Source of the DNA: Pecten maximus
Lineage: Eukaryota
Assembly (NCBI RefSeq): GCF_902652985.1
Contig: NC_047032.1
Coordinates: 3,844,001-3,908,000 of the forward strand
Length of the DNA: 64,000 nucleotides
Direction: 5' to 3'
The notes below the pieces were generated by a model. The model was given only the letters and a program-made list of their open reading frames with translations. It ran no database searches and had not been told where the DNA came from. The first letter of the stretch is position 1. Every line of letters starts with the position of its first letter. The position numbers were made by a program, and so were the translations under genes. Shown here piece by piece: positions 1-64,000 of this stretch.

Positions 1-2204
1 TTACTCTATCTACTAACCGTGAGTCGACACTCCAAGATTTGCTCTATCTACTAACCGTGAGTTGACGCTCTAAGATTTGCTCTATCTACTAACCGTGGGT
101 CGACGCTCTAAGATTTACTCTATCTACTAACCATGGGTCGACACTCCAAGATTTGCTCTATCTACTAACCGTGGGTCGACGCTCTAAGATTTGCTCTATC
201 TACTAACCGTGGGTCAACACTCCAAGATTTGCTCTTTCTACTAACCGTGGATCAACGCTCTAAGATTTTCTCTATCTACTAACCGTTGGTCGACGCTCTA
301 AGATTTACTCTATCTACTAACCGTGGGTCGACGCTCTAAGATTTGCTCTATCTACTAACCGTGGGTCGACGCTCCAAGATTTACTCTATCTACTAACCGT
401 GAGTCGATGCTCTAAGATTTACTCTATCTACTAACCCTGGGTCGACGCTCTAAGATTTACTCTATCTACTAACCGTGGGTCGACGCTCTAAGATTTACTC
501 TATCTACTAACTGTGGGTCGACGCTCCAAGATTTGCTCTATCTACTAACCCTGGGTCGACGCTCTAAGATTTACTCTATCTACTAACCGTGGGTCGACGC
601 TCTAAGATTTACTCTATCTACTAACCGTGGGTCGACGCTCTAAGATTTGCTCTATCTACTAACCCTGGGTCGACGCTCCAAGATTTGCTCTATCTACTAA
701 CCGTGGGTCGACACTCTAAGATTTACTCTATCTACTAACCGTGAGTTGACGCTCTAAGATTTGCTCTATCTACTAACCGTGGGTCGACACTCTAAGATTT
801 ACTCTATCTAATAACCGTGGGTCGACGCTCTAAGATTTGCTCTATCTACTAACCGTGGGTTAACGCTCTTAGATTTGCTCTATCTACTAACCGTGGGTCG
901 ACGCTCCAAGATTTACTCTATCTACTAACCGTGGGTCGACGCTCTAAGATTTACTCTATCTACTAACCGTGGGTCGATGCTCTAAGATTTGCTCTATCTA
1001 CTAACCGTGGGTCGACGCTCTAAGATTTACTCTATCTACTAACCGTGGGTCGACGCTCCAAGATTTACTCTATCTACTAACCGTGAGTTGACGCTCTAAG
1101 ATTTGCTCTATCTACTAACCGTGGGTCGACGTTCTAAGATTTACTCTATCTACTAACCGTGAGTCGACACTCCAAGATTTGCTCTATCTACTAACCGTGA
1201 GTTGACGCTCTAAGATTTGCTCTATCTACTAACCGTGGGTCGACGCTCTAAGATTTACTCTATCTACTAACCGTGAGTCGACACTCCAAGATTTGCTCTA
1301 TCTACTAACCATGGGTCGACACTCCAAGATTTGCTCTATCTACTAACCGTGGGTCGACGCTCTAAGATTTGCTCTATCTACTAACCGTGGGTCAACACTC
1401 CAAGATTTGCTCTTTCTACTAACCGTGGATCAACGCTCTAAGATTTTCTCTATCTACTAACCGTTGGTCGACGCTCTAAGATTTACTCTATCTACTAACC
1501 GTGGGTCGACGCTCTAAGATTTGCTCTATCTACTAACCGTGGGTCGACACTCCAAGATTTACTCTATCTACTAACCGTGAGTCGATGCTCTAAGATTTAC
1601 TCTATCTACTAACCGTGGGTCGACGCTCTAAGATTTACTCTATCTACTAACCGTGGGTCGACGCTCTAAGATTTACTCTATCTACTAACTGTGGGTCGAC
1701 GCTCCAAGATTTGCTCTATCTACTAACCCTGGGTCGACGCTCTAAGATTTACTCTATCTACTAACCGTGGGTAGACGCTCTAAGATTTACTCTATCTACT
1801 AACCGTGGGTCGACGCTCCAAGATTTGCTCTATCTACTAACCGTGGGTCGACGCTCTAAGATTTGCTCTATCTACTAACCGTGGGTCAACGCTCTTAGAT
1901 TTGCTCTATCTACTAACCGTGGGTCGACGCTCTAAGATCGACTCTATCTACTAACCGTGAGTTGACGCTCTAAGATTTGCTCTATCTACTAACCGTGGGT
2001 CGACACTCTAAGATTTACTCTATCTACTAACCGTGGGTCGACGCTCTAAGATTTGCTCTATCTACTAACCGTGGGTCAACGCTCTTAGATTTGCTCTATC
2101 TACTAACCGTGGGTCGACGCTCCAAGATTTACTCTATCTACTAACCGTGGGTCGACGCTCTAAGATTTACTCTATCTACTAACCGTGGGTCGACGCTCCA
2201 AGAT
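1..2204. repeat. 38-bp tandem satellite (~58 copies, runs off window) in a PIKfyve intron; unit = amplified exon end + GTTAGT donor
   Basis: Unit ttactctatctactaaccgtgggtcgacgctctaagat repeats every 38 nt; the last unit overlaps the 3' end of exon 2184-2314 on the minus strand. Confidence 0.97.
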
Positions 2205-2314
2205 GTTACTGAGTCGGTTGAGAACACTAGACAGCGTCCTGTCAGCATCGCCATGTTGGTGCTCCACCTCAGTTACTGCCACACTCAAACTGTCATTGGG
2301 TACTTCTGTTACTA
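2184..2314 (-). CDS. PIKFYVE: PIKfyve/FAB1 (PI3P 5-kinase) coding exon 3
   Basis: Polypyrimidine tract...ctatcag|TAGTAAC acceptor, ACG|GTTAGT donor, phase 1 to 0. Encodes VTEVPNDS...DRTLSSVLNRLSNILERRPT, resembling the pre-FYVE motif of vertebrate PIKfyve (RSLSTVLKRLKEIME, from memory). Confidence 0.85.
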
Positions 2315-2806
2315 CTGATAGGGGAACAATAGAAACATTCAACAAAGGAATAATCAAACGTCAGATAAAAGGTGATTTTTTTCATTATTGTTACATACAT
2401 GGACTTCCGAAATATCAAATTGTGTATTGTTTGGGTAAATAAAAAATGCCAGTCAGTAACAAATATTTTGAATGAATACCTTAAAAATATATATATTTTT
2501 TTTTTTTAAATGGTAGTTTTTTAACTGTAACACAAGTACTGAACACACATAACTGGTATAGGCTTGTTTATTATGGCTTAAACAATGATTTAGTCCTCAA
2601 GATCCCCCCCCCCCCCATGCAAATATTGTATAACATGAAATTATAAAAGTGGGCAACATGCATAAAAACGTTAGTTTGTACATTCAACTGACCATACCTT
2701 GGTCCCAAAACATTATCAGTAATCCAATCATGGCTACGGTAAATATCTCCTCAATTCTACCTAAGTTCTCTGAACCATTTCTGGGCAATCATTATCAACT
2801 ATAGCT

Positions 2807-3658
2807 ACAGCTATACTCACCGCCAGTCACCTCAGGGTGGACCGTCCCCAGAGTGACAGACAGCTATACTCACCGCCAGTCACCTCAGGGTGGACCGTCC
2901 TCGGAGTGACAGACAGCTATACTCACCACCAGTGACCTCAGGGTGGACCGTCCCCAGAGTGATAGACAGCTATACTCACCGCCAGTCACCTCAGGGTGGA
3001 CCGTCCCCGGAGTGACAGACAGCTATACTCACCGCCAGTCACCTCAGGGTGGACTGTCCTCGGAGTGACAGACAGCTATACTCACCGCCAGTGACCTCAG
3101 GGTGGACCGTCCTCGGAGTGACAGACAGCTATACTCACCGCCAGTGACCTCATGTTGGACCGTCCTCGGAGTGACAGACAGCTATACTCACCACCAGTCA
3201 CCTCTGGGTGGACCGTCCTCGGAGTGACAGACAGCTTTACTCACCGCCAGTGACCTCAGGGTGGACCGTCCTCGGAGTGACAGACAGCTATACTCACCGC
3301 CAGTCACCTCAGGGTGGACCGTCCCCGGAGTGACAGACAGCTATACTCACCGCCAGTGACCTCAGGGTGGACCGTCCTCGGAGTGACAGACAGCTATACT
3401 CACCGCCAGTCACCTCAGGGTGGACCGTCCCCGGAGTGACAGACAGCTATACTCACCGCCAGTGACCTCAGGGTGGACCGTCCTCGGAGTGACAGACAGC
3501 TATACTCACCGCCAGTCACCTCAGGGTGGACCGTCCCCGGAGTGACAGACAGCTATACTTACTACCAGTCACCTCAGGGTGGACTGTCCTCGGAGTGACA
3601 GACAGCTATACTCACCGCCGGTCACCTCAGGGTGGACCGTCCTCGGAGTGACAGACAG
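2807..3658. repeat. 53-bp tandem satellite (~16 copies); unit = amplified exon end + GTGAGT donor
   Basis: Unit agctatactcaccgccagtcacctcagggtggaccgtcctcggagtgacagac, period 53; the terminal unit overlaps exon 3616-3738. Confidence 0.97.
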
Positions 3659-3738
3659 TCGTCTGTTGATGAGCTCCCTATCTACAGAAGGGTCACGGGA
3701 GGACTTCTGGCTGCTTCCTCGAGAGGAGGACGCGTCAT
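3616..3738 (-). CDS. PIKFYVE: PIKfyve coding exon 2
   Basis: ttgccttgacag|ATGACG acceptor, GGCG|GTGAGT donor; 123 nt, phase 1-1, open and in frame with both neighbours (DDASSSRGSSQK...VHPEVTG). Confidence 0.85.
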
Positions 3739-3949
3739 CTGTCAAGGCAACAGACAGTAGGACATTTAGATGACCCCGTCTAACTCTTTGTGGTCAGTAT
3801 GTAAATTTAGCACTTGATGTCTTGTGAAACATTTTATATTAATAATTTGGTGTTTTTTTTAGCTTTCAATATTCCTATCAGTTAAAATTTTACTACTAAT
3901 TAAAGACGCCATATCTTCAGTACTAGATAAAAGCCAGTACGATATAAAG

Positions 3950-4156
3950 CTACAGTACAGTATATTCTACCTGTCCACCTGTAGATATAGACCTACAGTA
4001 CAGTATATTCTACCTGTCCACCTGCAGATATAGACCTACAGTATAGTATATTCTACCTGTAGATATAGACCGACAGTACAGTATATTCTACCTGTAGATA
4101 TAGACCTTCAGTACAGTATATTCTATCTGTAGATATAGACCTATACAGTACAGTAT
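3950..4156. repeat. short minisatellite (~35-44-bp unit tacagtacagtatattctacctgtagatatagacc)
   Basis: About 5 imperfect tandem copies. Confidence 0.85.
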
Positions 4157-4157
4157 A

Positions 4158-4340
4158 CAGTCAAACCTGCTCTAGCGACCCCCTGTATATAACGACTGCC
4201 TGTCTATAATGACCGATTTTAAGATTCCCCTTAAGATTTTACTATATAACGACCCTCTGAATAGCGACTACCTGTCTTATGTGACTAACGACCGGTGATT
4301 TTGGAACGTCAGTCGCTTATTTGTTTTCTATAGTGACCGA
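4158..4340 (+). mobile_element. Tc1/mariner-pogo-type MITE left-end fragment
   Basis: TA|CAGTCAAACCTG start followed by subterminal (a/g)cgacc repeats; no matching right TIR seen. Confidence 0.5.
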
Positions 4341-4659
4341 TTTCTGTCAGCCATCTTCTGCTCTCGACAGTCATCCCTCATAACATCCCCGGAAAATTCA
4401 GACACATCGACCCGGAAAATTCAGACACATCGACCCTGGCCTGATTATATAAACAGAAGACCCTTACCACCTGTTATCCTATAATTACTGTAGCTGCCCT
4501 GGCCTGGGGCTCGGTAAGAAAGGAGTCGGGTCACCATGCGTGTCGGTATTACATTACAACTGTGCATAGGTGGCTTCATTTGACACGGTCAGCTTATTTT
4601 GTGATTACAACTAGGATACATCACTTCAATAACAAACACTAGTCATATCTGTGTACTAC

Positions 4660-4768
4660 CTTTACTTCTTTTCCAGAGTCTGGTGAAGAGATTTCCTCCT
4701 TCAGACACCTCTGAGCTCAGGGGTCCAAACACTGTCAGGGTTGTGGGAGTCTCATCCCACATAGACAT
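4660..4768 (-). CDS. PIKFYVE: PIKfyve first coding exon (MSMWDETPTTLTVFGPLSSEVSEGGNLFTRLWKRSK)
   Basis: Exon 4660-4785 with ttttttgacag acceptor and AAAG|GTAGT donor. ATG at 4768, 109 coding nt (phase 1). LTxFxPL resembles the PIKfyve N-terminus (LTHFKPLTPD). Confidence 0.83.
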
Positions 4769-4872
4769 CCTACAGCTGCTGCATCCTGTCAAAAAACCAA
4801 CAACACGGGGGCCAATAATACTGACTGTGTTGGACGGTACTACTGTAGCGGAACTGGACCGGGTCGATCATC

Positions 4873-4967
4873 GGCGACCAGGTAGCTCAATCGGTACAGC
4901 ATTCAGAGTTTCCGGGATTCAAATCCCGGGTCTGGCTGTGCATTTTTCCACTCCTACTACACTACAA
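4873..4967 (+). mobile_element. tRNA-derived SINE head (degenerate)
   Basis: A-box-like tagctcaatcgg (4883-4894) and B-box-like gattcaaatccc (4916-4927); no intact cloverleaf. Confidence 0.55.
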
Positions 4968-5486
4968 TGTCTTACTCGGTATATAGACGAAAATAGTTTG
5001 ACCAAAATAAAGGTCTTCTGTTCATTTACCTATGACATTGGAAGAGTTGTGGCCATTTGTTACCGATTAGTGATATGAAACCACATCATGTTAATAAAAT
5101 ATCAGAAACGCTGATCTCATATATTGAAATTAAGCACAATCTAAGAAACATCGCACCGATGTCCACAAGTAACTGTATTCGTGACAATTTACAATCGTTG
5201 TCTGGTCATAATGTAGGTGATAGGGACTTACATAATGCCTACTTGTTGTTATGTACTAAATATATGAATTTAAGTTGGTTTACTATCGAGTATATGATAT
5301 ATATATAGAATCTATACCTGTACAGTTTATCAGCTGTTTATATCGTTCAGAATTCAGTGTCCGGCGATATATTTTTGACTCTCCGTTATTTTCTTTATCA
5401 AGACTGAGCTAAATGAATCAAGATAATTAGGATCGACGCTGATTCAGATTTACATTGATTAAAAGCTGGAAGTCCGAGCCGCGTTT

Positions 5487-5600
5487 ACTCACCCACTCAG
5501 ACCATAGACTTGTCATGCGATCATCTTTTCAATGTTTTTAGGATTTTGTTTACTTCCGGGTCAGGTGTGCATGAAGGGAAGTAACTCAAATGACGAGCGT
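5487..5600 (-). promoter_or_regulatory. probable PIKfyve non-coding first exon (ending at 5493) and core promoter
   Basis: Minus-strand GG|GTGAGT donor at 5487-5492; ETS/GABPA-type CCGGAAGT at 5552-5559; CpG-richer than the flanks. Confidence 0.55.
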
Positions 5601-6223
5601 GGGGGTCATTTCTTGTATTCCGTGCCAAACCCGTGCTTTTGACCCGAGCCAAAAAAAATTCCTGCTTCAACGAATTATGGCTAACTCGAACCCTTTCCAA
5701 CAAACTCGTACCCAAAATTTGCGGAGTCGTACCTAAAAGTGTTGTACTCGTATCCTAAAGAAATTGGCGAACTCGTACTCAACTTACAAAATTAATTCAA
5801 ATGAAATAGACGTCCTTTTAATGAAAAAATATATATTTATATATCGGTGTACCTAATGAGTAACCAGAGAGTGTCGAGTGACTTTTGCACGCCCAGGAAT
5901 TCGTTAATTAATATATTTTGATTTTTTTTCTATAACATACAAATTGTACTTACATGAATTTCTAACATCGTGCAACATTTTATTGCAATCGGACGACTGT
6001 ATAGCGATGTGTTTTGATACTGAATCTAGCCTTCGGTAATCACTTCACTGTCATGGCCATTTTATTTCTAGGACTCACACAACTAAATAATTTACTATAT
6101 GTTATTACTAGTGACCAAATCCCTTTATTCGTTCGTTTGAAGTTCAAATGATGTGAAATTTATATCAAATTAAAGTTTGAAGATTTTTCTATCGGATAAA
6201 TGCCGTTATTGTATAGGTTTAAT

Positions 6224-6251
6224 CAGAGACATATCTGTATATATGTCTCTG
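6224..6251. mobile_element. P-element-like excision footprint / mini-element (28 bp)
   Basis: gtttaat|cagagacatat-ctgtatatatgtctctg|gtttaat: 7-bp TSD; halves match the TIRs of the element at 20151-21285. Confidence 0.8.
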
Positions 6252-7203
6252 GTTTAATGGCATATAAGAGCACACGGGTACTCGGAAGACAGTAACCCCG
6301 ACATTAACAGTACACTGGGGAACCCCTACCTGGGGAATTCCCGCCTTTTTACACCTCGAATCCTACGCCATTCTATTTTCAGTAGGAGTGTATATTTTTG
6401 ATTTTCCAAACCTCAAGACCCTATACTTTATTCTCGTATATAGAAAGTACCCATTTCATATATTAATTACTCAGGAAAACAGCTTCAAACCTAAGAAACA
6501 CATTCTCCTCAGGGACTTGGTTTACACTGATTGGCTGATTTAGTTGTGTGAGTCCTTCTACCATCCATGGGATATGTTAATGACATAATTTCAAATCTGA
6601 AACCTGAAACAAAAATACTTACAAAAACTTATTATTTCATCATGACCATGAATATATATACATACACTTTCGAAGTGAACCATAAATGCACTAATTTTGA
6701 ATATGTATATGTTTTGATATTTCCTTTTTAAGGAGACGAACTAATATAAGCTTTAGGCTTGTTTTCGAATCCTTACATTCATGTAATGTGTACAACTTTG
6801 TTGTTTACAAAATAAAATACTGTTTAAACCAATCATTGAGACAAGTGATCATCTGACATGACAGATGATCTATCCGTGACTCCGCCCACCTGCGGTGTTG
6901 TCTAATTGGATTGGTTAATTTAACTTTTGCACCTGTCTAGCTGTCAACTAACCCGCGTCTCCGCCTACTTGTGTTCAATGGAAGATGATGACAGGTGACG
7001 AAATCTATCAATAGGCGGAGACACGTAACTAACAAATTAGGTGTCGTACTGTTTGTCCGTTATCTCCCACCTTTCAGGTGATAGGCCGTCAATTTGTAAG
7101 GCAGTAGAAACGAAACGTATTTGGATGGATAATGGTAAGAGTACATTAAGTTTTAAAGAAAAAATATGATATTCTAAAAGATAGAAAACTTTGTGGAAAT
7201 ACG

Positions 7204-7947
7204 ATGTGTTATGTACAGGACATTTTAAAGAAACAGCTTCCAAATATAAAAGGTATGCAGGATACGGGTTACGCTCCAGTTTTGAAAAAAAGTAGGTGGG
7301 ATTCTGCTTTACGAATTAAACCAAATACAGCACCAGCAGTGCAGATTCATCATACAGGTGAGGACCATTGCGTAGTATCGGTACAGGAGGTAGATGATAA
7401 CGAGGTATTTATTCTTGATGGTTTAATAAGTTTAACTAAACAGAAAGATCATTTGTAAGCGTCGTTATATAGAAATGCAGGTAACTTCAACGTATGGGGA
7501 AAATAGGAAAATCTTGAAAACAATTTTACCGAACGTACAGCAGCAGAAAAATGAGATTGATTGCGGGTTTTTTTTTTTTTTTTTTTTTTTGCGATAGCTA
7601 ATTTAGTAGAGTTTTGTTTCAACTGTTTTAACGGGAGTGATCAATTATAATTTTACATTGATTGTATGAGACAGCATCTTGTTAATTGTATTTCGAATGG
7701 TAGATGTTCTAATTTTATAAGTAGGAAACCAAATAAAAATAGGAAAAAGAAAGTTTCACAGGCATTTAAGTATTATGTTTTTATCGATTGCGAGTCAGGC
7801 GGGTGTCACCTTTCTAAGGTTTACGATGATATGGTAACTTGTGATGCTGGTTGTAATAGGTGGTTTCACAATAGATGTGTAATTGATAAGTCAGATTTCA
7901 ATTTTTCAAGAGATACTTTCGTTTGGCATTGTAATAAGTGTTCGTAG
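7204..7947 (+). pseudogene. frameshifted Ulp1-like cysteine protease + C-terminal PHD finger, probably transposon-derived
   Basis: QIHHTGEDHCVV...FILDGL, then VQQQKNEIDCG, AIANLVEFC, MRQHLVNC and C..C...MVTCDAGCNRWFHNRCV...WHCNKC (PHD). Broken by a stop and an expanded poly-T. Confidence 0.65.
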
Positions 7948-8339
7948 ATCTTTATAATAGTGTTTAATAATCAACTGGTAAGTTCAACTACAGAAATATA
8001 GGCTGTTACGACATACAAAACTAATTATGATATTAAGCAATTAGGATTAAATGTAATTAATAGAATTAAATAGGTAGGTAGGTAGTTAACAGTAAATAAA
8101 TAGGAAACTAAATAAATAGATAGTTAACTGTAAATAAGTTGGAAATTAATTTGCGTATATAAATACTCAGATGGTAAACATGGTATAAAATGTAAATGTA
8201 TGTAATATTTAAATAACTAATAAATTATATGGACTCATTGTAGAACCACGTCCCCGTCGTTGAGTCTGAAAACATTTCATATAGCCAAGAGTTCTACATA
8301 ATATATGTACACAAATTAAAGCTCGGGCTCGGGTGAGTT

Positions 8340-10542
8340 GTCTGCCCTTAGCACGTGCTCGGTGTAAACATGGCGAGCCAGCTGGCTAGTCCGGTGATCT
8401 GAGGCTTGGTTACCAAAAAGTCCAAATTTCCAATGAAATAAACCGAGATTGATGTTGAAGTTGATATTTTTAAAACAAGTTATATATACTGGTTACATGC
8501 ATGTAAGAATATTAAAAAAAATAACGCATGTATTTCAAATAATTTGCAAACAAGAAATATCTTTAAAAAAGATAAACGGCATAGTTTTAATGCTGGTGGT
8601 TATAATGTAAAACTACTGGTGAAATAAATTAACGAACTACGATGTAATTAATAAATGCGCAGTTTCAGCACGGATAACAAAATTATATCAGTTTGAATCA
8701 TTTTTGGTGATAAAGGGACATCACGGTAAAAACGTTGCAATTTTCACTGAATGTACGCGTTTTGTTCCTTTCCAGTTATGTTTCTGTGCTGTTCCAATGT
8801 TCACAGTCAATCCCTATGTCCAGCTTGACCACTCGATTCAGTTGGGAACCCCCCTCTAAATTTAGCGCGGAAATTATTTTTAGATCATTACGTGACTGTT
8901 TTGAAATCGTGGCAACACAAACACACGATAGTTTGCAAGGCGATATCTATATTCCATCTGGGTTAGTTGGATAACGATATTATACACAGTGGTTTAAATG
9001 TTAAATAACACGTTCTGTAAATATTACGGCACACATATTTATGTGTAAATAAGTGTAAACACTGTTCATATAGTATAGTGACAGTAGCGATGTACTGGTA
9101 CAGACTGTATTTATGTAAATATTACCGAGATTATCATGACCTACTATCAAACAATCAAGCAGAATACGAGCGGCGTCCGTATTACTGCTGTTTTCATGTT
9201 TGAACTGTTACAATCTATTGTACTACTTCCCAAGTTTAATTCTAGGATTGTGTTTGATCCATTTTCCTATTATTCTCTTCATTGCGGAAGCTGTTATAGT
9301 TTTCAACCGCAGTCGATTCACATTGGAAGCCATTTTTGTTTCCGTATATGTCACAACATTTGCATATTCAGCATTTTGCATTGACCCCTACATTGACCAA
9401 TCACATACTTCATCTTCACCAGAACGCCACCTGTCGCGTCATATCCGGGGCCAAAACCAAATTAGACGGCTATGCCGAAAAACGTGAATAGTCACGCTTG
9501 ATTGCGGCAGAGACCTATATATACATTTGTAGGTCTCTGATTGCGGGATACAATGACCCACTGAAAAATGAAAATCGGCGATTTCAAGAGCAATATTTAT
9601 TTATATGAAATTTTGCTGGCACGGTTAAGTGACAAACATAAACACAAACAAATGTAGAGAAAAGGAGTTTAATCAGTCTATCCGTTAAGGAAAAATATCG
9701 AAAGCTCGGGCTCGGCTCGGGATATGAGAAATGACCTCCACCACGAACAAGGTAACACCGTATAACATGAAACGGTGTAGCGTGTACTATGCAAGTAGAA
9801 CGAATAAGCATACCTTGCTTTCACTCCGTTCCCGGCAGGGTATGAAGTCCCTCCCATTGCCGATAGTGTAGCACGGCCCGATGTGATATTTTTCAGATAA
9901 TATCCAACTGTAAATTATTGTTCTGGCAACTTTGACTAATATTCAATTCACAAACCTACCAATTATAATGTTTATATATAAGCGGTAAAAGTCGGAGCAA
10001 ACACAACGTACACATAAATCTGTTCAAATACGCCGCCATGTTTGATTTACATATTCCTTATAAGGAAACTGTAACGAAATGGACTGTCTGCGACAGGCTA
10101 CCAGTTGAAAACTTTTTGAAGTTTAAAAGTCGGAAAATTAAGAAAAGTTGTTCTGAAACTAGATTATTTAAAGTTTTATTTGTAATTTACATGAAAGAAG
10201 TTTTTGAAAATCGTGCTAAAAGTCTGTGTCATCATATTTACTATCGTAGTAAAATCTGTAGGTCATTCCATATAAGGTAAACTTACCATAATTGGAGCGC
10301 GAGACTTTCCAACGAGAAGTGTCATGGCGGCCAAACAAGCCATACTGAAGCTGTGACTTAGAGAAATGTGCGTAGTGACACGATATAAACATGATGGTAG
10401 GTAGGTTAATAAATTATCAGTTTATGCTAGAAATGTGTAATAATACTGAATTTAAATGCAAATTTACATGACACTCACTAGTTGTATCATTTTCACCGCT
10501 GGATGTTTTGCAACACTACGGTCAATGGGACGGAATCGTAGC
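8340..10542. repeat. copy 1 of a directly duplicated 2.2-kb block (copy 2 at 13877-16084)
   Basis: Near-identical sequence and ORF track at offset ~5540; identity continues into the adjacent MULE. Confidence 0.95.
9508..9539. mobile_element. P-element-like excision footprint (32 bp); duplicated at 15050-15081
   Basis: attgcgg|cagagacc...ggtctctg|attgcgg, 7-bp TSD. Confidence 0.8.
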
Positions 10543-13500
10543 GAATGCTAGTCGTTTCGGTAACAAGTCGTTTCGGGACTACCGAAACGACTCGAAGTCG
10601 TATCGAGTCGTTTCGGTACATTCTCAAGATATTTCGGGACATTGATAGGACGTTTCGGTAGACTTCTAAAATAATTTATATTCTATCAAAATTGTATTAA
10701 TTGCAGTTCTGTTGTTTGGTTCAACATCTGTATGTTTATTTACGATAGTTAGGGTTATGTCCCTTACTACGTTTTTTCTTCCGGGTTGTGATGAACTCTG
10801 CCACGTGCCACGGGTCAAAAGTCTGCGTAGTTAACATCCATTTGGTAATATATTCTTTTTTTTCTCTAGGAAATATTTCTGTAATGTTACGGAAAGACTT
10901 TTGACCCGAAGCTGCATAAAACTACATGAGAATATTATGGAAAATCAGCACAAAACCACAACGTACATGTAATATTTTTATTATCATTAATAACAAGCAA
11001 ATATAACAGTGTAAAAATATCAGTGTAACACACAATAATTTTAGTATAAGTTCAAAAAAAATAACAATGATGTAAAATGAAATTATATAATATAAATCAA
11101 TTAATAATAAAAACAAGTTACCACATAAATGCATATATTATATGACATGCTGTTGAAAAGCATTCGCTACACAATAAATTAATACAATATACATGTATAT
11201 CTGTGTACCCAGGACTCGGGACGTGGACCCTGCTTTTCTGAAGTCCCATATGTTTTTTTTTTTGCTTTTTTTTTTATTATTATTATATTTTTTTTTAATT
11301 CATGATATCTATCAACACTACAAACTATAAACATATCTATGGACAAAACTACGAGAGAACTACATAAGCGCTACAAAAATTAACATTGCATGATTGTACC
11401 ATCCTGGAAATAAACTAAAAAAATGTTCATTCAGCACTACAAACTATATACATATATATAAACAAAATGTTCTTCACTACTATAGCACTACATCAGCACA
11501 ACATAGCACTACACAACACTACACAACACAACACTACAGTTCATCTACATAAACACACTTTCAATGTAACAAACGTCCTATCCTCCGCATCAGCTGGGAG
11601 GTTGAAACCTCACCATCTGTATACTGTCCCCACAATCGAAACACTTCCCTCTGAATGTCCCGTGTTTTCTTCCGCTGGTATCTTGCGAGCTTGTTCTCGC
11701 AAACCATCTTTGATTGAAGGGGGATCGCGGTGGCTTCCCTGAAGAGCTCCTGCAACAACAGATAAAATGGAACGGGACCCCTGATGTTGACTCGGGAATT
11801 CAACCGGTTGTGCCACCCTTCTACGTCGTTGTTGGTTCTAATAGGCGACATGAAAATGGACGACGAGCTGACGGGGAAAGTTCTGTAGAGAAACAAAGAA
11901 TGACTTAGTAATGCGACTAACTAATAACATCGTTTTTAGGTTTTACTTTATAGTAAAACAATATCGGATTACACTGTATGCTATTTTCGAAAAAATATGA
12001 TTTCAAAACTTATATATATACATGTATGTTACATTATACAAATAGTTATTTCTTCCAACCCCTTATTTTAACGCACCTGCTTCGAATCCATGTTCTGTCG
12101 ATATAGTCCATCAGGGATGCTAATGCCGGTGATGTGACGCGGTCATCCAGCCTCATGAAAGTCTCCACAATCTGTTCTGATGGAAGGAACGGGAGACACA
12201 TCACTTGCCGAATGAAATCGTACACATCTCCTCTCTCGTTGTAGGCAGTCTGAAATAATAAGAAAAATGTAATGTTACTGTCACAATAACTTCAGTATTA
12301 TATGAGGTTTTTTTTGGCGAAGAAATTTACACGTTTTACTTCTTACTTCTCACTATTTGATAATACCATTATTACTATCATTGTCAAATGTTATCATATT
12401 GATTGCAAAGTTTAGTTTTGTCAAGTTGCATTAAATCCTTCGCCATGTTCCTGTATTCATTCCTCGTTACGCCTAAAATATAAACGCAATTCTATACCTA
12501 TAACCTTAACTATTTTGCCGTAAACTACATGTACATATTTTCTCTATCTTTCCCTAATTCTATACCTATAACCTTAACTATTTTGCCGTAAACTACATGT
12601 ATATATTTTCTCTATCTTTCCGTAATTCTTATATATGTAAAATATTTTCTATCTTATCGTAAACTACATGTACATATTTTCTCTATCTTTCCCTAATTCT
12701 ATACCTATAACCTTAACTATTTTGCCGTAAACTACATGTATATATTTTCTCTATCTTTCCGTAATTCTTATATATGTAAAATATTTTCTATCTTAGCGTA
12801 AACTACATGTATATATTTTCTCTATCTTTCCGCAATGAGAACAAATACTTTACATGGGCCCGGAGAATTTAAAAAAAAAATAATTTCGGCATTTACATAC
12901 TTTCTTGTTAACTTTCTTTCAATATAAGTATGTTGTCATAAAGCCTATGTTTAATGCTTTTTACATTATAAAAAAAACTGTTGCCGTACTTTCTTTCAAA
13001 ATAAGAAATGGTATCTAAGAAATAGCCATAAAACCTGTGTTATGATATTAAAATAATGTAATAAAATATGTCAATACAGACTATTAGAATATCAACAATT
13101 TGTCTTGTTTAATTTCCATAGGAAAGGCCCCTGTAATCGCATTTTAAATTCTAAACATGTAACAATTTTTTTCACAACACTCACCTGAATTGCACGTTCT
13201 ATGTTGCCATCTGGAGCACTTGTCACACTCAAGACCCTCCTGTCGAGGACGAACGGGTTTCGTACACGCGACACAAAGATCCGATGAAGACATGTTGAGA
13301 GATTCAATTGATAGGTGCCAATTGGTGACAGTATTTAATATACCCACTAGGTATAATTATGTTTTCTTACAAGAGTCGCCCCAATTAGTGTAATAATCAG
13401 CTGGTATGCGCCCGTAAGTAATTAATTAATTATGTTTTCTCACCAGGGTCGCGTCACTCCACCGTCGTACGTAAAGCACACATCAATCAGCGCCGACTAA

Positions 13501-13876
13501 GAAAACATAGTTTGTATTAATGATACAATTGTTTTCAAAATCAGCAGTAATCATTGATTAATAATGTATCAATTATCTACGGGTGCAGCTTCAATAATAA
13601 AATAATAAAAAGATAAATACACAATATCAAGGAATAAATACACAATATCAAGGAATTATACATATACATGTATATGATATCAAAGTAATGAAATCAACCT
13701 GTATAGACTTTATTTCTCGGGCATGGGTTGTTATAACAATTTTTGAAAATTATCTCCCGAAACGACCCGAACTTCTACCGAAACGACCCGAACTTCTACC
13801 GAAACGACTTCCGAATGTCCCGAAACGACTTCCGAAAAAGTCCCGAAACGACTTGTTACCGAAACGACCTGTTACC
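10543..13876 (-). mobile_element. Mutator/MULE DNA transposon copy 1 (both TIRs, internally deleted; keeps the 5' PHD exon and last two transposase exons)
   Basis: TIRs gtcgtttcggtaacaagtcgtttcgggact / agtcccgaaacgacttgttaccgaaacgac with subterminal cgaaacga repeats. LCVACTKPVRPRQEGLECDKCSRWQHRTC (PHD) at ~13185-13293; RTNNDVEGWHN at 11561-11882. Confidence 0.85.
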
Positions 13877-16084
13877 GTCTGCCCTTAGCACGTGCTCGGT
13901 GTAAACATGGCGAGCCAGCTGGCTAGTCCGGTGATCTGAGGCTTGGTTACCAAAAAGTCCAAATTTCCAATGAAATAAACCGAGATTGATGTTGAAGTTG
14001 ATATTTTTAAAACAAGTTATATATACTGGTTACATGCATGTAAGAATATTAAAAAAAATAACGCATGTATTTCAAATAATTTGCAAACAAGAAATATCTT
14101 TAAAAAAGATTAACGGCATAGTTTTAATGCTGGTGGTTATAATGTAAAACTACTGGTGAAATAAATTAACGAACTACGATGTAATTAATAAATGCCCAGT
14201 TTCAGCACGGATAACAAAATTATATCAGTTTGAATCATTTTTGGTGATAAATTAAGGGACATCACGGTAAAAACGTTGCAATTTTCACTGAATGTACGCG
14301 TTTTGTTCCTTTCCAGTTATGTTTCTGTGCTGTTCCAATGTTGACAGTCAATCCCCAATGTCCAGCTTGACCACTCGATTCAGTTGGGAATCCCCCTCTA
14401 AATTAAGCGCGGAAATTATTTTTAGATCATTACGTGACTGTTTTGAAATCGTGGCAACACAAACACACGATAGTTTGCAAGGCGATATCTGTATTCCATC
14501 TGGGTTAGTTGGATAACGATATTATACACAGTGGTTTAAATGTTAAATAACACGTTCTGTAAATATTACGGCACACATATTTATGTGTAAATAAGTGTAA
14601 ACACTGTTCATATAGTATAGTGACAGTAGCGATGTACTGGTACAGACTGTATTTATGTAAATATTACCGAGATTATCATGACCTACTATCAAACAATCAA
14701 GCAGAATACGAGCGGCGTCCGTATTACTGCTGTTTTCATGTTTGAACTGTTACAATCTATTGTACTACTTCCCAAGTTTAATTCTAGGATTGTGTTTGAT
14801 CCATTTTCCTATTATTCTCTTCATTGCGGAAGCTGTTATAGTTTTCAACCGCAGTCGATTCACATTGGAAGCCATTTTTGTTTCCGTATATGTCACAACA
14901 TTTGCATATTCAGCATTTTGCATTGACCGCTACATTGACCAATCACATACTTCATCTTCACCAGAACGCCACCTGTCGCGTCATATCCGGGGCCAAAACC
15001 AAATTAGACGGCTATGCCGAAAAACGTGAATAGTCACGCTTGATTGCGGCAGAGACCTATATATACATTTGTAGGTCTCTGATTGCGGGATACAATGACC
15101 CACTGAAAAATGAAAATCGGCGATTTCAAGAGCAATATTTATTTATATGAAATTTTGCTGGCACGGTTAAGTGACAAACATAAACACAAACAAATGTAGA
15201 GAAAAGGAGTTTAATCAGTCTATCCGTTAAGGAAAAATATCGAAAGCTCGGGCTCGGCTCGGGATATGAGAAATGACCTCCACCACGAACAAGGTAACAC
15301 CGTATAACATGAAACGGTGTAGCGTGTACTATGCAAGTAGAACGAATAAGCATACCTTGCTTTCACTCCGTTCCCGGCAGGGTATGAAGTCCCTCCCATT
15401 GCCGATAGTGTAGCACGGCCCGATGTGATATTTTTCAGATAACATCCAACTGTAAATTATTGTTCTGGCAACTTTGACTAATATTCAATTCACAAACCTA
15501 CCAATTATAATGTTTATATATAAGCGGTAAAAGTCGGAGCAAACACAACGTACACATAAATCTGTTCAAATACGCCGCCATGTTTGATTTACATATTCCT
15601 TATAAGGAAACTGTAACGAAATGGACTGTCTGCGACAGGCTACCAGTTGAAAACTTTTTGAAGTTTAAAAGTCGGAAAATTAAGAAAAGTTGTTCTGAAA
15701 CTAGATTATTTAAAGTTTTATTTGTAATTTACATGAAAGAAGTTTTTGAAAATCGTGCTAAAAGTCTGTGTCATCATATTTACTATCGTAGTAAAATCTG
15801 TAGGTCATTCCATATAAGGTAAACTTACCATAATTGGAGCGCGAGACTTTCCAACGAGAAGTGTCATGGCGGCCAAACAAGCCATACTGAAGCTGTGACT
15901 TAGAGAAATGTGCGTAGTGACACGATATAAACATGATGGTAGGTAGGTTAATAAATTATCAGTTTATGCTAGAAATGTGTAATAATACTGAATTTAAATG
16001 CAAATTTACATGACACTCACTAGTTGTATCATTTTCACCGCTGGATGTTTTGCAACACTACGGTCAATGGGACGGAATCGTAGC
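13877..16084. repeat. copy 2 of the duplicated 2.2-kb block, starting exactly at the MULE terminus
   Basis: ...gaaacgacctgttacc|gtctgcccttagcacg matches 8340 onward. Confidence 0.95.
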
Positions 16085-19000
16085 GAATGCTAGTCGTTTC
16101 GGTAACAAGTCGTTTCGGGACTACCGAAACGACTCGAAGTCGTATCGAGTCGTTTCGGTACATTCTCAAGATATTTCGGGACATTGATAGGACGTTTCGG
16201 TAGACTTCTAAAATAATTTATATTCTATCAAAATTGTATTAATTGCAGTTCTGTTGTTTGGTTCAACATCTGTATGTTTATTTACGATAGTTAGGGTTAT
16301 GTCCCTTACTACGTTTTTTCTTCCGGGTTGTGATGAACTCTGCCACGTGCCACGGGTCAAAAGTCTGCGTAGTTAACATCCATTTGGTAATATATTCTTT
16401 TTTTTCTCTAGGAAATATTTCTGTAATGTTACGGAAAGACTTTTGACCCGAAGCTGCATAAAACTACATGAGAATATTATGGAAAATCAGCACAAAACCA
16501 CAACGTACATGTAATGTTTTTATTATCATTAATAACAAGCAAATATAACAGTGTAAAAATATCAGTGTAACACACAATAATTTTAGTATAAGTTCAAAAA
16601 AAATAACAATGATGTAAAATGAAATTATATAATATAAATCAATTAATAATAAAAACAAGTTACCACATAAATGCATATATTATATGACATGCTGTTGAAA
16701 AGCATTCGCTACACAATAAATTAATACAATATACATGTATATCTGTGTACCCAGGACTCGGGACGTGGACCCTGCTTTTCTGAAGTCCGATATGTTTTTT
16801 TTTTGCTTTTTTTTTTAATTATTATTATATTTTTTAAAATTCATGATATCTATCAACACTACAAACTATAAACATATCTATGGACAAAACTACGAGAGAA
16901 CTACATAAGTGCTACAAAAATTAACATTGCATGATTGTACCATCCTGGAAATAAACTTAAAAAATGTTCATTCAGCACTATAAACTATATACATATCTAT
17001 AAACAAAATGTTCTTCACTACTATAGCACTACATCAGCACAACATAGCACTACACAACACTACACAACACAACACTACAGTTCATCTACATAAACACACT
17101 TTCAATGTAACAAACGTCCTATCCTCCGCATCAGCTGGGAGGTTGAAACCTCACCATCTGTATACTGTCCCCACAATCGAAACACTTCCCTCTGAATGTC
17201 CCGTGTTTTCTTCCGCTGGTATCTTGCGAGCTTGTTCTCGCAAACCATCTTTGATTGAAGGGGGATCGCGGTGGCTTCCCTGAAGAGCTCCTGCAACAAC
17301 AGATAAAATGGAACGGGACCCCTGATGTTGACTCGGGAATTCAACCGGTTGTGCCACCCTTCTACGTCGTTGTTGGTTCTAATAGGCGACATGAAAATGG
17401 ACGACGAGCTGACGGGGAAAGTTCTGTAGAGAAACAAAGAATGCCTTAGTAATGCGACTAACTAATAACATCGTTTTTAGGTTTTACTTTATAGTAAAAC
17501 AATATCGGATTACACTGTATGCTATTTTCGAAAAAATATGATTTCAAAACTAATATATATACATGTATGTTACATTATACAAATAGTTATTTCTTCCAAC
17601 CCCTTATTTTAACGCACCTGCTTCGAATCCATGTTCTGTCGATATAGTCCATCAGGGATGCTAATGCCGGTGATGTGACGCGGTCATCCAGCCTCATGAC
17701 AGTCTCCACAATCTGTTCTGATGGAAGGAACGGGAGACACATCACTTGCCGAATGAAATCGTACACATCTCCTCTCTCGTTGTAGGCAGTCTGAAATAAT
17801 AAGAAAAATGTAATGTTACTGTCACAATAGCTTCAGTATCATATGATTTAAAACTACATACAAAATTTTCTGTTTTTTTCTTTTATATTCAGATATAGGT
17901 ATATACTTTTTACGAGAAATTCAAATATTCTATTTAACTATTTATTTCAATAACTAATTTCTTAACCTATACACTTTACAATACCTGTAATCCGAGCTCC
18001 TGAACTTTCCGGAACACAGCTTGTGACCAGTGGAATGCACAACCCTGTATCCGACAGTCCGGATATCTCTGGCGGATAGTCTGCCACACGGCTGCCTCGA
18101 AGTCCACAACGCACAGTTCCAGACGGATGTCATCAGGCAGTTGGCGGTCGATGGATCGCGGAGTACCTACAAAAAATACAGAATTATGATTTGGAAAATG
18201 ATAATAAAAAAGAGGTATTATTTGTTATCCATAATTTATTTTATTATTTATATATTAGTGTATCATAAATGAATTAAATTGTTTATTGATAAATTAGTTA
18301 TCTTAAATATTGCAACATTTGATATGTATATGAAGACCTTTGCTGTAATTACCTCATAATAATCCTCTGTTCGCTTTCCAGACATAAAACAGAATGCCAG
18401 AGGTATCTGTTTCATGCTGGAACCAGACCTAATGAACCCATGGATACTAAACAGCTGTGTGGAGGGAGGCTTGACCACGTGGAACGTTGCATCCATGTAC
18501 CAGGTCTTGGTCTTCGCAAGGAGGCTGAGTTGATGGTCTGTTGCAAGAATAAGATGGCGGCGTTCATTCACATTCAGGTCCCTCAACATAAAACCAGGAG
18601 CTGTCGATTCAACGAAATCTCTATCCAGCTAGAAGCAGAAAGCAACAAAATGAAAAACAGGCCTTACTTCTTACTATTTGATAATACCATTATTACTATC
18701 ATTGTCAAATGTTATCATATTGATTGCAAAGTTTACTTGTAAAGCTATGAAATTTATACATTTCGTTTGTTCGAAGAAGTTAATAGCTGTTCCCTAATTT
18801 CAACATACCTGGAAATCCATATGGCCTGGATCCTTTGGTCGCATGGACTGACGCATTCTGTTGATGGACCTTACTATGTTGGCAACTTTCGGTCGACTGT
18901 GTTCCGGCTGAGCTGTGTCGGCAAGGTCCTGGACGATGTCGGAAGCAATCCTGGGCGCGGATACAGTGAACACGTTCTCCTTGGCCTGGGAAAGCGCCTG

Positions 19001-19304
19001 GAATTAATGAAATAATTATATCAAAATAGGTCTATTAACAATAATCTCATTTCGTTACAATTTGAAAATGGGTTTTCCCAAATGGATGAAATAGTATCTG
19101 TTAGATTTTGATGATATTTGTAAAACATGTATTATCAGATAATACCGTCATCAGAATATATATACAAAATGGTTTATATAAGGTATTTATATCATCATTA
19201 TGATAGACTTACCTCTGCACGGATTTTGACCGTAGTCAATATACCCGGTTGTCCAGGATGAAGATGCTGTTTCTTCCCCTCAGTGTTCCCTGTCTGTATA
19301 ATGG

Positions 19305-19783
19305 CATCTTCGCTAGCCAAGGCTTCTGATTACGTTACACTCCACGAACCCTTGGCAGATATAGGCGTCAGTTCTGGCCCTCTAGCGGTGATTCGAAATT
19401 ACCACCCTTCACGCATGAAATTTTCGACCAATCAAAACAAGCGTTACCGATTTACTTCATCGGTGATGTTTACAAACACACATCGAGGTTTGGTGTCATT
19501 TCGTTGAGATATGTGATCAATGACTTATATGAATTGATCAAACACTGCGAATGTTCCCCCAAAGATTGTGATTTTTGTATTTAGGTAAAATGCCATGACA
19601 TAGTCGGCAATGTAGCTCTGTACTGGGTGCCGCATTTTTTGTTTACTGCGAAACCAAGCCAGAATGTAAAACGCGATTTGATTGGGTGCCCTGGGATTCC
19701 AGGGCGCGACGGTTTGAACACGACTATATCCGCCAAGGGTTCGTGGAGTGTAACGTAATCAGAAGCCTTGGCTAGCGAAGATG
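19305..19783. mobile_element. 479-bp MITE with ~65-bp TIRs and 9-bp TSD, inserted in the MULE FLYWCH exon
   Basis: gtataatgg|catcttcgctagccaaggcttctgattacg...cgtaatcagaagccttggctagcgaagatg|gtataatgg. Confidence 0.92.
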
Positions 19784-20150
19784 GTATAATGGTAGCAGGA
19801 CAATTCAGCGCCTTGCCTCTCTTAATGCATCTCTAAAACACCCAAGTGTCGGTACACCTTGACTTCTAAAATGGAAATATAATGCTTACTATATGAACTA
19901 TAGTTATTTTAGAGTATTTCTTTCTTATGATTCTTTCTTTTTTAATGCTAACGCTAGTAGTAGTAAAGCAGTAGCAATAACATGGAGTATATATGTATTG
20001 TTAAGGGTATATTCCTGTAGTAATTTTCTTTCTTTCTTTTTTATTTGAAGTAATGACTTGTCTGATTCTCCTTATTTTGCGCAGTATTTTTATAGCGATA
20101 TTTAGAGGTATTGCTTACCAAGACAGTGTAGCTATAGCCATTGCTATCAA

Positions 20151-21285
20151 CAGAGACATATATACAGAGAGATTGGCAGCTCTCTATTTGCCCTTGTGTT
20201 TACATAGTGGCCCCTGACCTTCCCACAATCCTTTGCGGTCGCTCGGTTCAGTCTTCACTAGACGCCATATTGGAGAAAACTTGAAAACCAGACACATAAT
20301 TATCGATAATTTCTATTTGAAATCATCACCAAGATCCAATTATGTGCTTTAATTTTATTAATATCAAAGTGCAGAAGTGTCATCAATATGAAATATATCA
20401 CAATTTGCTGTCGAAGTGTTTGTATTTTGAGTATGAAAGTCAAGCACAACGCAGGAAAGATCGGCGGGAATCTCCAATTTTCGAAAAGTCCCTATGGGGT
20501 TTTCGAGAATACGGATAAATGACAACAATGTGCATGATAATCAAGACCACATTCCATAAGTATGATAGTTTTTGGTTAATGTGGTAACTTTTGTAGTGGC
20601 CAAAATAAAACGATGTGCTTTTTGTGTGCGTTTAAAATTGACGATGTTTTGGTCTGACGTAATGGCGGCTATTTACAAACTTGGACATGTCGAATAGGAC
20701 CCAATGGATTTTAGAAAATACGGATAAATGGCAACAATGTGCATGATCAATAAGACTATATCACATAAGTATGATAGTTTTTGGTTAATGTGGTAACTTT
20801 TGTAGTGGCCTAAGTAAAACGATGTGCTTTTTGTGTGCGTTTAAAATTGACGATGTTTTGGTCTGACGTAATGGCGGCTTAATTACAAACTTGGACATGT
20901 CGAATAGGACCCAATGGATTTTCGAAAATACGGATAAATGACAGCAATATGCATGATCAGTAAGACTATATCCCATAAGTTTGATAGTTTTTGGTTAATG
21001 TGGTAACTTTTGTAGTGGCCAAAATAAAACGATGTGCTTTCTGTGTGTATTTAAAATGACGATGTTTTGGTCTGACGTAATGGCGGATTAACCAGAACAT
21101 GTCGAATAAGTTCCAACACTACGATACACACATGCGCATAGCCCGATTTACCTGCGCTCGTGTGTGTTTGATAGGAGACAGGATGCTCTCGATAAGGGAT
21201 ATGCTTGAGTGGTCACGAATAAAGGGAGCCACTATGTGTACGAGGAAATAGCGATGTTACTAATCTCTCTGTATATATGTCTCTG
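20151..21285. mobile_element. 1135-bp non-autonomous P-element-like transposon (7-bp TSD) with an internal ~210-bp triplication
   Basis: ctatcaa|cagagacatatatacagagagatt...aatctctctgtatatatgtctctg|ctatcaa; CA...TG termini. Confidence 0.85.
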
Positions 21286-22652
21286 CTATCAACTAGCTTT
21301 CGGTTTCCACGCTTGGAACCTTGGCTGACCTCCTGGTAAGATGTTGGCAGATCTTCCGGTTCCACATCATCAAGAGTTGAAGTCTCAAGTGGCAAGGATT
21401 CCTCATGTGTCGCTTCGGTTACCTGGAATGCCGTTGAGATGTTAAAGGAATCATCTGCTGGCTCCTCTGGATCTGGACGATTGCAGAGTGCACACGACCA
21501 GTCAAGTTGCATTAAATCCTTCGCCATGTTCCTGTATTCATTCCTCGTTACGCCTAAAATATAAACGCAATTATATACCAAAAACCTTAACTATTTTGCC
21601 GTAAACTACATGTAAAATATTTTCTATCTTAGCGTAAACTACATGTATATATTTTCTCTATCTTTCCGTAATTCTTATATATGTAAAATATTTTCTATCT
21701 TACCGTAAACTACATGTATATATTTTCTCTATCTTTTCGTAATTCTTATATATGTAAAATATTTTCTATCTTAGCGTAAACTACATGTAAAATATTTTCT
21801 ATCTTACCGTAAACTACATGTATATATTTTCTCTATCTTCTCGTAATTCTTATATATGTAAAATATTTTCTATCTTACCGTAAACTACATGTATATATTT
21901 TCTCTATCTTCTCGTAATTCTATACCAATAACCTTAACTATTTTGCCGTAAACTACATGTATATATTTTCTCTATCTTTCCGTAATTCTTATATATGTAA
22001 AATATTTTCTATCTTACCGTCAGCTCTGACGACGACCATCTGTCAGAAATCTTCCGCGAAATTAATGGTTATTGTGATAGAAACGAAAGCGGAAGTAATA
22101 AAAAGTGGAAATCCCGATGATCTAGTCGAAGGCGGTGACGGCGCAATGAAACCAGTCTTTGCCTGAGAATTGCAAAAGTTTGAGAAGGATCAAGTCAAAG
22201 GTCAAGTTAATATAACACCAGATCATTATTTTATGTCGTACGCTTTGTTGTAATGATGTTATAAAAGTACACGGCTAGTTTATACTGTCTGTCCATGATA
22301 TATTCTGAAGCCAGTGAGGGGGTGGTATATGATTACATCGTTTTAAGTGTTTGTTTTACATTTATTTGTATTTGGTCCTGGTTAATAGAATATTGTCTGC
22401 TCAAACAGTTTTTGTCATGCAACCTGGCAATGGTGGCCAAGACAATGGTGTGATTAAAAAGAAGTATTGGGAAATTAATCGTAATTGTACCAAAAACGAA
22501 AGAGGAAGTAAAAAGATGGAAATTCCGATGACGTAATGGGTAAATTTTATCAAACAGAGAAAACAGCCGAGGTGGCACGGACGCAGTGAATCTTTCCCAA
22601 GAATGTCGTAACATTTAGAAGCGTCAAGTCAACGACCAAGTGTTAATTTAAC

Positions 22653-22685
22653 CAGAGACCTATATACTATATATATAGGTCTCTG
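22653..22685. mobile_element. P-element-like excision footprint (33 bp); duplicated at 26696-26728
   Basis: atttaac|cagagacctatatactatatatataggtctctg|atttaac. Confidence 0.8.
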
Positions 22686-25076
22686 ATTTAACGTAAGGTA
22701 ATTATCTGATATGGTGTTAGCCTCATTGTAACAATGTATTGTACTTTACCGCCTTGTCAGGCTTGTGAACCTAATGTGTATTAATATCACTCCAAATAAA
22801 GTGACTAATTTCGTTTTATAAAATAATAACATACAGTCTATGGACAAAAGTAGTGGAACGATAATCGTTCCACGATGACGGTTTTCGCGTTGTCAAAGTC
22901 GGAACTATAAATGCGGTATATAAAGCACATCGACACCGCTTACATCATCGGAAAGGTCATGGTCTCGTGCTTTGATTGGCGTTCTATTTTTGTCGTCTGC
23001 TAGCATGGTTTTTGTTTACAAATAGAAGAAGCGAGATGGAGCCAAATTTGAGGTACGCGAGTGAAGGCCAGAAACAAACTGTGGTAGCTATGGTTCAGAA
23101 AGGCGTATCTTTCCAAAAAGTTGGTGAGCTACTGAATATGCCTAAAACTATGGCAAGCCGTTTTAATATTTAATACCTAATGTAGCTTAAGTCAAATAGT
23201 TTTTCGACTTAAGTTAAAAAGATTTCAGCTTAAGCTGAAAATCTTTTCAGCTTAAGTTGAAATCTTTTCAGCTTAAGTTGAAATCTTTTCAGCTTAAGTT
23301 GAATAAAGACATAATGCAAAAAAAGTTTTTTTTAGCTTAAGTTAAAAAGATTTCAACCGAAAAGAAAAAACAGACATCATAATGTTAAAAGAATTCAACT
23401 TAAGCTAAAAAGATGTTGTTTTGATTAAATGAATAACTGTCTACGCCTTATGACATGGAATCGCCCATTTTGACCTTGAAAAGTCAATCAGCTTTGTATT
23501 GTAACGTTATGCTTCAGTGATTCAGATACAATAGTACCTGTGTAGGCTGGCCAGAACCATTTGAATCAATGGTTATACCCCAACATATCCTCTGCTGACA
23601 CAGGGTACAGGTAATGTTCATGGTGTTGTTAGAGGGGGAGAACAATGGGGACTAATTGCAGGAAGATGGGGTGGGGGATGGACTCATCACAGATAAGGCA
23701 TCATCTGTTTAGGGAAAGGGGATGATATCTCACATATACTGTAAACGATTTACATTTACATATCACAGTGAAAATGATGTTACTTTAAATCAATTAAAAT
23801 CAAAACATTAATCAAATATATGACACAATAAATTGTATGTTTGAATGAAAGATATTCAAACATACATACTTGTTAGCAACACGGACCTGTATATCAGATA
23901 ACATATATCCATGTTAGTAAGATCAGTTTTTTTTTCCAGCTTCTTTATAGTTAAACAATTCCCTTAAATGATTTATGAAGTAGATTTCAATTTCAGACAT
24001 CAAATTCTCTACGTTTGCTCGTGGCAAAAATCTGTTACTTATTTCTACTCAGTATTCTCGTTAACTTAAAAAAATGAACTGTTGCGATAGAATTGCTTGA
24101 TATATACTGTTGTACATGTATTTACGGATCAGGTCCTGATGTGATGGACATTTTAGGATCAAAGAGAAATTCATCATCAATATATCACCAGACGTAAAAT
24201 TAAAAGTAAAAGTTAATCTCAATAAAACCAAAGTCATATTTGATAAAAGAAAAAGTTATGCACAAAATAGATCTATTTGTTTTTCTCTTTTTCATGAAGA
24301 GCTGGATACACGGATAGTTACTCTTTTCTATATCTATCAGTATAATGGCAGCTTTTGTAAAGCAAGAAAAAAATTGTTGAACATGCAGGGTTAATAAACA
24401 ATGAATTGAGGAATTACTGAATGAAATTAATGTGCTGAAGATCCACATTTAAGGAACTGCATTTATACCTGGTTTGAATGTTATTGATTATTTGCTTATG
24501 CCTTTTACTTTATTTCAAATTGTGATTTTTTTTTTACCAAAAATGTGAGAATGGTAAATAATGAAATGCAGACAATCAAGGTGATAACAGAAATGTCAGG
24601 GGCCGGTTGTTTGAACGTTCATTAAATTAAACCATCATTAAAGTATCATTAAGCCTTAATGATTCATTAAATATCAAATGATTGATTAGTTAATGAATCA
24701 TTAAAAATGTGTTGTTGGAAAGTTCATTTAAGGGATCATTAACAAATTAAGGTTTAATGAAGACTTAATGACGGATCCACAATTAAACCATCATTAACTG
24801 TGGGGATTCCCTCTTCCCATAATGGGGCATTTATTGGTGGGAGATCAGAAAGATGAAACAATTCTTTGGTGAAATGTAGGAGGATTATACGAGTGATGGA
24901 GTAATGATATTAGCGTCCAAATGAATAAATGTCTGTTATTTTGGTCCTTAGTGATACTCCAGGGTGACTGAAGATGTTTATGACTTGATATTAGAGGAAT
25001 TTTGGTGAGTGAAGCTGTCGTATTATTAAAGTAAAGACACTATGTTATACTTCTGTGATGCACTCACTATTAAAGA

Positions 25077-25631
25077 TAACAATGTTCCCAATGGGCCTGT
25101 ATCACTCACCTGGCTCTACAGCAGCTTTAAAGTTGATCTAGGTCATTTCTGCAGAAACTATGCTGATTACCACTTTAATCATATATCAGAGTAGGCTTGG
25201 CTAATTCATGTGAATACATTTTCTACAAGTCCTTCATCCCAGCATTGTTTTGGCGTAATATCAGATCTCAAAGTCTCTTGGCTATCAACAAATACATTGT
25301 TTCATGACCTGTGACCTTTAATATAGTTCAAGGTCTTTTATTTGAACAAATTTGGTAGCCCTTCACCCCAGCATGCTACATGACCAATATCAAGTCCCTG
25401 CATGGGCCTCTTGGTTATTTAGAAGTAGTTGTTAAAAGAGTTTAGCCTATTTGACCCCTGTGACCTTGAATGAAACTTGGTAGCCCTTCATCCCAGCATG
25501 CTACAGGCCCAGTATTTGGTCTCTGGACCTCTTGGTTATTGAGAAGAAGTTGTTAAAATGGAAATGTTGACGCCGGACGGACGAACGGACAGTATAATAA
25601 GCTCACTTGTCCTTCGTACAGGTGAGCTAAT
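25077..25631 (+). mobile_element. Helentron-associated non-autonomous element (HINE/pearl-like); duplicated at 29077-29629
   Basis: 5' aacaa...gggcctgtatcactcacctg, internal gacctt/cccagcatg repeats, (ggac)n microsatellite, 3' hairpin agctcacttgtccttcgtacaggtgagct. Confidence 0.7.
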
Positions 25632-28600
25632 AAATACCACTACTTATCTTATCAAAATATAGATGGTCATTCTCACAACAATACATGAACACCCAACAAC
25701 ATCGCATAAGGGGTCATGTGTGACCTGTGTTACCTCAATATTTCACTTTAAGGTCAAACTGACAATTTTTCGATGTCATCGATGTCATCCATTCGTGACA
25801 TCATGCATCTGAAGCTAACCATTTTGGTACAGCATGAGTATTGTTATGCTTTCTAGGATGAAATGACTTAAAACAGATTGAGAAATCATGCAAGCCATGC
25901 CCTCCTTTTTTATATACGGTACATGTAGGTAGCACACCACAGTAAGACAGCCTGGCCATGGGCAATTTTTTTGTTAAGCAAATAACTCCTGTATTATGAT
26001 ATGTATAAAAAATGAAAAAATAAATGTACACTATAATTGGTATATCCAGTATGAAGTAGTACATACAGGCTTCACATTTATTAAAACAAAAATCAATAAA
26101 TTGGTTCCGGATTTTAAATATCCGGATTTTCCGAACGTGTGTTTACACAGGAAATTTAGTTTCGCCTACAGCGCAAAATGGAAGCCCACAGAAAAGGTAA
26201 GATAGCGGAAAAACTTAATTTACAACATATGTCCAAACAAGATTAATTCTGTCTTTGGGATAGAGATATTTAATTTTAAATAGGTTTCAGAAAAAAAATT
26301 GTGTAGAGAATTGTGCCATTTTGGGTCAAATATCATAATATTTTGCAATTTTTGAGAATTTTTTAAGCTGTTACCATGGTATTCACAGCTCTAAAAATCA
26401 CAGAAAATATCAGTTTACTTATCCTTCAGAGCTCTATTAAAATTGCAAATGTTGTACAGATTTCAAATATATATACTTTATTAGAGGTTATATGTAAGGT
26501 TAACTGGCAATGTTTACATATCTAAAGCATGTGCCATATTTTTCAGAATTTGGCATTTTTACTGTACACTGCTACCTTATAAGGGCTGAAAAATGTTATT
26601 TTTTGGAAATTGTGCTTAATTATGCTTGATTAAGCTTCATTTTATATGTCGTAACATTTAGAAGCGTCAAGTCAACGACCAAGTGTTAATTTAACCAGAG
26701 ACCTATATACTATATATATAGGTCTCTGATTTAACGTAAGGTAATTATCTGATATGGTGTTAGCCTCATTGTAACAATGTATTGTACTTTACCGCCTTGT
26801 CAGGCTTGTGAACCTAATGTGTATTAATATCACTCCAAATAAAGTGACTAATTTCGTTTTATAAAATAATAACATACAGTCTATGGACAAAAGTAGTGGA
26901 ACGATAATCGTTCCACGATGACGGCACATCGGTTTTCGCGTTGTCAAAGTCGGAACTATAAATGCGGTATATAAAGCACATCGACACCGCTTACATCATC
27001 GGAAAGGTCATGGTCTCGTGCTTTGATTGGCGTTCTATTTTTGTCGTCTGCTAGCATGGTTTTTGTTTACAAATAGAAGAAGCGAGATGGAGCCAAATTT
27101 GAGGTACGCGAGTGAAGGCCAGAAACAAAGTGTGGTAGCTATGGTTCAGAAAGGCGTATCTTTCCAAAAAGTTGGTGAGCTACTGAATATGCCTAAAACT
27201 ATGGCAAGCCGTTTTAATATTTAATACCTAATGTAGCTTAAGTCAAATAGTTTTTCGACTTAAGTTAAAAAGATTTCAGCTTAAGTTGAAATCTTTTCAG
27301 CTTAAGCTGAATAAAGACATAATGCAAAAAAAGTTTTTTTAGCTTAAGTTAAAAAGATTTCAACCGAAAAGAAAAAACAGACATCATAATGTTAAAAGAA
27401 TTCAACTTAAGCTAAAAAGATGTTGTTTTGATTAAATGAATAACTGTCTACGCCTTATGACATGGAATCGCCCATTTTGACCTTGAAAAGTCAATCAGCT
27501 TTGTATTGTAACGTTATGCTTCAGTGATTCAGATACAATAGTACCTGTGTAGGCTGGCCAGAACCATTTGAATCAATGGTTATACCCCATCATATCCTCT
27601 GCTGACACAGGGTACAGGTAACGTTCATGGTGTTGTTAGAGGGGGAGAACAATGGGGACTAATTGCAGGAAGATGGGGTGGGGGATGGACTCATCACAGA
27701 TCAGGCATCATCTGTTTAGGGAAAGGGGATGATATCTCACATATACTGTAAACGATTTACATTTACATATCACAGTGAAAATGATGTTACTTTAAATCAA
27801 TTAAAATCAAAACATTAATCAAATATATGACACAATAAATTGTATGTTTGAATGAAAGATATTCAAACATACATACTTGTTAGCAACACGGACCTGTATA
27901 TCAGATAACATATATCCATGTTAGTAAGATCAGTTTTTCCAGCTTCTTTATAGTTAAACAATTCCCTTAAATGATATATGAAGTAGTTTTCAATTTCAGA
28001 CATCAAATTCTCTACGTTTGCTCGTGGCAAAAATCTGTTACTTATTTATACTCAGTATTCTCGTTAACTTAAAAAAATGAACTGTTGTGATAGAATTGCT
28101 TGATATATACTGTTGTACATGTATTTACGGATCAGGTCCTGATGTGATGGACATTTTAGGATCAAAGAGAAATTCATCATCAATATATCACCAGATGTAA
28201 AATTAAAAGTAAAGTTAATCTCAATAAAACCAAAGTCATATTTGATAAAAGAAAAAGTTATGCACAAAATAGATCTATTTGTTTTTCTCTTTTTCATGAA
28301 GAGCTGGATACACGGATAGTTACTCTTTTCTATATCAGTATAATGGCAGCTTTTGTAAAGCAAGAAAAAAATTGTTGAACATGCAGGGTTAATAAACAAT
28401 GAATTGAGAAATTACTGAATGAAACTAATGTGCTGAAGATCCACATTTAAGGAACTGCATTTATACCTGGTTTGAATGTTATTGATTATTTGCTTATGCC
28501 GTTTACTTTATTTTAAATTGTGATTTTTTTTTTACCAAAAATGTGAGCATGGTAAATAATGAAATGCAGACAATCAAGGTGATAACAGAAATGTCAGGGG

Positions 28601-30167
28601 CCGGTTGTTTGAACGTTCATTAAATTAAACCATCATTAAAGTATCATTAAGCCTTAATGATTCATTAAATATCAAATGATTGATTAGTTAATGAATCATT
28701 AAAAATGTGTTGTTGGAAAGTTCATTTAAGGGATCATTAACAAATTAAGGTTAAATGAAGACTTAATGACGGATCCACAATTAAACCATCATTAACTGTG
28801 GGGATTCCCTCTTCCCATAATGGGGCATTTATTGGTGGGAGATCAGAAAGATGAAACAATTCCTTTGGTGAAATGAAGGAGGATTATACGAGTGATGGAG
28901 TAATGATATTAGCGTCCAAATGAATAAATGTCTGTTATTTTGGTCCTTAGTGATACTCCAGGGTGACTGAAGATGTTTATGACTTGATATTAGAGGAATT
29001 TTGGTGAGTGAAGCTGTCGTATTATTAAAGTAAAGACACTATGTTATACTTCTGTGATGCACTCACTATTAAAGATAACAATGTGCCCAATGGGCCTGTA
29101 TCACTCACCTGGCTCTACAGCAGCTTTAAAGTTGATCTAGGTCATTTCTGCAGAAACTATGCTGATTACCACTTTAATCATATATCAGAGTAGGCTTGGC
29201 TAATTCATGTGAATACATTTTCTACAAGTCCTTCATCCCAGCATTGTTTTGGCCTAATATCAGATCTCAAAGTCTCTTGGCTATCAACAAATACATTGTT
29301 TCATGACCTGTGACCTTTAATATAGTTCAAGGTCTTTTATTTGAACAAACTTGGTAGCCCTTCACCCCAGCATGCTACATGACCAATATCAAGTCCCTGC
29401 ATGGGCCTCTTGGTTATTTAGAAGTAGTTGTTAAAAGCGTTTAGCCTATTTGACCCCTGTGACCTTGAATGAAACTTGGTAGCCCTTCATCCCAGCATGC
29501 TACAGGCCCAGTATTTGGTCTCTGGACCTCTTGGTTATTGAGAAGAAGTTGTTAAAATGAAAATGTTGACGCCGGACGGACGAACGGACAGTATAATAAG
29601 CTCACTTGTCCTTCGTGCAGGTGAGCTAATAAATACCACTACTTATCTTATCAAAATATAGATGGTCATTCTCACAACAATACATGAACACCCAACAACA
29701 TCGCATAAGGGGTCATGGTGACCTGTGTTACCTCAATATTTCACTTTAAGGTCAAACTGACAATTTTTCGATGTCATCGATGTCATCCATTCGTGACATG
29801 CATCTGAAGCTAACCATTTTGGTACAGCATGAGTATTGTTATGCTTTCTAGGATGAAATGACTTAAAACAGATTGAGAAATCATGCAAGCCATGCCCTCC
29901 TTTTTTATATACGGTACATGTAATATATAAATACTGTAAATGTTGTGAGCTTTGTTTGCTTTACATACAGATGACAATGACACAGAATCATGGCAAAATA
30001 TTTTGGCTCACCCCTGTGAGTGGCCTTCCATATTATTTTATTAAAATTAACATAAAAACACAGAAATATACATATAATTTTTTTTAAAAAGCAAAGGTGA
30101 GCGGCAAAATTATGCCAAAATGAGCAGTATGTTTGCATAATGATCATCCGCCACCCGCTGAAAAAGT

Positions 30168-30600
30168 TTATTTCAACTTAAGTAAAAAAGATTTCAACTT
30201 AAGCTAAAAAAAAGGTTTATTTCAACTTAAGTCGAAAAGATTTCAACTTAAGCTAAAAAAAGGTTTTATTTCAGCTTAAGTAAAAAAGATTTCAACTTAA
30301 GCTTAAAAAAGGTTTATTTCAACTTAAGTCAAAAAGATTTCAACTTAAGCTAAAAAAAGGTTTTATTTCAACTTAAGTCAAAAAGATTTCAGCTTAAGCT
30401 AAAAAAAAGTTTATTTCAACTTAAGTCGAAAAGATTTCAGCTTAAGCTAAAAAAAGTTTGTTTCAACTTAAGTCAAAAAGATTTCAACTTAAGCTAAAAA
30501 AAAAAGGTTTATTTCAACTTAAGTCGAAAAGATTTCAGCTTAAGCTAAAAAAAGGTTTATTTCAACTTAAGTCAAAAAGATTTCATCTTAAGCTGAAAAA
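30168..30600. repeat. ~48-bp cttaag-containing tandem array inside the IS3EU-like element
   Basis: tttatttcaacttaagtcaaaaagatttcaacttaagctaaaaaa repeated ~9 times; related motifs near both TIRs. Confidence 0.85.
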
Positions 30601-30629
30601 AGAGTTTTATTGTTATATGGATGTATAAT

Positions 30630-30647
30630 CAGAGACATATGTCTCTG
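30630..30647. mobile_element. P-element-like excision footprint (18 bp, microhomology-collapsed)
   Basis: gtataat|cagagacatatgtctctg|gtataat. Confidence 0.78.
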
Positions 30648-33600
30648 GTATAATGGTTAATTGTGTTGCTGTGTTTACATCGTTTGTATTTGTGACATAT
30701 TTAATTTATATGACTTTTACATGAATGAATAAAGTAAAGAGAGAGTAAAAGAATGTTTTCCATTACAATATAGTTTTATAATTATCTAGTATAAGAGAAA
30801 AAAATTGTGAAGAAATATCATGGAATGGCTTCCTGTGTGATGTGGTAGAAGCTGGCACAGGTAGTTTTATAAGTTACACCCCTCTACCTACATGGGTCCT
30901 CAGGTGTGACCACCATCCACCTGTTATGTAATGAGTGCAGACCAGGTATAATCAACCTGGACAAAATTTAAGTATAGTCTATTTCAAAATATACAAATTA
31001 TAGATCAACCTACGGCCAATGTACATCTTACAATTATCATATTCAATTTAGAAATTGCTGACCAGGTTTTAACATAAGCATACACACTACTTATTTATTT
31101 AAATTTTAATCGATATTAAGACTATTGTTATAATTTTGTGTTTTAATTGTAACGAAAAACATGTGATGTTCTTGTTAAAAGAACTACAACCATTTCGTCA
31201 ATGTCAAATAAAGATTAAAAAACCAAATGATAATGTCAGATAGCCATATAAGGGACAGATTTTATACATGTATTTCCATGGTAACCATGGGTCAGTTTCT
31301 AATTTCAGATGCGATGTAAATTTGATTAATTTAAAAGTTATATGTTCGATATAATTTTGCATGACTATGTATCTTTAATTAATCATCAAATTTCAAATAG
31401 ATTGATTCTGTCTATAAGTTACTTGGAACTGAAAGAAACTGATATTTTATATACATATACACAGTTCAATGGGATTGATATTGAGATTGTATTAAATATT
31501 TGTATTACAGTTATCAAAATTCCCTTTTCCAGTTTTGAATATATTATTATATTAATGTCATGACATATATTGAAAATTTTAATTATTGCAAGTAAAAACA
31601 TTTTCGCTGTGATATACTTACACAGGTAAATGACCACCTGAGAATCAATCACTTTCCCAAAACAGACTATACATGTATGTAGCCTTACCTGTACTTATAT
31701 AGTACCTATTGTTCTCTACCGGTATCAACACTTCCTATGCCCATTGTCAAAATGGGAAGACTCCTATTCAACTACCTTTCCAGTTAACTTGACACCTATC
31801 TGGGTGTATATTGTCAATGTCCTGGCTGTCTGATTAATATTTTTTCTATAAAATATGAAAACTGTAAACTAGATAAATCCTATCCTTACTGTCATGGGGT
31901 TATATATATACTATGTATAGGGTATGACTTTATGGGGAGGGAGGGGGGGGGGGGGGGGTGGTTATAAGGCTATAAGGCTATAACTAAACCCTGAACGTTC
32001 AGTGGATGTTGGAACAGTCCAGTAGGGGTGTTTGCATTCGACCTCATTTTTTTGCATTATGTATTATTTTAGCTTAAGTTGAAAAGATTTTGACTTAAGT
32101 TATAAAAATAATTGTCAACTTATGTCGAAATCTTTTTAACTTAAGCTAAAATAATACATAATGCAAAAAGATGTTTTTCAACTTAAGTCATAATCTTTTT
32201 AGCTTAAGTCAAAATCTTTTTAGCTTAAGTAAAAAAACTTTTTACCTTAAGCTATTATGTATTAAATATCAAAACGGCTTGCCATATAAAACTACAGTAC
32301 ATAGAATTTATAGAAATTTCTGTGAACGTGGAAGTGTGAAAAACGGCGAAAAAACGGGCCGACCAAAAAGTTTAACTGCGCGTGACGGAAGGAAAATTTT
32401 ACGAGAATTGAAAACCGACAGACGGATGTCTTTAGACAATATTTGCAACAATTTCAACACTAATGAAAACAAAAATGTTTCTTCTAAAACTGTATGGAGG
32501 TTTTTTAAATCAAATGGATATAGTAGATGTGTTTGCAAGAAACAAATTAAGATTTCTCCTGTCAATAGGGTGAAACGGGTAACATGGTGTAATGAAAAGT
32601 GCCTGTACACGGAGGAGAACTGGAGAAAAGTTATATTTTCAGATGAAAGTCAGATTGTGATTGGCAAGAACAATCGAGTGTGTATTTGGAGAAAATCTGA
32701 CGAAGCTTATCGTCCTGAGTGTATTTCTCCCTGAGTAAAAGATAAAAAACTGAGCCTTATGATCTCGGGGTTGCATCACTTATCACGGTGTAGGAACACT
32801 CACTCGTGTTGACGGGAACATAAATTCTGACAAATACATTGAAATTTTAGACCAAAACTTGTGGCCAGTAATTGCTAGGCATTTTCCAAGTAATAATTAT
32901 GTATTTCAGGATGATAATGCTCCTGTCCATCGTTCTAGAGTCACAAAAGCATATATGGAAACAAGCCAAATAAACACAATGATCTGGCCGGCACAGAGCC
33001 CCGACCTTAACATTATAGAAAATTTGTGGTTGATAATTAAGAGGGCAATTGAACAGTCAGTTGAAAGAATAGAATCTTCTGAACAACTTTATCAGAAAAT
33101 AGTTTCTGTTTGGACCAGTTTTGAGGTCGAAACAATCTGAAATCTTTACTGGTCAATTCCAAAAAGAATCTCTGCTGTAGGAAGAGCCCGCGGATACATC
33201 ACAAAATATTAGGTAAATAATTCAACATACTATTTTTAATTAATACTCAATATTGCTTCGCTCTTCTTCTTTGCAGTGGTATATTTTGTTTTGTTGTAGG
33301 TGTATGCAAACTGCCAATATCGCCATTGAAACAGCACCAGCTACAATTTTTTAATGGTGCAACGTCACAATCGTTCCACTGCTTTTGTCCATAGACTGTA
33401 TAAGAGTACATATAAATGAGAAAGGTTCTGAACTCCCCCAGGCTTGAAATCTGATGTATTTATTTCCAAGTACCGTAGCTTCGGTTGTATTGGGTGGATT
33501 TTTTCGAAGTAGGACTTAAATTGAAGAGAAATGGTCAATCTTTAAAATAAGCCATAACATGTTGTCGATTTCTCGATATTAGTTTACAAAATCGGGCATG

Positions 33601-33877
33601 AAATTTCAAAATTCTCTCGATTTTGTTTACTCGGACAAGTTGACGTATCGGGGTCACCACACTTTGACTCTATTGGACATAGCTTTAGACGAAGTCCACG
33701 GGTTAATCAAGGGGCATGCTTCATCAGATCACCGAATACAACTATTACATACACTTACTTTATGTATTCGAGCACCCTATCGATGGCCCCGGAACTTTTT
33801 ATGCATACTGATAGCAGATTTTTCTCTTGGGTAGCCATGTTGTGACAGCCGCGGTAAATTTAAACAAGCATTCTGAT

Positions 33878-34977
33878 GAATTACAGACGTTTCGCCCCAA
33901 TGTCACAATGTCCCATGCCACAATGTTCCAAATTTTTTTCCTAATGTCCCAAATTTCTGCCACAATGTCCCATTGCGGGTGTCACAATGTCCCAAATTAT
34001 TTGGGGACATTGTGCCTGTCATTACCATAATGTCCCAAAATACCTTGCCACAATGTCCCAAAGTTCTCAAGTTTGAATGGGTTAGTATACCGCTAAGCAA
34101 AACAAAAAAATAAATAAACATGTTATATATACGACCTGTTAAAATAGAAAATAAATAAGATGATACACGTTGTATTTGGCCCGTTATAATAGAAAATTAG
34201 TAAGATGTTACATGTTGAATATGGCTCGTTATGAGAGAAAATTAGTGAGATGCTAGATCTACATGTTATATATGGCACCGTTTCAAAAGAAAATTATATG
34301 CCCCTGGTTTCGGTAGCACTTGTTATTAACTAATTCACAAATATAACTCAGAGAGTTTATTCAGCACTTTCCTTTTTGTTGTCTTATTCGCATTAACTAC
34401 AGGCACGTGTTCACGTTTGTTTCTATATATTTCCTATATGGCGGCTCCGATCGTGTTTAACCTGTGACGTCACAGGTCAGAGGTCATTCGGCTTTGGGCC
34501 TCAGGTGTGTTTTTGAGAAAAATCCCAATTACTCGGTAATGGGTCGGCCGATTTTGATGCGGTTTTCTGCATTCTTGTTTATTAATCAATACCAATAACA
34601 TATTTACATATAATCTTTCGTTAAGGGTACACTTTAATCCACATTTTCACCACACTGTACGGTGAATAAATGGTATAAAACGTGTACATATCCTGTAATA
34701 AGTGGTAAGCAGCCAGTGCATATGGTAATATTTCACTCTCACAATTTTCCATCTATTTAAAACATGAGAAATATTTTGGTACATTGTAGTAACATTTGGG
34801 ACATTGTGGCAAGGTATTTTGGGACATTGTGAAAATGACAGGCACAATGGCCCAAATAATTTGGGACATTGTGACACCCTCCTTGGGACATTGTGACAGA
34901 AATTTGGGAGATTAAGAAAAAAATTTGGGACATTGAGGCATGGGACATTGTGACATTGGGGCGAAACGTCTGGTACC
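33878..34977. mobile_element. foldback/MULE-type MITE with ~180-bp repetitive TIRs and 8-9-bp TSD
   Basis: cattctgat|gaattacagacgtttcgccccaatgtcacaatgtccc ... gggacattgtgacattggggcgaaacgtctggtacc|cattctgat. Confidence 0.88.
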
Positions 34978-35229
34978 CATTCTGATTGGTTATAGAAATG
35001 TGTTAACCAATCAGAATGCTCCAATAGACGTCCGGCAAAATCTGAATTCGAGTCTATTTCCTTTTCTATTCTTGCCAAGTTCCAACGATTCATTTCCTTT
35101 CCTCAAATTTGGAAATACTCTGGTTTTGCCGATTCTACTCACTTTTGCGTCTTTTCTGGCAGAATCTGTCTGCGTTTTTGTAGGTCCATGCTTTCGGCGA
35201 TCCACCATTTTGTGTGGACTGTGAAACCC

Positions 35230-35372
35230 GCTGTTGCATTGTGGGACTAATTTTCATAGAAACTTAGTCTGGCAGCCACAGTTATTATTTTTGGGAATTC
35301 CCCGTATACGTATACTTTCACAAATACATATTTTCTTTCATTTTCTGATTCACAGTAATCTGCTAGGTATGT
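35230..35372 (+). promoter_or_regulatory. candidate promoter / 5' UTR exon of the HEPN-STAND gene
   Basis: Palindromic kB site GGGAATTCCC at 35293-35302; ISRE-like tttcattttc at 35336-35345; ZNF143-like gcattgtggga at ~35236; AG|GTATGT donor at 35367. Confidence 0.4.
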
Positions 35373-36109
35373 ATCAAGATCAAAAACTGTAAAAAGTTCA
35401 AAATGTAAACATTGATATATGTTTCGTCGGGAGTATGTGGGTTTAATTAATATGCTATAACATCTTTATTATTTTCAAGAGCATTATAAAAATATGACAC
35501 AAGGCAGTCTGCTGAATTTGTCCTATTGTCATTTATTCATTGCAACTATTCCATCATCATTGTGTGCAAAACAGCAATGTTTGCATGGTGATCCTATTCA
35601 GTTCGTAAAAATTGCCTCCAGGCCAGGGGAAAGGGAAGTAGAATGACCATAGAATTTTTAGGTCACCTAGCTGCGACAAAGTCTCAAGTGTCCTATTCTA
35701 ATTGCCTTTTGTCCTTCATCATACATTGTGCACACACACAAAATTGGTTCAGAAGCTTCCTTTCGGGAGGGGAACAAATTTTGGTAAAGATGCATGTGAA
35801 GTTCACAAAAATGTATGTCAGGGTCAAGGTCATCATGTCAATGACAATTTTTTTTTATCTTTTTACTGATAAACATTTTGTTATGACCTGATGAAGCAAT
35901 ATTTAGGTATTTAGAGTTCAAGGTCATATCTAAGGTGAAGGTCAAGGTTAGGTTTTTGTAGCTTTTCACTGATGAACATTTTATAACGCGTTGAAATGTT
36001 TCAAACAAAAAGTCAACTGACTAAAGGTCAAGGTCACTGTGAAGATGATCCACCTTGTAGTCTTGGTGTCGTTAATGTGTAAGACTTGTTTATCATTACA
36101 GGAGTCACC

Positions 36110-36281
36110 ATGAAGACGCTCCACCTTGTCGCCGTGGTATTGGTCGCATATGGAGTACAAATGGTGCTGTCTGACTCTGAGAATGGATCTTCGTTTCCAG
36201 ACCTAACAAGCAATGGATGGGCTTTTATTGCTTGTACTGTGGCAGTTATAATATTTGGATGGCTCTGGTGTCGCTTCACAG
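36110..36281 (+). CDS. exon 1: signal peptide + short spacer + transmembrane helix
   Basis: ttacag|GAGTCACCATG (good Kozak context); MKTLHLVAVVLVAYGVQMVLS-DSENGSSFPDLTSNG-WAFIACTVAVIIFGWLWCRF; CAG|gtatct. Confidence 0.75.
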
Positions 36282-51200: not shown

Positions 51201-53343
51201 AGGTGTGAAAGAATGGGAGAAACGAGAAAAAGAAATTATTGCAAAACTTTGTGGAAATGAATCTGAGTCCAATTATCTGGTCATTACAATTCGTAGTGGA
51301 ATGATTAATTCTTTAAGTGGCCTGGGAAAATTATTTACTAAAGAAAACATTGTTGACCTTAGCCAGTACAAAGAAGACAAAGAAAAACTTGCATTGTTAA
51401 AGTTGTATCAACCAAAAACTGAATTTGTTAAATGGACAGATGATGAGGAGAAACAGATTGTGGCCTCGGCCCCAGACATTGGGTTTCCACAGTGTTGTAG
51501 ATTATTTAGGGACACACCTAGTTTACAAACAGAGAGAGTCAAATTCTTTGAAAGACCTTTGCATTATTTTAAATCCTCTTTATCTAAATTAGAAGACGGG
51601 AAATTTTATGGTCTGCTGTATCTGTTTCTCAAAGGCGGCTCAGTTCTAGAACATGATTTAGACCCTTTTATTGAAAATATTGAAGAAAATGAGGAAATGA
51701 AAGCAGCATTTGCTTTTGATGTAGTAAAAGTAAACCCAACATCTGAGCTTATTTACAAAAAAGAAAAGAAAGCAGAATTTGTAAAGGAGTCATTAGAATG
51801 CCTTTTTGGTTGGCTGGTGAGAAAAGAATCTACACTGTGGAAAAAATGTCCCTTTTACAAATTCAAACACGACTCCATTGAGGAAACAGTGGCACTTCTG
51901 TATGGAGAGAAAACTCCCATTGGCTACATACAGAATTGTCCCAGAAAGTTCCTCAGTTATGTAACTACAACAAAAAACACCCCAAACAGAATAGTTATAT
52001 CATCTGATAATCAAACCAATGCCATGTATAAACGTATAGTGACAGAGTTTCAATCTGTTGATCCTGAAAGTTACTGGTATTTGAGTGAGTATGAATATTT
52101 ATTTAGATTAGATGTATGGACAGACACCCTGTTTTTACAGGGTTTTATCAGATGGCTAAGTGGTCAGAATGATGACAAAAACTTACACCAACTGATAAAA
52201 TGTGCCTTGTTAAATGAAGCTTGCTCTGCTGGTTTAGAAGATCATTTCTCGTATCTCCTTTCTGTGGGTGCCACACCCGACAATAATACACCGTTTATTG
52301 TAGTGGAGGGTGGGAGTGTACGACTACTGACACAAATACTAATGTATGGCGTCATTCCTACAGCGAAGGCACGCGAGTCACAATCATCACATTATACTGA
52401 AGATATCAATGTCCTACACGAGGCTTGTTTGTTTGAGAGAGAAGTGATGGTGACCATGTTGTGTGACACTTACCCAGACTTGGTACATGAGACTGATCGC
52501 TATGGACGAAGCCCGCTCCATCTTGTGGCACGGACAGGAAACGTTGGTATATTTCAGACAGTGGAGAGAATGATACTTAAATCTTTGTGTAGAGTTGAGG
52601 ATGTACAACGTAAGTGTGAGATAGAAGATGGTCGTGTTGTACATAGGAGTTGTGTGTGTGGTCAGTACATGTCACAGTTAGTGTACGAGGACGGGTTTAC
52701 AATATTACATCATAGTTGTATGTATGGACACAGGGTGCTTAGTTTATACCTGTGTGAGTGTTACCCAGCACTAACTACAGCTTTAACTAACGACGGGTGG
52801 ACAATATTACATTGGAGTTGTAGTCAGGGACACAGGGAGCTTAGTTTAGAGCTGTGTAAGTTATACCCAGCACTGACTACAGCTGTAGATAAGTACGGGT
52901 CTACAATATTACATCGTAGTTGTAGGTGGGGACACAGGAAGCTTAGTTTAGAGCTGTGTAAGTTATACCCAGCACTGACTACAGCTGTAGATAACGACGG
53001 GTGGACAATATTACATGTTAGTTGTAGTTGGGGACGCAGGGAGCTTAGTTTAGAGCTGTGTCAGTGTTACCCAGCACTAACTACAGCTGTAACTAACAAC
53101 GGGTATAATTGTCTACATCACATAGCCAGAGAGACATCAGATGTAGACATGTTCACTGATTGTGAACGTCACGTAAAACAGTACGTAGAGAAAACAGGAG
53201 GTAAGTATGACATCACGACCTTACTTACTAAACGTGGGAAATCTGTTTTAGACCTGGCAAAGGAACAGACAGAGTGGGAGAGAATGTTGAGGAAGTTAGA
53301 TAACCCATTGTATGATCATCTTGTCGAGGTGTTTACTAAGTAA
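36110..53343 (+). CDS. NLR-like protein: signal peptide-TM-Ig-DZIP3-like HEPN-coiled coil-STAND (nSTAND3-like) NTPase-ankyrin repeats, 1237 aa
   Basis: Exons 36110-36281, 37979-38278, 41110-41718, 42846-42908, 43884-43967, 46989-47018, 50888-53343. All GT-AG and phase 1; total 3714 nt, open throughout. Confidence 0.8.
36775..37616 (-). mobile_element. HINE-type non-autonomous element fragment (same family as 48258-49879)
   Basis: ~150-bp internal repeats (gggctgacccccaggggcctg); terminal ccaggtgagcgatacaggccctctgggcctcttgtt. Confidence 0.75.
37615..37987. repeat. ~44-bp tandem repeat containing copies of the Ig-exon splice acceptor
   Basis: tttaaattttcag|atgagccta and its variant tgttcag|acaagccta repeated ~8 times; the last copy is the true acceptor. 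Confidence 0.85.
37979..38278 (+). CDS. exon 2: immunoglobulin (I-set-like) domain
   Basis: EPTVEI...VEVGQQAELRCSV...VTW...LII...DEGEYVCTV...TKLTLV; 300 nt, phase 1-1. Confidence 0.88.
38342..39366 (-). mobile_element. HINE-type element (same family as 58657-60768), ~4-5 internal 156-bp units; further fragment at 39715-39970
   Basis: Reverse complement of 58657-60768, including the terminal palindromes. Confidence 0.85.
41110..41718 (+). CDS. exon 3: DZIP3/hRUL138-like HEPN domain
   Basis: TNFARICRLVVD...DLDVSLLYILLRNL...PPHKNGWG..P...DRSLSANIDRLRSQRNEAYGH (Rx4-6H); 609 nt, phase 1-1. Confidence 0.88.
41970..42817. repeat. 38-bp intronic satellite (~22 copies)
   Basis: tatcactatacctttgacaggtgtgtatggatctttgt, with 31-bp deletion variants. 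Confidence 0.95.
42846..42908 (+). CDS. exon 4: coiled-coil heptads
   Basis: ttttag|GGGAAATC...AAAG|gtatgt; 63 nt, EICDVKQRQDEMTTDMDNLK. Confidence 0.78.
43884..43967 (+). CDS. exon 5: coiled-coil heptads
   Basis: ttttgacag|GCACT...GCAG|gtataa; 84 nt, TVDAVSGDVDAVKKDVSDMKQ. Confidence 0.78.
44625..45232 (+). repeat. 89-bp tandem array (~7 copies) derived from a tRNA-like/SINE head
   Basis: First unit starts gctagctcagtcg (A-box-like); each unit carries ggttcacac (B-box-like). Confidence 0.8.
45278..46648. repeat. 49-bp intronic satellite (~28 copies, 42-bp variants)
   Basis: gacccaaagtctagtccagcccctgggaatttagttcactgtcaggatt. Confidence 0.95.
46989..47018 (+). CDS. exon 6: 30-nt micro-exon
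   Basis: ttttacag|GAAGGGATCCTAAGTTGACAGCTATGATAG|gtgagt; phase 1-1, RDPKLTAMI. Confidence 0.7.
48258..49879 (-). mobile_element. full-length HINE/Helentron-type non-autonomous element
   Basis: Hairpin agctcacctggtccgaaggactaaggtgagct, (ccgt)n microsatellite, ~8 internal ~150-bp repeats, terminal caggtgagcg...ggccctctgggcctcttgtt. Confidence 0.85.
50362..50518. repeat. 157-bp near-perfect palindrome, probably the end of a non-autonomous DNA element
   Basis: ~65-bp arms around the centre ataaaccgc-ttc-gcggtttat. Confidence 0.85.
50888..53343 (+). CDS. exon 7: STAND NTPase (nSTAND3-like) + helical/winged-helix region + ankyrin repeats
   Basis: cttgcag|ATACA in frame with ORF 51049-53343. Walker A IIQGNSGDGKS, Walker B VIYFDDIFG, IGFPQCC, YKFKHDSI; ankyrin repeats GRSPLHLVARTGN and GxTILHxSCxxGH; AATAAA at ~53396 and ~53463. 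Confidence 0.92.
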
Positions 53344-53689
53344 ATGTGTTAATTATTCACACTTCTATACACTAACTTGTGTAACATAATGACAAAATAA
53401 ACAGCAACGAACAGAACACTGTGGAAACCTTTTGTGGGGTCATCTTGTCAAGTTTATTTGTAAATAAAAGTACTTAGAAATATTCATACATACCTCTTTA
53501 CCTTCTGTACATTAACTTGTATAACATGGTGTATAATTAAACAAAGATTAAGTTGAAGAAACAATTTATTTTCATCATTGTTCACAAAAACGAACAAAAG
53601 TCGTGAGTTTTAGAAATTTTCTTCGGCGATAGGGGGTGTCCTCGGGTAGGTCCGAGTGAAAGGAAGGTGGTGATACAAATAACCGCCTG

Positions 53690-54538
53690 GTACGGCCCAA
53701 CACAGACTGGAGGGTAGGGTAGGGCCCAACACAGACTGGAGGGTAGGTAGGGCCCAACACAGACTGGAGGGTAGGGTAGAGCCCAACACAGACTGTAGGG
53801 TAGGGTAGGGTAGGGCCCAACATAGGCTGGAGGGTAGGGTAGGGCCCACGCAGACTGGAGGGTAGGGTAGGGCCAAACACACAGACTGGAGGGTAGGGTA
53901 CGGCCCAACACAGACTGGAGGGTAGGGTAGAGCCCACCACAGACTGGAGGGTAGGGTAGAGCCCAACATAGACTGGAGGGTAGGGTAGGGCCCAACACAG
54001 ACTGGAGGGTAGGGTAGGGCCCAACACAGACTGGAGGGTAGGTAGGGCCCAACACAGACTGGAGGGTAGGGTAGAGCCCAACACAGACTGTAGGGTAGGG
54101 TAGGGTAGGGCCCAACATAGGCTGGAGGGTAGGGTAGGGCCCACGCAGACTGGAGGGTAGGGTAGGGCCAAACACACAGACTGGAGGGTAGGGTACGGCC
54201 CAACACAGACTGGAGGGTAGGGTAGAGCCCACCACAGACTGGAGGGTAGGGTAGAGCCCAACATAGACTGGAGGGCAGGGTAGGGCCCAACACAGACTGG
54301 AGGGTAGGGTAGGGCCCAACACGGACTGGAGGGTAGGGTAGGGCCCAACACAGACTAGAGGGTGGGGTACGGCCCAACACAGACTGGAGGGTGGGGTACG
54401 GCCCAACACAGACTGGAGGGTAGGGTAGGGTAGGGCCAAACACAGACTGGAGGGTAGGGTAGGGCCCAACACAGACTGGAGGGTAAGGCCCATCTCTGAC
54501 TGGAGGGTAGGGTAGGGCCCAACACAGACTGGAGGGTA
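53690..54538. repeat. 29-bp G-rich satellite (~29 copies) downstream of the STAND gene
   Basis: agactggagggtagggtagggcccaacac; explains the three repetitive minus-strand ORFs. Confidence 0.96.
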
Positions 54539-55633
54539 TTCAAGGTCATATTATAATGTAAATATTAACTCGTATGAATAATGTTGAATATTTACTATTT
54601 AGAAATTGGAACTGTTTTAGTAACAAATATTTTTGTGACAACCGCATCATCAGACTTGCAATACTGTAAATAGTATAATAGTTCACACAACTAAAGACAT
54701 TGTTAAATTAACCATAATCACGTCATTTTCAGGTATTTTATAGACTGCTATGTCTTGTTCTTTATGTAGTTTTTTTTTTAAATTTGATTTCATTCATTTA
54801 TTTTTAATTGTTTTTATTATTTTTATTTTTTTTTTGGCAAATTAACATATAGATAAAATGTTGATTAAAGTTATGAGAGAGATTTCTGTTGAAATGTGTT
54901 TTTTCTAATCTTAAAATTGTTTCATCAACTATTTGTATTGATATTTCAAAGTAATACATAAGCAAGATTTTTTTTTAACAACAAAAATTCGAATGAAATC
55001 TAAAAACTTTTATAAACTAAGAAAAGAAAAAATCCTGAAGTTTGTTTCTTGTACATTCCTAGTATTTTAGTTATTTTTGTTTGTTTTGGTTTTCTATATT
55101 TAACATACATTCTATGTTTAGAAAACCTGATCCAACAAAAATTGTTTTACAATATCAATATTCGTACCTTGTACTGGCTTATCTGTATTTTTGTTCTTTG
55201 GTGAGGAATTTTAATTGGCATTTCAAAGTGATACAAAATTTATTTTTGTTTGATTTCTAGCAAGAAAAAAAAATTATACACTGGTATCATTTGTACAGTT
55301 TGCAACGTGTATGATAGAATATTTATAAATAAAACAACCTTAATATGATCTGACAGGGGAAACATTAATTATCCGTTCCAGCAGTCAGATGTTAGCATTT
55401 TTCATGGGCAATAGTACATACATTGTGTAAATTACATTTTGTAAGTCAGATTGCCAGTGCATGTATTTTTATTTTATTCTATCTGGTGAAATCTCATGTA
55501 ATACAATGTGAAGTGTATTATTGTTGTTATAATTGCTGATACAATTGTTTTAAAATCCTGGTAATTTGTTTATTTTTGTTTGTGTGGTATCAATATTTAA
55601 GATATTTGTTAAAAAATAACAACCATAATTATT

Positions 55634-56025
55634 TTATAACATCAATATTGGTACCTGGTACTGGTTTTACTAGAAATCACTGTGATACCAGGAACAGAGC
55701 AATGAGGCTGAGTTATAACATCAATATTGGTACCTGGTACTGGTTTTACTAGAAATCACTGTGATACCAGGAACAGAGCAATGAGACTGAGTTATAACAT
55801 CAATATTGGTACCTGGTACTGGTTTTACTAGAAATCACTGATACCAGGAACAGAGCAATGAGACTGAGTTATAACATCAATATTGGTACCTGGTACTCAC
55901 TTTACTAGAAATCACTGTGATACCAGGAACAGAGCATTGAGGCTGAGTTATAACATCAATATTGGTACCTGGTACTGGTTTTACTAGAAATCACTGTGAT
56001 ACCAGGAACAGAGCAATGAGACTGA
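55634..56025. repeat. 79-bp tandem repeat, 5 copies
   Basis: ttataacatcaatattggtacctggtactgg...cagagcaatgagactgag. Confidence 0.95.
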
Positions 56026-56404
56026 TTTCGTATTTACAGGAGTGTGTTGATTGACAGAAAACTTTGATACATATTTATATGTAAGTCTAGTTTGTTGTAT
56101 ATTATGTAATAGTATATGTTTGTTGCCTTTTGTTTGTATGAATAGTTTCTAGACCTGACTGAAGAGAAAGTGATTGTATAGAATGAAGTGTTGTGTTATT
56201 AGTATTGTTTGTATAAATAGTTGTTAGACTAGATATAACTGAAGGGAATGAAAGTGAGTGTATGTGTAGTTTCAAAATTCATGTGATCAGCTCACAACGT
56301 AAAAGAAATGACACCGCCTTTAGTAACGTCGCTTTTGATTGGCTGTTATAGTGGCGTATTAATTTTTAGAGAAAAGAGGCTATCAATAAAAGTGGATTTC
56401 AAAG

Positions 56405-57055
56405 GGATTGTTTGAGACGAAGTTGACCTATTGTGATAGCCTTTTGTCCATTGTCGTGCGTCGTGTGGTGGGCGTCATAAACAATTTACATTTTCAACTT
56501 CTTCTCAATTTCCAACAGGCCCAGAGACCTGATATTTAATCTGTTGTCACAGGGGTCAAATATACTAAAATCTTTGAATGACTTCTTCTTGATAACCAAA
56601 GGGCCCAGTGACTTGATATTGGTCCTGTAGCATGCTGGGCTGAAGGGATACCAAGTGTGTCCCAATAACATTGATCTTCATTCAAGGTCACATGGGTCAA
56701 AAAGGCTATAATCTTTAAATGACTTCTCAATGACCAAGTTGCCTGTGGACTTTTTATTAGGCTTGTAGCATGTCGGGGTGAAGGGCTCCCAAGTTTGTTC
56801 AAATGAATGACCTTGACCTACAGTCAAGGTCACAGGGGTGAAATTTTGCAATATCCAAGAGTTTCCGAGACCTGATATTAGGCCAATAGTATGCTGGAAA
56901 GAAGGACTAGAAAATTTATTGAGATGAATAAACCTAGCCTTCTCTGATATTTGAATAAAGAGGTAATCAGCATAGTATCTGTAGAAATGACCTCAATCTA
57001 ACTCAAAGTTGCTGTAGAGCTAGGTGAGCGATACAGGTCCATTGAGCCTCTTGTT
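56405..57055 (-). mobile_element. degenerate HINE-type element (related to 25077-25631)
   Basis: Ends aggtgagcgatacaggtccattgagcctcttgtt; internal caaggtcac/gcatgctggg repeats. Confidence 0.6.
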
Positions 57056-57806
57056 TTAAGGTGAAAGGGGTCAAATGTATAAAAATCTTCTGATAATTCA
57101 GTGTCACTCGTGTTCATGATATTGGACCAGGAGCATGTTAGAGTGGAGGGCTACAAATGTTGTTAAAATGTTAACTTTGACTTTCTTTGAAGGTCACATA
57201 GGTCAAAGGTTGAGAAAAATGATACATTTAAAGTCACATTCTTTTATATATAGTAAGTAAAACTTCAAACTGAAGTTGGGGGTCTCCAGGGGTCAGATTG
57301 ATGAAAGTGTGGACTTAGAATACTTCTTCATATTGTATTTCAACATGCATTGTGTTGTGATATTCAGAGATCTCTGTATGTAAATAAAACTGTGATATTG
57401 ATGTCCAGTTATATAAGTTACTGGTGTGTTTGTCCGTTGTCAGTATAATATGACCAAATGGGGTATCCTGCTGGGTGTATTCATTTCCAATGAGTAATTT
57501 TGTTGACTTTGTATATGCGAGAACAAATAAATTGTATTTGAGAGAAAAAATAAAGAATTAAAACTAAAATACTGTTCTCCTTGTCAATAACTTCTTCAGA
57601 ACCAGTTGAATGGAGTATAATGTCACCCTGTTGATTTTATTAATTATCAGGGCGACTGGAAAAGTAATTGCTACCAGCCCTAATTAGACCCACTATATAC
57701 TGTCATATATATGTTGTACAAACATTAATCTATCTTGTATGTAGGTCACCTAGCGGAGTGAGTTTATGTCGTGATGTGAAGTCTGTCATCATAGCCTTTC
57801 CCTTTA

Positions 57807-58265
57807 GGAAACAACCAACCAATTGAAAAAATATATTTTTGAAACAGCCCCTGTGTATAACGTTGAGCCAAGGATAAAATGTCTGGCAGCTACTGATTGG
57901 CCAGTATGTTATGAAGTGAGAAAATAGATATGTAGCCTGATAGGTAACTATCAATAAGAAATGTTGATATAAATTTCGTAAGTCCGATTGGTTTTTTCCC
58001 AAAAGTTCACGTAAAAATAGTAAACACAGGTAAACATTTAAGATTTTTGAGAATTTTTACTGCGAAATTCACCTATTTTCAAAATGGCTACCCTGAAGAA
58101 AATTTGAGCTGAAGGACCCAACATTTTTTTTTGATTAGGTGTTATATCAGACCCTAAACTTTTGTTATAAACCATAATCGTCATATTCAATTCAAGAATT
58201 TGAATGAAATAATCCAAAACGTTAACACTAAGGTCTATGGGAAAACAATTGGTTGGTTGGTCTCT
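57807..58265. mobile_element. MITE, possibly Kolobok-like
   Basis: Imperfect TIRs caaccaaccaattg / caattggttggttg with ttta/ttaa flanks. Confidence 0.5.
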
Positions 58266-58656
58266 TTAAACGACTTCTCAATGACCAAAAGGCACAGTTA
58301 ATATTGTGCTGGTGGTATGGTGGGCTACCATAGTTGTTCAAATGAATGTATTAATGTAAGAGTTGGAATTCTTTTGTATAACATTTTCACTTTTTGACGT
58401 TTCAAGGCGGAGAGTTCCAATAATTGTAAAATTAGATCATGTTCGATGAGAAGACAAGACAAACACTGTATTATATTGTCATAATTTAAGTTTAATCACC
58501 ATTCGATATAATGTTACCTCCCAGATAATTAATGGTTACACAATTACTCTGATATTACTGTTATGCATGTATATCCAACATAAAGTATACAAATTTATAA
58601 CGAAACTTCCCCATTAAAATAAACGTTCATACCTATTTCAAACATCATCATCTATA

Positions 58657-60768
58657 AAACAAGAGATCCCAGAGGGATCTTGGCGCCCACCATTGAATGA
58701 TCTTTATAGGTTCCATGTCAGATTGATCTTTTCTCTACTTTTCCCTTCCTCTAAGTCTTACTAATCTGTGTAAATTCAGAAACAGCCCTCTAGTACTTTT
58801 CAAACAAGGGTAACCTATATATAAAATTTAAGATTTAGCGATAATGGCTGTCTGTCGGCCATGTTGTTTTCAGATTGGTCCCAAAATGCAACACCAGGGA
58901 CCAAGGAGAACCTACATATGAAATTTGAGAAAGATCCCTTCAGTAACTTCTGTAAAATAGCGATAACAAACTTCAATTGTCAAAATACAAGATGGCTGCC
59001 TGTCGGCCAGGTTGTTTTCTGATTGGTCTCAAAATCCAATATGCATAACTAGGCACAGAGGGCAACCTACATATGAAATTTGAGAAAGATCCCTTCAGCC
59101 ATTTCTGATAAATAGCGATAACAAAATTCAATTGTCAAAATCCAAGATGGCTGGCTGTCGGCCATGTTGTTTTCCTATTGGTCCCAAGATGAAACTACAG
59201 ACCAAGGGGAACTTACAAACAAGTTTGAGAAAGATCCCTTCAGTACTTTCTGAGAAATAGCGATAACAAACTTCAATTTTCAAAATCCAAGATGTCTGCT
59301 TGTCGGCCATGTTGTTTTCCGAAAGGTCTCAAAATGCAATATGCATATCAAGGCAATGAGGGGAACCTACATATGAAATTTGAGAAAGATCCCTTGAGTA
59401 CTTTTTCAGAAATAGCGATAACAAACTTCAATTGTCAAAATCCAAGATGGCTGCCTGTCGGCCATGTTGTTTTCCGATTGGTCTCAAAATGCAATATGCA
59501 TAACTAGGCACCCCGGGGGAACATATATATGAAATTTGAGAAAGATCCCTTCTGTACTTTCTGAGAAATAGCGATAACAAACTTCAATTGTCAAAATCCA
59601 AGATGGCTGCCTGTCGGCCATGTTGTTTTTCGATAGGTCTCAAAATGCGATATGCATAACTAAGAACCAAGGGGAACCTACACATGAAATTTGAGAAAGA
59701 TCCCTTCTGTACTTTCTGAGAAATAGCAATAACAAACTTCAATTGTCAAAATCCAAGATGGCTGCCTGTCGGCCATGTTGTTTTGCGATTGGTCTCAAAA
59801 TGCGATATGCATAACTAGGCACCAAGGGGAACCTACATATGAAATTTGAGAAAGATCCCTTCAGCACTTTCTCAGAAATAGCGATAACAAACATCAATTG
59901 TCAAAATCCAAGATGGCTGCCTGTCGGCCATGTTGTTTTCCGATTAGTCTCAAAATGCAATATGCATAACTAAGAACCAAGGGGAACCTACACATGAAAT
60001 TTGAGAAAGATCCCTTCTGTACTTTCTGAGAAATAGCGATAACAAACATCAATTGTCAAAATCCAAGATGGCTGCCTGTCGGCCATGTTGTTTTCCGATT
60101 GGTCTCAAAATGCGATATGCATAACTAGGCACCAAGGGGAACCTACATATGAAATTTGAGAAAGATCCCTTCAGCACTTTCTCAGAAATAGCGATAACAA
60201 ACATCAATTGTCAAAATCCAAGATGGCTGCCTGTCGGCCATGTTGTTTTCCGATTAGTCTCAAAATGCAATATGCATAACTAGGCACCAAGGGGAACCTA
60301 CATATGAAATTTGAGAAAGATCCCTTCAGTACTTTCTGAGAAATAGCGATAACAAACTTCATTGTCAAAATCCAAGATGGCTGCCTGCAGCCTCTCGGCC
60401 ATGTTGTTTTCCGATAGGTCTCAAAATGCGATATGCATAACTAGGCACCAAGGGGAACCTACATATGAAATTTGAGAAAGATCCCTTCAGTACTTTCTGA
60501 GAAATAGCGATAACAAACTTCATTGTCAAAATCCAAGATGGCTGCCTGTCGGCCATGTTGTTTTCCGATAGGTCTCAAAATGCGATATGCATAACTAGGC
60601 ACCAAGGGGAACCTACATATGAAATTTGAGAAAGATCCCTTCAGTACTTTCTGAGAAATAGCGATAACAAGAATTGTTTACGGACGGACGGACGGACGGA
60701 GGGACGGACGACGGACCACGGACGCAGGGCGATTTGAATAGCCCACCATCTGATGATGGTGGGCTAAA
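58657..60768 (+). mobile_element. full-length HINE/Helentron-type element with ~12 internal 156-bp tandem units
   Basis: 5' palindrome agatcccagagggatct + subTIR gcccacca; (ggac)n; 3' hairpin agcccaccatctgatgatggtgggct; A-run flanks. Confidence 0.88.
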
Positions 60769-60918
60769 AAATAATAAAAAATAAAGTACTTCAGGAAGGA
60801 AAAGCTGGATTTAAATGTCCTTACTCAGCAAATCCAAAATGGCTTCCTCCCCAGCAATAAGGTGACATCCCTATGAGGTGATTAAGTTTCACACCACAGA
60901 AACAACAGTCCAATTCTC

Positions 60919-61140
60919 TGACATGATCACAGTGATGGTCGGCCCGATACCATGACATGATCACAGTGATGGTCGGCCCGATACCCTGACATGGTCATCA
61001 CAATGGTCCGCCCGACACCCTGACATGATCACGGTGATAGCTGGTCCAATATCCTGACATGGTCATCGCAATGGTCCGCCCGATACCCTGACATGATCAC
61101 AGTGATGGTTGGCCCAATACCCTGACATGATCACAGTGAA
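60919..61140. repeat. 33-34-bp minisatellite (~6.5 copies)
   Basis: tgacatgatcacagtgatggtcggcccgataccc. Confidence 0.9.
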
Positions 61141-61151
61141 GTATGTAGCAG

Positions 61152-62150
61152 TATCAAATCCAAGGCCCTTCTTCAGCAGGCCAGGTTAATAAAATACAGT
61201 AATGACCTCAAGGGAAGTCTATAACAGTATAATACAGTAATCAAATCCCAGGCCCTTCTTCACCAGGCCAGGTTGATAAAATACAGTAATGACCTCAAGG
61301 GAAGTCTATAACAGTATTATACAGTAATCAAATCCCTGGCCCTTCTTCACCAGGCCAGGTTGATAAAATACAGTAATGACCTCAAGGGAAGTCTATAACA
61401 GTATTATACAGTCATCAAATCCCATGCCCTTCTTCACCAGGCCAGGTTGATAAAATACAGTAATGACCTCAAGGGAAGTCTATAACAGTATTATACAGTA
61501 ATCAAATCCCAGGCCATTCTTCACCAGGCCAGGTTGATAAATTTCAATAATGACCTCAAGGGAAGTCTATAACAGTATTATACAGTCATCAAATCCCATG
61601 CCCTTCTTCAACAGGCCAGGTTGATAAAATACAGTAATGACCTCAAGGGAAGTCTATAACAGTATCATACAGTAATCAAATCCCAGGCCATTCTTCACCA
61701 GGCCAGGTTGATAAATTTCAATAATGACCTCAAGGGAAGTCTATAACAGTATTATACAGTCATCAAATCCCATGCCCTTCTTCACCAGGCCAGGTTAATA
61801 AAATGCAGTAATGACCTCAAGGGAAGTCTATAACAGTATCATACAGTCATCAAATCCCGGGCCCATCTTCAGCTGTCCAGGTTAATAAATTACAGTAATG
61901 ACCTCAAGAGAAGTCTATAACAGTATCATACAGTCATCAAATCCCTGGCCCTTCTTTAGCAGGCCAGGTTAATAAATTACAGTAATGACCTCAAGAGAAG
62001 TCTATTACAGTATCATACAGTCATCAAATCCTAGGCCCATCTTCAGCTGTCCAGGTTAATAAATTACAGTAATGATCTCAAGAGAAGTCTATAACAGTAT
62101 CATACAGTCATCATATTCTTGGCCCTTCTTCACTAGGCAGGTAAATTACA
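61152..62150. repeat. 87-bp tandem array (~11 copies) just past the VPS13B stop codon (probable 3' UTR)
   Basis: aatgacctcaagggaagtctataacag recurs every 87 nt. Confidence 0.93.
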
Positions 62151-62213
62151 GGCCCTGATTTCTCCTCTTCACCAGACCAACAGTAAATGACCTCAGGAAA
62201 TGTTTATACTTGA

Positions 62214-62453
62214 CTATATATCGAATCCCACGCCCTTATTTCTCTTCTTGGCTAGGTTGAATGTGCTGATGAAAGCCTCTCTTTGACATTCCTCCAGAAG
62301 GAAGTTGAATTGTGGGACAACTTGATCTGCTGGAGACACAGACATATCTGACTGACTCTCGACTCCTGACGGTGATCGAGGGGGTGATATTTGTACATAG
62401 TCTGCAGCGCCATCTATAAAATCTTCCACTCGATCCTTGTTTTCATTCTCAAA
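62214..62453 (-). CDS. VPS13B: VPS13B last coding exon
   Basis: tttcag|TTTGAG acceptor, phase 0, 240 nt to TAG. ...REAFISTFNLAKKRNKGVGFDI resembles the VPS13B C-terminus (QVFLSKFTMVKNKALRKGF, from memory). Confidence 0.82.
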   Translation of the reverse strand, partial: FENENKDRVEDFIDGAADYVQISPPRSPSGVESQSDMSVSPADQVVPQFNFLLEECQREAFISTFNLAKKRNKGVGFDI

Positions 62454-62717
62454 CTGAAACAGACAAACGGAAACAAATATCTTAATTTGCTGCTAGTGAC
62501 ATCACAGAAATTATCACTCTTGTTCATTTAATATCTGACTCAATCTGAAATGTCAAAATGTATCAAATATTAGATCTACAGTATCTCAAATTTACCATTG
62601 TATCCTTCATAGTGTATCTTAGCAATTCCGATATTGGCTTAGATTAGTAAGACACGTGTATAAACAGTTATCATACACTTGAGTAGAATTATAATTCAAC
62701 TTGTGATTTCTTATTAC

Positions 62718-62961
62718 CTCCCCTGTTCTCTGATGTGAGTGATCTTTCCAGAGCAGAGTCAAGAGGTTTGGATTTCCAGACTTGACCTCCAATTCAGCCA
62801 ATGAAAATGCTTGTTGTTGACAATCCTCTTCACAGTTCATGACAAATAGCAGCTCATTGGTTATCAGAAGTTCAACTCTAACCTCTGACCCAGAGACATC
62901 AAGAAAGGTAGCAGACATAGAGGTCAAAAGGTCATTACTGGGCACAGTTTGCAGCAATTTT
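62718..62961 (-). CDS. VPS13B: VPS13B penultimate coding exon
   Basis: ttcaacag acceptor, GAG|GTAAT donor. KLLQT...SGSE...LLITNELLFV...EEDCQQQAF...NLLTL resembles human KMLQS...SGQE...LLLTSEVLFV...EDTQQQAF...NLLTV. Confidence 0.88.
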
Positions 62962-63112
62962 CTGTTGAAATTGGAAAGATCAATTTTTAAAACAAAAAAC
63001 TTTGAAAACGGTTTTTACAGAAATGACGAATCATCAAGACAGATAAGTTCAAATGTTATGAATATATAGAATAGACAACCAGCCAGGTCCAAAAATATGA
63101 ACATATTGTGTC

Positions 63113-64000
63113 CAGTCACTCACAGTCAGTCATTGGGAGTGAGGCTGTACCTAACCAGTCACCCACAGTCAGCCATTGGGAGTGAGGCTGTACCCAACCA
63201 GTCACCCACAGTCAGCCATTGGGAGTGAGGCTGTACCCAACCAATCACTCACAGTCAGTCATTGCGAGTGAGGCTGTACCCAACCAATCACTCACAGTCA
63301 GTCATTGGGAGTGAGGCTGTACCCAACCAGTCACCAACAGTCAGCCATTTGGAGTGAGGATGTACCCAACCAGTCACCCACAGTCAGTCATTGGGAATGA
63401 GGCTATACCCAACCAGTCACCCACGGTCCACCATAGGGAGTGAGGCTATACCCAACCAGTCACCCAGTCAGTCATTGGGAGTGAGGCTGTACCCAACCAG
63501 TCACCCACAAGTCAGTGATTGGGAATGAGGCTATACCCAACCAGTCACCCACAGTCAGTCATTGGGAGTGAGGCTGTACCCAACCAGTCACCCACAAGTC
63601 AGTCATTGGGAATGAGGCTATACCCAACCAGTCACCCACAGTCAGTCATTGGGAGTGAGGCTGTACCCAACCAGTCACCCACAGTCAGTCATTGGGAGTG
63701 AGGCTATACCCAACCAGTCACCCACAGTAAGCCACTGGGAGTGAGGCTGTACCCAACCAGTCACCCACAGTAAGCCATTGGGAGTGAGGCCGACCAATCA
63801 GTTTCCCAGCTGTACCCAACCAGTCACCCACAGTTAGTCATTGGGAGTGGGGCTGTACCCAACCAGTCACCCACAGTCAGTGATTGGGAGTGAGGTTGTA
63901 CCCAACCAGTCACCCACAGTCAGCCATTGGGAGTGGGCTGTACCCAACCAGTCACCCACAGTCAGCCATTGGGAGTGGGGCTGTACCCAACCAGTCAGTG
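63113..64000. repeat. 43-bp intronic satellite in VPS13B (~20 copies, runs off window)
   Basis: cacagtcagtcattgggagtgaggctgtacccaaccagtcacc. Confidence 0.96.

Follow-up and report, generated by a model that had tools for sequence, protein, structure and literature searches.

The P transposase of Drosophila melanogaster leaves 17-nt 3′ tails (PMC7776569), and in the structure of the fly enzyme the C-terminal domain holds a looped-out single strand (PMC7776569, section 6). The 66 fly junctions in Table 1 of PMC2895639 have mostly intact target site duplications (TSDs), keep at most 17 nt per arm and include microhomologies; fillers of up to 15 nt push some of them past 34 nt. Galileo and 1360/Hoppel, which belong to the P superfamily, have the 7-bp TSD and P-type transposase also found in the elements described here (PMC3698922). 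Zebrafish THAP9/Pdre2 is a P-type transposase from outside the flies that excises, with larger flanking deletions after excision, an 8-bp TSD and a THAP domain; the portion of PMC10983969 cited here gives no mapped cut depth for it. In the portions of the literature cited, only the fly enzyme is credited with a long staggered cut. Our literature search, which did not extend to Repbase, Dfam and most subscription journals, returned no titles that deal with genome-wide collections of natural P scars or with P elements made of two genes.

The window, the 64,000-nt stretch of Pecten maximus DNA analysed here (G000:C18:3844001-3908000), includes six palindromes of 18 to 33 bp, each with a perfect 7-bp TSD, and a full 1,135-bp element with the same termini and its own perfect 7-bp TSD (Table 1), all at the coordinates and lengths reported in the initial annotation. 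The termini define two families, named A (cagagaca) and C (cagagacc). Four of the six palindromes are independent, because the scars at 15050 and 26696 sit in tandem duplications (8340-12305/13877-17846, 99.2%, and 22603-25927/26646-29922, 97.3%). The palindrome at 6224 had been described as 11 nt of one arm plus exactly 17 nt of the other; this partition fits, and 11+18 with one common base fits equally well. The 1,135-bp element has three internal repeats of ~210 bp. Tandem units of ~97 bp are found at 30161-30611, beside the 30630 scar.

Table 1. Scars, transposable elements and predicted protein domains in the window. Positions are those of the window; TIR, terminal inverted repeat.
Feature	Position	Strand	Details
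Family A scar	6217..6258 with TSD (scar 6224-6251)	.	28 nt; TSD gtttaat; arms 11 and 17/18 nt; host is a high-copy repeat
Family C scar	9501..9546 with TSD (scar 9508-9539)	.	32 nt; TSD attgcgg; arms 14 and 10 nt, 8 nt unassigned
Copy of the 9508 scar	15043..15088 (scar at 15050)	.	via 3,972-bp tandem duplication
Non-autonomous family A element	20144..21292 with TSD (element 20151-21285)	+	1,135 bp; TSD ctatcaa; 24-bp TIR
Family C scar	22646..22692 with TSD (scar 22653-22685)	.	33 nt; TSD atttaac; arms 17 and 14 nt, filler 2 nt
Copy of the 22653 scar	26689..26735 (scar at 26696)	.	via 3,334-bp tandem duplication
Family A scar	30623..30654 with TSD (scar 30630-30647)	.	18 nt; TSD gtataat; two arms, 4-nt overlap
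Tc1/mariner-type transposase, two frames	32162-33140		PF01498, PF13358
Ig domain	37945-38325		
DZIP3-like HEPN	41085-41765		
nSTAND3 NTPase and ankyrin repeats	50872-53343		

The palindromes are probably donor-site scars of P-type DNA transposons, generated by a long staggered cut followed by end joining. According to this explanation, cleavage by the transposase would fall at the element tip on one strand and 17-18 nt further in on the other. The chromosome would keep a single-stranded tail of each inverted repeat, and the two tails would then be fused by end joining, flanked on either side by a copy of the duplicated 7-bp target. Repair would proceed by trimming, microhomology of 1-6 nt and addition of AT-rich filler, similar to alternative end joining in the fly, and the excisions presumably took place in the germline. 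The scars share with fly P donor sites the limited TIR remnants between intact TSDs and the microhomology, blunt and filler junctions (PMC2895639). They differ in that the TSD is 7 bp and not 8 bp, in the 18-nt limit of one of the families, and in that there are thousands of natural scars here as compared to laboratory products. The kind of product is known from flies, while the natural scale and the lineage are different. The earlier proposal that the chemistry is the same as that of fly P is probably right in kind, with its numbers corrected below and the cut itself inferred from the scars.

The TSD was scored in 88 distinct scars, leaving aside loci that had been selected by length or by a 19-nt arm and those picked as special cases: 66 have a perfect 7-bp TSD and 11 a 7-bp TSD with one mismatch, two have an 8-bp TSD and nine have none. 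Of 22 full-length elements, 21 are flanked by a perfect 7-bp TSD. Target sites show a weak palindrome; in strand-symmetrised counts, T at position 2 and A at position 6 account for 103 of 158. An empty form was recovered for one of the four independent window scars, the one at 6224. Of the 40 paralogous repeat loci scored for this site 30 were examined, one of which is the window itself, and all 29 others have a single copy of the 7-mer and no insert; therefore, the 7-mer was duplicated by insertion at the 6224 copy. A 35-base skip matching the 6224 scar plus its TSD was also found in contigs of runs X1, X2 and X15, which possibly represent paralogues and not alleles. No empty form of the 9508, 22653, 30630 or 20151 sites was found within the 1.1 Mb examined. 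A search for full, empty and footprint alleles had been suggested; the empty 6224 site was found in the paralogues, and none of the sites turned up in both a full and a scarred form.

The 918-Mb genome was searched with the pattern CAGAGACMT-N(0-30)-AKGTCTCTG, which gave 2,080 matches as compared to 2 for the reversed pattern used as control. In the window, chance accounts for 2 matches per 100 second-order Markov simulations, run without the TSD condition, versus the 6 observed. Lengths are distributed as 1,556 matches of 18-34 nt and 524 (25% of the 2,080) of 35-48 nt, with another 77 loci of 49-78 nt, and the loci per length class go from 92 (18-34 nt) to 37 (35-48 nt) and 2.6 (49-78 nt); these counts take in tandem duplicates, possible haplotigs and further subfamilies. 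A ceiling of 34 nt on total length, which holds inside the window as had been noted, is thus absent genome-wide, the scars being lengthened by filler. The longer forms listed consist mostly of short arms plus AT-rich filler, or of nested scars, and among the first 50 loci in the 49-78 nt range, 4 kept longer parent sequence as judged by eye. Scars outnumber the surviving elements (family C has 220 intact ends) and so represent a record of past activity, one that is likely missed by repeat annotation.

Several variant forms accompany the two families. Further subfamilies have ends that are 2 nt shorter or that differ past base 14. Nested scars are found inside older scars or element ends, including family A in family C (e.g., G000:C3:50935023-50935090 and C10:13226332-13226410), which suggests repeated insertion into scars. 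The scar G000:C1:19886623-19886653 is a hybrid with one family C end, one family A end and a perfect 7-bp TSD, and could be the product of cross-family pairing or of a point change. A scar-derived minisatellite, G000:C1:11141027-11142070, comprises 60 units in 1,044 bp, 34 of them the exact terminal 17-mer, and retains the flanking 7-bp TSD. We asked whether this array of 17-nt units proves a 17-nt tail independently, and rejected the argument: the first four bases of the TSD are those of the unit, so that the period of the array is set by slippage.

The genome includes 44 matches to PF21787. The family A autonomous element, G000:C5:3888865-3902535, is 13,671 bp long and has a perfect 28-bp TIR, the TSD ATTCACT and a P-type transposase; the 1,135-bp element of the window is 85-89% identical to both of its ends. 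Further copies are present on C13 (99.9% identical) and C17 (99% identical, frameshifted). The near-identical copies with an open frame have 99.9% amino-acid identity and constitute a young system for asking what sets the depth of the cut. Non-autonomous elements of 0.85-9 kb exist. The 220 intact family C ends belong mostly to non-coding elements of ~4-5 kb, and no P transposase was found in the 15 family C stretches examined, which are non-autonomous and some of which have LINE or other insertions. A family C relative with a transposase, G000:C18:1-16864, has the right end in common with the family (80-82% over 500 bp), as well as internal sequence; its left end is truncated by the contig start, and its transposase is 58% identical to that of family A. 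The link of family C to this putative parent is weaker than that of family A to its own. The division into two subfamilies proposed at the outset is supported, with a transposase-bearing relative for each. When 20 regions of ten kb around P transposase matches were scanned with a generic TIR and TSD search, no CAGAGAC-ended element was found, because the elements exceed 10 kb.

The 949-amino acid family A transposase matches PF21787, PF21788 and PF21789, all over the cut-off, and its sole PDB match is 6P5A, the fly P transposase (E 1e-13). In the alignment with the fly enzyme D634 corresponds to D303 and E885 to E531, and D530 was assigned by motif only. In the GTP-binding insertion domain 7 of the 8 residues listed in section 6 of PMC7776569 match, the exception being an E at the K385 position, where the family C transposase has K together with the same GTP-site motifs. 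The RNase H core with a GTP-binding insertion, with aligned catalytic and GTP-site residues, is common to the fly enzyme (PMC7776569). No THAP domain (PF05485) was detected by Pfam in the 949-amino acid protein, its first 473 amino acids or the family C protein, with a small separate exon a possibility; THAP is carried by 3 of the 120 homologues listed. The family A transposase stops 65 residues past the catalytic Glu, as do 112 of those 120 homologues at 43-98 amino acids, the motif being missing in the other 8. The canonical fly P/THAP9 architecture, an N-terminal THAP with a fused C-terminal domain, is therefore not the one found, and the differences from fly P extend to the absence of a detected THAP and the location of the putative C-terminal domain on a second gene. 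Since the elements combine a DDE/RNase H core, a GTP-binding insertion, and TIRs with a 7-8-bp TSD, we file the parents as members of the P superfamily by transposase core and not by canonical architecture. The initial annotation had predicted a THAP/P transposase with the same TIRs, P-type rather than hAT; the P-type assignment stood, with the TNP-like domains and the 6P5A match behind it, and the THAP did not. An origin from hAT was rejected, as Pfam scans of the parent ORFs found no hAT family and an 8-bp TSD occurs in only 2 of the 88 scars. Compared to Galileo and 1360/Hoppel, the elements have short TIRs of 24-30 bp, a 13.7-kb autonomous form and two convergent genes (PMC3698922). In relation to zebrafish THAP9/Pdre2 the likeness is that of a P-type transposase from outside the flies, with excision here deduced from scars (PMC10983969).

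Retention can be measured in both families because the TIRs run beyond 17 nt, those of family A to 24-28 bp. Genome-wide, 489 arms of closed family A scars match 16 nt, 284 match 17, 220 match 18 and 17 match 19, 5 of the last only through a duplicated terminus. The loss of arms is 23% from base 17 to base 18 and 92% from 18 to 19. Sorting by eye the 33 entries with 19-nt arms gave 12 of family A, 8 of family C (all those reaching 19 nt genome-wide), 7 duplicated termini and 6 non-parent sequences, so that 20 retain 19-23 nt of a parent. In arm samples, mostly picked for one long arm and hence enriched for long arms, 38 family A scars have 24 arms that reach base 18 and none that reaches 19, and in 21 family C scars (42 arms) 25 arms reach base 17, of which 13 stop there, and none reaches 19. 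All 12 family C arms reading base 18 sit in a self-complementary centre, such as annealing of two 17-nt tails would form. The limit of retention is 18 nt in family A and 17 nt in family C. A sharp limit had been predicted and was found, while the figure of exactly 17 nt does not suit the cagagaca family, for which 18 fits better.

A variant that concerns only the depth of the cut, possible but in our opinion rather doubtful, is that both families are cut at 17 nt and that the A found as base 18 in family A was added during repair or without a template. Base 18 is indeed an A in family A, and an A joined to a 17-nt tail without a template could look the same; retention ends at 17 in family C, as it does in 64 family A arms, and 4 of the 66 listed fly junctions have an A directly past the full 17-nt tail (PMC2895639, Table 1). 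On the other hand, A is read in 220 of 284 family A arms (77%) versus 2 of 13 non-G family C arms, and a flush 17+17 join is found at one locus genome-wide, as compared to 3 loci with a flush 18+18 join among the first 100 of the 220 entries. Both depths are compatible with the staggered cut, and the same arms bear on an improbable alternative, in which the scars are extreme internal deletions produced by a flush cut, short copying from the sister chromatid and aborted gap repair. Products of internal deletion are real and include the 0.85-9-kb non-autonomous elements, the 20 entries with 19-23 nt and the 4 of 50 long loci; the last two groups show that some repair synthesis or cut heterogeneity occurs. 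Aborted synthesis, however, predicts a gradual decay, and family A drops at 18 to 19 although its TIR goes on; since this step is sharp, a fixed cut fits rather than aborted copying. That the scars are an ultra-short MITE family transposing as 18-48-bp units is very improbable: identical 30-, 31- and 32-mers are indeed present at many sites that are unrelated and have separate TSDs, but arms and filler differ widely among sites, the recurrent forms are those repeatedly expected from microhomology joining of two fixed tails, A/C hybrids exist, and the scars are without subterminal sequence.

Both parents include a second, convergent gene, whose products are 34% identical between families A and C. 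A probable C2H2 exon of this gene lies near the right end, and its Mytilus homologues carry a C2H2 exon. One Mytilus homologue (36% identical) was modelled (mean pLDDT 62, 7 sequences), and the model was aligned to 6P5A chain B, the fly C-terminal domain, with Z 10.4 (a value that helical folds can attain by chance), rmsd 2.9, 116 of 118 residues and 22% identity, the next match having Z 6.5. Foldseek placed 6P5A chain B at E 1.3 and rank 36, though with the highest probability among the matches listed, and PF12596 fell below cut-off (E 0.05-0.1). Searches with the second ORF found no PDB match by sequence and no usable match in the Atlas, and no longer proteins with its domain were found, which is weak evidence; the family has 1,464 representatives, the best 150 of which are all 97-480 amino acids long. 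The modelled domain is likely, not certainly, homologous to the fly P C-terminal domain, and the joint presence of both genes in the elements suggests that this protein works with the catalytic one.

The step in scar retention suggests a long staggered cut at 17-18 nt by a P-type enzyme encoded as two facing genes. The ~2,000 natural scars tied to parents suggest that the cut is kept in a distant P lineage without THAP and with a separate C-terminal domain. We tentatively propose, as a reading that could well prove wrong, that marine invertebrates widely harbour a P lineage without THAP that transposes with a two-subunit enzyme. The C-terminal domain would be supplied in trans from a facing zinc-finger gene, the long staggered cut would be kept, sister families would differ in the depth of the cut (18 versus 17 nt), and the cut register could be read directly from the scars. 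In the more distant P clades of the genome (24-27% identical) the protein likewise stops a short way past the catalytic Glu, and some have long inverted repeats; the second-gene profile detected no second gene near them within the stretches examined, where a diverged partner is possible.

Outside the scars, the window includes exons of one or more probable host genes between 37945 and 53343. Fragments at 7150-7458, 11561-11920, 17102-17461 and 18263-18628, which gave no match in a Pfam scan, resemble pieces of a Mutator-type transposase and of a Ulp1-type protease. Tandem arrays are located at 1-2350 (38-bp units) and at 38400-39300 and 58700-60700 (~155-bp units, in opposite orientations).

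Follow-up and report, generated by a model that had tools for sequence, protein, structure and literature searches.

An unusual, putatively membrane-tethered variant of the bivalve HEPN-STAND family in the king scallop Pecten maximus

LOC117316762 is an intact, transcribed gene of the king scallop that had been annotated in RefSeq beforehand, and its sequence places it, as an atypical member with a function that is predicted, in a large immune-type family of bivalves. The core idea is already in the literature: the HEPN-STAND-repeat design, its expansion in bivalves and the notion of an 'RNase-armed NLR' have all been published (PMC3710099, Table 1; PMC8195603; PMC9646362), and the family has been described computationally since 2013 (Anantharaman et al. 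2013, PMC3710099). A literature search on nSTAND3 and on Pecten-specific work on the HEPN-STAND-ANK family found nothing specific. What is new here concerns the N-terminus, where a cassette encoding a signal peptide/transmembrane (SP/TM) segment and an immunoglobulin (Ig) domain is joined to a conserved 5'UTR acceptor with the ancestral ATG kept, and where the exons of the cassette show much less divergence than the HEPN exon.

The gene lies on the + strand at positions 36110-53343 of the window, by which we mean the whole stretch of 64,000 nucleotides that was analysed. It consists of seven exons and six introns, the latter all GT..AG and all in phase 1:

36110-36281, + strand: exon 1 (E1), 172 nt, with the start ATG, an N-terminal hydrophobic segment, a polar loop and a TM segment
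37979-38278, + strand: exon 2 (E2), 300 nt, phase 1-1, a single complete I-set/Ig_3 immunoglobulin domain
41110-41718, + strand: exon 3 (E3), 609 nt, with an 11-residue linker, an internal ATG and HEPN_DZIP3
42846-42908, + strand: exon 4 (E4), 63 nt, phase 1-1 cassette, a charged helical linker
43884-43967, + strand: exon 5 (E5), 84 nt, phase 1-1 cassette, heptad-like pattern D-A-V-x-x-D-V
46989-47018, + strand: exon 6 (E6), 30 nt, phase 1-1 micro-exon
50888-53343, + strand: exon 7 (E7), 2456 nt including the stop codon at 53341-53343, nSTAND3 and ankyrin solenoid

The exons sum to 3714 nt, that is 1237 amino acids plus stop, and none of the seven holds an internal stop. RefSeq XP_033727421 (isoform X1, here P0046, 1237 aa) contains every exon translation as an exact substring, with a gap of exactly one split-codon residue between neighbours. 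The original prediction of seven GT-AG exons in one 1237-codon frame was thus exact. Exons 4-6, which a simple phase 1-1 exon scan had overlooked, were located by mapping the RefSeq protein. The exons were searched individually, with the database entries P0046 and P0001 standing in for full-length proteins.

The domain order that had been claimed, SP/TM-Ig-HEPN-linker-STAND-ANK, is borne out, with Pfam matches to I-set, HEPN_DZIP3, nSTAND3 and Ank, and the three motifs said to be intact were all located. The elements from HEPN onwards are the following:

~41307-41687, + strand: HEPN_DZIP3 domain in exon 3 (Pfam)
41508-41528, + strand: RNEAYGH (Rx5H), intact
~50932-51396, + strand: nSTAND3 P-loop NTPase in exon 7 (Pfam)
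51001-51024, + strand: Walker A, GNSGDGKS, intact
51160-51180, + strand: Walker B, YFDDIFG (VIYFDD), intact
51292-51294, + strand: sensor-1-like Arg, in VITIR, invariant
~52192-53340, + strand: ankyrin solenoid, exon 7 residues ~435-817, about 10-11 repeats
52690-53104, + strand: four near-identical 102-bp repeats within the ankyrin solenoid

HEPN_DZIP3 (PF18738) reaches 93.2 bits (E 1.6e-26), where the cut-off is 27, and the match covers positions 22-142 of the 144 in the profile; on RefSeq X1 it reaches 89.2 bits. Over 21 paralogue HEPN exons the RNEAYGH motif is kept in most. Three residues, R128, R130 and N134, never vary, and conservation is at least 90% for R133 and H139 (exon 3 numbering). 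The AF2 model of the HEPN exon is all-helical with a pLDDT of 86. Foldseek gave no match for it in the PDB at E <= 0.001. In a wide VIA-align search the top match was the HEPN domain of Csm6 with Z 7.9, a region of the scale where helical bundles can score by chance (Z below 8). Solved HEPN domains (Csm6, AbiF, Roquin, Cas13, 2hsb, 1wwp, HepS) are enriched among the best matches of that search, with at least nine further HEPN entries among the 50 matches listed. A homodimer prediction with two copies of exon 3 (score 0.00, mark 0.32) speaks neither for nor against dimerisation. By analogy, the domain is a predicted RNase effector with an intact R-N-x4-H.

nSTAND3 (PF20720) is matched at 88.1 bits (E 6.2e-25, cut-off 27.2) over positions 1-149 of the 155 in the profile, and in 20 homologues the Walker A residues G41, G43 and K44, the Walker B residue D93, and R135 are invariant. 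The AF2 model of exon 7 displays the beta-alpha-beta order in the NTPase, and residues 163-357 are modelled as helices and hairpins (pLDDT 57-86). In both fold searches with this model the match lists were filled by ankyrin-repeat proteins, the NTPase/winged-helix part not being represented, and a PDB sequence search with the NTPase half of exon 7 returned nothing significant. The solenoid (Ank_2, 90 bits) has a structural match in the Espin-1 ankyrin domain (Z 27.1, 321 residues aligned).

It is useful to compare this protein with the systems it resembles. The original prediction called it NLR-like, which is right for the layout. It is, however, no member of the NLR family in the strict sense: the NTPase is nSTAND3 rather than NACHT, the repeats are ankyrin rather than LRR, and Pfam finds no match to NACHT or LRR at E up to 0.1. 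The bivalve DZIP3/hRUL138-like proteins (PMC3710099; Takeuchi et al. 2022, PMC9646362) share the N-terminal DZIP3-type HEPN with Rx4-6H, the central STAND and the C-terminal superstructure-forming repeats; they too are predicted RNase-armed intracellular sensors with big lineage-specific expansions. The bivalve expansion mentioned in the original prediction is on record, but the published cases mostly carry NACHT and LRR, TPR or WD40, whereas LOC117316762 has nSTAND3 and ankyrin, with SP/TM and Ig ahead of HEPN. The Crassostrea receptor-like and HEPN-Ig expansions (Kaur et al. 2021, PMC8195603) either pair a TM helix with death-fold, STAND, HEPN and ankyrin modules inside the cell, or join HEPN to immunoglobulin repeats; they were interpreted there as sensors in immunity or apoptosis. 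Their core is DED-TRADD-N plus a cysteine-rich ectodomain, while LOC117316762 has no TRADD-N/DED, almost no ectodomain and one Ig N-terminal to HEPN.

In RNase L, likewise, an ankyrin ligand sensor controls an RNase of the HEPN superfamily that functions once self-association is induced. With Z 24.6, its ankyrin domain ranks among the top structural matches to the C-terminal solenoid, as is expected of any long ankyrin array. RNase L differs in having a pseudokinase and a C-terminal KEN instead of an N-terminal DZIP3-type HEPN, a STAND switch and a predicted membrane tether. Pfam finds neither a kinase nor a KEN profile in the LOC117316762 protein, whose layout is thus not of the RNase L/Ire1 KEN type. 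Prokaryotic Avs/AVAST and other STAND defence proteins have the same order of effector, STAND NTPase and repeat sensor, but with TPR-like sensors, whereas the present gene is eukaryotic, multi-exon and equipped with ankyrin repeats. With PADLOC, the NTPase matched the candidate prokaryotic defence model PDC-S73 (E 1.8e-11) and two others marginally, and none of the Avs1-5 models.

The analysis establishes the gene structure, the E1-E2-E3 splicing, the domains, the motifs, purifying selection on every module and the family context; the topology, ligand sensing, oligomerisation, RNase activity and immune role we infer as follows. The two N-terminal hydrophobic segments would most likely anchor the protein in a membrane, whether by a single TM helix behind a cleaved signal peptide or by a hairpin of two helices. 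With either mode of anchoring, the Ig, the HEPN, the alternatively spliced helical linker, the nSTAND3 and the ankyrin solenoid would all face the cytosol. If other STAND proteins are a guide, ligands would be sensed by the ankyrin array, and nSTAND3 would act as a nucleotide-dependent oligomerisation switch. Oligomerisation would unite the HEPN domains, which would then cut RNA in the service of innate defence or cell suicide beside the membrane. The sequence from ankyrin ligand to STAND oligomerisation to HEPN RNase pairing is the one published for the bivalve family (PMC3710099, PMC8195603, PMC9646362), and may reasonably be carried over to this member. We give the proposal as a whole, from membrane to RNA cutting, somewhat better than an even chance of being correct.

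One alternative accepts the architecture but takes HEPN to be an RNA-binding or protein-interaction module, so that the output of the oligomer would be scaffolding or signalling. The family literature covered holds no demonstration of RNase activity for DZIP3-type HEPN domains, the motif His is replaced in some paralogues (H to R in L023, H to Y in L024), and the adjoining Ig domain could act as an adaptor. Set against this, most paralogues retain R-N-x4-H, in which Asn follows Arg, at a dN/dS of about 0.15, and 194 of the 202 Pinctada family members keep Rx4-6H (PMC9646362). We regard this alternative as unlikely, though one to be taken seriously.

A sensor-RNase as proposed might also serve a role other than pathogen defence, namely the control of transposons or endogenous RNA, allorecognition, surveillance for transmissible cancer, or stress-induced cell death. 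Lineage-specific expansions and haplotype variation would suit any conflict system, expressed repeats fill the locus, and the published accounts of the family mention transposable elements and infectious tumour cells (PMC9646362, PMC8195603). Nothing separates such a role from the immune reading, and the DED, CARD and Death domains in the repertoire of the relatives point to immunity and apoptosis in general. We consider a role outside pathogen defence to be quite improbable.

We now come to the N-terminal cassette, in which the following features can be distinguished:

aa 1-21: hydrophobic segment 1, signal-peptide-like
aa 22-36: polar loop with an N-G-S sequon (N25)
aa ~37-54, positions 36218-36271 of the window: TM segment, followed by R-F-T
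aa 60-150 of P0046, Pfam match at ~37984-38256: Ig domain (I-set 31.9 bits, Ig_3 32.4 bits)
37615-37987, + strand: 43-bp minisatellite in intron 1, its units being copies of the intron 1/exon 2 junction

The signal peptide and TM assignments were made by Kyte-Doolittle hydropathy, the 19-aa windows of the two segments scoring 1.89 and 1.97, and both segments are kept in all cassette-bearing paralogues. From the order of the hydropathy segments and the Pfam match, the Ig domain is placed after the TM segment, on the same side as HEPN and STAND. This is not the layout of a type I cell-surface Ig receptor, in which the Ig domain would follow the signal peptide and precede the TM helix. Since it follows the TM segment, the Ig domain would be cytosolic, and only ~15 residues would be able to face outside. 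The closest relatives of the Ig domain sit in proteins without a signal peptide, and another Ig-nSTAND3-ANK protein is among the proteins of this kind that carry a related Ig domain. For these reasons the label 'receptor' in the original prediction was overstated; judged by hydropathy, the protein is most likely a membrane-tethered cytosolic sensor rather than a surface receptor. A search for the source of the Ig exon brought up no clear donor. At 46-50% identity, multi-Ig proteins without a signal peptide come nearest to it; the giant Ig arrays on C10 and C13 resemble the exon at about 30-40%.

The splicing of this cassette is visible in RNA. The joint 36281|37979 (E1|E2) occurs in RNA contigs of three runs, one 486-nt contig having 180 and 279 nt on its two sides. 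The joint 38278|41110 (E2|E3) occurs in contigs of four runs from four studies, the shorter side measuring 28 nt in three of these and 39 nt in the fourth. RNA depth is zero across unique intron stretches, and a single low-depth contig spans 40866-41124, reading through the E3 acceptor. The minisatellite, which is found in paralogue introns too, carries eight decoy acceptor copies upstream of the real acceptor 37978|37979; the RNA contigs use only the real one, and the depth is 0 in the bin 37773-37969. Given the joints E1|E2 and E2|E3, the TM/Ig exons and HEPN are parts of one gene, as had been predicted. Of the six junctions for which an RNA check had been proposed, these two are joined in contigs, and for E3-E4 through E6-E7 the basis is the RefSeq models together with canonical splice sites and an open frame. 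The skipping of exon 5 is taken from the model of RefSeq isoform X2, which is without this 84-nt exon. Expressed repeats are abundant across the locus.

These data also bear on whether the hydrophobic segments form a stable plasma-membrane or endomembrane anchor. They might instead target the protein to an organelle, or the gene might chiefly yield a soluble protein that starts at the internal ATG. The ATG at 41142-41144 is still in frame, the low-depth contig crosses the E3 acceptor unspliced, and topology is not assignable from hydropathy alone; a transcript initiated in intron 2 and using this ATG could give a soluble form. However, all four runs show the E2|E3 joint, purifying selection acts on exon 1, whose loop motif is kept even in the distant C8 subfamily, and the cassette-bearing paralogues on C19 and C3665 have lost the internal ATG, which implies that the long form is functional there. 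The lack of a stable anchor therefore seems very unlikely to us, and we retain the membrane-tethered form. That the gene model is an artefact, with the TM/Ig exons forming a separate upstream gene, is hardly credible: most family members start at a Met within exon 3, and Gnomon models of the family can be chimeric (P0048 has an internal copy of the SP-TM module), but spliced contigs from three to four independent studies join E1-E2 and E2-E3 at the predicted GT-AG sites, all introns are in phase 1 with the frame open end to end, and the same arrangement is present at about 10 loci.

The TM and Ig N-terminus had been singled out as an unusual addition. It is indeed an unusual variant within the bivalve family, but about ten close copies of the cassette exist in the Pecten maximus genome. 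The paralogues LOC117320370, LOC117317979 and LOC117320960 (P0017/P0042, P0004 and P0021) share the SP/TM-Ig-HEPN-nSTAND3(-ANK) architecture, with identities of 89-96% over the first 160 aa and 52-87% over the last exon. They sit on other chromosomes or unplaced scaffolds, and some may be alternative haplotypes. Linker lengths vary among paralogues. In the C8 subfamily, the version of exon 1 is 57-62% identical and retains the loop motif G-S-S-x-x-x-L-T-S-N-G-W.

The 11-residue linker of exon 3 derives from the former 5' leader, the ancestral start ATG is retained in frame behind it, and paralogues that have no cassette likewise conserve the 5'UTR acceptor of the HEPN exon. The best explanation is that a HEPN-STAND-ANK member gained an upstream SP/TM+Ig cassette, which was spliced into the pre-existing 5'UTR acceptor. 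The cassette exons differ by a dS of 0.1-0.26, compared with about 1 for the HEPN exon. E1, E2 and E3 are all under purifying selection, with dN/dS values of 0.38-0.55, 0.10-0.20 and about 0.15, respectively (overall range 0.10-0.55). In a tree of the 21 HEPN exons the backbone is not resolved, and a single origin of the cassette-bearing genes is neither shown nor excluded.

A more far-reaching possibility, which we put forward tentatively and consider doubtful as yet, is that the cassette is a transferable N-terminal module that docks on the shared 5'UTR acceptor of HEPN-STAND-ANK genes, is kept nearly uniform, by exon-limited gene conversion or recent spread, in paralogues with HEPN exons as far apart as a dS of about 1, and defines a distinct membrane-stationed class of RNase-armed STAND sensors. 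If so, such sensors might stand, for example, where viruses enter or replicate, and the exchange of N-terminal modules at a single acceptor would give the family a general route to diversify sensor location.

Bivalves have no adaptive immunity, and they possess very large and fast-changing sets of NLR-like genes. We know of no HEPN-armed NLR-like gene of a bivalve that has been tested functionally. With a membrane-tethered version one could readily ask whether a STAND protein of an animal is able to employ an RNase as its direct effector, in the way known from RNase L and from bacterial systems of the Avs type. It also opens a second question, namely whether a sensor of this kind is brought to a particular compartment by its tether, and the capture of the cassette would provide an example of how new domain architectures arise in HEPN-STAND families.

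The window lies on a chromosome-scale contig of the king scallop Pecten maximus (C18:3844001-3908000). In a protein database search with exon 7 (E7) of the gene, 'uncharacterized protein LOC117316762 isoform X2' (P0001, 1209 aa) matched at 100%, and paralogues by the dozen were found in P. maximus, Mizuhopecten, Argopecten and Ylistrum. Isoform X1 (P0046, XP_033727421/2, 1237 aa) belongs to the cluster of P0001, and X2 is equal to it apart from being without the 84-nt exon 5. The exons were mapped by direct sequence reading and by tblastn of P0001 against the window.

Exons of LOC117316762 (window coordinates; from sequence reading and tblastn)
36110-36281, + strand, exon 1 (E1), predicted signal peptide/transmembrane (SP/TM) exon
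37979-38278, + strand, exon 2 (E2), Ig exon
41110-41718, + strand, exon 3 (E3), HEPN exon
42846-42908, + strand, exon 4 (E4)
43884-43967, + strand, exon 5 (E5)
46989-47018, + strand, exon 6 (E6)
50888-53343, + strand, exon 7 (E7), nSTAND3 and ankyrin exon

All introns are GT..AG and of phase 1, a script found no internal stops in the exons, and E1-E7 total 3714 nt, that is, 1237 codons and a stop. Compared with P0046 one exon at a time, the translations are exact substrings of it, with neighbouring pieces one residue apart. The script and this exact match bear out the seven GT-AG exons and the single open 1237-codon frame of the original prediction, and the three motifs that it quoted are present at 41508-41528 (HEPN), 51001-51024 (Walker A) and 51160-51180 (Walker B).

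Sequence words from E3 were found in RNA runs from seven studies, and RNA contigs from four runs, each of a different study, were placed on window positions 36000-41900. These runs behave as RNA, since the exons are covered in all four and the unique intron stretches 37773-37969 and 40334-40924 are at zero depth. The E1|E2 joint (36281|37979) is seen in three runs, one 486-nt contig having 180 nt and 279 nt on either side, and the E2|E3 joint (38278|41110) in all four, its sides measuring 28-39 nt. One contig supports use of the E3 donor: its match stops at 41719 and it continues for 160 further letters. The possibility that the TM/Ig exons form a separate gene, named by the original prediction as the outcome that would speak against it, is contradicted by the two joints, which link these exons and the HEPN exon into one gene. 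At window 36000-36129 the RNA contigs suggest some heterogeneity of the 5'UTR, as one has 27 letters ahead of 36099 that could represent an upstream non-coding exon (AG at 36100-36101), and another is unspliced and reads through past 36000.

The HEPN domain expected from the RNEAYGH motif is recognized by Pfam (HEPN_DZIP3, 93 bits). Across 21 HEPN exons of the P. maximus genome (26-99% identity), N134 of the R-N-x4-H motif is invariant and R133 and H139 are at least 90% conserved, with the His missing from a few paralogues. The AlphaFold2 model of E3 is all-helical (pLDDT 86). Foldseek found no match to it in the PDB, and an exhaustive VIA-align search placed the Csm6 HEPN domain at the top (Z 7.9, 114 aligned), the further matches listed being AbiF, Roquin, Cas13, 2hsb, 1wwp, SO_3166, HepS and YutE. 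The model fits the HEPN fold, with Z values that are not decisive for helical bundles.

The STAND domain with intact Walker motifs and C-terminal ankyrin repeats is likewise found in E7, where Pfam gives nSTAND3 at 88 bits and several ankyrin families (Ank_2, 90 bits). Invariant across 20 homologues are G41/G43/K44 of Walker A, D93 of Walker B, and R135, the Arg after the next strand ('VITIR' motif). The E7 model contains the expected beta-alpha-beta core, and its last 380 residues form an ankyrin solenoid (Espin-1 ankyrin domain, Z 27.1, 321 aligned residues); its fold-search lists are filled by ankyrin matches. In PADLOC, the NTPase matches PDC-S73, a candidate prokaryotic defence protein (E 1.8e-11), and no Avs family is among its matches. 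Inside the solenoid (52690-53104) there are four near-identical 102-bp (34-aa) ankyrin repeats. Most of their differences fall at a few positions near the H-x-S-C-x-x-G segment, as one would expect if the binding surface were variable.

Concerning the N-terminus, the predicted Ig domain is matched on the complete E2 (I-set/Ig_3, about 32 bits). In E1, two stretches, aa 1-22 and aa 34-57, are hydrophobic (Kyte-Doolittle 19-residue means 1.89 and 1.97), and the polar loop between them contains an N-G-S sequon. The first stretch could act as a signal peptide that is cleaved off, or form the initial leg of a hairpin. Under both options, hydropathy predicts a cytosolic location for the Ig domain and everything else after the second stretch, and an ATP-dependent STAND switch needs to face the cytosol. 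The cytosolic Ig agrees with the nearest Ig relatives outside the subfamily, namely P0047, a six-Ig Mizuhopecten protein (46-50% identity, weak DED match) without a signal peptide, and P0076, an Ig-nSTAND3-ANK protein with its Ig from residue 2. With no more than about 15 residues exposed, the protein would be tethered to the membrane and not be a surface receptor. Of the proposed membrane-anchored receptor, the anchor is thus probable and the term receptor goes too far.

The P. maximus genome has 55 or more HEPN exons belonging to this family, and the close copies of the Ig exon and of E1, the two exons that form the N-terminal cassette, number only about ten each. Close cassette copies are on C18, C19 and small scaffolds, which may in part be alternative haplotypes, and a more distant SP/TM, Ig and nSTAND3 subfamily without HEPN is on C8. 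The SP/TM-Ig-HEPN-nSTAND3 combination was not found outside P. maximus in the protein databases searched. A second E1 copy (96% aa identity, same strand) is located outside the window, about 88 kb downstream at G000:C18:3968415-3968585, with no close Ig exon detected beside it. In the RefSeq model of P0048 (LOC117332830, C8) the SP-TM module is internal and includes a Met at residue 117, downstream of an Ig domain; this is probably a merged gene model, and the true gene likely starts at Met 117 as SP/TM-Ig-nSTAND3-ANK, without HEPN.

Ordinary family members begin with Met followed by A-x-x-Y-x-S-x-x-E-T-x-N-F-A-R, and the same Met is kept inside E3 at 41142-41144, eleven codons past the acceptor. 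The acceptor, 33-40 nt upstream of the ATG, is conserved in the HEPN exons of cassette-less paralogues (TTTTCCAG; DNA alignment A3, window 41100-41144), so the ancestral gene carried a 5'UTR intron. The new cassette exons splice into this pre-existing 5'UTR acceptor. The internal ATG is lost in the C19 cassette-bearing paralogues, and the C3665 copy is without the Met at the protein level. In one group (C3006:756k, C19:27.98M, C19:31.3M, C424) the leader can also be read through in frame, so other N-terminal modules might dock at the acceptor.

Comparison with the C19 and C3665 paralogues gives a mosaic of divergence between the same gene pairs (loci L002, L004, L005, L014, L015, L041-L043), with dS of 0.93-1.04 for the HEPN exon, 0.09-0.14 for the Ig exon and 0.20-0.26 for E1. 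All three exons are under purifying selection (dN/dS 0.10-0.55). The high-identity tract at the Ig exon comprises the exon plus some 20 bp of flanking sequence in two of three copies, and in the third (C19:27.7 Mb) also about 110 bp of upstream intron. The low Ig and E1 dS relative to HEPN, together with these short tracts, is suggestive of gene conversion limited to the exon, or of the cassette having spread later; a HEPN tree favours neither.

The locus is also rich in repeats. A 43-bp minisatellite (8.5 copies, 37615-37987) derives from the junction of intron 1 with exon 2, every unit carrying the acceptor and 9 nt from the start of the Ig exon. Eight decoy acceptors thus precede the real one, each of which would lead to an in-frame stop within 2-18 codons; only the real E2 acceptor is used in the RNA contigs. 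The array is shared by paralogue introns and resembles junction-derived satellites of the PIKfyve gene at the window start. Tandem repeats of 155-158 bp occur at 38430-39176 (intron 2), 36809-37461 and 48440-49487. The intron 2 array reaches a summed RNA-contig depth of up to about 470,000 and is therefore a member of a very abundant transcribed repeat family, and the other two have one common unit in opposite orientation, either side of the gene. Introns 3 and 5 contain minisatellites (42037-42816, 44629-45232, 45278-46645; periods 38, 89 and 49/190 bp), the 38-bp array stopping about 30 bp ahead of E4. Immediately beyond the 3' end of the gene, a 29-bp satellite (29 copies, 53689-54538) is the source of long proline-rich minus-strand pseudo-ORFs in the ORF list.

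The observations of the original prediction are confirmed and its interpretation is supported in part, the core of the latter being already published as prediction. Fusions of the DZIP3/hRUL138 HEPN family to ankyrin, NACHT, CARD, Death and LRR modules, with oyster expansions, have been described, and RNase L served as the analogue for a proposed RNase-based defence (Anantharaman et al. 2013, PMC3710099, Table 1). Among the expanded bivalve families are TM receptor-like proteins carrying STAND, HEPN and ankyrin modules and, in Crassostrea gigas, combinations of HEPN with Ig repeats (Kaur et al. 2021, PMC8195603). The diploid pearl-oyster genome has 202 DZIP3-type HEPN proteins, more than 50 with HEPN N-terminal to NACHT, for which degradation of viral or transposon RNA was suggested (Takeuchi et al. 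2022, PMC9646362). LOC117316762 differs from the published bivalve proteins by its nSTAND3/ankyrin pairing and its SP/TM and Ig cassette. It represents a lineage-specific variant with a predicted function, whose evolutionary story is neat but incremental.

Follow-up and report, generated by a model that had tools for sequence, protein, structure and literature searches.

The repeat array at 52678-53187 of the window (the whole stretch of 64,000 nucleotides that was analysed) is probably where specificity is determined in the ligand-sensing ankyrin domain of a king-scallop receptor of the NLR-like (STAND) type, a reading to which we give a probability of about three in four. The gene that carries the array is LOC117316762 of Pecten maximus, and its public model, P0001, reads in order Ig, HEPN_DZIP3, nSTAND3 NTPase and an ankyrin solenoid of about 10 repeats. 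Domain calls for the whole protein were taken on this RefSeq model, and the last exon (exon 6) was searched by itself. The positions of exons, domains and repeat units are collected in Table 1.

Table 1. Features of LOC117316762 and of its ankyrin repeat array in the window.
Feature	Position	Strand	Evidence and remarks
Coding exon 1	36110..36280	+	Residues 1-57 of P0001, signal-like and hydrophobic segments; tblastn of P0001 on the window, 100% identity
Immunoglobulin domain exon	37960..38283, ends approximate	+	tblastn; Pfam Ig_3/I-set, P0001 residues 60-150
HEPN_DZIP3 exon with R-x5-H motif RNEAYGH	41094..41735, ends approximate	+	tblastn; PF18738 E = 2.7e-25, P0001 residues 224-350; motif read in P0001
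Small coding exon, GEICDVKQRQDEMTTDMDNLK	42846..42909	+	tblastn; acceptor ttttag, donor gtatgt
Micro-exon, 29 nt, ..RDPKLTAMI..	46990..47018	+	Pattern match and sequence; flanks ttttacag / gtgagt
Last exon: nSTAND3 NTPase, helical linker, ankyrin solenoid, stop codon	50888..53343	+	Open frame, acceptor ccttgcag, 100% match to P0001
nSTAND3 NTPase domain	50932..51396	+	PF20720 E = 1.1e-24, P0001 residues 407-561, profile 1-149/155
Walker A GNSGDGKSS	51001-51027	+	Read in sequence, intact
Walker B LVIYFDD	51151-51171	+	Read in sequence, intact
C-terminal ankyrin solenoid, about 10 repeats	52132..53340	+	403 residues modelled; AlphaFold2 pLDDT 88, pTM 0.81; pLDDT about 96 in array
Low-confidence Cys/His-rich insert between ankyrin repeats	52594..52647	+	Model residues 155-172, pLDDT <50
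Hypervariable unit 1, LVYEDGFTILHHSCMYGHRVLSLYLCECYPALTT	52678..52779	+	First unit, conserved in position; variable codons at offsets 4, 5, 7, 12, 15, 16
Hypervariable unit 2, ALTNDGWTILHWSCSQGHRELSLELCKLYPALTT	52780..52881	+	Framework 2-5 nt off units of L003 (other scaffold)
Hypervariable unit 3, AVDKYGSTILHRSCRWGHRKLSLELCKLYPALTT	52882..52983	+	In-frame unit
Hypervariable unit 4, AVDNDGWTILHVSCSWGRRELSLELCQCYPALTT	52984..53085	+	In-frame unit
Degenerate C-terminal cap unit, AVTNNGYNCLHHIARETSDVDMF...	53086..53187	+	Kept in all paralogues and in other scallops; outside the exchangeable set

An earlier note on this DNA had proposed an animal STAND protein, and this was borne out by the nSTAND3 domain with its Walker A and B motifs. 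A Pfam search of the gene product gave no NACHT, NB-ARC or LRR, nSTAND3 and ankyrin being found instead; as NLR in the strict sense means NACHT or NB-ARC plus LRR, the protein is to be named NLR-like. The R-x4-6-H motif of the HEPN domain is intact in Pecten (RNEAYGH) and reads RNEVFAH in Mizuhopecten, and the domain is predicted to be an RNase. Transcription is supported by contigs of run X9 which join GCTATGAT, in the micro-exon, to the next exon at 50886-50888 through a spliced junction. The signal/TM/Ig N-terminus predicted in the public model gives an odd topology, and may be a model error.

The array itself is made of four in-frame ankyrin units of 102 bp (34 codons) each, 408 bp in total, followed by a degenerate fifth unit, the cap. 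The earlier note had reported ACGGG recurring with a period of 102, and we reproduced the five sites (52691, 52793, 52895, 52997 and 53099, spacing exactly 102); Tandem Repeats Finder agrees (52690-53104, period 102, 4.1 copies, 85% matches, 0 indels, score 571). The fifth ACGGG lies in the cap unit, of which only about the first 25 bases are common with units 1-4. Best matches of unit 1 are the first units of paralogues, with 5-7 differences over the 84 framework nucleotides. The framework and variable-residue strings given in the earlier note match the translation exactly. Its description of the repeats as near-identical is too strong for this copy, as pairwise identity among units 1-4 is 74.5-87.3% for DNA and 65-79% for amino acids (mean 71%, or 75% for units 2-4), although the differences are non-randomly placed, as it had supposed. 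Letter-identical codons make up 18 of the 34, with 15 of the 34 changing the amino acid and 1 purely synonymous, and 13 of the 30 variable nucleotide columns fall within the 18 nt of six codons (binomial p = 9e-4). At position 12, for instance, the four units read CAT, TGG, CGT and GTT. With four units, the statistics of the window array are modest (p about 1e-3), and the 15 non-synonymous among 16 variable codons are merely suggestive when taken in the window alone; the strong statistics are those of the family.

The repeats match ankyrin in both profile and fold. Pfam Ank_2 was found with E = 5.8e-26, Ank_3, Ank, Ank_4 and Ank_5 each scored above cut-off, phmmer gave AnkB at E = 6e-32 and DARPins at E = 1e-31, and the best Foldseek match of the AlphaFold2 solenoid model was the ankyrin repeats of Espin1 (TMt 0.81-0.86). 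Each unit is predicted to form helices at positions 9-15 and 19-28, plus a short one at 30-34, and counts 34 residues, not 33. The insert that precedes the array is bordered by columns that are invariant in 11 paralogues (C153, C162, H171, C174 and C176). In the model, the variable positions are placed in the loop before helix 1 (4, 5 and 7), in helix 1 (12 and 15) and in the turn that follows (16), which is consistent with the binding-surface location that had been put forward.

When 128 units from 26 paralogous loci were compared, positions 4, 5, 7, 12, 15 and 16 proved hypervariable, with an entropy of 2.4-3.5 bits; 20 of the other 28 positions were below 1 bit, and the remaining eight were at 1.05-1.9 bits, mainly 1, 3, 9, 18, 19, 24, 27 and 28. 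Hypervariability at these six positions recurs in Mizuhopecten and in another Pecten subfamily, whose framework is different. Non-synonymous change at these sites is far in excess of synonymous change in the framework: young arrays have a pN of 0.32-0.51 at hypervariable codons and a pS of 0.02-0.10 in the framework, and for the window gene the two values are 0.49 and 0.10. In the paralogue L003, 18 pairs of units differ at no more than 1 of the 84 framework nucleotides, yet at up to 13 of the 18 hypervariable ones. Tree-based counts on 68 unique units, in which recombination violates the tree used, gave dN over global dS of 7.2, 7.0, 9.2, 6.6 and 9.1 at positions 5, 7, 12, 15 and 16 (Poisson p 1e-19 to 1e-33) and of 4.1 at position 4, whereas 20 of the 28 framework positions were at or below 1. 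Tyr, Trp, Met, Asn, His and Arg are frequent among the six residues, with Tyr enriched 4.4-fold and Trp 4-fold, and 116 distinct six-residue codes were counted among 121 units. This excess of non-synonymous change agrees with the diversification that had been suspected. We conclude that the six residues of each unit are under strong diversifying selection, as read from paralogues of a single assembly, from which the evidence for recombination also comes.

The number of units varies from 1 to 14 among paralogues, and the scaffold is nearly letter-identical among the units of one gene and from gene to gene across more than 20 related genes, the family having more than 100 matches per genome. A 48-nt framework string has 96 matches in the genome at no more than 3 mismatches, all in the 102-nt register, while its reversed control has 0. 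Compared to the C16 paralogues, the NTPase part shows 78-80% nucleotide identity and the repeat framework 94-96%; the corresponding pS is 0.034 for the framework and 0.31 for the rest of the exon. For 82 of the 121 units, the closest framework neighbour belongs to another gene. These comparisons show a DNA-level homogenisation of the framework that extends over the units of the array and over paralogous genes on several chromosomes, and the contrast with the NTPase part indicates an exchange of cassettes between genes, in line with the recombination invoked in the earlier note. Family members also differ in their effector part, which is CARD, DED or HEPN. Outside the repeats, pN/pS between close paralogues is about 0.75-1, which suggests that some members of the family may be drifting toward pseudogenes. 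The locus L002, on unplaced contig C429, was considered as a haplotig of the window gene and rejected, since their 92.7% similarity ends about 45 nt upstream and about 265 nt downstream of the exon. A word-indexed search, limited to proteins that share 5-mers with the query, placed relatives in Pecten, Mizuhopecten, Argopecten and Ylistrum, and gave in addition two weak unnamed ankyrin proteins. Overall, the interpretation of the array as a recognition module is largely supported by these paralogue-level data.

The same architecture and regime might serve a target that is not a pathogen. This could be conspecific non-self, as in allorecognition or transmissible neoplasia, a selfish element, or a host partner that evolves fast under intragenomic conflict. 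We consider a target of this kind improbable. To our knowledge there is no somatic fusion in scallops, and both the number of family matches per genome and the swapping of CARD, DED and HEPN effectors fit the innate-immunity pattern of NLR expansions in other animals. Such a target has nevertheless some precedent, as allorecognition is the role of those fungal receptors with highly conserved repeats that have been characterised (PMC4986451, PMC13449251), and as Kaur et al. 2021 (PMC8195603), in their passages on bivalve expansions, suggest transmissible tumour cells and retroelements as triggers.

A recent tandem duplication under relaxed constraint, in which six exposed scaffold residues would drift neutrally with no selection for diversity, is very improbable. 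Exposed loop residues are the least conserved ones across the Pfam ankyrin family, and the pN/pS of close paralogues approaches 1 outside the array, as drift would have it. However, non-synonymous change at the six codons proceeds at 4-9 times the synonymous rate, which neutral sites cannot exceed, and units with 0-1 framework differences vary at as many as 13 of their 18 hypervariable nucleotides. A homogenisation that holds the framework at 94-96% between loci would moreover wipe out neutral differences too, and the residue composition is biased to Tyr, Trp and Arg. A mutational process writing variation into the six codons, through templating of the kind seen with diversity-generating retroelements or through somatic hypermutation, would explain why variation is so extremely localised, and why 63% of the differing codon pairs carry 2 or 3 changes per codon. 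Among unit pairs with the same residue, however, codons differ in 6.4% of cases at hypervariable positions and in 7.2% at framework positions; because synonymous codon choice is no more variable than in the framework, diversity is attributed to selection, and targeted hypermutation was rejected. The variable codons of the four units have, by eye, no evident base-specific pattern, neither a reverse transcriptase nor a template repeat was found beside the array in the window, and the variants are the germline sequence of the assembly, so that a process of this kind is hardly credible. Least probable of all is an assembly artefact, in which reads of several paralogues would have been collapsed wrongly or joined into a chimeric repeat. 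The framework is indeed common to about 96 places of the genome, and the short-read contigs from other samples contain, within the array, many joints that come from paralogues (in four public runs, Logan unitigs of 100-300 nt mix paralogues, with an array depth 5-10 times that of the flanks). But the array is just 408 bp long with its open frame intact, three other samples (X5, X8 and X9) have zero-difference contigs over 52692-52830, that is, the junction of units 1 and 2 with its codes, and the arrays of other paralogues are equally regular.

Receptors with a conserved framework and hypervariable repeats are known from fungi, and were surveyed in animals in 2026. Like the scallop gene, the fungal receptors with highly internally conserved (HIC) repeats combine an effector, a STAND NTPase and an array of superstructure-forming repeats, and like the scallop family they have a framework conserved at the DNA level, a few hypervariable codons under positive selection (on the concave face for ankyrins), a varying number of repeats, and repeats exchanged between family genes. 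The scallop gene differs in that it is animal, has nSTAND3 rather than NACHT or NB-ARC, bears its effector HEPN_DZIP3 after Ig, and has units of 34 residues instead of 33. Unlike in the fungal HIC setting, we know of no RIP-like process in scallop. The fungal reference set comprises the HET-E/HET-D/NWD WD40 genes of Podospora and the ANK-type Pa_3_8560 (Dyrka et al. 2014, PMC4986451; Ament-Velasquez and Saupe 2026, PMC13449251). Allelic polymorphism in repeat number has been shown in Podospora, whereas in the scallop the variation in unit number is known from paralogues only. For repeats to be called HIC, Dyrka et al. 2014 (PMC4986451) ask for an amino-acid identity of at least 85% along a stretch of at least 100 residues; the window array, with its mean of 71%, lies below this value, and L003 (12 units) and P0008 (14 units) reach 84-85% and 85%, so that some family members count as HIC and this copy does not. 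The scallop family is a well-documented new animal case of a kind already known in fungi.

The resemblance to DARPins that had been noticed holds in large part. Both combine an identical, self-compatible framework with dedicated cap repeats, and in both diversity occurs only in the beta-turn and at the end of helix 1. The DARPin library has six randomised positions per repeat (PMC9611651), and scallop positions 4, 5, 7, 15 and 16 correspond, in the register of the PDB alignment, to its positions 2, 3, 5, 13 and 14; five of the six hypervariable positions thus coincide, but DARPin position 33 is not hypervariable in scallop, where position 12 of helix 1 (DARPin 10) comes in addition. The scallop array is also natural and germline-encoded, accepts Cys and Gly at variable positions, and has one more residue per unit. 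Lamprey variable lymphocyte receptors are likewise solenoid repeats with concave-face diversity and cassette copying, but they are assembled somatically in lymphocytes from flanking LRR cassettes, whereas the scallop variants are all germline genes. RNase L, as in the proposal made here, couples an ankyrin ligand sensor to a HEPN-superfamily nuclease that requires dimerisation or oligomerisation, its output being antiviral RNA cleavage (Anantharaman et al. 2013, PMC3710099). RNase L differs in being encoded by a single-copy gene, with a pseudokinase in place of the STAND NTPase and a reversed domain order, and its ankyrin repeats lack hypervariability and recognise a single conserved ligand (2-5A). 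Similar architectures are those of animal DZIP3-type HEPN proteins and of the bivalve STAND/TRADD-N expansions, which fuse HEPN_DZIP3 to Ankyrin, CARD, NTPase and Ig, and which, like the scallop family, have expanded in a lineage-specific way in bivalves, with effectors swapped between paralogues and species (PMC3710099, PMC8195603, in the sections on these families). Anantharaman et al. 2013 and Kaur et al. 2021 deal there with architectures; hypervariable codons, DNA-level homogenisation of the framework and cassette exchange are not reported in those sections.

Under the reading that we favour, a ligand-sensing receptor, new specificities would arise in the germline by point substitutions at the six codons, and unequal crossing-over or gene conversion would duplicate, delete and move whole cassettes. 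A non-self or altered-self molecule bound at the concave face would free the nSTAND3 NTPase to oligomerise, bringing together the N-terminal HEPN_DZIP3 domains into an active RNase, and the ensuing RNA cleavage would lead to cell arrest or death. The parallels drawn for this mechanism are RNase L, with its ankyrin sensor and HEPN-type KEN nuclease, and the NLR/Avs receptors. More tentatively, and at somewhat less than even odds, the family may constitute a germline "natural DARPin library", in which some 100 or more cassettes of 34 residues, nearly all differing in their six-residue code, are continually duplicated, lost and shuffled among dozens of HEPN/CARD/DED-STAND genes on several chromosomes, giving each individual an anticipatory repertoire with allelic polymorphism in number and code. 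If so, the family would be the first animal system worked out that corresponds to the fungal HIC-NLRs, wired in this case to an RNase effector.

These results bear on the open question of how broad and fast-evolving recognition is achieved in invertebrates, which have no antibodies. A regime known from fungi, in which the framework is conserved, a few codons are hypervariable and cassettes are exchanged, is extended by them to a named gene family of an animal. They also put numbers on selection and on homogenisation between loci, and support the convergent evolution of one strategy for diversifying STAND receptors. With a specificity code of six residues per 34-residue unit, the family is compact and experimentally tractable: the ankyrin scaffold is known for good folding and expression, cassettes can be compared, swapped and screened in the manner of DARPins, and the effector, a predicted RNase, offers a simple read-out. 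In scallop aquaculture, loci of this sort are candidates for determining resistance to disease.

Mapping of the public LOC117316762 protein model (P0001, isoform X2, 1209 residues) onto the window placed the exons as listed in the table. The last of them, an open frame of 2.4 kb from a splice acceptor (ccttgcag) to the stop codon, encodes residues 390-1209 with 100% identity, and without the micro-exon upstream of it the HEPN and NTPase exons would not be in frame. Statements on the domains of the whole protein rest on this public model; the last exon was searched alone. Pfam recognised in P0001 an Ig domain (60-150), HEPN_DZIP3 (224-350, E = 2.7e-25), nSTAND3 (407-561, E = 1.1e-24) and ankyrin families. 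Walker A and B motifs were read in the sequence, and the R-x5-H motif of the HEPN domain, RNEAYGH, is intact. In contigs from a public sequencing run (X9), the end of the micro-exon, GCTATGAT, continues directly into the beginning of the last exon, so transcripts of the window gene or of a very close paralogue are produced and spliced. In P0001 the Ig domain is preceded by a signal-like segment plus a hydrophobic helix (36110-38283), an unusual arrangement for a STAND protein of the cytoplasm.

Features of the window gene and its surroundings (window positions)
Feature	Position	Basis or remark
Exon	36110-36280	P0001 mapped onto window
Exon, Ig	about 37960-38283	P0001 mapped onto window
Exon, HEPN_DZIP3	about 41094-41735	P0001 mapped onto window
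Exon	42846-42909	P0001 mapped onto window
Micro-exon, 29 nt	46990-47018	P0001 mapping; missed by protein-to-DNA search
157-bp tandem repeat	48440-49487	last intron; 6.6 copies, 79% matches
65-nt inverted repeat	50362-50518	last intron, ~370 nt upstream of acceptor; 97% complementary, 27-nt loop
Last exon	50888-53343	P0001 mapped onto window; stop codon 53341-53343
Walker A, GNSGDGKSS	51001-51027	read in sequence
Walker B, LVIYFDD	51151-51171	read in sequence
~55-residue repeat, single copy	about 52190-52350	upstream of hypervariable array
Cys/His-rich insert	52594-52647	between ankyrin repeats; pLDDT <50
Full 34-codon units (n=4)	starts 52678, 52780, 52882, 52984	codon register
Period-102 tract	52690-53104	Tandem Repeats Finder; 4.1 copies, 85% matches, zero indels
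ACGGG motifs	52691, 52793, 52895, 52997, 53099	motif positions
Fifth unit	53086-53187	pattern kept for ~8 first codons, then conserved cap
29-bp satellite	53689-54538	29 copies, also readable as period 295; starts ~350 nt past stop codon

Other repeats lie near the array or in its relatives. The inverted repeat of the last intron looks like a MITE-type hairpin. The 29-bp satellite is found beside paralogues L004 and L008 as well and is thus part of the duplicated segments. The ~55-residue repeat (LLNKAC.SGS.EC.LYLLS.GVKPD...) reaches up to ~8 copies ahead of the hypervariable array in P0031, P0029 and P0037, from Ylistrum and Mizuhopecten. In five Mizuhopecten proteins (P0014, P0018, P0019, P0022, P0023) a 7-residue repeat (DVGAVKE/DVGAVRD) fills long stretches between HEPN and NTPase, of very different length among paralogues; the window gene has no such stretches.

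The 102-bp repeat is in frame. All five ACGGG positions reported in the earlier note were recovered, and its framework and variable strings match the translation exactly. Its description of the repeats as near-identical overstates their similarity in this copy, where identity between units is 74.5-87.3% in DNA and 65-79% in protein. Across the four full units, 18 of the 34 codons are letter-identical, 15 are amino-acid changing and one is purely synonymous. Codons 4, 5, 7, 12, 15 and 16 hold 13 of the 30 variable nucleotide columns, compared to 5.3 expected (binomial p = 9e-4). As four units give limited power, the comparison was carried to the whole family.

A six-frame search of the Pecten maximus genome gave 102 matches, from which 30 loci were taken; 128 units from 26 of these were used for entropy. 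Positions 4, 5, 7, 12, 15 and 16 reached 2.4-3.5 bits. Of the 28 other positions, 20 stayed under 1 bit, and values of 1.05-1.9 bits were seen at positions 1, 3, 9, 18, 19, 24, 27, 28 and, marginally, 29. Hypervariability falls on the same six positions in Mizuhopecten yessoensis and in another Pecten subfamily (P0008). Frameworks differ between the window family (RELSLELCKLYPALTT), the P0008 subfamily (REVCVYLCETFPALTT), Mizuhopecten yessoensis (MEVCKYLCESYPALTT) and Ylistrum (KEMCVYLCEKCPSLLT). Among 121 non-redundant units, 116 distinct six-residue codes were found. Met (5.8-fold), Tyr (4.4-fold) and Trp (4-fold) are enriched at these positions, as are Asn, His and Arg, the kinds of residues typical of binding surfaces; Leu, Ile, Val, Ala and Thr are under-represented.

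AlphaFold2 modelling of the last 403 residues with 11 paralogue rows gave a pLDDT of 88 for the whole model and about 96 for the array, and the model superposes on the ten-repeat ankyrin domain of Espin1 (TMt 0.81-0.86). In the modelled unit, helix 1 spans positions 9-15 and helix 2 positions 19-28; positions 4, 5 and 7 fall in the loop or beta-turn ahead of helix 1, position 12 in its middle, position 15 is its final residue and 16 belongs to the next turn. The Cys/His-rich insert is flanked by C153, C162, H171, C174 and C176 (model numbering), invariant in the 11 paralogues, and may be a metal-binding knuckle.

The original DARPin design paper reportedly randomised positions 2, 3, 5, 13, 14 and 33 of the repeat. 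In the HMMER alignment to DARPin chains, unit position 3 falls on DARPin position 1, so that unit positions 4, 5, 7, 15 and 16 correspond to DARPin 2, 3, 5, 13 and 14; internal repeats of the aligned DARPin chain vary at 2, 3, 5, 13, 14 and 33, plus one change at position 10. Six positions per repeat are randomised in DARPin libraries (PMC9611651, review). The proposal that the scallop variable sites are largely those randomised in DARPins thus held for five of the six, but DARPin 33 is not variable in scallop units and position 12 (DARPin 10) is an extra hypervariable site. Since it lies one helical turn before 15/16, position 12 would share their face in the model.

Within the less diverged arrays, pairwise Nei-Gojobori estimates gave a pN of 0.32-0.51 at hypervariable positions, compared to a pS of 0.02-0.10 in the framework (0.49 and 0.10 in the window gene). 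In L003, a paralogue with 12 units, 18 unit pairs have at most one framework nucleotide difference out of 84, yet as many as 13 differences among the 18 hypervariable nucleotides. Parsimony counts on a tree of 68 unique units, relating non-synonymous change to the global synonymous rate, gave ratios of 7.2, 7.0, 9.2, 6.6 and 9.1 at positions 5, 7, 12, 15 and 16 (Poisson p 1e-19 to 1e-33), 3-4 at positions 3, 4, 27 and 28, ~2 at 9 and 24, and ~1 or less at the remaining framework positions; recombination among units violates the tree assumption, but would inflate synonymous counts too. Differences across paralogues are neither even nor mostly synonymous but concentrated at the six positions, in line with the variable recognition sites put forward in the earlier note. 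Hypermutation of these codons was rejected as the cause: where two units share a residue, the codon differs in 6.4% of pairs at hypervariable positions and 7.2% at framework positions. Mutation is thus no faster locally, and it is amino-acid-changing differences specifically that are in excess.

Repeat number is not fixed among paralogues (1, 2, 3, 4, 5, 9-12 or 14 units), and the first unit and the cap keep their positions. For 82 of the 121 units, the nearest framework neighbour lies in another gene. Along the last exon, nucleotide identity between the window gene and four paralogues on contig C16 (L009, L015, L021, L024) is 78-80% in the NTPase part, 82-84% in the 200 codons ahead of the array, 94-96% in the array framework and 85-91% in the cap; pS falls from about 0.31 over all non-repeat sequence of the exon to 0.034 within the framework of the array. 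A 48-nt framework string from the window had 96 genome matches at up to 3 mismatches, always in the 102-nt register, on C8, C15, C16, C18, C19, C3006 and many unplaced contigs, with one identical 48-mer common to 43 copies; the reversed string, used as control, had 0 genome matches. Paralogue L022 (G000:C19:29818302-29823521) is a mosaic, with 57% DNA identity to the window gene in the NTPase part and 89% in the 200 codons before the array, which suggests that a sensor domain was transplanted onto a different NTPase backbone. As read from these alignments, the loci evolve in concert and exchange cassettes, and the recombination-diversified module proposed earlier is supported at the level of paralogues. 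That the hypervariable codons survive concerted evolution requires selection for diversity. Six loci (L012, L017, L025, L026; L007, L016) end before the array or have in-frame stops, and on these signs are truncated or pseudogenised members of the family; L016 shares its array with L002 but carries stops in the NTPase part.

DZIP3-type HEPN fused to ankyrin, CARD and NTPase, with oyster expansions, was already described in 2013 (PMC3710099). A 2021 paper took up bivalve expansions that involve HEPN, Ig, STAND and ankyrin (PMC8195603), and a 2026 survey reports proteins with highly conserved repeats and ATPase domains, nSTAND3 included, in animals too, no mollusc being named in the text consulted (PMC13449251). 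Fungal NLR-like genes follow the same evolutionary regime, with positively selected sites of ankyrin members on the concave face and repeat-number polymorphism (PMC4986451). Because architecture, fungal regime and animal occurrence were already on record, we regard the scallop family as a new, well-quantified animal example of an established type rather than as a type of its own. By analogy with RNase L and NLR/Avs receptors, the ankyrin array would bind a ligand, the nSTAND3 NTPase would then oligomerise, and the predicted HEPN RNase would in turn be activated. What the scallop finding adds is the hypervariable-cassette regime.
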